From Hormiphora californensis (Eukaryota > Animalia > Ctenophora), in NCBI GenBank assembly GCA_020137815.1, contig CM035351.1:2914001-2978000 (forward strand): DNA of 64,000 bases, read 5' to 3'. Made by a program: the position numbers and the translations under genes. The notes beneath the pieces were generated by a model. That model was not told the DNA's origin. It worked only from the letters and a program-made list of their open reading frames with translations, and did no database searches. Below, piece after piece: positions 1 through 64,000 of the stretch (position 1 is its first letter; the number at the start of each line of letters is the position of its first letter).

Positions 1-668
1 GCTACCAGATTTAAATCCGGTATCATTACTGATTACCAGTTCAGTGCACTGCCGTTCGCGTTAACTAGTGGATGCAATTCGGCCTCTTGCTGAAAAGGCC
101 CTGTTGCTCATTCTCTGTCACTAATCACAGTAGAGAATTAAACGAGAATTAAACAGTATGAGATCACATCACACAGAGTGAACTGCTGGGTACTATGTGG
201 GATCTGATCCTCGGTGGGGTGATCTGATCCTCGGATGAGGGATTTGATGATTGATCATAGGTATGGTGATCTGATGATCAGATTCTGATCTGTTTTGACG
301 AGGGGAATTTTTTGCCTAATCAACATGCATCAGGTGGATACTGGATCATGCTTCACCCCTTTTCGCAGTATATAGTAGGATTGAGTTCAGTCGGCTTTGC
401 CTGGCATCGGTTAAACAGTTTTGCCCGGTATGTATTTGGATGAAAAAGTATTACAGTGATGATTCCAATACAATGGATATTAAGAAAAGGAGCCTAAAGC
501 TTATGGCCGAGCCACTGATCATTGATGATTGAGACTGGAAAGAAGCTGGGTTGGCAAACGTTGCTGGCCCCCTGTTCTGCGCCACGCGCAGCGCGGGATA
601 AGGCAGCGCTTTTCAAGAAGCTGGGAAACAAAACTTGTGATTTTCGAAAACTTTTTGATTTTTGTTAT

Positions 669-888
669 AGTCGGATTTTAAATAACTGTCGTTTTTTAGA
701 GTTTTCAAATTTCTTTAAATGACCATAAGTCCGGTTCCTGATGAGATAGAGACTTGAAATTTGGAGGTTACGAAGATCTTGCTAAGTTCTTCCGAACCTC
801 CAAATTTCAAGTCTCTATCTTATCAGGAATCGGAGATATGACAAATTTTGTTATTTCAGGGGTGCGACAGTTTCAAAAAATCCGACTT
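669..888. mobile_element. Foldback/MITE-like imperfect inverted repeat
   Basis: Arms gtcggatttt..ttcctgatgagatagagacttgaaatttggagg and cctccaaatttcaagtctctatcttatcaggaa..aaaatccgac are complementary; a related core (ttcctgataagataaagacttga) occurs at ~44848. Confidence 0.75.
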
Positions 889-2744
889 TAAGAAAACCAA
901 GTTGACGATTTAATTCACGCGATCGAATTTCAAGCGCGCGCATCGTGCGCATGGGAGTAAATGCGTTGCACATAAAATAAATATTGGCGCATTACATTTT
1001 AAAGTGCGTTTCAAACGACTTGACCTGAGATTCCTGGAAATTCAGGATTTCCCTTGGAATGCGCTGCAGCCCCCTCATGCGCGCACCCCCGCAACGATAT
1101 ATATTATTAGTAGGGTTTCTTAATTTCGCGCGCAGTAGTGAAATTCGTAAATGGATTTGCGCGTGCGAGTGCGCGGCTCTTTCTGAGCGAGAAGTTCGTC
1201 CAAAGCCGAGCCGAACCAAAAATGTTTCATTTCCACTTTGGTGGATTTTGATACGTTTGATCCGGACACTCTTCGCAATTTCTCTCTGATAAACTTGTAA
1301 TATATCGCTTCCCACAATTTGCTGCTTTTAAATCACTTCTTCCTCCTACTGGACAACTTCCTACCTTGGAGCCCCCTTCTGTACTTCTTCTAAAGTTTGG
1401 ACTTTGGCCTCTCCTGGGCACCTCTTTGCACCCTCCCTTATACCTGTTTGTACATCCTCCTTCCTGAGTCTTTGGTGTATCCTTTTGCCATCTGTGGTAC
1501 CTGCTTCTACATTCTCCCTCACTCCTGGGTAGTGGCCAGTGGGTATATCTTTCTGCTCTCTCTCCCTTGGCCCGGTTAACCTCTTCCTGCACTCTCCCCT
1601 TTCGGAGTACCACCTTCCCTCCGTACACTTCCTTCTGCACCCCAGCCCGGCCCTGGGTCTTTCCTTCTGCATTCTCTCTTGGCCCACCTTTCATGCACAC
1701 CCAGCACCCTTCCTCTTTATGGTACCTGCTTCTTCATCCCCTCCTGGGTACCTCCTTCAGCCTTCTGTACCCTTACTCCTTCATACCTGCTTCTACATCC
1801 TCCCCCTTTTGGGTAACTTCTTTTGCATCCCCCTTTTTGGTACCTACTTCTACATCGTCTCTCCTCGGTACCTACTTTTGAACCCTCCTTCCTTGTTACT
1901 ATACCTGTCCCCTCTATTTATAATTATCCTTTAATCCCTAAATTTCTTATTTATAACTGGATGTATTTAATAGTTTAATGCTGCAAACGGAAAACTTAAA
2001 AGTAGGAATTAAATGTGATGTGTACGGATGTCGGATGTGTAATGTCTACAAAGAGGAAAAGTCTTCTTCTTTTCTCTCGGGGAATCATTACAAAAGAGGT
2101 ACTGTTACTACTAATTACTAAATTCTGTACCAGCTAATGTTGCAAGAAACCCCAATTAATCGAATCACGATCGATAAACAAACTATTATAATACATGTTC
2201 ACCATTTTTGTAGCTAGGTACATCATCATGTCTATAAACCATCTTTGCCCCATCCAGGTACCAACTGATATGATAAACATGGGAATCTAGCTTTCACCGC
2301 AGTAACGATTAGACGTTGGCCAACTAGTATGTGGCTGGGATATTTTCCGAAAAGAGAACTGGACTGGACGCGTGAATTACACTCATCTTCATAACCAAGA
2401 AGGTTAGTTGTCAAATCGTCCCTTCCCAAATCCCTCCCGAGTTCCATTCTCTTCCCAGTTATTTATTCTATTCTCCTCCCAGTTATTTATTACATTTCTA
2501 TTTAGTATTTATCTTAATTACATTCTATTCAACTTGGAGGTTTAATGATTTTGATAGAAGAATCTGTCCCCCTCTGTCGTTCGCTTTCAGATGTCTTCTC
2601 TCTATCTCTTGCTCTATCCCTAGCTCTATTTCGGAGAGCGAACTGTATTGACATGTTTCTGGCCCACCCTGTATCTCCATCTTGTTATGTTCTAACCCTC
2701 TACACTATAGTCTGTCTTAGAGTGTTTCTCTAGCTCAATATATA

Positions 2745-3381
2745 CAGGGTGTTCATTTTGGATCTTTACAAACGTTGAGCTTCACCCAGAAAAAAGTTGA
2801 CAAGTTTAGGTCATGAAACTTCATACTTGGACTATTCTATACCCTCATTCAAGGTTCCTGGGGGTTTTGGAACTCTAGCACCCCGGGAAGTGTGTTTTTG
2901 GCATCAAAACTACAAGAAGGAATTTTTTGCTGGTGCTGAGACTTTGCTAAAATGTTTTTTGGGTATTTTCTATGTCAATCCTGAACTTTCATGGAGATTG
3001 GATGTGTTTTTCTGGCTCAAAATTTCGTAAAAAGTGGCTGGAAAGACTCAATTTTTGCCGATTTTGAGCCGATTTTGAGCCTTTGCAGCCACTTTTATCA
3101 AAATTTTGAGTCCGAAAAACACATCCAATCTCCATGAAAGTTCAGGATTGACATAGAAAATACCCAAAAAACATTTTAGCAAAGTCTCAGCACCAGCAAA
3201 AAATTCCTTCTTGTAGTTTTGATGCCAAAAACACACTTCCCGGGGTGCTAGAGTTCCAAAACCCCCAGGAACCTTGAATGAGGGTATAGAATAGTCCAAG
3301 TATGAAGTTTCATGACCTAAACTTGTCAACTTTTTTCTGGGTATAGCCCAACGCTTGTAAAGATCCAAAATGAACACCCAG
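2745..3381. mobile_element. Tc1/mariner-type foldback MITE with ~300 bp near-perfect inverted arms
   Basis: TA|CAGGGTGTTCATTTTGGATC ... GATCCAAAATGAACACCCAG|TA; ORFs 2797-3030(+) and 3048-3428(-) are mirror translations. Confidence 0.9.
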
Positions 3382-3780
3382 TATATCCCAAGTTTGACAT
3401 GTATTAGAGGGAAATGATGTACATACATTTATTGTGTGAACCTCAACAGTACAGTCATGTACAATAATTTTCGGCTTTATATTATCACTAGAAAGCCCAT
3501 TGAAGTCCTACAACAGCCCCCAACCACCCGTCTCTATGACTCTCTCCCCTCTCACTCTTCGTCTCTCCATGTCGGGGTAAAGAATACGGAGGTTGGTAGA
3601 GTGGTAGAGCGCTGGTGATAAAAATCAATGGAAATCCCTTTGAATAACATGTAGAATCAGCTGATAAAGATCCGTATTATATTATCATTATTATATTATT
3701 ATCTCTCCGATTGTCTCTGTATTTCTCTCTGTATCTCCCTATCTCTATTTCTCTCTCGCCACCCCCTCCCGCTCTCTCTA

Positions 3781-3855
<75 letters not shown>

Positions 3856-3969
3856 CTATCTCTCTCTTTCAGTCTCCCTCACCACTGTATTCTTTCAGGA
3901 AAACTCATCACAGAACGGCGCTCAGTTGGAACGGCCGGAATACCTGGGTGGAAGGGTAAAATATCTGCA

Positions 3970-4311
3970 ATGAGAGGTGTATCCTGCTTCTCAAAGATCC
4001 CTTTCGAAGTTATGGACTCTCTAAACGAGAAGCCTGTGATCTCCAAGTGTTCTAGAGTGGTTGCTGCTGCTGATGGAAAAGTGAGACCTGTCGTTGTCTC
4101 TCTGAACTCCAGGGAAACTCTGATTTCTCTCCTGAGGAAGGCGAGGGAGCTCAATACTACTACGGCCTACTCCAAGGTGTTTCTGGAGCCTGATCGGACT
4201 CTAGAGCAGAGGGTTGAGAGAAAGAGAACATTAAAGACTTTGAGTGAGTTGAGAAGGTCGCATCCTGAGGGATGCTATTTGATTATGGGTGGAGTAATAC
4301 AATGTGTGTAG
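3970..4311 (+). pseudogene. Non-LTR retrotransposon (CR1-like) ORF1 C-terminal fragment
   Basis: RPVVVSLNSRETLISLLRKARELN...KVFLEPDRTLEQRVERK resembles the LINE ORF1 C-terminal motif; no ORF2 follows. Confidence 0.6.
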
Positions 4312-4695
4312 GACTCTGGGTGTCGCCTGTCATATCGGGATTATTCCTGTGTTGGCGAAGCCCTTGAATGAGTGTTTGAAATGTTTGAACTTTCATTGTT
4401 TTCCGTACTCATTCTAAATGTTGACCCCGAAATAGACAAGGAACAAATATAATACCGCCAAAGTGGTGTGGAAATTAAATCTTGTTCCAGATAAAAACAT
4501 GGGTGGGGTGAACAGTTTGATCACAACGGACCGTTTTATAATTATGAATGTGTGGATGTTATTAATTGTTGATATTTTTCGTCTATTTGAACAATGAACT
4601 GTGTACCATTTTATTATGCATGTCAGTTTAAATTATTGGTAAACAATTCCAAAGACCAGTGTGGTTGAATCATTTAAACATGTTTGTAATTATCC

Positions 4696-4734
<39 letters not shown>

Positions 4735-5866
4735 CTTACTATTTCCCTCTCTGTATACAAACATGTTTCATTTTGTGTTTAATAACGGAATACTGGAACT
4801 TGGAAATGGTCTTAAAATGAGGAAGAAATTCATAAACATGGTTACGGCACTTGTCAGCGCATTTCTTAGCTGTTTCCATGAGACCTCCTTCCTTTGTCCT
4901 TGAACAAGGTGTCCTGCTTGGCGCGCACGGTACATATTGGTGCGCGCGGTATAAAAGTACAGATGAAAGTCAAAAGGTGACAGCATTTGAAACGTAGACA
5001 ATTTATTGGTTTTGGCGGGTATTTGACCTAGGTTCCAAAAACCTAATTTCGAACCTATTTCATCCAATTTTTTTACTGAGTCTTGTTCGCAGAGTGATTT
5101 GGAACACTGTGCTTTTTACTAGACCAAAATCCGATGTGTCAATCAGGAATAAGGGGCATTTATATCGTTTGACTGGCAATTAGACTTTAATTGACTCCTA
5201 GTGACCAATTTACCCAGTCACGCGTATATTTCTGGTAATTCACATGACTTCTAATGAGTTTCTTAACCATTTCCAAGGATAAAATAGGGGGGTAAAATTC
5301 GTGACTGGATCAGATTAGGGTCCCTACTATATATTATGGGCGCCGTTACGATCTGGGTGTTTGGTGGCCTGTTTACAGGTGCGCGCTGCCAAAAAAGTTG
5401 ATTCACTAAAATAGGGATCCCTAAAAAAGTTCAGAGTTTACACAGAGTTTACACAGTCTTTACACCCAGAGCGGCGCGTGCTGCGCGTTTCTTGATTTCT
5501 GCGCGGGTTCTTTTTGCGCGTACCAAATACTCCCGCGCAACTAGCAAGTACTGGTTTTAACAATTTGGTTACCGCGCGCTACATGAACGTACAGAGCGAG
5601 TGTTGAGATACAACTCCCGTTGGCGGCCGTTGTTGTTTCTCTCGCACCAAAGATTGAAGCGACAATTGATCATCGCTATTTGCTACCGTCCCAGGCCACT
5701 GCACTGTGTAACCACCGATAAATCAATGTTTGTAACAAATGTAAATACGAGTAATTTTGTCGAGTTAATAGAATTATGCTCATAACAACAATATTAATCA
5801 CATTACTAAAAGAAAGAGATGTCAGATGGGCGAAGAAGTATTAGTTTTTTTTATCGTGGTCAACAT

Positions 5867-6121
5867 TTAAAATGAGTACGGAAAACAATGAAAGTTCAAA
5901 TATTTCAAACACTCATTCAAGGGCTTCGCCAACACAGGAATAATCCCGTTATGACAGGCGACACCCAGAGTCCTACACACACGGTTGTTCTCTCCTTGTG
6001 CCACATTGAACTGTTGCCGTCCACCCCACAGGCCAGTTGGCATCTGCATCGTTACACCTGGAGAAGAAACTTATTAGCCAGGCACGGTCAGCAGTCCGTC
6101 TCTCTCTCTCACACACACACA

Positions 6122-6174
<53 letters not shown>

Positions 6175-6859
6175 ATTTTCTCTCTCTCACTCTCTCCTTC
6201 TCTCTCTCCTTCTCACTCTCTGTATGATGTAATGTATATCTGTTTATTACCTGGAGGTAGAATATCTGTTATAAGGAACCCTTTATCCACAACTATTTGA
6301 TCTCCAGGTTGGAACTGCGTTAAAATTCCTGTCGCCTCCACTATCTGTTTATCGGTTGACCCCCAGGGTAAGTCGGACTGATATAGGTAATTGCACCGCA
6401 TGGTGCTATTACTACCAAGAATTTCATCGTGTGATGACCTGCAGAGGGGGTGAACGATTAATTTTTTTAACCGTAGCTCCACCCATAACATAACAATTGG
6501 ATAGGGATTTCAATGTCATCTTTGAAGAAGGGGTCTTGCAAAAATATATGACCCTAGTTTTACAACTAAAATACAAAGAGATTCGCTCACCGTCCCTTCA
6601 GCCCTTCCCACCCCCCCCCCCCCTACAGAGTGAGAGAGAGAGAGAGAGAGAGAGAAAACGAACGCGTGGATAAATAAGGAAATTAGAGATTAGAAGAGTT
6701 TAATCTCTTATCAGTGCACTACAGTAGAAAGATTGGCGGGAATCGCCCTACCCAACCCCCCCCCCCAAGATGTTAAACTCGGAAGATAAGATAAAGAAAA
6801 AGGAACAGATTAGATTGAGATAACAAAGCAAGGTGAGAGAGAGAGAGAGAGAGAGATAG

Positions 6860-6932
<73 letters not shown>

Positions 6933-7816
6933 TGACATACCTCGGTGCAATCAAATATGGCCCTTGTGTTTGCGTAGTTTCTTCTGAATAAATCCGGAGA
7001 CGTTTCTTTACAACGGGCAAGTGACGGTAGGGTTCCAGAAACAAGAATAACTGCATTATGTATTCATAATGCGGTGTTTCCCTGCCACAAATGGATTTAA
7101 AATTGATGAATAAGCTTCAAAACTGGATTTCCTGATGAATTTTGTGCTCAAAGAGCATTTTTTGGCTGATGCGATCTTGGTTACTAAGGTAACTAGGTAA
7201 GTTGCTATGGTAACCAAAGCAGTTGCTATGGCAACCAAGGCAGTTGCTTAGGAGACCCCACTTGATTACCAAGTGCTTCAACTTTAACCGCATCTCAACT
7301 CGAGTCACTAGTGTGACAGTAGTACTATAGTAGTAGTACTATAGTTTCATGTACTATGTAGTAGTACTATAGTTTCATGTTTGGAAGACGTTCTACCACT
7401 TCATAGCATGGCTGTAGGGCGCCCAAAGTGATTTCAGGTGATAGTGGGAAGTGTTATCAGCGAGTAATTGCGCGCCACAATGTGTGTTAATCATTTCCTT
7501 CGTTGAATCAACGAAGCGTGAGATGAAAGTTTTATGAAGGAGCAGACTTGTTGTTAGGCGTTGTCCGTGACGGACGGACGGACGGACACTTTTAGTTAAC
7601 TACACAATCTGCTGATTTCTAAACCCTGAATGATCTTTTTAGCACGTGCGTGCTTAAAAGATCATCCCGGGTGATTGCCTTCGGCAATCACCCGGGCAGG
7701 GAAAAAATAGATGACAACTTCCAGTCAAGGATCAGAATTGATTTCTTTCTCCATGACGGCCGATTGGTTGTATATTTACCTGCAAAGAGGGATAGGGAGA
7801 TAGGGAGAGGGACAGG

Positions 7817-7904
<88 letters not shown>

Positions 7905-7934
7905 CAGAGAGAGAGAGAGAGAGAGAGAGAGGGA

Positions 7935-7966
<32 letters not shown>

Positions 7967-8020
7967 GAGAGAGAGAGGGACAGAGAGAGAGAGAAAGAGG
8001 AAGAGAGAGTGAGAGAGAGG

Positions 8021-8080
<60 letters not shown>

Positions 8081-8280
8081 TGACATACCTCGGTGCAATC
8101 AAATATGGTCCTTGTGTTTGCGTAGTTTCTTCTGAATAAATCCGGAGACGTTTCTTTCCCCGTTTCTTTACAACGGGCAAGTGACGGTAGGGTTCCAGAA
8201 ATAATAGATGACAACTTCCAGTCAAGGATTTGGAGCCAGGTTTGCCAAGTGCTCGCTATTTGTGCATCTGACACCAATTA
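5867..8280 (-). pseudogene. Decayed PIF/Harbinger (ISL2EU-like, DDE_Tnp_4) transposase, split by CT-microsatellite-filled introns/insertions
   Basis: Fragments FRRNYANTRTIFDCTE (ORF 7732-8277), PWGSTDKQIVEATGILTQFQPGDQIVVDKGFLITDILPPG (6213-6491) and a C-terminal piece (5867-6049); partial duplicate at ~6930-7050 and inverted copy at ~4311-4418. Confidence 0.7.
7800..8080. repeat. (GA)n microsatellite (others at ~3780-3865, 6100-6220, 6835-6930, 54000-54165, 62243-62328)
   Basis: Direct inspection. Confidence 0.95.
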
Positions 8281-8599
8281 CAATGGCAACAACATCGATA
8301 AGAAAGAAAACTGGGTTATTATTTATTGTCTCCCGGTAAATCAGGGTCCAACTGTAGCATCCGGAGAACGCCCGTCGCCCAATATCATAATAATATCTTT
8401 CGCTTTCCTTCAAAACCGGGCCGTTTGAAAATTACAGTTGAAGTACATCTTTGATGGGCTATATCTTACTATCATAGGTAGGCTATATATATACTTCTAG
8501 CTGTGTATGTACCCAGATTGTAATCTATCTATCTAGGGCCTAGGCCTGAGGCCTTGAGAGTTTGAATTGAACGCTTTTCTCAAATCTTTAGTAGCTTTT

Positions 8600-9530
8600 C
8601 CACGGGCGCGATTATAATCTGGGTGCCTTGCAGCGTGTTTACAGGTGCGCGCTACCAAAAGAGTATACTTAGACCAACTTTTTTCAAACGGCTATAGCCA
8701 TGGAACCACTTGGCCGATTTGAGTAAACTAAACGGTATCAGTTAGAGAATCGATAGCCCTAACCGATAACCCCAAACCAAACCCTAACCAGACCCTAACG
8801 GATAGCCCTAACCCGTCGCGCGCGCCAAAACTACGAATTGTTAGCAATGAAAGGCACCCAGATTTTAACGGCCAGCGTTAAAATCTGGGTGTTTCGTGAG
8901 TGCTGACAAACGGTTTTTTAGGGTTAGGGCTAAAGTAGGGTTAGGGTTAGGGTTGGGGTTTGGGTTGGGGTTAGGCCTTGACATTCCCTACCAGATAAAC
9001 TTTGAATTAGCCAAAACGGTTGAGTGGTTCGGCGGTTAGAGCCGTTTTAGTGAATCAACTTTTTTGGCAGCGCGCACCTGTAAACAGGCCACCAAACACC
9101 CAGATCGTAACGGCGCCTGATTTTAACGTTTTCCCTTTTCCACTTTCAAAAATTAAAAAACCCCTATTTTTAGAGCGCACTGAATATTAAAAATTTAGCA
9201 GCGTTGTTACCATATTTTTTAGCCGCAGCGCGTAAAACACTCATGATTGCAGTGAAAACACCAAAACGCGCAGCACGCGCCGCTCTGGGTGTAATGACTG
9301 AGTAAAGACTGTGTAAACTCTGTGTAAACTCTGAACTTTTTTAGGGATCCCTATGACTCTAACCGCCAAACCACTCAACCGTTTTGGCTAATTCAAACAT
9401 TATCTTGTAGGAAATGTCAAGGCCTAACCCCAACCCAAACCCCAGCCCTAACCCTAACCCCACTTTAGCCCTAACCCTAAAAAACCGTTTGTCAGCACTC
9501 ACGAAACTCCCAGATTTTAACGCTGGCCTT
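8600..9530. repeat. Composite repeat with degenerate TTAGGG/CCCTAA tracts and nested inverted segments
   Basis: CCCTAA-like tract 8756-8815, TTAGGG tract 8918-8975 and its inverted copy 9421-9480; 5338-5490 is the reverse complement of parts of 9045-9354. Confidence 0.7.
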
Positions 9531-10298
9531 ATATTATAAGGGGCCTGCAACGTATGCCAAGGATTTCCCCTTTGTAAATACACGCGCGATGCGCCAAATT
9601 CCAAGAATCACGGGTCAAGTCGCTTGAAACGGACTTTAAAGTGCGTTTCAAACGACTTGACCTGAGATTCCTGGAAATTCAGGATTTCCCCTTTGTAAAT
9701 ACACGCGCAATGCGCCGAATTCCAAGAATTACGGGTCAAGTCGCTTGAAACGGACTTTAAAACGTGTTTCAGTATCGTACTTCAGCGATATTTTATTGTT
9801 CGCGTCGTGTTTCAATTTTCGCACTTTTGTGTTTCAATTTTCTCCTTTTTTCCACTTTCACGGTTCACCTCTTTGAAAAGCACTGCCTTATCCAATAGGG
9901 TCAGTAGCATTTGCAAATTCACCTCTGTACGCAATAAAACCACGGCGAAAATGTCAAAATTTTCCGGGGGGGGGGGGGGGGGGGGCTTTGCCCTCTCGAC
10001 CCCACCGGGGCTTGCAGCCTCTGGGCCCCGCTAGCCGCTAGCGGTGGCTCTGTCCCATGACTCTTACACATTACACCCCACCCCTACACCCCACTCCCCC
10101 TGACCGTGGCTGCCGACCCTGGCACCGCAAGCACAGGGACACGCTGGGCTGGAGGCCCAGCTCCGTTCCTGCAGCAGGGACCCTGCTACGCCCCTGTCTT
10201 TGCCCATGGGACCTGGCTAACTGAAGGCTGAATCGTTAAAACACAACCTTTTCTTATTAACCTTTTTTTATTAACAGACCTATTTTCAATAATCTAGG

Positions 10299-11331
10299 AT
10301 GGCTAGTGTTTGTGAAACTGCTAGTTTAGTAAAACTCGAAGAAAATACTGACAAGGAGAAAGAGTTGCAGACTGCTGCTTCTGTTGAGTGCAAAGATTCC
10401 GATGTTCAGGGCAAATCCATTGAAATTGTGAAATGTACTAAAATCAATGAGCTAATGATTGATGAGAATAGGATACCAGAAGAATGTAAAGTGTCCAAAA
10501 TATCAGATCTCGATCACAGTGTTGGTGATGAACCTCAGGCCGCTGAAAATACGAATGTAAAAGAAAAGGAAGAAGGAAATGTACCTACTACGGCTGAAAC
10601 CCCTGCAAAAGAAGATAATCCGGAAAAAGTACCATCATCATCTAAGCCGACATCAGATAAACCAACGTCTTCAGATCCTCCTCCTAAGGAAGCCCCTAAA
10701 CCAGCACGCCCTGACAAGTTACCTGATCTCCCCGCCGATTTGACGCCTCTGTTTAATCGGTGTACAACAATGACATCACGAGTTCTTGGTTTACTGAAGG
10801 AGAAAGTTACTGAAGACCTTAAGAAGAACAAGGAATCCAATAACAAAGAGAGGATCCGAGACCTACGGTCCTTGCTGTGGAAGGTGTGTGATTGTGAGCA
10901 GATGGGTGCCGAGAAGGTTAAACAACTGGAGGGGAAATCATCGTACGAGCTCCAGCAGATGCGAGAACAGAAGAAGTATGGGAACAGGAGCAAGGGGAAG
11001 AAGAACAGCAAGTGGAAGAAAAAGAGGGGATTCGACATTCGTGATGCACGTCAGTTTGCACGTGGGTTGGTGTTTGGGATAATAGACAAGGCTGTACGGC
11101 AGTTCATGTACTGAGGAGGAAGAGAAAAAGGCACGGTTAGAACAAGTGAAGGGATTTGTTGATGATATTATCACCCACTCTCTCAGTAAGCTGATCCTTG
11201 AGAGACAGCACAATCTGTCCAGTGTGGAGGCTGATCTGCTTCTAGCTATGCAGGAGGATGAGGAGGAGGAGGATGTTGTGAAAACTACACTTCTAAACGA
11301 TTCTATCAAAATCGAGCCTCGAGATAACTGA
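10299..11331 (+). CDS. Intronless acidic/low-complexity protein of unknown function; one +1 frameshift near 11083-11111
   Basis: 271-aa ORF ends QFMY*; the +1 frame continues as TEEEEKKARLEQVKGFVDDII...PRDN*; acceptor-like ctag|g immediately before ATG. Confidence 0.7.
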
Positions 11332-11477
11332 ACTTTTTAATAGAACTACATAATTTATTATCAAATTGAATCTTTTTAATTCACCTACAATTTATTTCTA
11401 TGTTTTAATTAAGTACCGAGTTTGAATTTGTGTTTCCTTCTGATTAGTCTCTCTCTTCCATAAACTATCTGTTCAGG

Positions 11478-14400
11478 ATGACCGACACTAAGGGTGAGAA
11501 AGTGAAGGAGATTAAGGAATGGCTTGCAACTCACAACCTTGAAGAAGAGCAGTTTGAAATAACAGACTTTACTGTTGACTATCTCTACAACTTGTGCCAG
11601 GTAAGTTTGTAAATGAATCTTTAATATAACTGGACAGTGGACATGAAAGATCCACCAATTGTGAGGTAGAAAAGTATGATAATTTACCGTTCTGTAATTT
11701 ATTAGGTCAACAGACAAAAGGATGCTCACTCTGGAATAAAATTAAAAGTTGACGAAGCTAGAGCAAAGCAGTTCAAGTCGGAAACCGAAGAAATTAACCA
11801 ACGCTTAGATTTTATAGGTACAATGTTTTAATTAGTGACGATATTTTCACTATAATGCTGATAAATAACTATGTCATGGTTTTATATGAACTGGCGGTTC
11901 AAGGTCCGAGTATAGTATAGCTTCGTCATGGTCTTCATACGGAAATAATTGTCCACTATAACGTTTTTCATTTCTTTTGTTTCCTTACTCAGACCCATTC
12001 AAACAGGGCTAAAGGAAGATCAGTTGCAATCCCGTGAACAGTTGAAAGAGTTGGCAGAGGCTGGTAACACCCTTCAGCTTTCTAATCCTCGTCTGGAAAA
12101 CTACCTGGTATGAATTTCACTTTATCAAACTCTGTTTCGCTAGTAAAAAATAGTTTGATACTGAGGAGAGCTGAGTTATGAGTATTTAATATTTATGGAT
12201 GTGTTACCACAATCTGAAATATCTCCCAGGTGTGTCTGTCTGACCGGTGTGAGGAGCATGATAGGGTTGAAGAGAAAGTAAAGGAGTTGGAGAGTACACT
12301 ACAAGATATTACTACCAAGCTGGAGCATATTACTACCATCACGACCACTCTCCAGCAGGAGCTGGGCAACAAGGGCAAATCAGAGTAAGATCCCCACCTA
12401 CCCGATTTGGTTATAAGTTATGACATTACCTAGTAAATGGGTGACTTTGTAACTACCTACCCGATATTATTGGACACAATTGGTCTGTTCTTTTCGCATG
12501 AACTAGTTAATAGTTTTGCTATTTGTTTAGGGAGACGGACTTGTTGGTCGAGATAGAGACAGCCAAAGCCCAAGCTCAACATTTCGCTGATTCAACTAAA
12601 GAGTACAAGAAACAACTCAGCATGAGTGGGGTGAAAAAGGTAACATTTGTAGGAGTTATAACTTATATCTTGTTATATGAGGGGCATGGGGAGAGTTGGA
12701 CCGAGCAAAGAGTCTATATTTTCAGTATTTTCAGTAGTTTCAAACTTTTCAACACTACTTTAAACAAATTAATTTGAGGATCCGTTTTGCTGCCCCTCGC
12801 TAATCCTTCTGAGACTTCTGTTTATCCCTCTCCTTAAAGAAAAGACAAGAGAAGACGTGTCTGGTTTTTCTAAGTAAACAGATCTCAGAGGACCTCGTTG
12901 GGTTATAACCAAGGACGCCAAGACTTGCAAGGAACGGTTCCTCGCGCCTCTATTTACAGGACAGGATGTCGGGTGTGGCTACCCATGATGTTATAATGTG
13001 CAGGAACGATATGGAGGGTAAGTTGCTCGCCACGAGCTACTCTGATAGATGTAAGGGTGCCAGTATTTTGCAGAGCATTAAGGATGATGCAGTGGAGCCT
13101 CCAAGTGGAGCCTCCAAAGCGGTTTTATGGACGATGGTCAAGGAACTATATGGATTGTTACCAGAAACACGACGCATCTCTACCCACTCATCTGAATCTG
13201 TGACATCATTCACAGCTGAAGACTTGAGAGATACACTGGATAAGCTGAAAGAGGATCTTCTGAGCACACTACCGGATCTGGTTGCCCCCAAGGTTAGCAA
13301 GATCTTAGCTCCTGGCAGTGACCAATTGGCAATTCATGCTGTGAATCGCACTGGCTCAGCACAGGAAACTGTGACCCCTGTGACTCCAATTAAGAGGTAT
13401 CTGACTATCAAGGATAAAGGTGAGGAAGGACCTATGTGTGAGAAGAAGTGGACTACTGTCGTGAAGACAAAGGTGGAGAAAGCATTGAATAAGATTCCAG
13501 TCCTAGATCTTTCAGTCACCAAGAGGAGGACAAATCTTATGTTTGAGACCGATGAACAGTTGGAACAGGCGAAAGAAGTTCTTTCACCATTCCTTGATGT
13601 TTCTCCCGTAGTGGAGAAGGAGAAGAAAAGAGATCCTCGCATCATGATCAATGATCTTGACCAAGACCTGCTGGAAAAAGATCGCCTTCTGTCAGAGATT
13701 GTCAGTGATAAGAATGAGTCTGTGAAGAGACTAGTTGAGGAGGGTCACCTGGTGAAGGTGGTCCATGTAAACAAAACAGGAAGATATGCAGTGTTCCAGG
13801 TCTCTCCAGAAGTGAGGAAGGCGATATCAGAAAGGAAGGACAAGCTATTCTTGAAACTTCGACAGCATTCAGTGAGGAACAGGTTTTATGTCACGCAGTG
13901 TTTTCACTGCCAGCGCTTTGGCCATGTAGCAGGATCCATCTACTGCCCAAACAAGGATAAATCTCCGGTTTGTGCCTTCTGTACGGGAGATCATGACACT
14001 AGGAGTTGCCATGCCAAGAAGGAAAATGTAGTGAGCAGGATGAAATGTGTCAACTGTGATCATGGAGGAAGCAGAGAGGACAAGCGCCATGCTCAAAGTC
14101 ACCCAGCCTCCAGCAGTATGTGTCCATTCTATGTAAATGCTAAAGGAAGACTCATGGAGAGTACCAGTGGAGTAACGAAGCAGGAAAAAAACGTGTACCT
14201 GACGAGGGCATGGGAGGATCTGAGAGGAAAACGTCTTGGAGGATTGGCACACTAAACGTCCACTCAGTTATGAATAAGACGTCAGGTGTAATTACACACC
14301 TGGAGGAAAAAGGATGCGACATCTGCTTGGTACAGGAGACTTATCTGAAACAGAGTGACACAGCTAAACTTCAGGAGATCAGAGACTATGGTTGGAATAT

Positions 14401-17400
14401 CTTCTCCTCGCCTAGAGCGGAACGTTCAGGAGGTGGGATTGGAATCTTGTACAGGGATGGTGTCAAGTTGAAATACACTCCGGTAAAAGCCAAGTTTAAA
14501 TCGTTTCAAGTCCAGGAAGCCCTTATTGGAGGAGGAAAAGACGTGACGAGGCTGTGCAATATCTATAGACCGCCGTATACTGGCAAGGCACGGTTTACGG
14601 AAGCCCAGTTCTTGGATGAGTTTACTGATTATTTGTCAGAGTTGGTCTGCAAAACGGGGAACCCTATCCTGATGGGGGACTTTAACTTCCAGGTTCAAGA
14701 TACTCAGAACTTCTATGCGAAGAAGTTACTTGGACTGCTTGACTCTCTTGGATTTGATCAGCGGGTCCCACTACAACCTACTCATGTTCGTGGTGGTACT
14801 TTGGATCTGCTTCTCTGCCAAAAAGACAGATATTCTAAGGTTCAATCAGTTGAAGTATTTCCTGAAGGAACGACCTCTGATCATTTTCTTATATTGGCGG
14901 AGCTGTGTATTGAAACTGTAGCAAGTGAATACAAGACTCGTGAAAAAGTGGACATGTACAGAGATTTCAAGGCTGTTGATATTGAAATACTTCGATGTGC
15001 TTTTAGGAGTGTGGATTGGAGTGAAGCGATGGAATCTGGATCAGCTGAGGAGGTTTTGTGTATTTATATGAGGAAACTTGAGGAACTTGTGGATAGGACT
15101 GTCCCGTTGAAGAGGAGAAAGAAGAGAGGAGCTAAGCTGAGGCCATGGAGAGATAATCCAGAGGTGCGTCAAGTTCTTCGTCAGCGGCGGAATGCTGAGC
15201 GAGCCTGGGAGAACAATAAAACCAGCGTCACGAAGAAGCAGTTCAATGAACTCAAGAGGCAGTTTGGGCGTGTTGACAAGGAAGCGAGGATGAACTACGT
15301 CAAGGAAGACTTGGAGGAGTCCAGAGATGACCCCAAAGCACTTCAAAGGAAATTGAACCGTCTACTTGGTAATACTGAGACCTTTATGCCTGAAACCACA
15401 GATAAGCGGAGGTTAGCGGATGACTTTGCGGACTTCTTTGTTGGAAAAGTTGATAAGATCCGGTCTACTGTTATTGGAGAGAAGAATCTGAGGACTAAGA
15501 GGAACCCTATTCATCAGACACCCGTCTGTTGTTTTGAGGAATTTGAGGAAGTTTCCCCAGAGAAACTAAAGAGGATAATCAAAGACATGCCAGACAAGAC
15601 ATGTGATCTTGACCCTATACCGACTTGGTTAGTGAAGGGGTGTATGCATGAGCTAGCTCCGGTCTTGTGCAGGTTTATTAACCTATCTCTTGGATGTTCC
15701 AGTGTTCCTGAACTTCTCCAGCAAGCTTTGGTGTTTCCAACGATTAAGAACCCTTATGGCGATAAGGACACTTTGACCAATTATCGGCCAGTCTCCAACC
15801 TATCTTTTTTCTCCAAGCTTCTTGAAAAGATAGTTCTAGAGCAGCTCAACTCGTATCTTAATGAGAACGAGTTACTAAATAAGCATCAATCAGGTTACAG
15901 GGTGAATCATAGCTGTGAAACCCTACTGATGGGTATGTTTGATGATCTCCTTCGGGATATGGATGAAGGAAAGGTCGCAGGCCTCTTTCTATTAGATATG
16001 AGCGCCGCTTTTGACACAGTGGACCATGGAAAGCTGCTAGAAGTTCTTGAAGAACGGTTTGGAGTGAGGGGTTCTGTCTTGGATTGGTTCGCCAACTATC
16101 TACAAATGAGGACTTATCGGGTAAACGTGGAAGGGGAACTTTCGAGGATTGTCTCTCTGATTTGTGGAGTTCCGCAAGGTTCACTGCTTGGACCTGTGTT
16201 GTTTTTACTGTATGTGGAGGAATTGCAAGATTTGGTCAAACCGTATGGCTTAAGGATTAAACTTTATGCGGATGACTCGCAATTGTACATCAGCTTTGTT
16301 CCAACTGATGAGGAAAACTGGAAACTGGCAAAGGAGAGGACTGAGGAATGCTTGACAAGTGTGAAAGAGTGGATGAGTGAGCACTGGCTAAAGTGCAATG
16401 AGGCAAAGACTGAATTCCTGCTGTTAGGCAAAAACAGCGCCCTGGATAAGATGGTCTATCAGCCCACTGTGGACTTTGGTGGAGTGGAGATAAGCCCAGT
16501 GGACTTTACGGGGAGTACAGGGAAAACACTAGGAGTGTTCCTTGATGGCAACCTCTCTATGGAGAGGCAAATCAACAGTGTTAAGAGGCAATGTGGTTTG
16601 TTGTTGAAGAATCTATGGCAGGTAAACCGGTGTCTAGATAGATCGACGAAGATACTCCTTGTTAAGCAGCTCATCATTTCAAGACTGGATTATTGTAATA
16701 TCCTTTACCATGGCGTACCTAAGAAGCTTCTCAACAGCCTTCAGAGAGTCTTGAACTCGTGTGTCAGATTTGTTTATGGCCTACACGGTCACCAAGACAC
16801 CTACATGCCATACTTGAAAGAATTGCATGTTCTTCCTGTGGAACAACGAGTCACGTTCAAAGCATGCCTTATGGCGTACAAGATTGTACATGGATTGGCC
16901 CCTGACTACCTGCAAGATCAGGTCCCTGTTGATGATGGACTTCATGTGATCCGGGCTACTAGAGGAAATGCTTGGCCTGATGGCCTCAAGCTGAAGTACC
17001 CTAAGCTATCAAGTGTCAACGCGACTTCCAAGTTGAGAAGAAGACGTCCGTCGGTTTACCTGCCTGAAGTCTGGAATAGGCTTCCACTTGATCTGAGAGC
17101 TGTTGAGTCTGTGGAATCTTTCAAGTCTAAGCTCAAGACTAGTCTTTTCACTGATGCTTTTGGTGAGACTGGACTGTCCTCTTAACACTCTCCTTCTTGC
17201 TGAGGTATGTGCTCTAGCTGGTACCCGTTTTTAATTATTTTTCTGTATTTAAGCTCGTGGCGAGCAGAAGTGTGAAGCATAGATTGGGGTTTTTCATAGC
17301 ACGAGTGTTTTTCTGTGTTCCAATATACGGACTTTTATATCAATTTTTAGAGTTCCAGGACTCTAACTCAGTCTGTTATGTAATCAGTCACCGATAGTTA

Positions 17401-17862
17401 TGTGAGCCGATAGTAATGTGAGCCGGTGTAATTTTTCTTTATTATTTTTTGTTCTATTAGGGATAAGTTGGCGAGGTTTTACCAGTATATTAACCGTTCA
17501 GATCATCCTTCAGTGACAGCAGCAGTTTCGCTGCTCTGTCCCTGTCGGATATGGGCGGAATATAAACTTAGTTATTATTATTATTATTATTATTATTATG
17601 TTCTTCTGTGAATCCCGGAAGGTTCTATATTAGTCTCCATGAGTTAATCTCCTCTCCCCTTCTCCAGGAGTACACCCACGAGCACCTTGAGAAGATGGCA
17701 GGACGTGTGACGTCACTAAAAACTCAGATAGAGGAAAGTAAGGAGAGGATCAGTCAGTTCAAATCTGTACCTCCCAGCATCCCTCTTGCAAAGGAGAAAA
17801 TCCGGGAGGTCCAGACAGAGATCATTGCAATTGAGCAGGAGTTCCCTGAGCTTTGTTTGTGA
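11478..17862 (+). CDS. HAUS1: HAUS augmin-like complex subunit 1; 6 exons (~11478-11601, 11706-11817, 12007-12106, 12229-12384, 12531-12639, 17668-17862)
   Basis: Phase-compatible GT-AG splicing gives IKEWLATH..QFEITDFTVDYLYNL, coiled coils, then HEHLEKMAGRVTSLK..FKSVPPSIPLAKEKIREVQTEI, matching recalled HAUS1 motifs. Confidence 0.8.
12966..14255 (+). CDS. LINE ORF1, gag-like with three CCHC zinc knuckles
   Basis: CFHCQRFGH..C, CAFCTGDH....C, CVNC...H.....C. Confidence 0.9.
   Translation: MSGVATHDVIMCRNDMEGKLLATSYSDRCKGASILQSIKDDAVEPPSGASKAVLWTMVKELYGLLPETRRISTHSSESVTSFTAEDLRDTLDKLKEDLLSTLPDLVAPKVSKILAPGSDQLAIHAVNRTGSAQETVTPVTPIKRYLTIKDKGEEGPMCEKKWTTVVKTKVEKALNKIPVLDLSVTKRRTNLMFETDEQLEQAKEVLSPFLDVSPVVEKEKKRDPRIMINDLDQDLLEKDRLLSEIVSDKNESVKRLVEEGHLVKVVHVNKTGRYAVFQVSPEVRKAISERKDKLFLKLRQHSVRNRFYVTQCFHCQRFGHVAGSIYCPNKDKSPVCAFCTGDHDTRSCHAKKENVVSRMKCVNCDHGGSREDKRHAQSHPASSSMCPFYVNAKGRLMESTSGVTKQEKNVYLTRAWEDLRGKRLGGLAH
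14210..17185 (+). CDS. LINE ORF2: APE endonuclease plus reverse transcriptase
   Basis: LVQET, MGDFN, TLDL, SDH (APE); YRPVSNL, LLDMSAAFDTVDH, GVPQGSLLGP, YADD (RT); SRLDYCN C-terminal motif. Confidence 0.95.
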   Translation: MGGSERKTSWRIGTLNVHSVMNKTSGVITHLEEKGCDICLVQETYLKQSDTAKLQEIRDYGWNIFSSPRAERSGGGIGILYRDGVKLKYTPVKAKFKSFQVQEALIGGGKDVTRLCNIYRPPYTGKARFTEAQFLDEFTDYLSELVCKTGNPILMGDFNFQVQDTQNFYAKKLLGLLDSLGFDQRVPLQPTHVRGGTLDLLLCQKDRYSKVQSVEVFPEGTTSDHFLILAELCIETVASEYKTREKVDMYRDFKAVDIEILRCAFRSVDWSEAMESGSAEEVLCIYMRKLEELVDRTVPLKRRKKRGAKLRPWRDNPEVRQVLRQRRNAERAWENNKTSVTKKQFNELKRQFGRVDKEARMNYVKEDLEESRDDPKALQRKLNRLLGNTETFMPETTDKRRLADDFADFFVGKVDKIRSTVIGEKNLRTKRNPIHQTPVCCFEEFEEVSPEKLKRIIKDMPDKTCDLDPIPTWLVKGCMHELAPVLCRFINLSLGCSSVPELLQQALVFPTIKNPYGDKDTLTNYRPVSNLSFFSKLLEKIVLEQLNSYLNENELLNKHQSGYRVNHSCETLLMGMFDDLLRDMDEGKVAGLFLLDMSAAFDTVDHGKLLEVLEERFGVRGSVLDWFANYLQMRTYRVNVEGELSRIVSLICGVPQGSLLGPVLFLLYVEELQDLVKPYGLRIKLYADDSQLYISFVPTDEENWKLAKERTEECLTSVKEWMSEHWLKCNEAKTEFLLLGKNSALDKMVYQPTVDFGGVEISPVDFTGSTGKTLGVFLDGNLSMERQINSVKRQCGLLLKNLWQVNRCLDRSTKILLVKQLIISRLDYCNILYHGVPKKLLNSLQRVLNSCVRFVYGLHGHQDTYMPYLKELHVLPVEQRVTFKACLMAYKIVHGLAPDYLQDQVPVDDGLHVIRATRGNAWPDGLKLKYPKLSSVNATSKLRRRRPSVYLPEVWNRLPLDLRAVESVESFKSKLKTSLFTDAFGETGLSS

Positions 17863-18051
17863 GGGAATTAGGACACTTTGTACATAGCATGACATTATTT
17901 GTATCTCCAGCTTTTTAGTAATTAATCTTATATTTCACATGACAGATCCGTATTAATTGTCTATAATGCTACTGACTACTGCATAGTGACTACAGACTAG
18001 TGACTAGTGACTGCTGTGTATTTTATAACTGTACCACCACTGTACCAGGCT

Positions 18052-19285
18052 ATGATAACACTACAGAAGCTGCTGGGTGGCATAGCTGCTCAGGTCCGTG
18101 TTAGTGGAAGTGCAGTACAAGTCCTTGATTCACCCTCTCAATTTGCTGATACACTCCTAGAACTCAGCGCTTCCGCCTCCCAACGTGCCCGCATTTCATC
18201 TCTTTACTTTGGATCGGGTGAGACTGAGCAGCGAATAGCGGGTAATCTGACCAGTTCTGTAACGACTCGAGGATGTGATGTGAGTGTCCTATTGGATCAC
18301 TGCCGGGGTCTCAGGAACGGTGCCCCATGCCTTATCCAGCCTCAGAATGGTAGCCCCAATTCACATGTTCAGGCCGCCACATGGGTTCAAGATCCACAAC
18401 TACCGGGTTCCATCCTTGTTGGGTGAGCTACTCCGGGTTCACCATATGAAGTATTACCTGTTCGATGACACTGTCATATTGTCTGGAGCGAACCTGTCCG
18501 ATCTGTATTTCGGACCCCGGCAAGATCGATACATAACGGTCCAATCTCGGGAGTTGTGCGACTATCTGTGTGAGGTTCACCGTCAGTTTTGTCTTTATGC
18601 ACCGGTGTGGAGTAGTAATTCCCTGTCCTGGAGCTGGAAGAAGGAGCTCGTGAAGGAGGCTGCACAAACAACCAGGACTGTTACAAGTTGTAACTTCCAA
18701 AAGAGTAAACTTCAGATGGCCAAGGGTGACACTTCAGTTTTTCCAATGTTCCAGATACCCTTTTATAATATCCGACAAATTGACGAGGCCTTGGAGTTGA
18801 TCTGCCTGAGAACAGGCGGAAAGGATATGACATTAGCATCGGGTTACTTTAACCCCTCCTCTCGGTTATCAAACAAACTTGGTGGGACAGAGGCTACTGT
18901 TGTCGTTCCTTCAAGTTCTGCTAATGGGTTCCATGGGGGACGTGGAGTGAAGGGTTTTGTCCCTGATTGGTATAATTCTATTGCGGTTAAATTTGACCAG
19001 TCCAGTCCTAAAGCTACGGTTCTCCAGTATGAGAGAGATGGATGGTCTTTTCATGGGAAGGGTCTATGGCACAATGATGTTAATATTTTGGGTTCCTCTA
19101 ACTTCAACAGGCGTGCTACTGCCAGGGACAATGAATTGTCATTTGCTCTGATAACAGAAAACGAAAACTTGAAGACCGCCCTCGAAAATGAGAGGGACAG
19201 ATTGTTGTTTTATTCAACTCCGTTGATAAGAGAATATCGAACTGTTGTGAAACTAGGGTTACCTTTGATGTCTTCGATTTTGTAA
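18052..19285 (+). CDS. PGS1: Mitochondrial phosphatidylglycerophosphate synthase (PLD superfamily), intronless; one +1 frameshift at ~18316-18326
   Basis: ISSLYFGSG..LLDHCRGLR in one frame; HMKYYLFDDTVILSGANLSDLYF..RQDRY, ASGYFN, ANGFHG, WSFHGKGLW, GSSNFNRR..RDNE in the +1 frame. Confidence 0.9.
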
Positions 19286-19342
19286 TATTGTTTGCTAGTT
19301 TTCTCCGTTTTTTTACATAAGACTCTCATTCTTGAACTTTGA

Positions 19343-21304
<1,962 letters not shown>

Positions 21305-21479
21305 GATACAGATAGAGAGGGAAATAGGACTTCCTTTATTTTAATTTGAAAAGCGAACTTTTTATTTTTAAATGTCATAGCTTTCTGCTTCTATTTTAGA
21401 ACGAACTGCGTTTATTCTACAGAGTGTGAAAATGAGTAAAAATACAATTCTCCCTCCCCTCTTTAGAATGTAACTTGTA

Positions 21480-22833
21480 ATGATTCGTCAATGTGTCCGA
21501 CCCCTCCGATGTTTCACTACCCTGACCGAGGCTCGGGCAGTAGCGGATGCTCTCCCACTACCCGATCACTTGGCACTTCTCAGTGCCATCCCCGAGAGGG
21601 TGCTGGAGGGGGTACCGGCTGATAAACACAGTTCGGCACTACAGATTCTATCCATGCAGAGGCCTGACGCCTGGAAGCAGCTCAAGGGTCTCTTTAGTGA
21701 ACAGCTGTTGTTGGATCCTGCAAATTCTTCTCTCTATCTCACTGCAGTGGTCTCCAAACTCCGTACCAAGTGAGTAGTGTGGGAGGGGGAGGGGGTCTAA
21801 TATATAAATTTCGACTCAAAATTGCGATTTCAATGCATGTGATTTGAGGCCGTTTGAGGGACTTCCATAACTGTTAACTCTCCGCCCTTTTCCAGGGGTG
21901 TTAGTTTCAAGAAAAAGCCATTGAACGCAAAGAAGCATGCGAGCTATCTTGATGGAAATAAGAGGATGTTATCAGAACTCCCGGTGACATCCACCCTGGA
22001 TAAAATTACAACTGCACTCTACTGGCTCGATCATGGACATACTGATTATCTGACCAGGTTAGGAATTGAATCCAGCTAGTCCCCCCTTTTTTGGATCATG
22101 GTGAACTCACTGCGTGTAGGACCTATTCACCCTTCCGAATAAAAACCTCATGAACACCCGTAATTATTTTTCCAGGTGTCTTAGTGGTGTTCAGCTTAAG
22201 GAGGTGCTTGACTGTTTCCAACTTATCCGGCCCATCCTAGTTGATCCCTCGGCCCCCATTGGGGTCATGGAGCTAGTTATCAGGCATGTCATGACGTGTG
22301 GAGATCTGGCTAAACTCGCTGCTCTCTCTACTCTTTACCCTGGGACCAACTTAGCAGGTACTTGAGAGGTATTTTGAATAGTTTTGCTGTTTGTTAGCAC
22401 TTTCTCTGGAAAATAATGTCTAGTAAACACCTCTCGTATTTAGTCGATTGACCAATTTCTTCTGCAAACCTCGATTTACCGGATTCCCCAGGGAAGGGTT
22501 TTCCACGGTATTATGTATTGAGGTGTATGGTGTAATTTAAAAAATAAATCCTCATTGGGGGAAATTTTACCGTCCTGTAAATTAGACAAAAAACCATGTG
22601 TTTTTAATGGTTAATTACAGCTTAAACAGACACAAAAGGAACACTGGACAATACTAACTGAAGTCATGGATCTATTGGGTACTTTTTTTCAGTGTGAGTT
22701 CATTCCTCTGCCACATGATGGAAGACATTATGGTGTTCGGCTTCGGGTCACCTCTTATCAGTTTAAACAGCTCTGGAGTAGTCAAGATACCTAAACAGCC
22801 TCTTACCTCAGTAAAAGCTTGATTGGATTCTAG
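21480..22833 (+). CDS. Unknown protein with mitochondrial-presequence-like N-terminus; 3 clear exons (21480-21769, 21897-22057, 22176-22357), last exon frame ambiguous
   Basis: MIRQCVRPLRCFTT start; phase-compatible GT-AG junctions for exons 1-3; exon 4 (~22621-22833) reads long only if +1 shifts are allowed. Confidence 0.55.
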
Positions 22834-22968
22834 ATGAATTTAGAAAATAGAATCTAATCCAACTTTCCTGTAAATTCGAGTCCTTTCAAGTTTCATGCAC
22901 CTGATCTCTTCATTGTCTTACATAGTAATACACGCTGAAACACGCTGCATGTACTAGTTCATCCGGCC

Positions 22969-25308
22969 CTAGTTATCAGTTCCGAATCTCGTGGCAAACT
23001 TCCTCCATGCCTTCCACAGGATGCCTGCTAAATTCCTATAGATAGAACTGTAAAAGATGGGATTCAGGAGGCTGTTGCTAGGCAATACCACTAAGGTGAA
23101 TACCTCTTGAATGATTTCTGATGGCGCTGCCGGGTTAATCCAACTGAAGTAGAAGATAGTGAAAATATAGGAAAGCCACGCAACCACCTGACTACCAATC
23201 AGCAGGGACATCTTCAGAGCGAGCTTCTTCACATTATTAACTGAGTTTGGTTGTGCCCCAGCCTCCGTACTGGTCCTGTGGCTGGTTACCAGGATAGATA
23301 TGTAGGACACGGATAGCGTGATCATCAGCATGGTCACCAACCCGCAGTATCCGATCTTGTAGGGCATGTAGGAGAGTTGGTTTTTGAACACATTCGCCTC
23401 GCACAGAGGACTGTTTCCATAGTAACCAATGGGTAGGTAATCAAATATGGTCGGGTCTGATGTGATGTTCCGGAGATCCTCGAGAACGGCTTCCATGCCC
23501 CTATCTCCAGGTGTGCTGTTGTAAACCAGGGTGTGCATTTTGGAGATGTGGGAGCCATCGGGGCGCTGTATAAATGGATTTAACCTTGGTTCTGTGAGAA
23601 CCATATTGGTCCGAAAGAACTCCTGTATTCTCCAGTAGGGAATAACTGGAATTAGTGCATGGACCACGTTGAATATGCCAATGGCTCCTGTTGTAACCCA
23701 TGCTCCTCTCACAGAGAACGAGTCGACGTGATCGAGGAAAATGAGAAACCTTACCATACTCATTGCAGTGATGGTCATAAATGAGCCATGGGCGGAGATC
23801 GAGAAAACGCAGCCAAGCCCAGCGCATAAGAAGCTAGATCTCCACTTTGCATCAACTTTGCAGTAGTCGTCAATAGTGTAAAGGACAACTGCAACCACGA
23901 CCAACATGATAAGGTAGACCCCCATAAGGAGATCATATCCAGCCACCTGCATCCGGAATATCCTATCTACCTTACCCTTCTCACTTTCCGGCGTTTCCCA
24001 GTACGTCTCGAAGCCTATGAAGAGGTTCAACGTTACAACAGCCAAGCCTACCACTAGAGTCGATCCGAGGAGGGCATTACTCCCAATCATTAATTTGCTG
24101 CTACTCAATGTACCGATCTTACATCCCTCACACTCATCGCGGCCATTGGCACAGTCCCTCACTCCATTGCACACCTCGCTCTGTGCTACCCACGAGATAT
24201 CTCCATCTTCTTTGGAACAGTAAAACCGGTTCGGACAATACAGCTCGTCTAAACTGTTATCACACTCAGTGGTCCCATCGCACAGCTTATCCAGGGTGAC
24301 GTCAGCTTGCTTCAAATTATCTGTCGCGGGCGGACAGTTGAAAAATATTGTGGTAGGAATTATTGTATGATCAGGAGAAAGCTCCTGAACTGCAACAAAA
24401 ACCCGATTGCACAGGTCTGTGACCCATTTTGAAATGTTAACCCAATAGTACTCCTCCTCTAATATGTGTTGGCATTCAATTTTCTCGAAAATATCTCGGA
24501 GTGGGTGGCCCGAATAATCCAAAAGCACATTTATGATTCTTCTCTCGGAATTTACCAGAACTCTACCTACTGTAGCATTCTGGCCTACGGTGAGTGATGA
24601 ATTGCAGTTGATCACGTCATCAAAACCCCGACAATTTAGATACTGTAGAGAATCTTTAATTGAGCAAGCGTGTTCCTCAGAGAGACAAGTGTGGTATGAA
24701 CCATCATTCAAACATGTCAATTCCACGACATTTTTGCTACACAGACACTCATCGAGACTATGAAGACATTGGCCGACCCCATCGCACACCTGTGAAAAGG
24801 GGATACACCCAGGACCTCTCGGACAAAAGAACCTCGATTCACCATTCTCACAACCACACTCGTCTGTGGAACAAAAGCTCGTTCCTGAGCACTCAAGTGT
24901 CCCCATGGTTGCTTTGGAATGCAATGTAACTATATTACATGTCATGCTGATGTTTCCAAAAGACAACTCCTTAAGAAATTCCATCTTTTCGTCGACCTTG
25001 CGAGGACCTTGACCAATGAGGAACCTGTTTCCGTCCATGTTGGTGGCCAACCATATAGCATCTGGAAAAAATGGGCATTTCGTTTCGTAAAATTCCGGTG
25101 TTCTGAACAGTAGCTGGACATTCTTGGTGGCGTTAACAAATCTCCAATGTGTGGTTTTAGAATACCATAGCTGCCACTTTAGAGCTTCTAAACACCGACT
25201 ACCCTCGGTATTTTCGTAAGAGAAATACCTTTCTCGATAATCTATCACCATCAAGTTGCTGGTCACTGCTCCAGCAATGAGAAATGCCATGATACAGACA
25301 TCGGCCAT
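22969..25308 (-). CDS. Intronless LDLa-repeat class A GPCR (GRL101/RXFP-like 7TM domain, no evident LRRs)
   Basis: Signal peptide; several CDG...C....DE LDLa motifs; DLLMGVYL, WRSSFLC..LG, PSNSLLNPIFYS; seven hydrophobic segments. Confidence 0.88.
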   Translation of the reverse strand: MADVCIMAFLIAGAVTSNLMVIDYRERYFSYENTEGSRCLEALKWQLWYSKTTHWRFVNATKNVQLLFRTPEFYETKCPFFPDAIWLATNMDGNRFLIGQGPRKVDEKMEFLKELSFGNISMTCNIVTLHSKATMGTLECSGTSFCSTDECGCENGESRFFCPRGPGCIPFSQVCDGVGQCLHSLDECLCSKNVVELTCLNDGSYHTCLSEEHACSIKDSLQYLNCRGFDDVINCNSSLTVGQNATVGRVLVNSERRIINVLLDYSGHPLRDIFEKIECQHILEEEYYWVNISKWVTDLCNRVFVAVQELSPDHTIIPTTIFFNCPPATDNLKQADVTLDKLCDGTTECDNSLDELYCPNRFYCSKEDGDISWVAQSEVCNGVRDCANGRDECEGCKIGTLSSSKLMIGSNALLGSTLVVGLAVVTLNLFIGFETYWETPESEKGKVDRIFRMQVAGYDLLMGVYLIMLVVVAVVLYTIDDYCKVDAKWRSSFLCAGLGCVFSISAHGSFMTITAMSMVRFLIFLDHVDSFSVRGAWVTTGAIGIFNVVHALIPVIPYWRIQEFFRTNMVLTEPRLNPFIQRPDGSHISKMHTLVYNSTPGDRGMEAVLEDLRNITSDPTIFDYLPIGYYGNSPLCEANVFKNQLSYMPYKIGYCGLVTMLMITLSVSYISILVTSHRTSTEAGAQPNSVNNVKKLALKMSLLIGSQVVAWLSYIFTIFYFSWINPAAPSEIIQEVFTLVVLPSNSLLNPIFYSSIYRNLAGILWKAWRKFATRFGTDN

Positions 25309-25447
25309 AGTTACAACCTTTATAGCCGCGTAAAGAGTGGTATCAAAATCATCATCAATGCGCTGGCAAGCGCAAAGGTGACCCCATCCATTCCCCGAAA
25401 AAATTCCCTCAAGAAACGGCCTGCTTGCTCACATCGCGTATTATATA

Positions 25448-26053
25448 CAGTCAGACCCCGATTTAGTGGCCCCCGATTTAGTGGCACCCCGATTTAGTGG
25501 CAGGATTTTTTTCCCCCAAAAGTTTTTTGTGAAGTTTTTTTGAAAATTTTTCAAAGGAATACCAGCCACGTCCGAATCGTGTTTCGAATCAGTGAATCTT
25601 ATCGCATGTCCTGCTGCTAATTAGACGGTTCGGAACGAACCGATACGTGATCCCCATGGGGCCATTGAATCATAAGTTCACCAAGCGTCAAAATTTCGAT
25701 TCGATGGGATCACGTTTCAATTCGTTCCGAACCGTCTAATTAGCAGCAGGACATGCGATAAGATGTACCGATTCGAAACACGATTCGGACATGGCTGGTA
25801 TAACTTAGAAAAATTTTCACAATTTTTTTGAAAAAGTTATTTTATAGTTTTCTATTTCTAATCAGAAATGATCATGTCATCAATACATGAATATTGCATA
25901 TAACAGTTAGAGGTGTCTTTAGTCTTAGTACAGCATTTTGGGCATAAAATAGGTTTTTATGGGCCAAATATGGCTCACCCCGATTTAGTGACACGCCGAT
26001 TTAGTGGCAGGATTTCTTTCCCCCGAGGATGCCACTAAATCGGGGTCCGACTG
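25448..26053. mobile_element. Tc1/pogo-type MITE with TA TSD and an internal inverted repeat
   Basis: TA|CAGTCAGACCCCGATTTAGTGGC ... GCCACTAAATCGGGGTCCGACTG|TA; inner arms ~25560-25655 / ~25703-25800; related stub at ~28465-28510. Confidence 0.88.
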
Positions 26054-26720
26054 TAATTATAATATTACCTTACTCTCGTTTTTTAAGAAACGCTTTAGTA
26101 AGAAACTTTTTTATAGGAAACTTTTCAAATGTAAATCACACAATTCAGAGACACCACAACAAAATAGAACACCCCTAACTTGTTTAGTTTCTTGATAAAG
26201 GATAATTTCTATTCGTTTTTGGATTGCTTACACCTGTAGTTTCCTAGAAAAAAGTTTCTTGTTTAAAAGTTTCTTGAAATATGCGAGCTTAATTAACGAG
26301 AGTAAGGTATATAAAATTAATTGAAATTAATGGGCCGGAAAGGTTGCCCTATTATTTGAGCTATCTTTGACACCTTAACATTCACGGGCTACAGACAGGG
26401 TACAGTCTATGCTTCGTCTATATGTACAAGGTAATGTACTGGTTCCAAAGGTAGCTCAAATGATCACATACTATTGCAGCTGTTGCTACCATTTATAAGG
26501 CGATTATAACTAGCGTGGGGAGCTTTAATAGTAACTTAAGTCACACCTTTATAAACAATGGAGCAAAGAAAGTACATAATCGATGCGCATATTATATCAC
26601 GCTAATACAATGCCTCGAGATATAATATATAATATATATTTTCTTTTATAAAGAAAGAAACGATAATCTGATCGTGTCGTTTTTTAACGACTATCGTGGT
26701 CAACATAAATTCAGAATTCT

Positions 26721-26812
26721 GAATAATGAGATCTGAGCAAGTATTAAATAGGGAAGAAAATCGAAAAATACTGGGCTTGGCCGGGAAATGAACCAGGGAC
26801 CTTCAGAGAGAC
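26721..26812 (-). repeat. Diverged, 5'-truncated dispersed copy of the tRNA-like unit arrayed at 32-33.5 kb
   Basis: gagatctgagcaagtattaaatagggaagaaaatcgaaaaatactgggcttggccgggaaatgaaccagggacc aligns to the array unit. Confidence 0.85.
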
Positions 26813-27378
26813 ATGTATAGCTATGAGCAATATAATATGTGTGAAAGGATTGCAGTCGCCATTTCGTCATTTCTCAACCGATATTATAGAGTCTCCAAAG
26901 TGGTTTGTCGAAATTGGAGCTCAAAAGTTAACCAAATTATTTTGAGAACGGGAGGTTCAATCTCAAAATCCTTTTGGAAGTTTTCGATATCTATATACAT
27001 AATCATTTAATCAATCTCCCTGGGTTTTGCAAATTACAAGCTGCAATAATACTTATCATTATACAGCTCGTAATAACTGCATAATATTATATGTAGTATG
27101 ACAATATGTAGTATGACAATATATACAACATATAATATATATGTAGTGCCATTTGGACTCCTCTGATTATATAAAATCAACAAAAATAAGATTTAATACG
27201 GATAATTGTTATATAATGGGGATATAATGCATGCTATGGGGCTTGATTTACCTACGTCTCATTATTGTTCAACATTTTACAACTCAGGGGGGGATTGACA
27301 ATATGTTTCGCGAGGACAAGTGCAACTAAGTGAGCGTGACCACACAGAACTATTATAGTTGCTTGCGGAGGCCCGTAC

Positions 27379-30072
27379 ACATGGTTACCACTTCGTGTCA
27401 TACTTCCCGGAAGTCTTATTGCACTCTGATCGTTTCTCGTTTCCTGTTGCCCTCGTTCTCTCAGTACAAACACCACATTTTGTCACCTGTTTCTTTCTTT
27501 CACGTTCAACAATCACTCACAGCCCTCCTCCTACTCCCCAGTGGTCTCTACGCAGCTTAGATAATGCCCAATGTGTCTCTAATAAGCTTAGAAATGGCCC
27601 ATTTTCACTGAAAAAGTACCCGAAAATCCCACCCGCCCACCCCCAGCCACCCTCCCTTTAATCTTTATCTCTACTGAAAATGGACACACCTCTCACCTCA
27701 TCACCAACAACATCACGGTACCAATCAGAAATCAAATACTGTAAGTTCATCTGTCCGTATTGTCTGTTCATCTATTGTGTACTGTTGATAATGATACTGG
27801 AGTAAACCTTACCAATCAATAATTTAATTAGAGCTACTATAGACAGACTACCCCAGACCCAAGCTTGAGAAGTGTCCACTCGACGGACCCGGGACCGTCG
27901 TCGTAACAAACAAACGAACAGGCCTTCCTGCACAGCCACCCAAGCTTGAAACTTTGCCCCCTAACTTGTCATGTTGCTTATTCGCAAGATAACTGCAATG
28001 CCCTCACGGGGCGGAGATGCGAAGAGTGCAACCGACCTTTAACCGTGGGGGCTGCATAAGTGTCTGGCAAGTACAATGACTGACTGACATTAAGAATGCC
28101 ATGATATTAACTGACCACAACACGATGACAGGCGCTATGACGAGGTTGCAATGTCGTTCTGCCCTACGGGGCAGAGTTTGGCACGCTATAACCTATCTGT
28201 GCCACCACCACCTCTCGTATTTAACTTGGTCCTTGGATCACACAATCACTGCGCTGGCAAGCGCAAAGGTTTCCATCCCCCTCTCATTACCTCCTCATCT
28301 CAGTGGTTGGGAAACTGTTACAAGACTCGGATCCCGGGAGCAGGTTGGATATCTTCACCCAATACCTTGTTCACCTGTCTAACCAGCGAGACAGTGTGGC
28401 GATATACAAGATACTGATGGAACTCAAGGTATAGACATACTTCCATATAGGGTGCTAGTATAACAATCGGATCCCGCTTTACCGGGATGCTCGGAAATCG
28501 GGGTCCGACTTCTTCTTCTTCTTCTTCTTGGAGGCCGTCTCCATTGGTTGGGGTGCGACTGTTATACTACAGTACAGGTTACCATCCTTGTCATATCTTA
28601 CAGGCAGGAAAACAGAGGTGTCCCCTATTTTGAATTCAGGATAAGTGACTCCGTGTCAACTCTAAATGTTTCAGATGCCTGAGGACGTGCTGCGTCAGAC
28701 ATGTCTGGAATTCCTACACAATAACCAAGATGATCTCCTTCTCACCACCCTCCTAGCATGCCAAGGATCCTTCCTAGATGTAGCAGGCATCCTGACCCCT
28801 CCCAATCTCTCCACACCCCAGGACCAGGTGCTGGGACTAGCTACAAGATACCTAACCTCACCTCTCTTACCATACTTCCTGCACAAGGTATCCCGTCCTG
28901 GGTTCCTGCCCAATAACCCCAATATGACTTGGTATGTGCTGCAGCTGCTAGATCGAGCTTCCAGAGAGGGTGAGAGTATAATGTCTTCTAGAGATGGTGA
29001 GAGTGTAATGGCTTCTGGAGATGGTGAGGGTTTCATGTGTCCTCTAGTGTCCCTGCTGACCCCTCACCAGCGAGGGGACCTTATAATGAGGTGCATGGAG
29101 GAAGGGTCCAACACTGACCTCATCCTTCCTATAATGAAGGTTAGCTGGGGAGATGAGAGTGCATTAGCCACTCTAGCACACGTCCTCCATTCTCTCCAAA
29201 ACACCCTATCTGCCAGCGATTATCTTGATGATATCTTTACCCTTACATTCCCCTCCCTACCCTCCCAAACTGTCCTGGATCTCACCAGGACACTCTTTGA
29301 TGGGGGTGTCATGTCGGAGTACGGGAAGAACCTCTGGACGATCTATGGGAATTCAGCCCGGGGTAACACTGACATGGCTAGAGGGTTGTTTGCGGAGTGT
29401 TACCATGACAACACGGTATACTTCTCCTCTGGAGACCTCCAGAATCTCCAGACACTTTGCCCTGAGTTGGATGGTGATATTAGTGACAAGATTGAAGTGC
29501 TGGCCAGGTACAATGAGGATCTGGATGACATCATAGAGTCACGTGACCTACCAAAACTTCTCAAATTCCCTGACTTCAGTTTATCACTTCTTCATGACAA
29601 TACATGGCTACTTAAAATTGTGGAACACTTCTCAGTTCACATTGCGTTCCATGTTGCCATAACAACAGCCGGTAGCAGCGCAGGGTTGTATGAGCTGTTG
29701 CGGCAGGTGGAGGGAACGAGTTACTACACCCGGGTTGTCCGGTCATTCTGGCCTATCCTACCAGGCAATCTCAAGTCTTACACCAGGAAACACCAAAATC
29801 AGAAAACTACAACTGCCCAAATGTACTTTTACAGCTACTGCAACAATTTTGGGTACAGCAATGCCCTGAGTGAGACATTGCTAGCTGGGGAAATGGGGAG
29901 ACGAGATGTTGTAGAGACGCATCTTACTTCGTTCTTATTGACACGGGATGGAGAAATTGGGACAGCTGCAAGACACATGGGAGGACTCGGGAAACTTGAT
30001 AAAGTGATGTTAAATTTGTTATTGGACACAGGGAAAGGGATTGAAGGAAAAGAGAATTTGTTAACAGTTTAA
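27379..30072 (+). CDS. Large unknown protein; 5' part (27379-28230) frame-disrupted, 3' exons intact (to 28428; 28675-30072); start uncertain
   Basis: Introns ~27741-27832 and 28429-28674; phase-0 join ..IYKILMELK|MPEDVLRQTCLEF..; 465-codon Leu-rich last exon. Confidence 0.6.
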
Positions 30073-30173
30073 TTTTTTTCAATTTTTTGCACATTTCTTA
30101 AACTCCATTCTTTTTTATAATCGACCGTTATTTAACTCATATAACCAATTACTTATCTCCTCCTAGCAGAGCC

Positions 30174-30779
30174 ATGTCCCATTCCTTCCTATCTGGATAC
30201 AGGATTATCCTAGCCAGTGGTTCTCCCAGAAGGAAGGAACTCATGAAACAAGTCGGTATCCCTGCCGAGGTTATCCCCTCAAAATTCGAGGAAAACCTCT
30301 CCAAATCAGGGGTGTCAGCGGGGGAGTACTACAATATCCACAGCCCGGGGTAAGGCGAGGGAGGTATGGGGTGAAAACCGGGAATGGTGTTATCATTGGT
30401 GCTGACACCGTGGTGGTCTCGGGTGACGGTGCAATTCTGGAGAAACCAAGGGACAAGGATCACGCGTTTGAGATGTTGAAAGGGTTGAGTGATGGAAGGA
30501 CCCACACCGTTGTAACAGGGGTGTGTTTATGTTACGGTGAGAGAGAGCGGACATTTCACACTGAAACTGAGGTCCTGTTGAGGAGGGTTAGTGATGATAT
30601 GATAAAGTGGTATGTGGCAACTGGGGAACCAATGGATAAAGCGGGTGGGTATGGGATACAGTCCCTAGGGGCAGGTGTTAGTGGAGAAGGTGAACGGTTG
30701 CTATAGTAACGTTGTTGGGTTACCAGTTAGCCAGTTGTTGGTAGAGTTACAGGAACTTCTCACAGAGAAAACTGAATGA
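30174..30779 (+). CDS. Maf-family nucleoside triphosphate pyrophosphatase (ASMTL N-domain/YhdE-like), intronless; three +1 frameshifts (~30330-30339, ~30368-30385, ~30674-30680)
   Basis: [21 protein letters not shown] / TARGKAREV / [25 protein letters not shown] / [15 protein letters not shown] in four successive frames. Confidence 0.92.
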
Positions 30780-30921
30780 TATCTGTTCTATTGATTATAG
30801 TGTTATTGTATTGAACATGTATTGGGATGCTCTTTTAGAATGAAATGTTTTTATTGCAATCAATTTCTCTAAATATGAAATCCCCCCAATTCTCCTTTCC
30901 TAACCTTCCTTTTATCTAGAT

Positions 30922-33703
30922 ATGGTAGCATTGACAGAGGAATGTGTTCTATCCCGCTCCCGAGCCCCTACCCTTGATTCAGTCCGACACCTAAACTGCT
31001 GGGGCCTTGGTATCACCGACCTCTCTATACTGGAGTATATGCCCAACTTGGAAGTCCTGACTATCTCGGCAAACAAAGTTTCCTCTCTGGGCGATCTTGC
31101 TCACTGTCACCAGTTATCCGAGTTATACATCCGGAGGAATGAGATTTCAGATCTTGGGCAGCTCCGCCATCTGGAGTTGCTGCCCAAATTAAGAGTCCTC
31201 TGGCTGAGTGATAACCCGTGCTGTAACATAGAGAATTACCGACAAAGTGTCCTTGAGATCCTGCCCAAGTTACTGAAACTTGATAATACTGGTAGGTGTT
31301 GTTCTCAAACTAGTAGGTAGGTCCTGCCTTGGTTACGAAATAACCCTGCGTTCGCGCCGGCAAGGGAGGGTAACTTCGTTATCAAGGGCCTGCCAAACTT
31401 CCCGATATATCAACGATAGGTTGGTTTATCGGTTCCAACAAATGTTCCTCGTTTCAGTTGTGAAAGAGAACTTGAATGAGCTGGAGGCTAAGAAAAAGAA
31501 GGTAAACGATCGAAGATTCTACCGAAACCTAAAACCGCTGTTTTGCCACAGACACGCGATTTCTAGGCTCTTTACTGGAACGCGCGACCGCCAAATCGAT
31601 TTCTACTGTCTTTCGCATAAACTTCAGCAGTACTAAACGCGCGCTTCGAATTTTCACCGCCGCGGTTATTCGGTGTTGATGTGAAAATCCCTATTCTTTA
31701 CCCAATTTACCTCCCTTTCCCTCCCAGAAAACTCTCCGACCCAAATCTGCGGTATCTATCTCCTCCGCGTATAGTGATGGTAAGTTCAACAAATCATATT
31801 CCAAACAATTGCTGTCCATCCGTCGGTTCGGTGGTGTAGTGGTTATCACATCTGCTTAACACGCAGAAGGTCCCGGGTTCAAAACCCGGTCGAACCTGTA
31901 GACTTTTTTTAATTTTGTTTCCCTGTTTAACACGTGAAACAGGAAGTAATTTTGATATCTCCTTCTGGTGCTGATACACACTCACACGCCCTCCGTACAA
32001 CGGTTATATAGGGGAATCTCACACACACACGGGCAGATCTCGGTCAAGGAGAGATTAATTGATTATTCAGAATAAAGAGATCTGAGCAAGAATTAAATAG
32101 GGAAGAAAATCGAAAAATACTGGGTTCGACCGGGAATTGAACCAGGGACCTCCAGAGAGACGCGCTCGATGCTCTACCACTGAGCTACCGAACCCCTGTA
32201 CAGATCGCATTTCTTCACACTATATTCAAGCACATGCCCTTAGCTAGACACCATGTGATAGAGGAAGTAATTTTGATATCTCCTTCTGGTGCTGATACAC
32301 ACTCACACGCCCTCCGTACAACGGTTATATAGGGGAATCTCACACACACACGGGCAGATCTCGGTCAAGGAGAGATTAATTGATTATTCAGAATAAAGAG
32401 ATCTGAGCAAGAATTAAATAGGGAAGAAAATCGAAAAATACTGGGTTCGACCGGGAATTGAACCAGGGACCTCCAGAGAGACGCGCTCGATGCTCTACCA
32501 CTGAGCTACCGAACCCCTGTACAGATCGCATTTCTTCACACTATATTCAAGCACATGCCCTTAGCTAGACACCATGTGATAGAGGAAGTAATTTTGATAT
32601 CTCCTTCTGGTGCTGATACACACTCACACGCCCTCCGTACAACGGTTATATAGGGGAATCTCACACACACACGGGCAGATCTCGGTCAAGGAGAGATTAA
32701 TTGATTATTCAGAATAAAGAGATCTGAGCAAGAATTAAATAGGGAAGAAAATCGAAAAATACTGGGTTCGACCGGGAATTGAACCAGGGACCTCCAGAGA
32801 GACGCGCTCGATGCTCTACCACTGAGCTACCGAACCCCTGTACAGATTTTTCGATTTTCTTCCCTATTTAATTCTTGCTCAGATCTCTTTATTCTGAATA
32901 ATCAATTAATCTCTCCTTGACCGAGATCTGCCCGTGTGTGTGTGAGATTCCCCTATATAACCGTTGTACGGAGGGCGTGTGAGTGTGTATCAGCACCAGA
33001 AGGAGATATCAAAATTACTTCCTCTATCACATGGTGTCTAGCTAAGGGCATGTGCTTGAATATAGTGTGAAGAAATGCGATCTGTACAGGGGTTCGGTAG
33101 CTCAGTGGTAGAGCATCGAGCGCGTCTCTCTGGAGGTCCCTGGTTCAATTCCCGGTCGAACCCAGTATTTTTCGATTTTCTTCCCTATTTAATTCTTGCT
33201 CAGATCTCTTTATTCTGAATAATCAATTAATCTCTCCTTGACCGAGATCTGCCCGTGTGTGTGTGAGATTCCCCTATATAACCGTTGTACGGAGGGCGTG
33301 TGAGTGTGTATCAGCACCAGAAGGAGATATCAAAATTACTTCCTCTATCACATGGTGTCTAGCTAAGGGCATGTGCTTGAATATAGTGTGAAGAAATGCG
33401 ATCTGTACAGGGGTTCGGTAGCTCAGTGGTAGAGCATCGAGCGCGTCTCTCTGGAGGTCCCTGGTTCAATTCCCGGTCGAACCCAGTATTTTTCGATTTT
33501 CTTCCCTATTTAATTCTTGCTCAGATCTCTTTATTCTGGACACGTGAAACATTTCAGCTGAATCGATTATTCGGAAGTCCGTTGAAACGCCCATCATTAA
33601 TGCTGTCACGTCTCTGTTGCCAAGTCTAGACATTGAGGGGTTGTATATTCTGAGGAGTGCTATTGACAAGCGAATCAGGAAGGCTGAGAGGGAGCGAGTT
33701 TAA
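30922..33703 (+). CDS. CFAP410: Cilia- and flagella-associated protein 410 (C21orf2); 4 exons (30922-31291, 31458-31501, 31728-31778, 33558-33703)
   Basis: LNCWG, LRRs, LRVLWLSDNPC, KLDN; C-terminal IINAVTSLLPSLDIEGLYIL helix; all phases compatible. Confidence 0.9.
31825..31897 (+). tRNA. tRNA-Val(AAC), intronic
   Basis: GGTTCGG/TCGAACC acceptor stem, D-arm GTGTAGTGGTTATCAC, TCTGC-TTAACAC-GCAGA anticodon arm, TTCAAAA T-loop, poly-T terminator; T discriminator is atypical for Val. Confidence 0.85.
31942..33539. repeat. Palindromic array of 321-bp units, each with a tRNA-like Pol III gene (minus: 32122-32194, 32443-32515, 32764-32836; plus: 33091-33163, 33412-33484), flanked by a 12-bp direct repeat
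   Basis: Unit starts at 31941/32262/32583; orientation flips at ~32846; ACACGTGAAACA at 31930-31941 and 33540-33551. Confidence 0.92.
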
Positions 33704-33927
33704 CAACTGGTTGCTGTGACAGAGGGTTTTAACCGGGCTCAGTATTTTAGGGTGGGTCAAATTCATAAAGGGACTGTCAGACACGATGTATAAATGTACT
33801 TTATTCTTGTATCATATATCCGACATACACATTTTTATTGCACGATTACATTTACAAGTTACCTCATATAATTTCTGCTTTTCTCTATTTGCCACCAACA
33901 ACTAATCCAACATCTCCCTGTAGCATC

Positions 33928-36500
33928 ATGATAACTCATCGTTGTGGCGTGATATGTATCCGGTCCTTTCTCCGGCCACTCCACACAACGACACCAGCCC
34001 ACAAAATGAAGGGTTCCAAGAGAAAAGAGATCCAGGATCGGTTAGAAATAGAAACGGGAATAACAGACAAGAGTAAGAGAAGGATATTAGAGTTCGAGAG
34101 GATACCTCTGTATGGGCGGGACAGTGGGCCAAGTATCATGAGAACGGGGCCCGGTATTTTTAGACCTGACGATGTAAAAAAGAACAGAAAACAGAGGAAG
34201 AGAAACACCGCTGAAACAAGTAGTGTAGAGGAGGGAACTTCTGACAGACCCCCGATCCAGGAGACATTACATCAGGAACAACCCAAATCACAAGAACACG
34301 CATATGATACTACGGCTGATATTGGAATGTTATCACAAAGTTTTCAACCATCGGAGATACAAGACAGGGTCAGGGAGGGTTTAGCTAAAATAGAGGAGGT
34401 CTGGGTTGGTGACGGGGAGGTGAGGAACATTATTGGTGATTTGGATTCCCTTTTTGGACCTGACACATCACAACCAGAACCGATTGTAGAGAAAGAGGTG
34501 AGATTACTGAAATTGGGAAATTTTCCCCCGCGATGGCTCGGTAAATACCCCATTACCTCAGGTATTACCTGATTGTTTTAATTTTTCTGCCAATTTATGA
34601 GTTAATTAATTAATACCTCCATTCCCTAGGTAGGTCTCATTGAAACGAGGGAGGCGGCTGACTATAACATCTACTACACAGGGAAGACAGGTGAGAGGGT
34701 GATTATGGAGGATGCCCCTCTCTCTAAATACTCGCCTGGTGACCCTGCCCCTCTCGACCATATTGTGAGGTTTCTACGTGATTCAAAGTGCTTCGATAGC
34801 GAGATTATTGAGGTAAATTGGGAGGGGGACTGTGTGAATTTTGCTATTTGACTGTCCTACAATGACTTCTCCACATCTAAACTTGTCTTAAAACTGAAAG
34901 TTGAAACCCCTATTTTCCACAGGTTAGCAATAAACATAGAGCAGATCACGTGATAGTAGCATCTGTTCACAATACTCGACACATGCGAGATACCGCCCTT
35001 ACTTTCTCAAAAATGGTAAGTTTATTCCCCCCTCCATTTGGGTTTCACTTCTTAGACCGTAGCTCGTACTACTCAACTAGCCCCAGGCCCCTTTGGCTTT
35101 TATAATTGTGCTACCCAAAGCACACTGAACAGAGCAATAATGGACAGACGCAACCTTTCACACTCACCATAGACCCCAACCGCCCCGCCCCTAAAGCCAC
35201 AATCTGCCTAAAGCCAGGTTATCCCCCTAAAGCCACTTGATCCCCTAAAGCCACTTTATCTCCCTAAAGCCACGTTATCCCCATTGCAGATGTCACGTGA
35301 CTATGAGATGGATGCGACACGACGTGCCATTGGTTCCACATGGAGCTCCTTTGAACTGGGACACTGTATAGTTCACTTCATGTTACCAGTGGAGAGAGCC
35401 CGGGTTAATCTGGAGTCTTTCTGGCTGGGACAGGTAATGAGAATGATAACATTGGTCTGTCTGTATCACGCATACAATTGAAGTTTCCATGATATAGAGA
35501 CTTCTACTTTTACCAGTTACCTTGTGTGTATGGCGAACCCTCAGTGTATACAGTATACACTATATACACTGAGGGTTCGGTAGATCAACTTTTACCCACC
35601 CCATCAGGATGAGGAAGTGGTGGTTGTGGACGAGGAGAAATCATATATCGATGGCCTCTTGGAGGGTATTTTCCCTGACGAGGACTTCTCCAAACTTGCA
35701 ACACCCTTCGAGCTTGTCCGAGATGATTCAGGTAGGACCATATAACCAACTACATTTCATTGTCAATAACACTGGGGGGGGTCCAGCCCTAAAAAAAGCT
35801 AAAGGTACCCTGATTTTGGTCGATAGCGTTTTTTATTTTAGCTTTTTTTAGCTTTTTTTAGCTTTTTTTAGCTTTTTTTAGCTTTTTTTAGCCCTACTTT
35901 TTATGTTTTTTCAGCATTCATCTTGACACTTTTCCATTAAATTTTCATCCTTCCGGACGTCTATTGACTGCATTTGTTCATTTCCTGCACATTTTTTACC
36001 ATAATCTACCGTTTATGTCCATACATAGCAATTTCTGTATCCACCCCTACTGCCATTTTCTGGAGACATTTTTTCGATAAAAATATTATTCAAATTTGAT
36101 AAAAATAGTTTTAAAAAAGTTCAAAAAACGTTATAAAACGTTATAATAAAAGTTTAAAAAATTTGGCGTCAGCGGGATTCGAACCTATATGAATCCACTA
36201 AAAACTCAATTTTAGCTTTTTTTAGCTTTTTTTAGCTTTTTTTAGCCTAAAAAAAGCTAAAAAAAGCTAAAAAAAGCTAATAAAAGCTAAAAAAAGCTAA
36301 AAAAGGCTAAAAAAAGCTAAAAAAAGCTAAAAAAAAGCTAAAAAAAGCTAAAAAAAGCTAAAGGTACCCTGATTTTGGCCGTTAGCTTAGCTTTTTTTAG
36401 GGCTGGACCCCCCCCAACACTATAACTAGTTTTATTCATACCGGTCGAGAGAGGGTCGAACAACAAGGCAATAACACACATCTCCATTTCAGAGAAGTGA
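33928..36500 (+). CDS. MALSU1: RsfS/Iojap-family mitochondrial ribosome assembly factor with long N-terminal extension; 6 exons
   Basis: ADHVIVASVHNTRHM..WSSFELGHCIVHFMLPVERARVNLESFW matches the RsfS motif; presequence-like start; phases compatible. Confidence 0.75.
35774..36415. mobile_element. MITE with G8/C8 termini, internal (AAAAAAGCTA)n decamer arrays and 6-bp TSD AACACT
   Basis: TIR GGGGGGGGTCCAGCCCTAAAAAAAGCTAA; AACACT at 35768-35773 and 36416-36421. Confidence 0.88.
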
Positions 36501-37423
36501 GTTGTTGTTACTACTGGAATATACGAGTGAAGCCATCGTATCATCTGTCTGGTGGCTTAGATCAGGTAGGGGCTGCCAGACAGCGTATCGTCAACAGCAA
36601 ACTGACTATATTGAATAAATCATCAAGACTCTGGGTGTGGGTATTTAATTTTAGTTTTATATTCGGAGTGGTGTTTTGTATTGTACTGAAGAGTTTTATC
36701 CGGGACCCGGACAGTTAATTGAATTGTGGCCAGTGATCCTTGAGTTTTGTTTTTTATGAAATCAGCAGTGGTAGTACCAGTACCACATGACAGACAGTGA
36801 CACATCACACATACCGGGCAATTTGCTTGTCAGGCACTGGTATTATCTTCAGACTAGTGCGGTGAAATTACTCAACAAGGGGAAACTGAAAAGTGGGTGG
36901 GGTGCTCTATTCTGGCTCTCGTAGCCGGTATTATAATACTATCGCATCCGGCGATCTTAGCCGATAATACATTATCGGCTATGATCGCCGGATGCGATAT
37001 TTCCTTGTACCACAAGTTGTGGCAAAGCCCGGGTGTGAGCTGCGGCGAATATTTCTACAGAGCGCTGTAATTTATCGACGCGCGCCGCCGCGCCTGATCC
37101 TGATTAAGTTTTACAAGTGCAACTCATCAATTTTTTTAAGAACGCGAAATCTTTTTTGTCGTCTTTTTTAAATTTCCGTTTTCCTTCACGTTGCTGGTCT
37201 TTGGACCTTGCATACACTCGGTCTGCTGTTCTGTATAGTACATACACAACGGACAACCATACGCGATAAGGCTCCGTATGGCCTCTTAAGACTCCGCGCC
37301 TTTGAAAGGCTACCAATGTCGGGCGTCCAAACTCCCGTTCAAAAGTATATTTTAAACGCTGAAATTAAATAATAATGTTTATAAATGAACATTTCACCAC
37401 AGCTTTTATGGTTCTCTACGTCT

Positions 37424-39154
37424 ATGAAGTTATTAAGCAACCGAGTGGATAGGAGCGGCCATGGGTATATGTCATTTATCCCTGAGGAGGGGGAGGATCT
37501 GTGGCATGTTTACAATCTGATTACTGCTGGTGATGTTGTACGATGTACCACACTTAGAAAAGTTGTTACTGAAAGCTCAACAGGTTTGTCAACATTTGTA
37601 TTGGTCGTTGTTGTTGCCATTGTTGTGATTTATCCGTACAAAGCTACTTTTATTGTCCATTTTAAAGCGAATTTTAAAGCTAACCTCTGTTTTTAGGTTC
37701 CACAAACGCCCAAAGGGTGAAAACTAACCTAACGATAAGAGTTGAAACTGTAAGCTATGATGTTGAGGCTATGTCTCTAGCACTCAAGGTAGGACTATCC
37801 AGTATCCGTTTCAGATCTCTGCTGATAATCAATAATTTCTCACCAATTACACTCAATCCTGATTTCAATAATTCACTCTCTCCTCAGGGTAGGAACATAG
37901 AAGAAAACCAGTATGTTAAAATGGGTGCCTACCACACACTCTCATTAGAGTTACAAAGGAAGTTCACCCTTACAAAGGAGCACTGGGATGCAATTTCACG
38001 AGAACGCGTGGATGAGGCATGCGAGCCCGCCAAATCAGCTGATCTTGCAGCTATTGTGTTACAAGAGGGGCTTGGTTATGTGTGTCTAGTTCGGCAATCA
38101 ATGACAATAACACGAGCCAAGATAGAGATTCCCATTCCTCGGAAACGAAGGGGCAGCTGCACCAATCACGATAAAGCAATGCTGAGGTTTTTTGATGCTA
38201 TCGGCCACGCGATGGTGCGGCACATTGATTTTGCTGTGGTGAAGTGTGTGCTGGTAGCTAGCCCTGGATTCGTCAAGGTAATTATATCTTCATAACGACA
38301 ATATAATGTTGCTCTAAAGTGCCCCTTTTACATTTGTTACCCCTGATTCAGGGGCTCTCATTTACCTCCCCCCTCCTCGGTAATAACTCATTCAACCCCT
38401 CCCCCCCCCCCTCCATCGGTAGTAACTCATTCACCCCCTCCCCAGGATAAACTCATGGAGTATATCCTCTCCACGGAGCGGCCTGAGTTTAAACCACTCC
38501 AAGAGCAGAAGAGCTCCTTCGTGTTATGTCACTCGTCCTCTGGCCACAAGCACGCTGTTAGCGAGGTGCTCTCCGACCAGAACATGACCAGTAGGTTGGC
38601 TGATACTAAAGCGGCTGGGGAGGTCAGGGCTCTCACTGATTTTTATACCATGTTGAATAATGAACCTGCCCGAGCTTTCTATGGACCAGCACAGTGTCTA
38701 GCTGCTAATGAAAATGAAGCAATTGATGTTTTACTTGTAACAGGTAATTACTTGATACATTTTAACACATTTTCAGTACCAAAACATGTGTCTAAACATT
38801 GTTTAACATTGTTTTAACAGACACGTTGTTCCGATCGACGGACATCGCTGAACGGCGGAAGTATGTTCGGTTGGTAGAAAACGTGAGGGGTTATGGGGGA
38901 ACCGTTCATATATTCAGCTCCCTTCATGGATCAGGGGAAAAAGTAAGAAAACACTCTCTTTTCATTTTTATCTTGATCTTTATCCAGACTTTTTTCCTTG
39001 AATTCAAAAATTTCAAAGTTAAATCTAACACAATTGCTCTTCACAGTTAGGTTTATTATCGGGTGTAGCAGCTCTCCTCCGTTTTCCAATGCCCGAGCTG
39101 GAAGATCTGACGTTAGATGACAGCGATACGGACTCTGATGATAATGACAAATGA
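37424..39154 (+). CDS. PELO: Pelota/Dom34 ribosome rescue factor; 6 exons
   Basis: PEEGEDLWHVYNLI, KMGAYHTL, IPRKR, VASPGFVK, HSSSGHKH, SSLHGSGEKLGLLSGVAALLRFP. Confidence 0.97.
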
Positions 39155-39525
39155 TTGTGTATGTGTGTGTGTATGTGATTAGTAAGTTATTAGAGAGGGT
39201 TTAATAATAATTATATACACAAGATTGTCATCTGATTTTGAAGTAATTAGGTGTTTGGGTATGTTAAGAGTTATGTTACATTTCATTCGATCATCACACT
39301 ACTATTTATAACTGGGTAATATATATATATTCCATCAAAACCGACTACGATTGATTCCAATAGCTTAGTGATAGATATATTTGAGCGGGTTTTAATAACT
39401 AGTTTCCTAATTTTATACTGCCTGGTTGGCAGGGAATAGTGTTGTTTTAAGTTGTGTTAAGAATTTACATCACTTTATTACGTTTTACGTTAAACTATAT
39501 TTATTAGCTAGCACACTCAGCGATC

Positions 39526-42500
39526 ATGGAGAAGAAACGTGGTTTTGATGACATTGCCGGGGACATTGAATCCACCGTTGACCAAGCCCTGAAGAGGGCT
39601 AAAAATGGGGAAGTACGATTCCGTATGCTCTTCATTAGCGATGTAAGTGATTTGATTAGCAATTAATTATTACTGTTGTTTAATTTGAGGAGAGGGATGT
39701 TCAAATCATTGTTTGGTTCCTGGGTATTTTAGTCCTTATTACAAATTCAAGACTAACCCCCCCCTCCCCCCCCCCCCCCCCCCAGAATGTTGGAAAGGTG
39801 ATCGGAAAGAACGGTGAGAACCTGAAGTACGCCCGTGAGATCCTATCCAGCAAGGTAAGCCCACCATTATCTCTCCCTGATTCCCTCCTTTTCACGACCC
39901 TTTAAAACTAACTCACCGTCCCATCCCCGTTCTTCTTACACTACCTTCTTTCCCCCAAGGCCCATGTCCGAGTTCCTGAAATCCCAGCAAATTGTTCTAA
40001 CAAAGACAGGTTATTACAAAGTTAAACATTCTATCTTTAACAAGAGAAAGAACGATACATTCTATCTTTCTGTCTCCTCTGAATTCTCTTTCTAACTGAA
40101 GCTACAGCTGGTAATGTATAATATCAGCACATCTTCTTCTAAGAGATAAGAGTCAAGTTGGTTGGTAGTTACAGTTTCGGGTAGTATGGTAGTTCGAAAC
40201 TACTATACTACCCAGTTTCGTCCCAGTTTCGTTCTTGAAAAACAGTTTTCTGTCTTGAAATAGCTTCTTGTCTATATTCCAGTATGATCTTATCTTGATA
40301 CCCCTACCATCCCCAGGATTCTAATGGTGACCTGTGCTATGGATGATGTACCTGATCTTATTACCAACATTGCTCCAAACTTCTGGAATGTAAGTGCTAG
40401 TTAATTGATGTCTAATTATCTTGATAACACCACTAATTAGACTCGTTACCCACCCAATTATTGTATCTCAACCCCGGCCCCCCCTCCTGACAGGGTATCA
40501 ATGAGAAGAAGCTGAACATGCTGATTCCCTGTGATCTTGCCGGAGCTATTCTCGGACAAAAGGGAGAAAACTTGAAACAGATCCGAGATAAGAGCGGCTG
40601 CAAAGTTCGAATGTTTAAAGAGAAACTCCCATTCTCGGATGAGAGAATTCTAGAGATCCTGGGCACGGAGAGTATGCTAGGTAACATGAGTGAGGTTCTT
40701 GTGGAAGTACTCAAGACGATGCAGGATCGGCCCATGACCCATGACTACATCCGGTATGTGCCACATGTGTGTGTGGATGCTGATTATGCGGAGAAGCAGT
40801 GTGGAGGTTACCATAAAGCGTTCCTGGAGGCTCGGGGTGGAGTGTCCGCTCAACTGAATAACAGCTACGGAGGACATGGTATGTGAAATTAAATGTGATA
40901 ATGTGTGGCTCACGCTTTATTTTATTTCATAAAATGACGCAGAGAGCGAGCACGCTGTGATGGTTCCGTAGATCAAGTGTGATAATGACCCACTTTCAAT
41001 GTAGGCCAGGGATGCCATTTGTCACCATGATTACCCTCCCCCCCTCCGGTCCCCCTTTAATTGCGTATTTTAAAACCTATAACGTGGTTTGGGCTTCAGT
41101 TTGGGCCAAAACTTGAGACATCAGTAGAAAATTACCCACTGAATACCAGACAAAATGTTCGAAGACGGTATTTAGGAACTTAGCTGGCAACCCCTATATA
41201 TATTTATATACGCTGTGAGCAAGCGGGTGTTTTGTTTTCGAGGGACGTTTGCGCTTGCCAGCGCAGTGATCCATTTCAAAGTAAGGATCGGCCTAACATC
41301 TACATTTTGAACAGATACTAGTGTCAACATTCTTTTTTTCATATCTCGCACACAGTTCAACTATCAGAGCCTTCCTTTTCTCTTTTGTGGTACTTGTTGG
41401 TGTTGGTTGATGTTGTAGTAGTCTTCTAAACCAAATTGTGAGGGGTAATAGGAAGATGTTACAGGGGAAGAGAAACGGCTGTCCGTAGTTGTAGTACTGA
41501 GAAATGGGATTAAAGTGAGAGTGGACAGAATCAGAATTTGACAACTTTGTTGGAGGTTGTAGAGATTAGTTCTATGAGCATTTTGCCTTTTTGCTGCTCA
41601 AAATCGACCCATCCATCACTGAGATATTTTTGTTACTCTCGGGGAACTCCTGTTTAATCAGTATGTATAAAACAGAATTATATAAACAATCGTCGGGTTT
41701 TACTAACACATTCTGAATAAAAGCAGTAAGGTTGACATGTCCATGCACAGAAGCAGAACAATGCAAGTCAGCATAATTAAAATTTAAAGAAGGTGTTAGT
41801 AAAACACAAGGATTGTTTCTATCCTGTTTGATAAATATTGATCCAGCAGGAATTCCCCGAGAGTAACAAAAATATCTCAGTGATGGATAGGTCGATTTTG
41901 AGCGGCAAAATGCTCATAGAACTAATCTCTACTACCTACCAAAACTTGTCCAATTCTGATTCTGTCCACTATCACTTTAGAACAGGCTTCCATATGTTTA
42001 ATGTTTATTTTAAGCAATATTACGGCACATAATCGTTCTACTTACGTCAAGAGTAACTGCCCGGGAGAATCTCCATTCCAAATCCCTATTAGCCTTATGA
42101 TACTCATAAGAAGAATTCATCATGGCGATGAGAACATTCAGCATAATTATCACGGATATGAACAGGTACAGAAACATAACTACTCCCAACCAATTATTAG
42201 TCCGAGTGGAGTTTTCCAAATCTTCATCGATATGCAGATCCTATGGGGAGAAGGGGTGATTAGCACATCAAATATACACAGGGCCAGGTAAAAGTGAAAA
42301 GTATCTTAACGCATCAGGTAATGCCTTATTACCGAATTACAGGCAGGGAAAATGCGATGAAGGTTCTCTATCTTTTTATCATCATGCGGTTGCTATCTAT
42401 CTAATCCCAATCTTTCACTGGGTAACTGCTTTTTACTCACACTTAGCCCGGATTGACCAACGAGCGAATATGTCAAAAACATAATTATTTCATACTCCAT

Positions 42501-45500
42501 TTCAATCGTGATGTTTACGCCATTCGATTCTGTTGTGTTACCAGTTGCCGATACATCCAAGCTGTTTTCTCGTATCATCTTTGCCGATACGATGACACTT
42601 AGTACGGCCAAGGCAGCTCCCAAGATTGCAACAAACACAAATAAAACTAAAAACCTGATGATGTCTGGCAGGAGATACCGAATCGATAAAACTAGGCTCC
42701 CGAAATTCTCATCAATGAATTCTATGAACCTAAAAAAGATGAGAGGTGCACAAAACGCTGCTATGGAAAGATAATAACTGGCATAGTAAGAATATTTATC
42801 CTCTCCAACATGGTCTCCAGCTATAGACAATATGGTTGAGATCAGGAACAGAAACGTTATAACCATGTCGAAAATGTACCATCCTTTTTCGGAGTATCGT
42901 TTGAATCTTTGATGTATGTACTGGTCAATAGCGAGGATCATTCGGGTGAGAGCACAGATAGCCACTACCGGGCTGGCACTACCGTTAGGCTGCCCCACAT
43001 AGAAGTTAACTATCACGAGAAAGATGAAATAGTTGACATACTCCGTTATGAAACAGAGTGCCGGGTTCATGATAAATTGCATGTGGTCTCCAAACCGATA
43101 TTCGGACCCTCTCTTATCGAGGCCTGTACAGTGGAGTATTAAGTAATACGGTAGAAGAATGAAGCTGAAGAACCACTTTGCTGCAATATGGGGTATGGAA
43201 TTGTTCCTTAACAAATCCATGTAACACTGATCTCGAATGAGCGACTGAGTGAGGGGATGTGATATGAAGATCTTGTTCATACAGTCCATGGAAAGTTGTA
43301 TAACATTCTCGCCATTCTCCCCTAAAAATAAAATCCTTGCTTCGCTCCTACGATCACAACAATCTAAGAACTGGTAAGTGAACTTGTCTGCGTCCTCTGC
43401 TAAACTCTGTAGCTCTTTCTTGTAAGATGTACCCGCATTTATCACATCTAATAGGATGCTTTTAACCTCTGCGGCCGAAGTAATGGGGTCCCGGCATTGC
43501 AGGTAGGATTTGGTAGTTAGGAGAATCCGGAGGGGTTGAACTCTGAATATCGGGTCGTCACTTTTGAGAAAGGGCGGGATTAGATTTCTTACTGCTTGTG
43601 ATAAGTTGGCACCAGCATTTAATAGGGAATCAATTGAGGAAGTTTCCTCTTTGACGGCAGCGACACTAAGTGGGCTCTCCCCATCCTCATTGACATGATT
43701 TGGATTCCCGCCGTATTTCAAGATCAGGGCCACTGCCTCAGGGCTGGTTCGTGATGCAACTATCAAGGGTGTGTCTCCATTACCACTCTCATCCAATAAG
43801 TTGGCGAGAGTATTCTCCGAAAGCTCGGAGCAGCCAATTCTGGGCTCTTTCTGGACTCGTGATCCATGCCGATTTAGTAGGTCCTCCAACTCCTCTAATT
43901 TCTCATCCTTGATAAGATCTGAGACCTCTTTAAATGTTACCAGACTTGTCAGACCCAGACTACTCCGGACACTACCATGTCGATCTACCATCGTTAAATA
44001 ACACAAAATACAACAACCAATATAATAGTGGGCTTACTGAATTGTGTCATGTGTGCTATAACGAGGGGGGGGGATTCATGATCTTATTGGTTCGATAATC
44101 GACGCCGTGCCAAAATTGGTCAGAGACCCGCTAGGTACCCACCCCCTAAAAATTACCACAGGCAATACAACAACCATCATAATAGTGGGCTTACTGAATT
44201 GTGTCATGTGTGCTATAACGAGGGGAGCTGTTCATGATCTTATTGGTTCGACGCCATGCCAAAATTTGTCAAAGACCGGGTCTCTGACCAATTTTGGCAT
44301 GGCGTCGAACCAATAAGGTCTCTGAGACCCGCTAGGTACCCACCCCCTAAAAAATTACCACAGGCAATACAACAACCATCATAATAGTGGGCTTACTGAA
44401 TTGTGTGCTACTAGTGGACCCCGGCCATCCTACGGCAATCGATCAATTGCTCAAGCAAAGTACTCTAAATATCCCCCTTCCTCGTTCTTTTCATTTTCTC
44501 AATTTCCTCTTATCTTAATCCAACCCACTCCATCTCCCTGCTTTCTCTCTCTGCTATATCTCTATCTATCTATCTATCTCTCTATCTCCCTACCTTTTGC
44601 TCTCACTATTTTTCTGTATCTATCGTGATCTTTGTCTCTACTCCAACCCAAAGGCTGAAAATACAAGCAAAATAGCGTGGCCATTTTGGGCACTTTCTTC
44701 ACCTCGGTTGAAGTGGAAAATATTTTTGGTGTTTCTTGGACCGCATAGGAGTACTTACTATAGTCGAATTTTTTAATAAAGGGACAGGGGGCCGCGCATT
44801 TACAAAAGTCTTTTTGCGCATGCTAAACGTTTTCGCTCATATCTCCAGTTCCTGATAAGATAAAGACTTGATCTTGGTTGCATTGAAAAGGTCTTAAAAT
44901 TATCTTTCCAACGCTTCTGGGTTCAAGTCTTAAGATTGCCAGGAACTTGATCTCGATTATCACGCACAAAAAGACTTTTGAAAATGTGCGGCCCCCTGTC
45001 CCTTGATTAAAAAATTCGACTTTATGTAAGTGGAAAACCTTTGTTATGTCTCAGTTCACCAAATGGCCCCAAAATGACAAAAAATCCATGGCCTAATGTG
45101 TCAAAAGTATCCAAAAATTATAAGCTTTCAATTTTAGTTTCGTCTTCTAAACCTCCCTCCCTCCCTGTTATAGACAACAGCACCAACTACACGACCGGTG
45201 GTGGTGGCGGAGCATCAGAGGGGTACCAGAACTACTCCGGTTACCCGGGATACGGCCAGAATACCAGTGGTAACCAGGGTAACGCCCAAGGTAACACGGG
45301 AGGTAACTATGGTAACTCGGGTGGTAACGGTTACACTGGTTACAGCCAGACATATGGTGGTCAAACCGGTGGTGGAGCAGGGTACGATGGCTGGGAGGGG
45401 TACTATAACCAATACGGACAGGGACAACAAGATTACAATAACAACAATACCGCTGCAGCTAACCAGGTGAGTGTTTCTGTCTGTGTCTGTCTGTCTGTCT

Positions 45501-47035
45501 GTTTGTGTCTGTCTGTCTGTCTATCTCTCTTTCTGCCTATCTGTCTTGTGTCTCTTCCCCATACTAACACGACGTCTCCCGAATACCAAACAGAGTGGGG
45601 GAGACCAATGGAACAGCAGTGGCTACAACAAGGATGCCTCGACCTACGCCCGACCTGGATCTCCCACCCCTACCACTCCGTCCTCCAGAGCAGGGGGCAG
45701 GATGAGCCCACGGGGCGGTAGGGCCCGCTCTCGATCACCTCCACCCAGGTTAGTGATGACGTCATTACGTCACAAAGACAACCTCATAAATACATTGTAC
45801 TGCTCAGTGTTAAGCAATTACTCTTTTTCGTTACACAAGTCACATAACTAACTAACTTTTCATTCCACCAGATCTATACTGGAGGAGTTTATGAGGGAGG
45901 AGATAACGAAAGAGTTCATGCTTGATAATACCATTACTGCCAATGTTATCGGACCCAAGGGATCTAGAATCTCCGCTATCAGACAACAAACCACCGCTAT
46001 GATCAAAATCGGTAAGTTCTGGTTAAAGGATAACAGTGAACTTCGATTAAAATAAGTTAAAACTGCTTAACAAACAAAGGCAATTCGATAATGTCAGATT
46101 AGAGTTCTGAGGGTAACATTAATGTAACATTTTAGCATTAATGTAACACACTAACATTCACCAGGTGATGATGAGAGTGTTGCTGAGGGTAAGAGGAAGA
46201 TGGTTATCTCTGGAACTCTGAAGGAAGTCATGTGGGCTTTCAACGCCGTGAAAAGGCTGATCAAGGTGCGTTTCAGTACCTTTACATCCCACAGACCCAC
46301 AAATGATTTGAAAAGTGGAGTGTATTACCAGTTTCCAGTAGATGGTCCCATGTTAAACACAATGCCCCTCTCATAGGATGCTGAAGATGAGATAAGGGGG
46401 CCAGGTGTACCAGGGGAGGTACAACCAGGACAAGGTGGAGGACAAGCCCCTGTTAGCAAAATGATGGAACAAGCCCAAACAGTCCTACCCTTCACACCAT
46501 CTGAAGACGTAAGTCAAACCATGAATTTTCAGAATATTTTGGGATATTTTAGTCAAAGAATGTCAACTCGTACATCTACTTTGACCTTGAACGCTTGGTA
46601 ACATATTCACTCTCCCGGATTAGATTTCTGAAGAGCCAGTTGACAAGGATATAACGATACCAAACAAGAATGTTGGTCAGGTTCTGGGACGAAGGGCGGC
46701 CATCATTAGTGAGATCAGGAACACCAGTAACTGCAAAATCATCATCGGTAATCAATCAATCAATAATATTGGTGATATAGATATAGTCAGTAGTGATGCC
46801 CCATTTTATTGGGTGGGGGATTATATAAACTGTGTCGCTATTTTATCCTATAACTTGGTATACTAGTTTTTAACCCTAAATGTTTTTAGAGAAAGACGGA
46901 GAGGTGGTGGGCGATGATAGAAAGATAAAGATAACAGGAAAGCCAAAAGATGTTCATCTTGCAGAGTACCTCATTTCAGCCGTACAAATGATGCCCAAAG
47001 ACGCGTCCTACAAACTTGGACTACTACAACACTAA
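39526..47035 (+). CDS. hnRNP K/PCBP-like RNA-binding protein with four KH domains and a G/Y/N/Q-rich linker; 12 exons
   Basis: VIGKNGENLK, ILGQKGENLKQIR, VIGPKGSRISAIR, VLGRRAAIISEIR; all exon phases compatible. Confidence 0.85.
41293..43991 (-). CDS. TRPC-like ankyrin cation channel; 3 exons (43991-42441, 42240-42046, 41496-41293), nested antisense in KH-gene intron 5
   Basis: Ankyrin repeats (GDTPLIVA, GESPLSVAA), six TM region, LNVLIAMMNSSY, TRP box EWRFSR, QPFLFPCNI. Confidence 0.88.
41513..41978. mobile_element. MITE with ~135-bp inverted arms in TRP intron 2
   Basis: 41513-41652 is complementary to 41847-41978. Confidence 0.8.
44010..44408. repeat. Three imperfect direct repeats plus an internal ~80-bp hairpin just upstream of the TRP gene
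   Basis: acaacc..ataatagtgggcttactgaattgtgt at ~44013, ~44172, ~44373; hairpin 44240-44317. Confidence 0.75.
44763..45022. mobile_element. Foldback MITE related to 669-888
   Basis: gtcgaatttttt..gggacagggggccgc / gcggccccctgtccc..aaaaattcgac. Confidence 0.75.
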
Positions 47036-47346
47036 TGTGTGACACTATTATATTGTTAACTTGATGCTCGAGTGTGTGCGTGTGTGTTTTCCCCCCATTT
47101 ATTTTATCATAAATTAACTTTTATCCACAATCTCTTCTCTCTATAAAAAGTGGTACATTTTACAAGCCGTGTAGTTTATTCTCCCTCCTCTCTCTATTCT
47201 CCCTCCTCTCTACCCCTCTCCCTCCCTCTGTCACTATATCTCCCTCACCTCTCTCTCTATTCATCTATCCCTAATCTCTCCCCCTCTATTAATCTATCGC
47301 CCTCTCCCCATGTAAAGTTTAACTTCTCTCTCTCCATTATAGCAAG

Positions 47347-50300
47347 ATGGGATCTCTTGAACAACAGATGGCCCTCTTCGAGGAGCTGATTTCCCAGGAT
47401 CAGGGCCCCACGAATGGAATCCTGGTACCGGGGGGTATCCGGGGTCGACCCCAGCCTAGCCTTGTTAGTATAGCACCCTTTGTCCCGGGACACTCAGTTG
47501 TAGTTTCACGTCCTGTAGGTATCATATCGACTGCTGGCGGCTACCCCGGAGGACCTGCTGGAGGACCCCCGGGTGTTGTGTCGAGGAGTTTGATTCCACA
47601 ACCGAGGATGGCCGTACATGTCCAACCTTCCCACGGTAAGAGATGATTGAGGGGATGTGGTAGGGGGGGGGGTTGTTGGTATGTGGTTAGCTTGGTTACG
47701 AAATAACCCGGGAATAACCACTTCGCTGAAAAGGGAGAGGTAACTTCGTTACCAAATGTCCAGCCTTCTCTTGGTAAGGGGAAGAGTGGGGGGGTTAGTT
47801 TGTAGATAGATGTCCTTGGGATCAAGTATTTAGTTTGTAGGGAGGGACAAGTACATGGTGTTGCGTGTGTAGACTGTAGAAGAAGACAAAAGAAATGCAA
47901 ATTAGCTCTCTAACATTTCCCTCCCTCAGTGACGCCGCCCATCAGCTCCATACCCCTGCCGACAGGAGATATAATTCATCCATCCCGCCAAATCCAGCAT
48001 TCCGCACCTCCCCCGGGTATTAGCGAACCACCACAGAAAAGTAAGTATCCCCAAAATATCACATTTTACACCCGCATGAGAGAGACTGTGTGAACAGTAT
48101 TAATATTTCACAATTTTCAGAGCAAAGGATAGTACCGCCTCTACCAACACACGATGGGGCTAATGATGCGGCACTCAAAGCGGCCATTGCTAAAGCGGCT
48201 GCAGCAGCCAATGCAACAAACACCCGAAATTATGCTCTACCTAAGATCGGGGATGATGGTTTTGCAGTTGCGAACCAGTACAAAACTCGACCGTCGTAAG
48301 TTCTCCAGCTGCCACGTTTTGGTGCTTCGCTGGGAATATAATACAGATCGACATTTCGACATATTCCTGTGATGGGAAAGTTTTTTGGGGCCCTCCCTTG
48401 TCCCGCTTTGTCATGTCGTATAGACGTAGCACGCGAGACACATATTCTTACTTGAGTGTGCCCGGTAGACATTTGATCCGCGCGCGCAACAGAACCCAAC
48501 TATCCATCTCACGTCCCATTTCCCACACAGGTTCCCAGGTCCCAGTGGAGGGCAGGCACCAGGGCCCAGCCGAGGTCCACCACCACCCCCTCCAGCCTTC
48601 CATGCACGACCTCCTCCTATGCCCCCGATGCCGCCTCACAACCTGCCCCCTCCAGCGCCCTACCACCGACCCATCCCTCCCCCACCCCTGCCGAACCCTA
48701 AGGAGGTTCTGGCACAGGCGAAAATGGCGGGGAAGGAGATTAAGAAAAAGAAGCTAAAGAGCAAAGATAAAAAAGTTATGAGGACGGCAGCGGGAGATGT
48801 TTGGGATGATCCTAGTCTGTTGGAGTGGGAAGACAACGATTTTAGGTAAACTTACTACTAAGATTGCAAAATTTACAATATACCAATATTATTTGTGATA
48901 TGTTTACATAGCGCTGAATATCCCTGTCTTCATTTCAAGTAGAAGGAGACAATCGGGCCCATATTTGTGGGACTAACCCCTATTTATGGGACGAATAATA
49001 TATGCTATATTTTGTTATGTTCTAACCCTCCGGGGCCCGGTGAAATGCTATTAACAATATTTCACCCCGATATATTCTGGCCACCCCGAATTCCGTTCTG
49101 CATATAACATATTTTAGACCAAGCGAGTTATCCCTGTGATTTCTAAACCATGTCTGATATTTTTGCCAAGAAAAGATCCAACAGCAATGTTGGATTACTT
49201 TCAGCCCAACTGTATTGTGGAGGGCTACATCATACTAAATAAGACAGCCAAGTTGCTCTTGTACAAATTGAAAAACTCAAAATGTTACAAATTTATAGCG
49301 AACCATATAATAATTTGCCTAGCTAGACTCTGTTTCGTGCGCCCAAATGTAAAGGAGGGTTAGAACATAACAAATACTACATACTATGTGATCATAATAC
49401 TAGCGTTGGTAACGCAATTACCCCTACATTGCGGGCACGCTAAAACGTGCCTTACTATTGCAATGCCCTATGCAGAGGGGTAATTTCGTTACCAAATACT
49501 AGCGCTACTACTTGTTAAAAAAGACTGTCTGTATTCGCTACACACTGCAGTCTATGCAGCACACTCAGTACCGCACGTGTCATTGTCTGTGAAGTGAGAT
49601 CCACTCTCCATCTCATTCTTTACTTCGTACCACACCCCGCTGCATCCAATATCACCAAAGGCAAACTCCTGGATATCGGAATATCTCTCCGCACATTCGC
49701 CCACTAGTTGTTGCCTCCAGTGCTCTTCCCCGCTAATGTAGAGAATCAGCTCGCTGCCCTCGAATGCCACGCTCCAGTCGAATACACCTTCACCAGCCAA
49801 GGGTTTGGGTAGGGGTCGGGGTGTTCTGCATTTTACACACCCTGTCAGGAAGATTCCTTTGCGATTAAATCGGAAGGAGCCAATCATATCGCCGTTGTTA
49901 TCAAAAAAGTAGATCGTGTTGAGGGCCACCCACTTGATTTGAGATGTAACACGCATTCCCTTGCTGGACGTGTCAGTAAGGTCGTGGGCCACCCGACATT
50001 TATCATCAGCACACCAGCCACACTCAGCGGTCCAGCAATCGCACGTCTTCCGTGGAGTCTCGTCCGTGAAGGCTGGGGGAAGGGTGGGAGGTGCTGTCTC
50101 GGATGTGTCAGGGACTGTTGGAGGCTCAGTTTCAGGGACCGTTGGAGGCTCAGTTTCAGGGACCGTTGGAGGCTCAGTTTCAGGGACCGTTGGAGGCTCA
50201 GTTTCAGGGACCGTTGGAGGCTCAGTTTCAGGGACTGTTGGAGGCTCAGTTTCAGGGACCGTTGGAGGCTCAGTTTCAGGGACCGTTGGAGGCTTAGTTT

Positions 50301-53300
50301 CAGGGACCGTTGGACTCCAACTTGGGACTGTTGGTGCAGGTATAGTTGGTGGGCTTGGTAAATCATCCTTGTCAACTGAACGCCATTCGCCGCCAGCCAT
50401 ATATCGAACGTTGACATCACCCAAATCTTGGTCTAAGAACATATTACAGATTCTGTTTCGAGGGTCCATCTCCACATAGAACTCCAGTTGGTCATAACAG
50501 TACAGATTCAGACGGTCCCCCTTGACGAAGTTCCATGTCCAAATCTGGATATCTTCCCCTCCACAAACTGGTTCAGAAATGTAATTCTTCTTGACGCACC
50601 GGAAAAAGTCAACATCATCAGCATTTGGGTCGTTATAAAGCTTCCACTTAGCATCCAGCATTATCCGGAGATTAGTAAATGTCATAGACAAGGCCTTGAC
50701 TTCATTCTGAAAAAATAAGTTTGATTTATTTGTCTCGTGGCCGCAAGTATTTAGAGAGAAGAAGGGAGAAATAGAGGGAGAGATCTAAGAGGGAGAGAGA
50801 GTGAGACAGAAACAGAGACAAACATACCGCATGAGTAGCGTCGTGGTCGGTTCCCTTAACATTGTGTTGCCAGTTAGGTCGAAGAAGGGTCCTGTTGGTC
50901 CTAAACTGTAGGTTCCTCTCCAAAAAGTTATGCTCAATTGGGAAGTTGATGTTGTTGGTAATTTCCTTCCACTCTCCATCGATAAAGAATTCATCCCCGG
51001 CAATTGCGTACCCAGTCAGGGCGAGAATGAGAATTAAGGACAACGGCATATTAGAAAGAGTTATTATTTTCCGGCAGGGGACGGACCTTATATAATAATT
51101 AAAGTTTGCAAGGAGTGCAGCGCTGGGAAAATATGTCACGGGAGATCATGAATTATCTCATAATATGCATCAGTCATCGGGATAGATGTTGATGTTATCG
51201 GCCAAATATGACAGCCAAGTTGCTCTTGTACAAATTGAAAAACTCGAATTATTTATAGCCAATCATATAATACTTTGCCTAGCTAGACTCTAAATACTAC
51301 ATTATTCAATCATACAAATAGTTAAAAAAGACTGTCTGTATTCGCTACACACTGCAGTCTATTCAGCACACTCAGTACCGCACGTGTCATTGTCTGTGAA
51401 GTGAGACCCACTCTCCATCTCATTCTTTACTTCGTACCACACCCCGCTGCATCCAATATCACCAAAGGCAAACTCCTGGATATCGGAATATCTCTCCGCA
51501 CATTCGCCCACTAGCTCTTGCCTCCAGTGCTCTTCCCCGCTAATGTAGAGAACCAGCTCGCTGCCCTCGAATGCCACGCTCCAGTCGAATACACCTTCAC
51601 CAGCCAAGGGTTTGGGTAGGGGTCGGGGTGTTCTGCATTTTACACACCCTGTCAGGAAGATTCCCTTGCGATTAAATCGGAAGGAGCCAATCATATCGCC
51701 GTTATTATCAAAAAAGTAGACCGTGTTGAGGGCCACCCACTTGATTTGAGATGTAACACGTATTCCCTTGCTGGACGTGTCAGTAAGGTCGTGGGCCACC
51801 CGACACTTTTCATTTGCACACCAGCCACACTCAGCGGTCCAGCAATCGCACGTCTTCCGTGGAGTCTCGTCCGTGAAGGGTGGGGGAAGGGTGGGAGGTG
51901 CTGTCGTGGATGTTTCAGGGACCGTTGGAGGCTCAGTTTCAGGGACCGTTGGAGGCTCAGTTTCAGGGACTGTTGGAGGCTCAGTTTCAGGGACCGTTGG
52001 TGGGTCAGTTTCAGGGACTGTTGGAGGCTCAGTTTCAGGAACTGTTGGAGGCTCAGTTTCAGGGACTGTTGGAGGCTCAGTTTCAGGGACCGTTGGTGCA
52101 GGTGTAGTTGGTGGGCTTGGTAAATCATCCTTGTCGGCCGATCTCCATTCGCCCCCAGCCATATATCGAACGTTGACATCACCCAAATCTTGGTCTAAGA
52201 ACATTTTACAGATTCTGTTTCGAGGGTCCATCTCCACATAGAACTCCAGTTGGTCATAACAGTACAGATTCAGACGGTCCCCCTTGACGAAGTTCCATGT
52301 CCAAATCTGGATATCTTCCCCTCCACACACTGGTTCAGAGATGTAATTCTTCTTGACACACCGGAAAAAGTCAACATCATCAGCATTTGGGTCGTTATAA
52401 AGCTTCCACTTTGCATTCAGCATGATCCGGATATTGGTAAATGTCATCGCCAAGGCCTTGACCTCATTCTGAAAAAAATAAGTTTGATTTATTTGTCTCG
52501 TGGCCGCAAGTATTTAGGGAGAAGAAGGGAGAAATATAGGGAGAGATCTAAGAGGGAGAAAGAGTGAGACAGAAACAGAGACAAACATACCGCATGAGTA
52601 GCGTCGTGGTCGGTTCCCTTAACATTGTGTTGCCAGTTAGGTCGAAGAAGGGTCCTGTTGGTCCTAAACTGTAGGTTCCTCTCCAAAAAGTTATGCTCGA
52701 TTGGGAAGTTGATGTTGTTGGTAATTTCCCTCCACTCTCCATCGATAAAGAATTCATCCCCGGCAATTGCGTACCCGGTCAGGGTGAGAACGAGGAATAA
52801 GGACAACAGCATATTAGAAACTAAAGCGGAATAAAGAATTGTTGTTTTCCGGCAGGGAACGGTCCTTATATAATTTGCAAGGGGTGCAGCGCCGGAAGAA
52901 TATGTCACGCGAGATCACTGTTGCCACTCCCACTTTCGTGATCTCTCTCCTGCAGGGCGGGGAATCACTGCGGAGAGGGGTATGTGACGTGTTATCTCAT
53001 AATATGCATCGGTCATAGGGATAAATGTTGATACTACCCTATGAATTTCCATGACTTCATTTGATTATCACAGCTCATGAGCATAGGGTTCCATTTAGAA
53101 CGGATAAATGTGTGTCGCAATGCCTGCTGATTTAAAAGAGGGTGTTGCACAATTACACAATGACGTAACGTTTACGTAAGCCCCGGAAACTCCGTGTTAG
53201 CGTAAGTGAATTTCGTCATTCAAGAGTGATGGGGTGCTGCTAGTAGCAGTCTGGTACCGTGACTGATTCCCGTTCTACATTACACGTTTTTTTTTTACCA

Positions 53301-54000
53301 CTCAAGTTACCTCCAAGAATCAGAAATTTCTAAACCCTGTTTGATCTTTGAGCAATAAGTGGAAAATATCAACCGGTTGAATAATTTCGGCATTCACCTG
53401 GGTCTTGGAAAGATACAAAATTACCCCATGGCAATAACCCTCCTAATTAATTATCTCCATCTAGTTAATTATCTTCATCTACTGTGTGTTTTTAAATGAC
53501 TGAGACTGTTCAAATCGACATAGCGTCAAAAGTTGTGAATATTTTGCTCTGAAATTTTAGGACAAGGTAGATGGCTACCTGCCATTTATTGTACTCGAAT
53601 TTCAGCAAAATCGGTCGTTCCTGAATGAACCTGTAGCCCAAAAACCTCCTCTAACTTTGAGCGCTCAGATCTCTGCAACCTGATGAGGTAGAGAGCTCAA
53701 ACTTTCACAATATGTTCATTAGACAATTTACTGCTTGGTTTGGCGATATCTTTTTTAGTTCCTTCGCAGGAACACGGCAAAGTGGTGTAAGTCGGCCTAA
53801 TTGGGAGCATTTTTGCACTCAGGTATCACGTATCGCGTGTCTTACTGGGGGTAATCAGCCCCCAGCCATGTGTCACACCGATTATGTATTGGAGTGTGGT
53901 AAAGTGTGGCGCTTCGCCAGCAGACGTGATCATAGTGTCCGAAATCGGTCACAAGCTGAAATCCAGACAAACTTTTCTAATTCTCTCCCTTTACATTCTG

Positions 54001-54032
<32 letters not shown>

Positions 54033-54063
54033 CTCTCTCTCTCTCACTATCTCCTCTCGTCGC

Positions 54064-54096
<33 letters not shown>

Positions 54097-55160
54097 ATGA
54101 CGAAGAAGATGTGACTCTCTTCCTTTCTCTCTATTTCTCTCTCTCTCTCTCCCTCTCTCTCTCTTGTCATGACGAAGCGCCACGCTCTACCACAGCTAGT
54201 CACGTGACCTTGTCAACGATTTCAGACACTATGATCACGTCTGCTGACGAAGCGCCACACTTTGCCACACTCAGAACCAATTACAGAATCGGTGTAACAC
54301 ATGGCTGGGGGCTGATTACCCCCAGTAAGACACGCGATACGTGATACCTGAGTGCAAAAATGCTCCCAATTAGGCCGACTTTCACCACTTTGCCGTGTTC
54401 CTGCGAAGGAACTAAAAAAGATATCGCCAAACCAAGCAGCCAAAAGTTGGTAAATTGTCTAATGAACATATTGTGAAAGTTTGAGCTCTCTACCTCATCA
54501 GGTTGCAGAGATCTGAGCGCTCAAAGTTAGAGGAGGTTTTTGGGCTACAGGTTCATTCAGGAACGACCGATTTTGCTGAAATTCGAGTACAATAAATGGC
54601 AGGTAGCCATCTACCTTGTCCTAAAATTTCAGAGCAAAATATTCACAACTTTTGACGCTATGTCGATTTGAACAGTCTCAGTCATTTAAAAACACACAGT
54701 AGTTAATTATCTCCATTTCAGGATATTTGTGGGTGACCTGGGTAATGAATGTAACGATGAAATGTTGTATCGAGCGTTCTCCAAGTACCCTAGCCTCCTG
54801 AAGGTCAAAGTGATACGAGATAAGCGGTCTAACAAGACGAAGGGATTCGGTTTTGTTAGTTTCAAAGATTCAAACGACTATATCCGAGCTATGAGAGAAG
54901 TTAATGGTGAGTAATAAATACCCGGGTTCTTTTTTGTAAGCAATGCGGTGCAGTGGATGGACCCGGTTTTTGTTTTCTGCCCATTTTCTCCCACTAATAA
55001 AATCTTTTACTAATAAAAGAAAGTTAATTTTCCTATTTTTGCAGGGAAATACATTGGCAACAGACCATGTAAACTTCGAAAAAGCTCGTGGAAAGATCGG
55101 CAATACACCGTGGTGAAGAAGAAAAATAGTGAGCGACAAAAACTGGGACTTAAAATTTAA
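47347..55160 (+). CDS. RBM42: RNA-binding motif protein 42; 6 exons
   Basis: Pro-rich N-terminus; RTAAGDVWDDPSLLEWEDNDFR|IFVGDLGNE..VIRDKRSNKTKGFGFVSF..GKYIGNRPCKLRKSSWKDR. Confidence 0.95.
49552..51049 (-). CDS. Secreted two-domain Cys-containing protein with (PETEPPTV)x8 linker, copy 1; exons 51049-50828 and 50706-49552; nested in RBM42 intron 4
   Basis: Signal peptide, phase-0 GT-AG intron, 24-bp tandem repeat, upstream TATA-like TATATAAG. Confidence 0.85.
51359..52812 (-). CDS. Tandem paralog, copy 2, with (PETEPPTV)x7 linker; 2 exons
   Basis: Near-identical to copy 1 including intron and flanks. Confidence 0.85.
53479..54702. mobile_element. Foldback element with ~460-bp near-perfect inverted arms and CT-rich core
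   Basis: ctactgtgtgtttttaaatgactgag... / ...ctcagtcatttaaaaacacacagtag; flanked by ttaattatct(c/t)cat on both sides. Confidence 0.9.
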
Positions 55161-55444
55161 TAAACAGCGTTTCAATAATCAACTCAGTATTATACAGCAT
55201 GAGGCAAGGGTATCGGTCTAATTGAAGGAGGACAATAAGTTGGTATTTTAAAAACTTTCTCTCACTCTGAGATCAGGGCTCCATAAATTGTGTAAATGCT
55301 GATTGTGTTACCTTACAGAACTATCTCATTTTATAAACCAAGCTATTTATTGCCAGCCGGTCTTCCAAACATGTCAAATTCCTCATTTTCTGAAAATGAT
55401 TTACTTACCTGCTTTGTCTGTAACTTTATTGACTCATCTTTAGT

Positions 55445-57628
55445 ATGGGTAGAAAGATAAAGAACAGGCCTGATCATGGGGGAAAGAACCAGTATCAGGA
55501 ACTAACTGTCCTGCTCCATCACATACAGGTTAGGTATTATGATCAATACAACTACTGAGATGTTTGATAGTGGTTTGATCGTTTGTAGCAATTTTATTAT
55601 TGATCCAACCACCCTCGAGAAAGAGGCTGGCCAGGGGGCGCTGGCCCGCGGCCAAAGTGGTCACGTGACTATTGATACGTTAGAGTGTCTTGCTGGTCTC
55701 CTTGCTAATACATTCCTCTTCCCTATGCTGTAGGACCAAAGAGTACGGACTAGCCAATCAATGAGTAGTATCTCCAAGCTGTATGAGAAACACGGTAGTG
55801 AACAACGCAGCATTCCTTCCTACAAAACACGATTAAAAAGTAGGTGCAGTTAGGAGTTGATTATCAGACTCAAATTACAAGTCCTCCAAGTACAACCCAG
55901 GAACCGACCGAAACCAATCAGAACTCGTTATTTAGGTCACGTGACTGGTTATCAGCCAATCAGGGACCAGTATTTCCTGATTTGGTCGGTTCCTGGTACA
56001 ACCAGATCTAATTTCATTCAAGTTGATCACCTAATGGATAACACTATCTCTATCCCACCAGGTCTGTTGAACAACACAATCTGTGAAACACAGCAAGAGG
56101 TGGAACTCATCCAGAAAGCACTAAACAAGATCTCCAAACTCAGTACAAACAGACAACCTAGTGCCAGTGCGGCTGGAGCATCAAATGCAGCCTCTTCCTC
56201 CTCCTCAGTAAAACAGACTGGCCAGCAGCACAGGAAGACCATGAGACGAGGGCTGTTCATGACCATGTTACAACAGAAAGCGAACCAGTTGCCGGTGTGG
56301 ACGGGTAGTAAGTCGGAGCAGCCCCCGCCTCTAACGGGCACGGTGGCAGCAGATGGGAGTTATATTTGCAATCCGGGGGAGGATGTGGCAGCATTGTGCG
56401 ATGGGGTTGAGGATGATAATTGGATCCTTGCGGAGGTGTATCTACACAACAATAACACCAACAAATACCAGGTAAGGGACCAGTTACAAAATTGAAAACT
56501 GATATCGGTTTCCAGGTCCTGGTTTCCACTAGCAGTACTGACACTAGGGGGGGTGCTACTTTTATTTAATGCAATTCACATCGATCACGTGATCGAAAAT
56601 GTTGCACACACTCGCAGCATGGTTCACCAGGAGTGTCCCAGCTGAAAACCTGACGCCAGTTTCTGCCACCTGATGTCAGTTTTTCTAATTTGTAACTGGA
56701 GCGTAATGTAGGGTGTGTTACAGTTACTGCTTGTTACTCAACAACTGTCCACCTCCCCGGAGATATCTCCCTATCTACAGGGTGTCCCACTGTCTTCGCG
56801 TGACAATCACAGGTCACGCAAAAACTGTGGGACACCCTGTACTATTATTTAGTCTCCCTACATGCACATTTCATTACCAACTCTGATTCCCAGGTGAAAG
56901 ATATTGATATAGAGGAAGATGAGAGAGGTGATGGGGCAGGGAATCACACCCTCTCCCGACGGAGAGTCATACCCCTCCCTCTGAGGAAACTAAACCCATC
57001 GACCCATGGTCACCTGTTATTCCAGGCTGGCCACAAGGTCCTCGCCCTCTACCCACAGACAACGTGTTTTTATCCTGCTACCATTCATCAGTAAGTTTCT
57101 CTATCTCCGCCTCTTAGTCAACAAGCTCTATAATACTACCAGTTGTTTCTCTTGAATGTTATACAACAATGAACGTATGAAAGTTCATTGTATCTAGGGG
57201 TCATTGTCCCGGCCATTATTATAATAGTGCAGGGTGGGCCCGGCCATTATAATAGTGCAGGGTGGCCCCCACTTCTTAGAATAGAGCTACTACCAGCTCA
57301 GCGTTGTAACACTTCCGGCCAGTTGTGCAATGTTTATTCTATCCTTGTCCCATGATGCGTCCCTGGTGCGTCACAGATTGCTATTCTTTGGGCGACTGAG
57401 GTCGATCATTGATACTGCAGAACATTCTACATGTTTGTTAGAATGTGATCAAACAATACATCAACTTTGATTAACCATGCCCCCCCCCCCCCCCTCAGGC
57501 CACCGAAAGGAGAGGAGGATGAATACCAAGTAATGTTTTTCGATAACTATTACGCTGAGGGGTATGCCCCACCCCTACCCGTGCCCCAGCGATACGTCCT
57601 GGAATTCAGAGACAAAAAGAAAAAATGA
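55445..57628 (+). CDS. SGF29: SAGA complex factor 29 (tandem Tudor domain); 5 exons
   Basis: MRRGLFMTMLQQKA, NWILAEV, TLSRRRVIPLP, VLALYPQTTCFYPA, YAPPLPVPQRYV. Confidence 0.95.
55898..55995. mobile_element. 98-bp hAT-type MITE with 8-bp TSD GTACAACC
   Basis: TIR CAGGAACCGACC / GGTCGGTTCCTG; GTACAACC at 55890-55897 and 55996-56003. Confidence 0.9.
56480..56699. mobile_element. MITE-like element in SGF29 intron 3
   Basis: ccagttacaaaattgaaaactgatatc / gatgtcagtttttctaatttgtaactgg imperfect TIRs. Confidence 0.65.
56778..56839. mobile_element. 62-bp mariner-type mini-MITE with TA TSD
   Basis: TA|CAGGGTGTCCCAC ... GTGGGACACCCTG|TA. Confidence 0.8.
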
Positions 57629-58857
57629 AAGAATTTATTTTAGATTGACTTTGAGGATTGTTGATAATTGTGTGAACTCGTTTTAATTTATTTTGAGATA
57701 ATTTATTTCATTTATGAAACGGAAACTATGATTATTGTTATGACCTTGCCAAGCTGGCAGCAAACGCGTAGAATTAGAAACCTGTCTGGTGCCGTCAGAG
57801 CTGTATGGCGGCGCCATACCCCATTTGATTCTCTTTGATCTGAGCGTGCGACAGTGCGCAGGCGCTCAGATGGGTCGCGGCGTCAGAGACCGTTTTGATT
57901 CTCAAAAATCAAAATGACAGTGCGATCAGATCGGGTAGGCGGTGCCATACAGGTCGATACTAACGTCCGCGTCCCTGTCAGACCAATGCTCTGACAGCAA
58001 CGTCCAGATCTGGCAGGAGCCAAATTCTGTTGGTTAATTCCTCGCGCGAAAGTTCGCATAGTACGCTGCAATTTAGTGGCGCGCGCAAAAATGTTTTAAT
58101 TTTGAATCGCATTTTATATTTCAAAATAAAATGTCGACCGAGCAGTGTTTTTTTTCTCTCACTTCTGCTTTCGCCTTTTCTGGCCTACTGGTTTTACCGT
58201 TTTAATCTGTAGTCTGCACTGAGAAATTTTTCTTCTGAGCACATTCGAGCTGTCTGAAGAAACTTTGACGAGAAGAGCTCATTTGCCGACCCCCAAAATA
58301 AGACTTTTGTCTTTTTGAAATTTGAGGATTGAGGGATCATCAAAAGTAGAGACTTTTGACCACTGTCTCAGTTCTTAGTACTGGCCGTACTCTTAAATAA
58401 CTTCTTCGAGTCTTTCCATCAATTTTAAAGTCTTGAGATAAAGCGCTCTTAATCGAAGAGATTCTACGTGAATTAATTTCTGTAAACACCGTTTCGAGTG
58501 CTGGTGATTGCACAACAAAATATCAGTGGCTTTCTTATTCTATATAATCTGTTACAAATGATTTGACGTATATATATTTCCATAATATATACATTTGTTT
58601 GCTTGCTATTCGTTTCATATCGTTCCGTTGGTCATCAATATTGTGTTTTACCATTATGATACTGACATTAACACTTCTCCAGGTCTAGGATGTGTGGCGC
58701 TGGTGAGACTAGTGATTGAGAGAGAGAGATAGAGTAAGTACCAAGTCTATAACCCCCCCCCCCCCAGATCCGTAACACTTTCCTAAAACAATTCTCTTCC
58801 AGGTGCCAAAAATACTCGCTGACGCCGCCTAACACAATCCCCTCTCTCTCCCAGGTG

Positions 58858-60749
58858 ATGCATTCTGATAAAAGATTCCTATACCACCTGATAATCAGTC
58901 AACTATATAATGATGGGTTCGGGACACACGCGAACCTGTTAGAGCAGGCGACGTTCAGTTCCAACAGATCGATACTCCCCTCTGACCGGCTCCACCAAAT
59001 GCTCTCCATGTGTGCTAAGACTGTCCGAGAAGTGGACAGTTTCGTCGATAACTTCAGTAACAGCACATTCGGTAGGTCGACTTTTGCACCAGGTGTCTGC
59101 CTCGAATATATATAATATGCAATATTTATATGAAGATCTGGGGTGTTGAGTTTCTAATTCGACTTAGCTCATTCGGCATTGCCAGGTGCTATTTTCGAGT
59201 TTTGAAATAACAACCTCATCGGGTTTGCAATACACTATTCCCTGTCGATATATTAACCTTTCAATAATATATTGCGGCTTTATAAACCAAAAGGTTCAGC
59301 CTCATGGACAAGTGGTCATTTATTTTATTGGGTTGAATTGCTGCACTATAATAACCCTTGCACTTTTACAGTTAAGTAACTATACTGCCTAAAATAAGCC
59401 AAAGGACCGACCACATAGACATATGGTTGATTGCCTAGCTCGACCCTCTTTTCGCGAGCTCCACGAATGTAAACTGTAAAGGGAGGGTTAGAAGATAACG
59501 AATGGTTGATGTGTTCTAAATGAGGTTCTAAATTTACCCATATTTTCAGGAGGCGAGAGCGAAACAGATGTCCAGCCCATCACCGATTTTTCCCTGGAAA
59601 AGGTGACGCAAAGATCCCGGCTATCCTCTGTAAAAAGGAGCTCAAGTAATAGTAACGGTCGACCGAAGCAGCTGAGAACGAGTCCTAGCATACTGTTTAG
59701 TGGAATGTCCTCCTTGCCCTCAACAGGTATCGCAGACACACCCCCTGTCCTATCCACAGATGCCGGCTACAGCAGTCCCCCGCGGAGCCTCTTTTCCGGA
59801 GGATTCAACAGTGCCGTCCCTCCCGTCCCACCACCCCCATCCCTTCCCGAGGTGTCGACCCCCAGTTCCCAGGTTGATGCCATGACGGTACTCCAGCAGA
59901 TGTTCAAGAGACAGAAGGAGGGATTCAACCATGCCGTTGTAACGACGACGGTACCCAGCCAACTAACAAACACGGGGGAGGGGGTGCGGCTTCCAGAGAA
60001 ACCTTTAGAAGGACTCACTAGTGGCATGTTAACCGCCACTCGAGCCTTTTCTCCAATTTCGACAGAGCAAAAAATTGTCAGATCACCTAACTCAACCTCT
60101 GTTGATTTTAACTTACCGAGGTCTGCATTCTCACCAACGGTGAAAATTCGGCAGGAGAGTCCAATGGATGTTAGGGGGGACGGAGGGCCTCCAGTGAGCA
60201 GCCCACCCCAGCAGGTGGTTACCAGTGAGCCGGAGCAGGCAATCGAAGAAGAAGAAGGAACAACTAACAGTGCTGCAGCAGAACCGGAGGTGAAAGGAGA
60301 GCCAGTGGCAATACAACCACCGCCCAGCAATGATTCAATGGATCGAGATGAGAACTTTAGCCGGATCCCGGAGGAGATCCCGGAGGAATCGGATAAAATG
60401 GAGATGATGCCACAAAGTCCAGATGAGATCCTAAACCAGCTGGACTCCCTCAACCAGACGGATTTTGGTGCCATCCAAAACTTTGCAGATTCCCTCTCTA
60501 TGATAGGGACACTACAGGATAACAATTTGGCGGGCACCCTCGCCTCATCCCTCAACCTCTCTGGACTAGGTGCTCCTGCCGGCTCCTCACCACTAGTCCC
60601 CAACCTCGGAAGTATCATGGGCCAGTCTGGCAAGTTGCTCGGTCGTCTGGAGGACAACAGTCCCAGTATGCTGAATATGGTGTGTAACAGCAGTGGATCA
60701 GCAGCCGCCCTCAAGTCACTTGGAGTGCCATCAGGACCCGTGTCAGGAG
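58858..60749 (+). CDS. Partial gene: CSTF1-dimerisation-like N-terminal domain plus long S/P/E-rich disordered region (exons 58858-59091, 59550-60749); probably continues beyond the window
   Basis: FLYHLIISQLYNDGF..ANLL...PSDRLHQML resembles the CstF-50 N-terminus; phase-1 junction; donor g|gtaag at 60750. Confidence 0.7.
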
Positions 60750-62242
60750 GTAAGACTGATCTACAATCTTTAAGTGTAGCAGCACTGATCTTTCATTTAC
60801 CAGTTTTCTTTAGTTTTGTAATTTTTCTTGCCCTCCTCTCTCCTCTCATGAAAAACAACAACCCCTAATAGATTATTCGACTCACACATGTGCAACTAAC
60901 GGTTTTAAAAATTCGGCAAAAATCTCGCTCCTGTATATAATTTATATATATTCCGCTGAAAACCCTCATTGGTGTGCTGACTCCTTACACAAAATGTAGA
61001 AGTAAAAAACTTCTCAGGATCTATATTTTATGATGTTTCTGTGTGTGCGTGTGTCTAATTTCGACCTAGGTAGTATGTGTCGTTTGTGTGTAGGATGTCT
61101 AAACATAGAAAAAGAAAGAGAGAGCGTAAGTGACATAATCGCGTTGCTTGGAGGCAACTCAAAGAGAGAGCAAGATATGGTCAGAAGTGTGTGGGTGTTT
61201 GTTTTATATCTGTATATCGGTAAAGGCTATAGCCTATAACGTGGTGTGTGAGCATGTACGTGATAGTTTGTGTGTCTGTGTGTAAAGTGCTTACACTTTA
61301 ACTATCCCTTCCCATAAGCGGCCTCTTACAACACTTGCATACCTACATGAAATAATCAACCGCTTTGCTTCACTATCCCACACAAGGTGTTTTCCCAACA
61401 AAAAATACAAAAATATTAAACGAAACAAAAAATCCCGAGAATTTCTGTCCTCTTTGGAAAGATCAGTGCTGTATATTACATCTTTTCCAGCCTAAAAGAG
61501 ATTGCCAGCCCATGATTATCTCTCTCTCTCTCCTATCCTTCATACGTGTCCTCATGTGTGTGATGTGTGTGTGTAAATGATTCAACTTTATACTCGACAT
61601 ATCCCCTGTAACATATCCTCTGTAACCTCTGTATCTGGAAAACACCTTGCTATGATACCTTCATCTTACTCTTTCTTTTTGTTTCATGAAAGCGTGATGT
61701 TCTTTGCATCATCACCAAACACGCTAGCTGCATGAGTGGGTTGGTATTACCCAATTATACCCAATATATATACCAAATACTGGGTGCGGGTGGTTGTGGT
61801 GCGAGAGAAAAGGAACTATCTCTCTCTCTCTCGCATTCTAAAGACGAGTGGTGGTTGCAACATACACAACCATCATCTCTCTCGCTCTCTCTCCCCCGTC
61901 GTCCATTATGGCTTAATGGTTTCCACTTTTTGTGATTTGACCTTATTTGATTTGCTAAAACTACATCTTTTTTTGTTAATATTTTTATAACTCAACCAGC
62001 TCAGAAAGAAAGGGTATCCATATGCTGAAGTCTTTTCGTCAAGCTGAGCTTTCTTTCTCTCCCTGAGTTTCTCTCATTCTCGCCCTCTCTCCTGTTTCCA
62101 TCTGTCTGTCTCTATTCTCTCTCCTCTCTTTCTTGTCTTACAATACCCCATCTCCTAAGTCGATTTCTCTAAACGCTCCTCTCAGCCCGAATATATATTA
62201 ACTACAATGGGAGAAGGTCACAGAAAAGCATACCCGCTATGT

Positions 62243-62301
<59 letters not shown>

Positions 62302-64000
62302 CTTTCTCTCTCTCTCTCTCTCTATCTCAATGTGCAGCCTGTCAGCGGGTTGAGCGTTGTGGCGGCAACATGGCGGCATGTGTCCACTTGACCAATATTT
62401 ATGTAGGGAGAGATAGATAGAGAGAGATCCAGGCCCTATACTAGATGAGAGAGAGGGAGAGTGAGATATTGGGCGGACGAGGAGCATTTATGAAGAAGAA
62501 GGAAGTTTGTTAGGTAAAAGTGTCAAGCCTTGAAGTGTTTCTCCCCTTACGGAAACCATACCGACAGGGAGGGCTCTCACTACCTCTCTCTCTCTCTTTT
62601 TTCTCTATCCCTCTTTTTCTCTCTCTCTCTATCTCTCCCCCTGGCCTCTCTCTCTCTCACACGTGGTCGGTGCGTGTTGAAATGTGGCTTCGCCAAGCAT
62701 TGCTCGATCAACTCACTGGGCAACTAGGCGGCCAGTCGTGATGTGCACAGGAGAATATATAATATAGTATTCTCAGGAAGCGTGCTGCTGTGCTGCACCG
62801 AAAGTCTGTCCGTGTGACCCAATATTCCCCCGTGTTCGATGCAATAACCTTTCTCTTAACTACAAGAAATGGAATTATTGATCTTTTCTTTGTTTGTTTA
62901 AGAAACAACCGGAGAAGGCCCGTTGAGAAGGCGAGGGGGTATGTGGAGCAGAAATGCAGGAAGAAAGAGGGAGGGAGAGAGTGAGTGAGATAAAGAGAGA
63001 GAGAAATGAAAGATGAGACGCACACATAGAGAAACAAGGCGACACAGAGAGCGAAAAGAAAGGAGTAGGGCCTACGAGGAAAACCCCAGAAAGAAAATAT
63101 CACACAGCATAATCTAAACCCCACCTGACCTCAAAACAGGCTTATTATATATCACGTCGCCCCCACCCTCACATAGAACAATAACTTCAGACTGGACAGA
63201 CTATGACTGTTTTATATGCCAATACTGTTTTTATGTAGCATAAATGCTTTTATATATCTCCCAAAAAGAGAGTGTTATGTAAAAGTTTAAAATGTTTTTA
63301 TTCTTTGAGTTGTGGTGTGCGATTATGTATAACGGTGTTAATTTTTTAACGAAATCGTGCTGTCCGTCTTCTTAGAGACTAAATATAATATAAACATATA
63401 TATATAAATATATATAATGCATGTAGGGCATTGTTTTTTGTGCAGTAGGAACTTAATGAGAGAACTATATATACCAAGGGGCATGCTTGTCGTAAGCATG
63501 CCTTATTAAAGCTGGAGGCTGTCAATCAATTTCCCCAAAAGAAGACACTTCTCTCCAGTATACCTATCTTTCTGTCTCTTCTTCCCCTCATTATATCTTG
63601 CTGGTACGTGTGCTGAATTTGTTACTTCCTTGAACAAAAATTTGGAAACCAAAATTTGAAGTTGCCATGTGTGGGATCAATTCTCTTACTCCTACCCCTC
63701 ATACTGCCAAATACAAATTCGTTGCGAAGGAGAGAGGAGGTACCATAGACTTCCATATAATGTTCTTCTAGTTCATTTATTTTTCAGAAACTATTCGCTG
63801 TTCCTTTTCCTAAAAAGTTAACGATTGGCAGCCCCGCTTTATCTTTAATTTACTTTGAGTCCTGTAAACAGAGCCAAAATTCCTCATTCCTTTTTCTCTT
63901 ACGGTTCTGCTTACAATATTGTTTACTTTTATATTTTTTGACGTGTCTCCGCGTGCTCTCTCTCAGTGTGGACATAGAGGAGTTTACACCGACAATTTCA

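What the first reader, a model, noticed from the sequence alone, without database searches (positions are those of the whole stretch)
10299..30779. Unidirectional +1 frameshifts concentrated in intronless housekeeping genes: candidate nuclear recoding or single-nucleotide-deletion system
Seen: 8 clear breaks (10.3 kb gene x1, PGS1 x1, TGS1 x3, Maf x3). Every one is repaired by removing exactly one base. In these four genes there are no -1 events and no nonsense substitutions, and catalytic motifs are conserved on both sides of each break in PGS1, TGS1 and Maf. By my manual splicing, seven multi-exon neighbours (HAUS1, CFAP410, MALSU1, PELO, KH, RBM42, SGF29), the LINE ORFs, the GPCR and the TRP gene have no breaks. 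Known: pseudogene decay gives mixed indels and stops. Pervasive +1 frameshifting is established in Euplotes nuclear genes and some animal mitochondria, but I know of none in animal nuclear genomes. Inference: (a) tolerated genomic insertions bypassed by +1 ribosomal frameshifting, (b) single-nucleotide deletion editing, or (c) insertion-biased long-read error. Option (c) is the main null because each site can be placed in a run of 2 or more identical bases. However, nearby repeats and the LINE look clean, which uniform error would not predict. I see no shared slippery motif, and stop codons lie at variable distances, unlike Euplotes AAA-TAR.
Basis: partly seen in the sequence, partly recalled or inferred. 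Interest (0 to 1): 0.9.

Follow-up and report, generated by a model that had tools for sequence, protein, structure and literature searches.

The report
Assembly insertion errors mimicking +1 frameshifts
The eight one-base frame breaks are truly present in this assembly, but at the four sites that could be checked the extra base is missing from transcripts and from other animals' DNA, so they are assembly errors and not a new recoding system.

Summary
PGS1 has one break, TGS1 three, Maf three and the gene at 10.3 kb one. Each is mended by dropping exactly one base, and no break goes the other way.

The interpretation as recoding or editing does not hold. Public contigs were laid on 17600-23500. 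Two genomic runs from an independent 2025 sample lack one base at 18328, 20968, 21141 and 21280, in all or nearly all of the depth. A 2019 run that is evidently RNA lacks 18328 and 20968. Its TGS1 contig is three bases shorter than the assembly overall.

For Maf and the 10.3-kb gene no reads could be laid. Intact orthologues from a sister species run straight across those breaks.

The same defect occurs elsewhere in the genome: seven times in the single-copy CCT-delta gene, and also in CCT-epsilon, IleRS and mtHSP70. All 18 single-base events are +1.

In 15 of the 17 events that could be placed, the extra base follows a codon's third base, differs from it, and would be a synonymous alternative (P = 7e-5). 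This looks like a heterozygous SNP with both alleles written in tandem. The genome matches a published wtdbg2/Arrow/Pilon assembly of one individual with 2% SNP heterozygosity.

The scan's other "+1 frameshift" notes on this genome probably have the same cause.

The parts
10299..11328 (+). Single-exon gene of unknown function (K/E-rich). Frame 0 runs to about 11108, then frame 1. The surplus base is at 11109 (ATG[T]ACT).
   Evidence: The 384-aa intact orthologue P0241 aligns from end to end with a single +1 step. No reads were laid here.
18052..19285 (+). PGS1 (PLD-type phosphatidylglycerophosphate synthase), single exon. The surplus base is T at 18328 (CCA[T]GCC).
   Evidence: Pfam PLDc/PLDc_2 is split over two frames. 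One base is left out at 18328 in X1, X5 and X6 at full depth. The gene is single copy.
19366..21398 (+). TGS1 mRNA, from the spliced-leader acceptor to the poly(A) site. The CDS is 19376-21304. Surplus bases are at 20968 (GT[C]GGAG), 21141 (AGG[A]CAG) and 21280 (TAC[T]TTT).
   Evidence: Methyltransf_15 profile positions 3-47, 43-101 and 112-162 lie in three frames. Bases are left out at 20968, 21141 and 21280 in X5 and X6, and at 20968 in X1. X1 also shows the leader and poly(A) as loose ends. Alignment with P0122 and P0125 gives three +1 steps. The gene is single copy.
30174..30779 (+). Maf-type nucleotide pyrophosphatase, single exon, read in frames 0, 1, 2 and 0. Surplus bases are at 30330, 30385 and 30674.
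   Evidence: Pfam Maf is split over frames. The intact 200-aa orthologue P0001 aligns from end to end with three +1 steps and 186 identical residues. The gene is single copy. No reads were laid here.
12966..17185 (+). LINE with intact ORF1 (429 aa) and ORF2 (991 aa). This is context only and has no breaks.
   Evidence: A young element present on only one haplotype would carry no heterozygous SNPs; that is inference.

Best explanation
The eight surplus bases are errors of the genome assembly. They are not features of the animal's DNA, and nothing is recoded.

The most likely way they arose is as follows. The assembly is a collapsed consensus of noisy long reads from one very heterozygous individual. 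At some heterozygous SNPs the consensus kept both alleles one after the other, for example CCA/CCT written as CCAT. Short-read polishing then failed to remove the extra base in these heterozygous stretches.

This model accounts for the pattern. Such doublets can only add a base, so every break is +1. Exonic SNPs are mostly synonymous third-position changes, so the extra base sits right after a codon's third base. SNP-dense haplotype blocks are local, so the breaks are clustered.

Shown: the extra bases are absent from RNA and from independent DNA at the laid sites, and the same defect occurs genome-wide. Inferred: the doublet mechanism, and the identity of the assembly.
For: 1. One search, table 4. 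One base is left out at 18328 and 20968 in all three DNA/RNA-type runs at full depth. One base is left out at 21141 and 21280 in X5 (426/426 and 426/452.7) and X6 (527/527 at both).
2. X5 and X6 are genomic and independent. They come from a 2025 sample and are 0-3% diverged from the assembly. Their contigs run unspliced through the introns 21770-21895 and 22054-22171 and across the PGS1-TGS1 spacer.
3. X1 is RNA. It has a poly(A) tail after 21398 and GT..AG joints. It carries the leader ACTTTAAACAAATTAATTTG before 19365 and 21465. Its TGS1 contig has exactly three one-base gaps over 20592-21398.
4. Intact orthologues cross all Maf breaks and the 11.1-kb break.
5. The defect is genome-wide. Single-copy CCT-delta has seven +1 steps and no -1. 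mtHSP70 has one, IleRS one, and the CCT-epsilon-like gene has one +1 plus one two-base surplus. In total, 18 of 18 single-base events are +1, with a two-sided P of 8e-6.
6. In 15 of 17 placeable events the extra base is a different, synonymous alternative to the preceding third codon base. Exhaustive random insertion into intact ORFs gives 0.41, so P = 7e-5.
7. A published assembly matches this genome: 110.6 Mb in 44 scaffolds and the same leader sequence. It was built with wtdbg2, Arrow and Pilon from one individual with 2% SNP heterozygosity and one variant per 63 bp (PMC8527503).
8. Pilon is reported to fail on an indel in a heterozygous coding region (PMC8092372).
Against: - No reads of the assembled individual's own DNA were examined, so the absence of the bases from that individual is inferred.
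- For 21141 and 21280 the RNA contig shows no gap at exactly those coordinates. Its two further gaps were among rows the tool did not print, so their place next to the sites (the other allele) is inferred.
- Two of the eight window events, ATG[T] and GAA[T], would be non-synonymous doublets.
- The doublet behaviour of this assembler's consensus rests on my reasoning, not on a cited test.
Confidence: 0.92

Rival explanations
1. It is an assembly artefact, but of the generic kind: residual random or homopolymer insertion errors of long-read consensus, unrelated to heterozygous SNPs.
For: The bases are absent from independent reads. One of the four read-defined sites lies in a T run (21280). A few others can be placed in two-base runs. 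Insertion-rich raw reads are typical of the technology named in PMC8527503.
Against: Three of the four read-defined surplus bases lie between two different bases. In 15 of 17 events the base is a synonymous third-position alternative, against 0.41 expected for random insertions. The events cluster where the transcript contig also differs from the assembly by SNPs at 20926 and 21162.
Confidence: 0.13
2. The genome truly has the extra bases and ribosomes bypass them by programmed +1 frameshifting.
For: The direction is uniform and the domains are conserved on both sides.
Against: A polyadenylated, leader-capped transcript contig lacks the base at 18328 and 20968 and is three bases shorter over the TGS1 breaks. 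Independent genomic DNA lacks all four. Orthologues have no shift. There is no shared shift motif. Seven such sites in 680 nt of CCT-delta would be absurd for translation.
Confidence: 0.01
3. The DNA carries the extra bases and they are removed from the RNA by single-nucleotide deletion editing.
For: The RNA contig X1, from the 2019 sample that may be the assembly's source, lacks bases that the assembly has.
Against: Genomic contigs of another sample of the same species lack the same four bases, so no editing is needed to explain the RNA. The bases are patterned like SNP alleles. No such editing is known in animals (my own knowledge).
Confidence: 0.01
4. These are decaying pseudogenes or real loss-of-function alleles carried by the sequenced animal.
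For: There are several lesions per gene.
Against: The genes are single copy and essential: PGS1, TGS1 and CCT-delta. There are no stops from substitutions and no deletions. All 18 events go the same way. Protein identity to the sister species is about 93% for Maf. The transcript is expressed and lacks the surplus bases where this could be seen.
Confidence: 0.02

Closest known systems
Gene-fragmenting indel errors in long-read assemblies
   Same: Single-base indels in the consensus break ORFs of otherwise intact, essential genes and are absent from accurate reads. PMC12007338 describes such errors introducing frameshifts and premature stops. PMC8092372 shows Pilon failing to correct an indel in a heterozygous coding region.
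   Different: Here the errors are all insertions and are mostly outside homopolymers. They are patterned like synonymous SNP alleles written in tandem and cluster in short stretches. The usual description is homopolymer-length error.
Pervasive +1 ribosomal frameshifting in Euplotes nuclear genes
   Same: Many genes need a +1 shift to be read through.
   Different: In Euplotes the shift is in the mRNA and occurs at a defined motif before a stop codon (my own knowledge). Here the base is missing from the RNA contig at 18328 and 20968 and from independent DNA at all four laid sites. No motif is shared, and orthologues have no shift.
Nucleotide insertion/deletion RNA editing (kinetoplastid or myxomycete mitochondria)
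   Same: The gene sequence and the mRNA differ by single nucleotides that restore a frame.
   Different: Those systems act on organelle transcripts, and the DNA of every individual carries the unedited form (my own knowledge). Here the genes are nuclear and conspecific DNA already has the 'edited' form.

Membership tests
Programmed +1 ribosomal frameshifting | The surplus base is present in the mature mRNA. | tested here: not met
   X1 transcript contigs carry the leader and poly(A) and lack the base at 18328 and 20968. The TGS1 contig is a net three bases shorter across the three breaks.
Programmed +1 ribosomal frameshifting | A shared shift-prone motif at the sites, conserved in orthologues. 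| tested here: not met
   The contexts differ: CCA T GCC, GTC G GAG, AGG A CAG, TAC T TTT, TAC T ACA, GAA T GGT, GCA G GTG and ATG T ACT. Orthologues P0001 and P0241 are unshifted.
Deletion-type RNA editing | Genomic DNA of the species carries the extra base while the RNA lacks it. | tested here: not met
   Genomic contigs X5 and X6 lack the base at all four laid sites. The DNA of the assembled individual itself was not examined.
Processed or decaying pseudogene | An intact functional copy elsewhere, with mixed lesions (both indel directions and stops). | tested here: not met
   There is one locus each for PGS1, TGS1 and Maf in G000. Only +1 events are seen and there are no substitution stops.
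Assembly consensus error | The difference is absent from independent sequence data of the same species. | tested here: met
   table 4: 18328, 20968, 21141 and 21280 are left out in X5 and X6 in all or nearly all of the depth.
Assembly consensus error | The same defect recurs across the assembly, also in essential single-copy genes. | tested here: met
   CCT-delta has seven, the CCT-epsilon-like gene two, IleRS one and mtHSP70 one.
Assembly consensus error, heterozygous-SNP doublet subtype | The assembled individual is heterozygous for exactly the two bases of each doublet. | not testable with these tools
   The single read-laying run was already used and only contigs were served. Indirect support comes from the 15 of 17 synonymous third-position doublets, P = 7e-5, and from 2% SNP heterozygosity in the matching published assembly (PMC8527503).

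The most novel reading that the evidence does not exclude
The four sites that no reads covered (Maf at 30330, 30385 and 30674, and the 10.3-kb gene at 11109) could be real genomic insertions that are read through by +1 frameshifting or removed from the RNA. In that case the four tested sites would be errors and these four would not.
Probability: 0.01. Interest if true: 0.9.

Novelty: not a real feature. Interest (0 to 1): 0.05.

Why it matters
The biology here is ordinary: PGS1, TGS1, Maf and their neighbour are normal genes, and TGS1 at least is seen expressed as a leader-capped, polyadenylated mRNA. The practical value is a warning. This assembly carries clustered, insertion-only, SNP-like surplus bases that break single-exon and long-exon genes. 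Any '+1 frameshift', 'skipped T at a stop' or 'one extra base' finding on this genome should be checked against reads before it is believed. Gene models and orthologue sets built from this assembly will also truncate such genes.

Tried and rejected
1. I looked for near-identical proteins of the same species in the large protein collection, to fetch independent contigs for Maf, the TGS1 C-terminus and the 10.3-kb gene. Only sister-species orthologues and distant homologues came back, so no second data source exists for the Maf and 11.1-kb sites.
2. I tried a homology-free tally of overlapping ORF pairs over 264 kb. It gave 17-31 pairs at +1 and 10-22 at -1. Intron-split genes, antisense ORFs and LINE ORF1/ORF2 overlaps made it too noisy, so I dropped it in favour of Pfam-guided loci plus frameshift-aware alignment.
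3. Tiny introns of length 3n+1 were rejected. The alignments are collinear residue by residue at the junctions, leaving no room for an intron.
4. Apparent -1 steps in CCT-delta each resolved into two +1 steps about 10-16 nt apart.
5. The myosin and other chaperonin loci that looked split turned out to be ordinary introns.
6. The metatranscriptome run X7 covers none of the break sites.
Full report
**What is in the sequence**

The region holds four single-exon genes on the + strand whose conserved domains are spread over successive reading frames.
- Pfam places PLDc_2/PLDc in frames 1 and 2 of 18004-19282 (PGS1).
- Methyltransf_15 profile positions 3-47, 43-101 and 112-162 lie in frames 2, 0 and 1 of 19376-21297 (TGS1).
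- Maf positions 1-37, 62-159 and 159-186 lie in frames 0, 2 and 0 of 30174-30776.

I wrote a protein-to-DNA aligner that charges the same penalty for skipping one base, skipping two bases, or reading a residue from two bases. With orthologues returned by the searches it finds only +1 steps:
- Maf against P0001: 30330, 30385 and 30674.
- The 10.3-kb gene against P0241: 11109.
- TGS1 against P0122 and P0125: 20969, 21141 and 21280.

Eight of eight in one direction has a two-sided P of 0.008. PGS1, TGS1 and Maf each occur once in the 110.7-Mb assembly, so they are not retrocopies of intact parents.

**The decisive test**

The look-up of sequencing runs returned runs of the same coded organism from three studies. 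I laid X1, X5, X6 and X7 on 17600-23500, which was the one call allowed.

X5 and X6 come from a 2025 sample and another study, and they behave as genomic DNA.
- Their contigs run unspliced through two introns that X1 splices out (21770-21895 and 22054-22171).
- They cross the PGS1-TGS1 spacer.
- Their depth is even.
- They differ from the assembly by 0-3%.

X1 is labelled 'DNA?' but is evidently RNA.
- It has a poly(A) tail after 21398 and GT..AG joints.
- It carries a 17-20-nt leader before 19365 and 21465.

Table 4 shows one base left out at each break:

| Site | X1 | X5 | X6 |
|---|---|---|---|
| 18328 | 9.46/9.46 | 799.7/799.7 | 473.5/473.5 |
| 20968 | 103.8/103.8 | 426/426 | 672.4/672.4 |
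| 21141 | no gap at this coordinate | 426/426 | 527.4/527.4 |
| 21280 | no gap at this coordinate | 426/452.7 | 527.4/527.4 |

These are exactly the four breaks in the laid stretch. No other indel in the printed rows of that table is shared by the two DNA runs (18 further rows were not printed).

X1's TGS1 contig covers 20592-21398 in 804 letters for 807 positions. It has three gaps and two substitutions. Only the gap at 20968 was printed. The other two were among the 18 hidden rows and do not sit at exactly 21141 or 21280.

The extra base is therefore absent from independent DNA at all four sites. It is absent from RNA at two sites for certain, and probably at all four.

**Sites without reads**

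For Maf and the 10.3-kb gene, no same-species sequence could be found in the protein collection. The sister-species orthologues P0001 (200 aa) and P0241 (384 aa) are intact and align from end to end across the breaks. Maf has 186 identical residues. The 73 residues after the 11.1-kb break are 97% identical. These four sites are assigned to the same cause by analogy, not by direct test.

**The defect is genome-wide and one-directional**

I scanned the whole assembly with four Pfam families and looked for abutting matches in different frames. The loci were then cut out.
- CCT-delta on C5 is the only locus with about 67% identity to orthologue P0242. It aligns collinearly over 517 residues with seven +1 steps and no -1.
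- mtHSP70 on C1 has one +1 step (AGG[A]CTG).
- IleRS on C2 has one (TTT[C]GAG, placed by eye).
- A CCT-epsilon-like gene on C3 has one +1 step and one surplus of two bases.

Together with the window this gives 18 single-base events, all +1, and no deletion. The two-sided P is 8e-6. mtHSP70 has introns, so the defect is not confined to intronless genes. Long exons are simply where it is easy to see.

Earlier notes of this scan report the same kind of thing on other pieces of the genome (s1-875012, s1-875249). I did not test those.

**How the errors probably arose**

Reads and orthologues place the surplus base precisely:
- Window: CCA[T]GCC, GT[C]GGAG, AGG[A]CAG, TAC[T]TTT, TAC[T]ACA, GAA[T]GGT, GCA[G]GTG and ATG[T]ACT.
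- CCT-delta: GTG[C], TTT[C], ACA[T], GAG[A], GAG[A], AAC[T] and CCC[T].

In 15 of the 17 placeable events, the base follows a codon's third position, differs from it, and would make a synonymous codon. Exhaustive insertion of every base at every position of five intact ORFs gives such a reading in 41% of cases, so P = 7e-5.

This is what one expects if a heterozygous SNP had both alleles written into the consensus. It explains four things:
- Only insertions occur.
- Homopolymers are not required.
- The breaks cluster. TGS1 has three in 315 nt and none in the 1.6 kb upstream, where X1 matches the assembly perfectly. In the broken stretch X1 also differs by SNPs at 20926 and 21162.
- A LINE present on only one haplotype would stay clean (inference).

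X1 gaps one base aside from 21141 and 21280 are what the other allele would give.

**Literature**

The genome matches a published ctenophore assembly of 110.6 Mb in 44 scaffolds. Its spliced leader ends ...ACTTTAAACAAATTAATTTGAG, the same letters as X1's loose ends. That assembly was built with wtdbg2 from PacBio CLR reads of one animal and polished with Arrow and Pilon. It is described as a composite of both haplotypes, with 2% SNP heterozygosity and one variant per 63 bp (PMC8527503). The identification is my inference from size, leader and closest orthologues.

The Hapo-G paper reports that Pilon failed to restore an indel in a heterozygous coding region (PMC8092372). Long-read errors that pseudogenise genes are a recognised class (PMC12007338).

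**Verdict**

The recoding and editing readings are refuted where they could be tested, and they are very unlikely elsewhere. This is an assembly artefact of a recognisable and somewhat unusual kind.

**Remaining gaps**

- The assembled individual's own DNA reads were not examined.
- The four unlaid sites were not tested directly.
- Two X1 gap positions were not printed.

Noticed in passing
window 19365-19366, 21398, 21465: Transcript contigs carry the spliced leader (...ACTTTAAACAAATTAATTTG) joined at 19366, the TGS1 start, and at 21466, the next gene. A poly(A) tail follows 21398. PGS1 stops 80 nt before the TGS1 acceptor, and only 67 nt separate the TGS1 poly(A) site from the next acceptor. 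This is an operon-like, trans-spliced gene cluster.
   Followed up: partly
G000:C5:2222701-2224800 (L026): The single-copy CCT-delta gene has a single exon and carries seven surplus bases within about 680 nt (L026 1052-1730). The first 890 nt of the gene are clean.
   Followed up: yes
G000:C3:9163401-9165500 (L025, minus strand): A CCT-epsilon-like gene has one +1 break and one place with two surplus bases (GCG[GA]GAA). This is the only event found that is not a single base.
   Followed up: partly
G000:C2:9622501-9624600 (L029); G000:C1:6402001-6406500 (L023): IleRS (TTT[C]GAG) and mitochondrial-type HSP70 (AGG[A]CTG) each carry one surplus base of the same kind. The HSP70 gene has introns.
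   Followed up: partly
window 12966-17185: An apparently intact LINE. ORF1 (429 aa, with cysteine-histidine knuckles) overlaps ORF2 (991 aa, endonuclease and reverse transcriptase) by 46 nt in the -1 frame.
   Followed up: no
window 49552-51139 and 51359-52908 (minus strand): A tandem pair of two-exon genes for secreted-looking proteins with a PTVPETEP repeat tract of different length in each copy. Long antisense ORFs run through the repeat.
   Followed up: no
window 20061-20063 and 22646-22648: The independent sample carries an in-frame three-base deletion in the acidic region of TGS1 (X5, 645 of 821 depth). Both of its runs carry a 34-nt insertion relative to the assembly near 22647.
   Followed up: no
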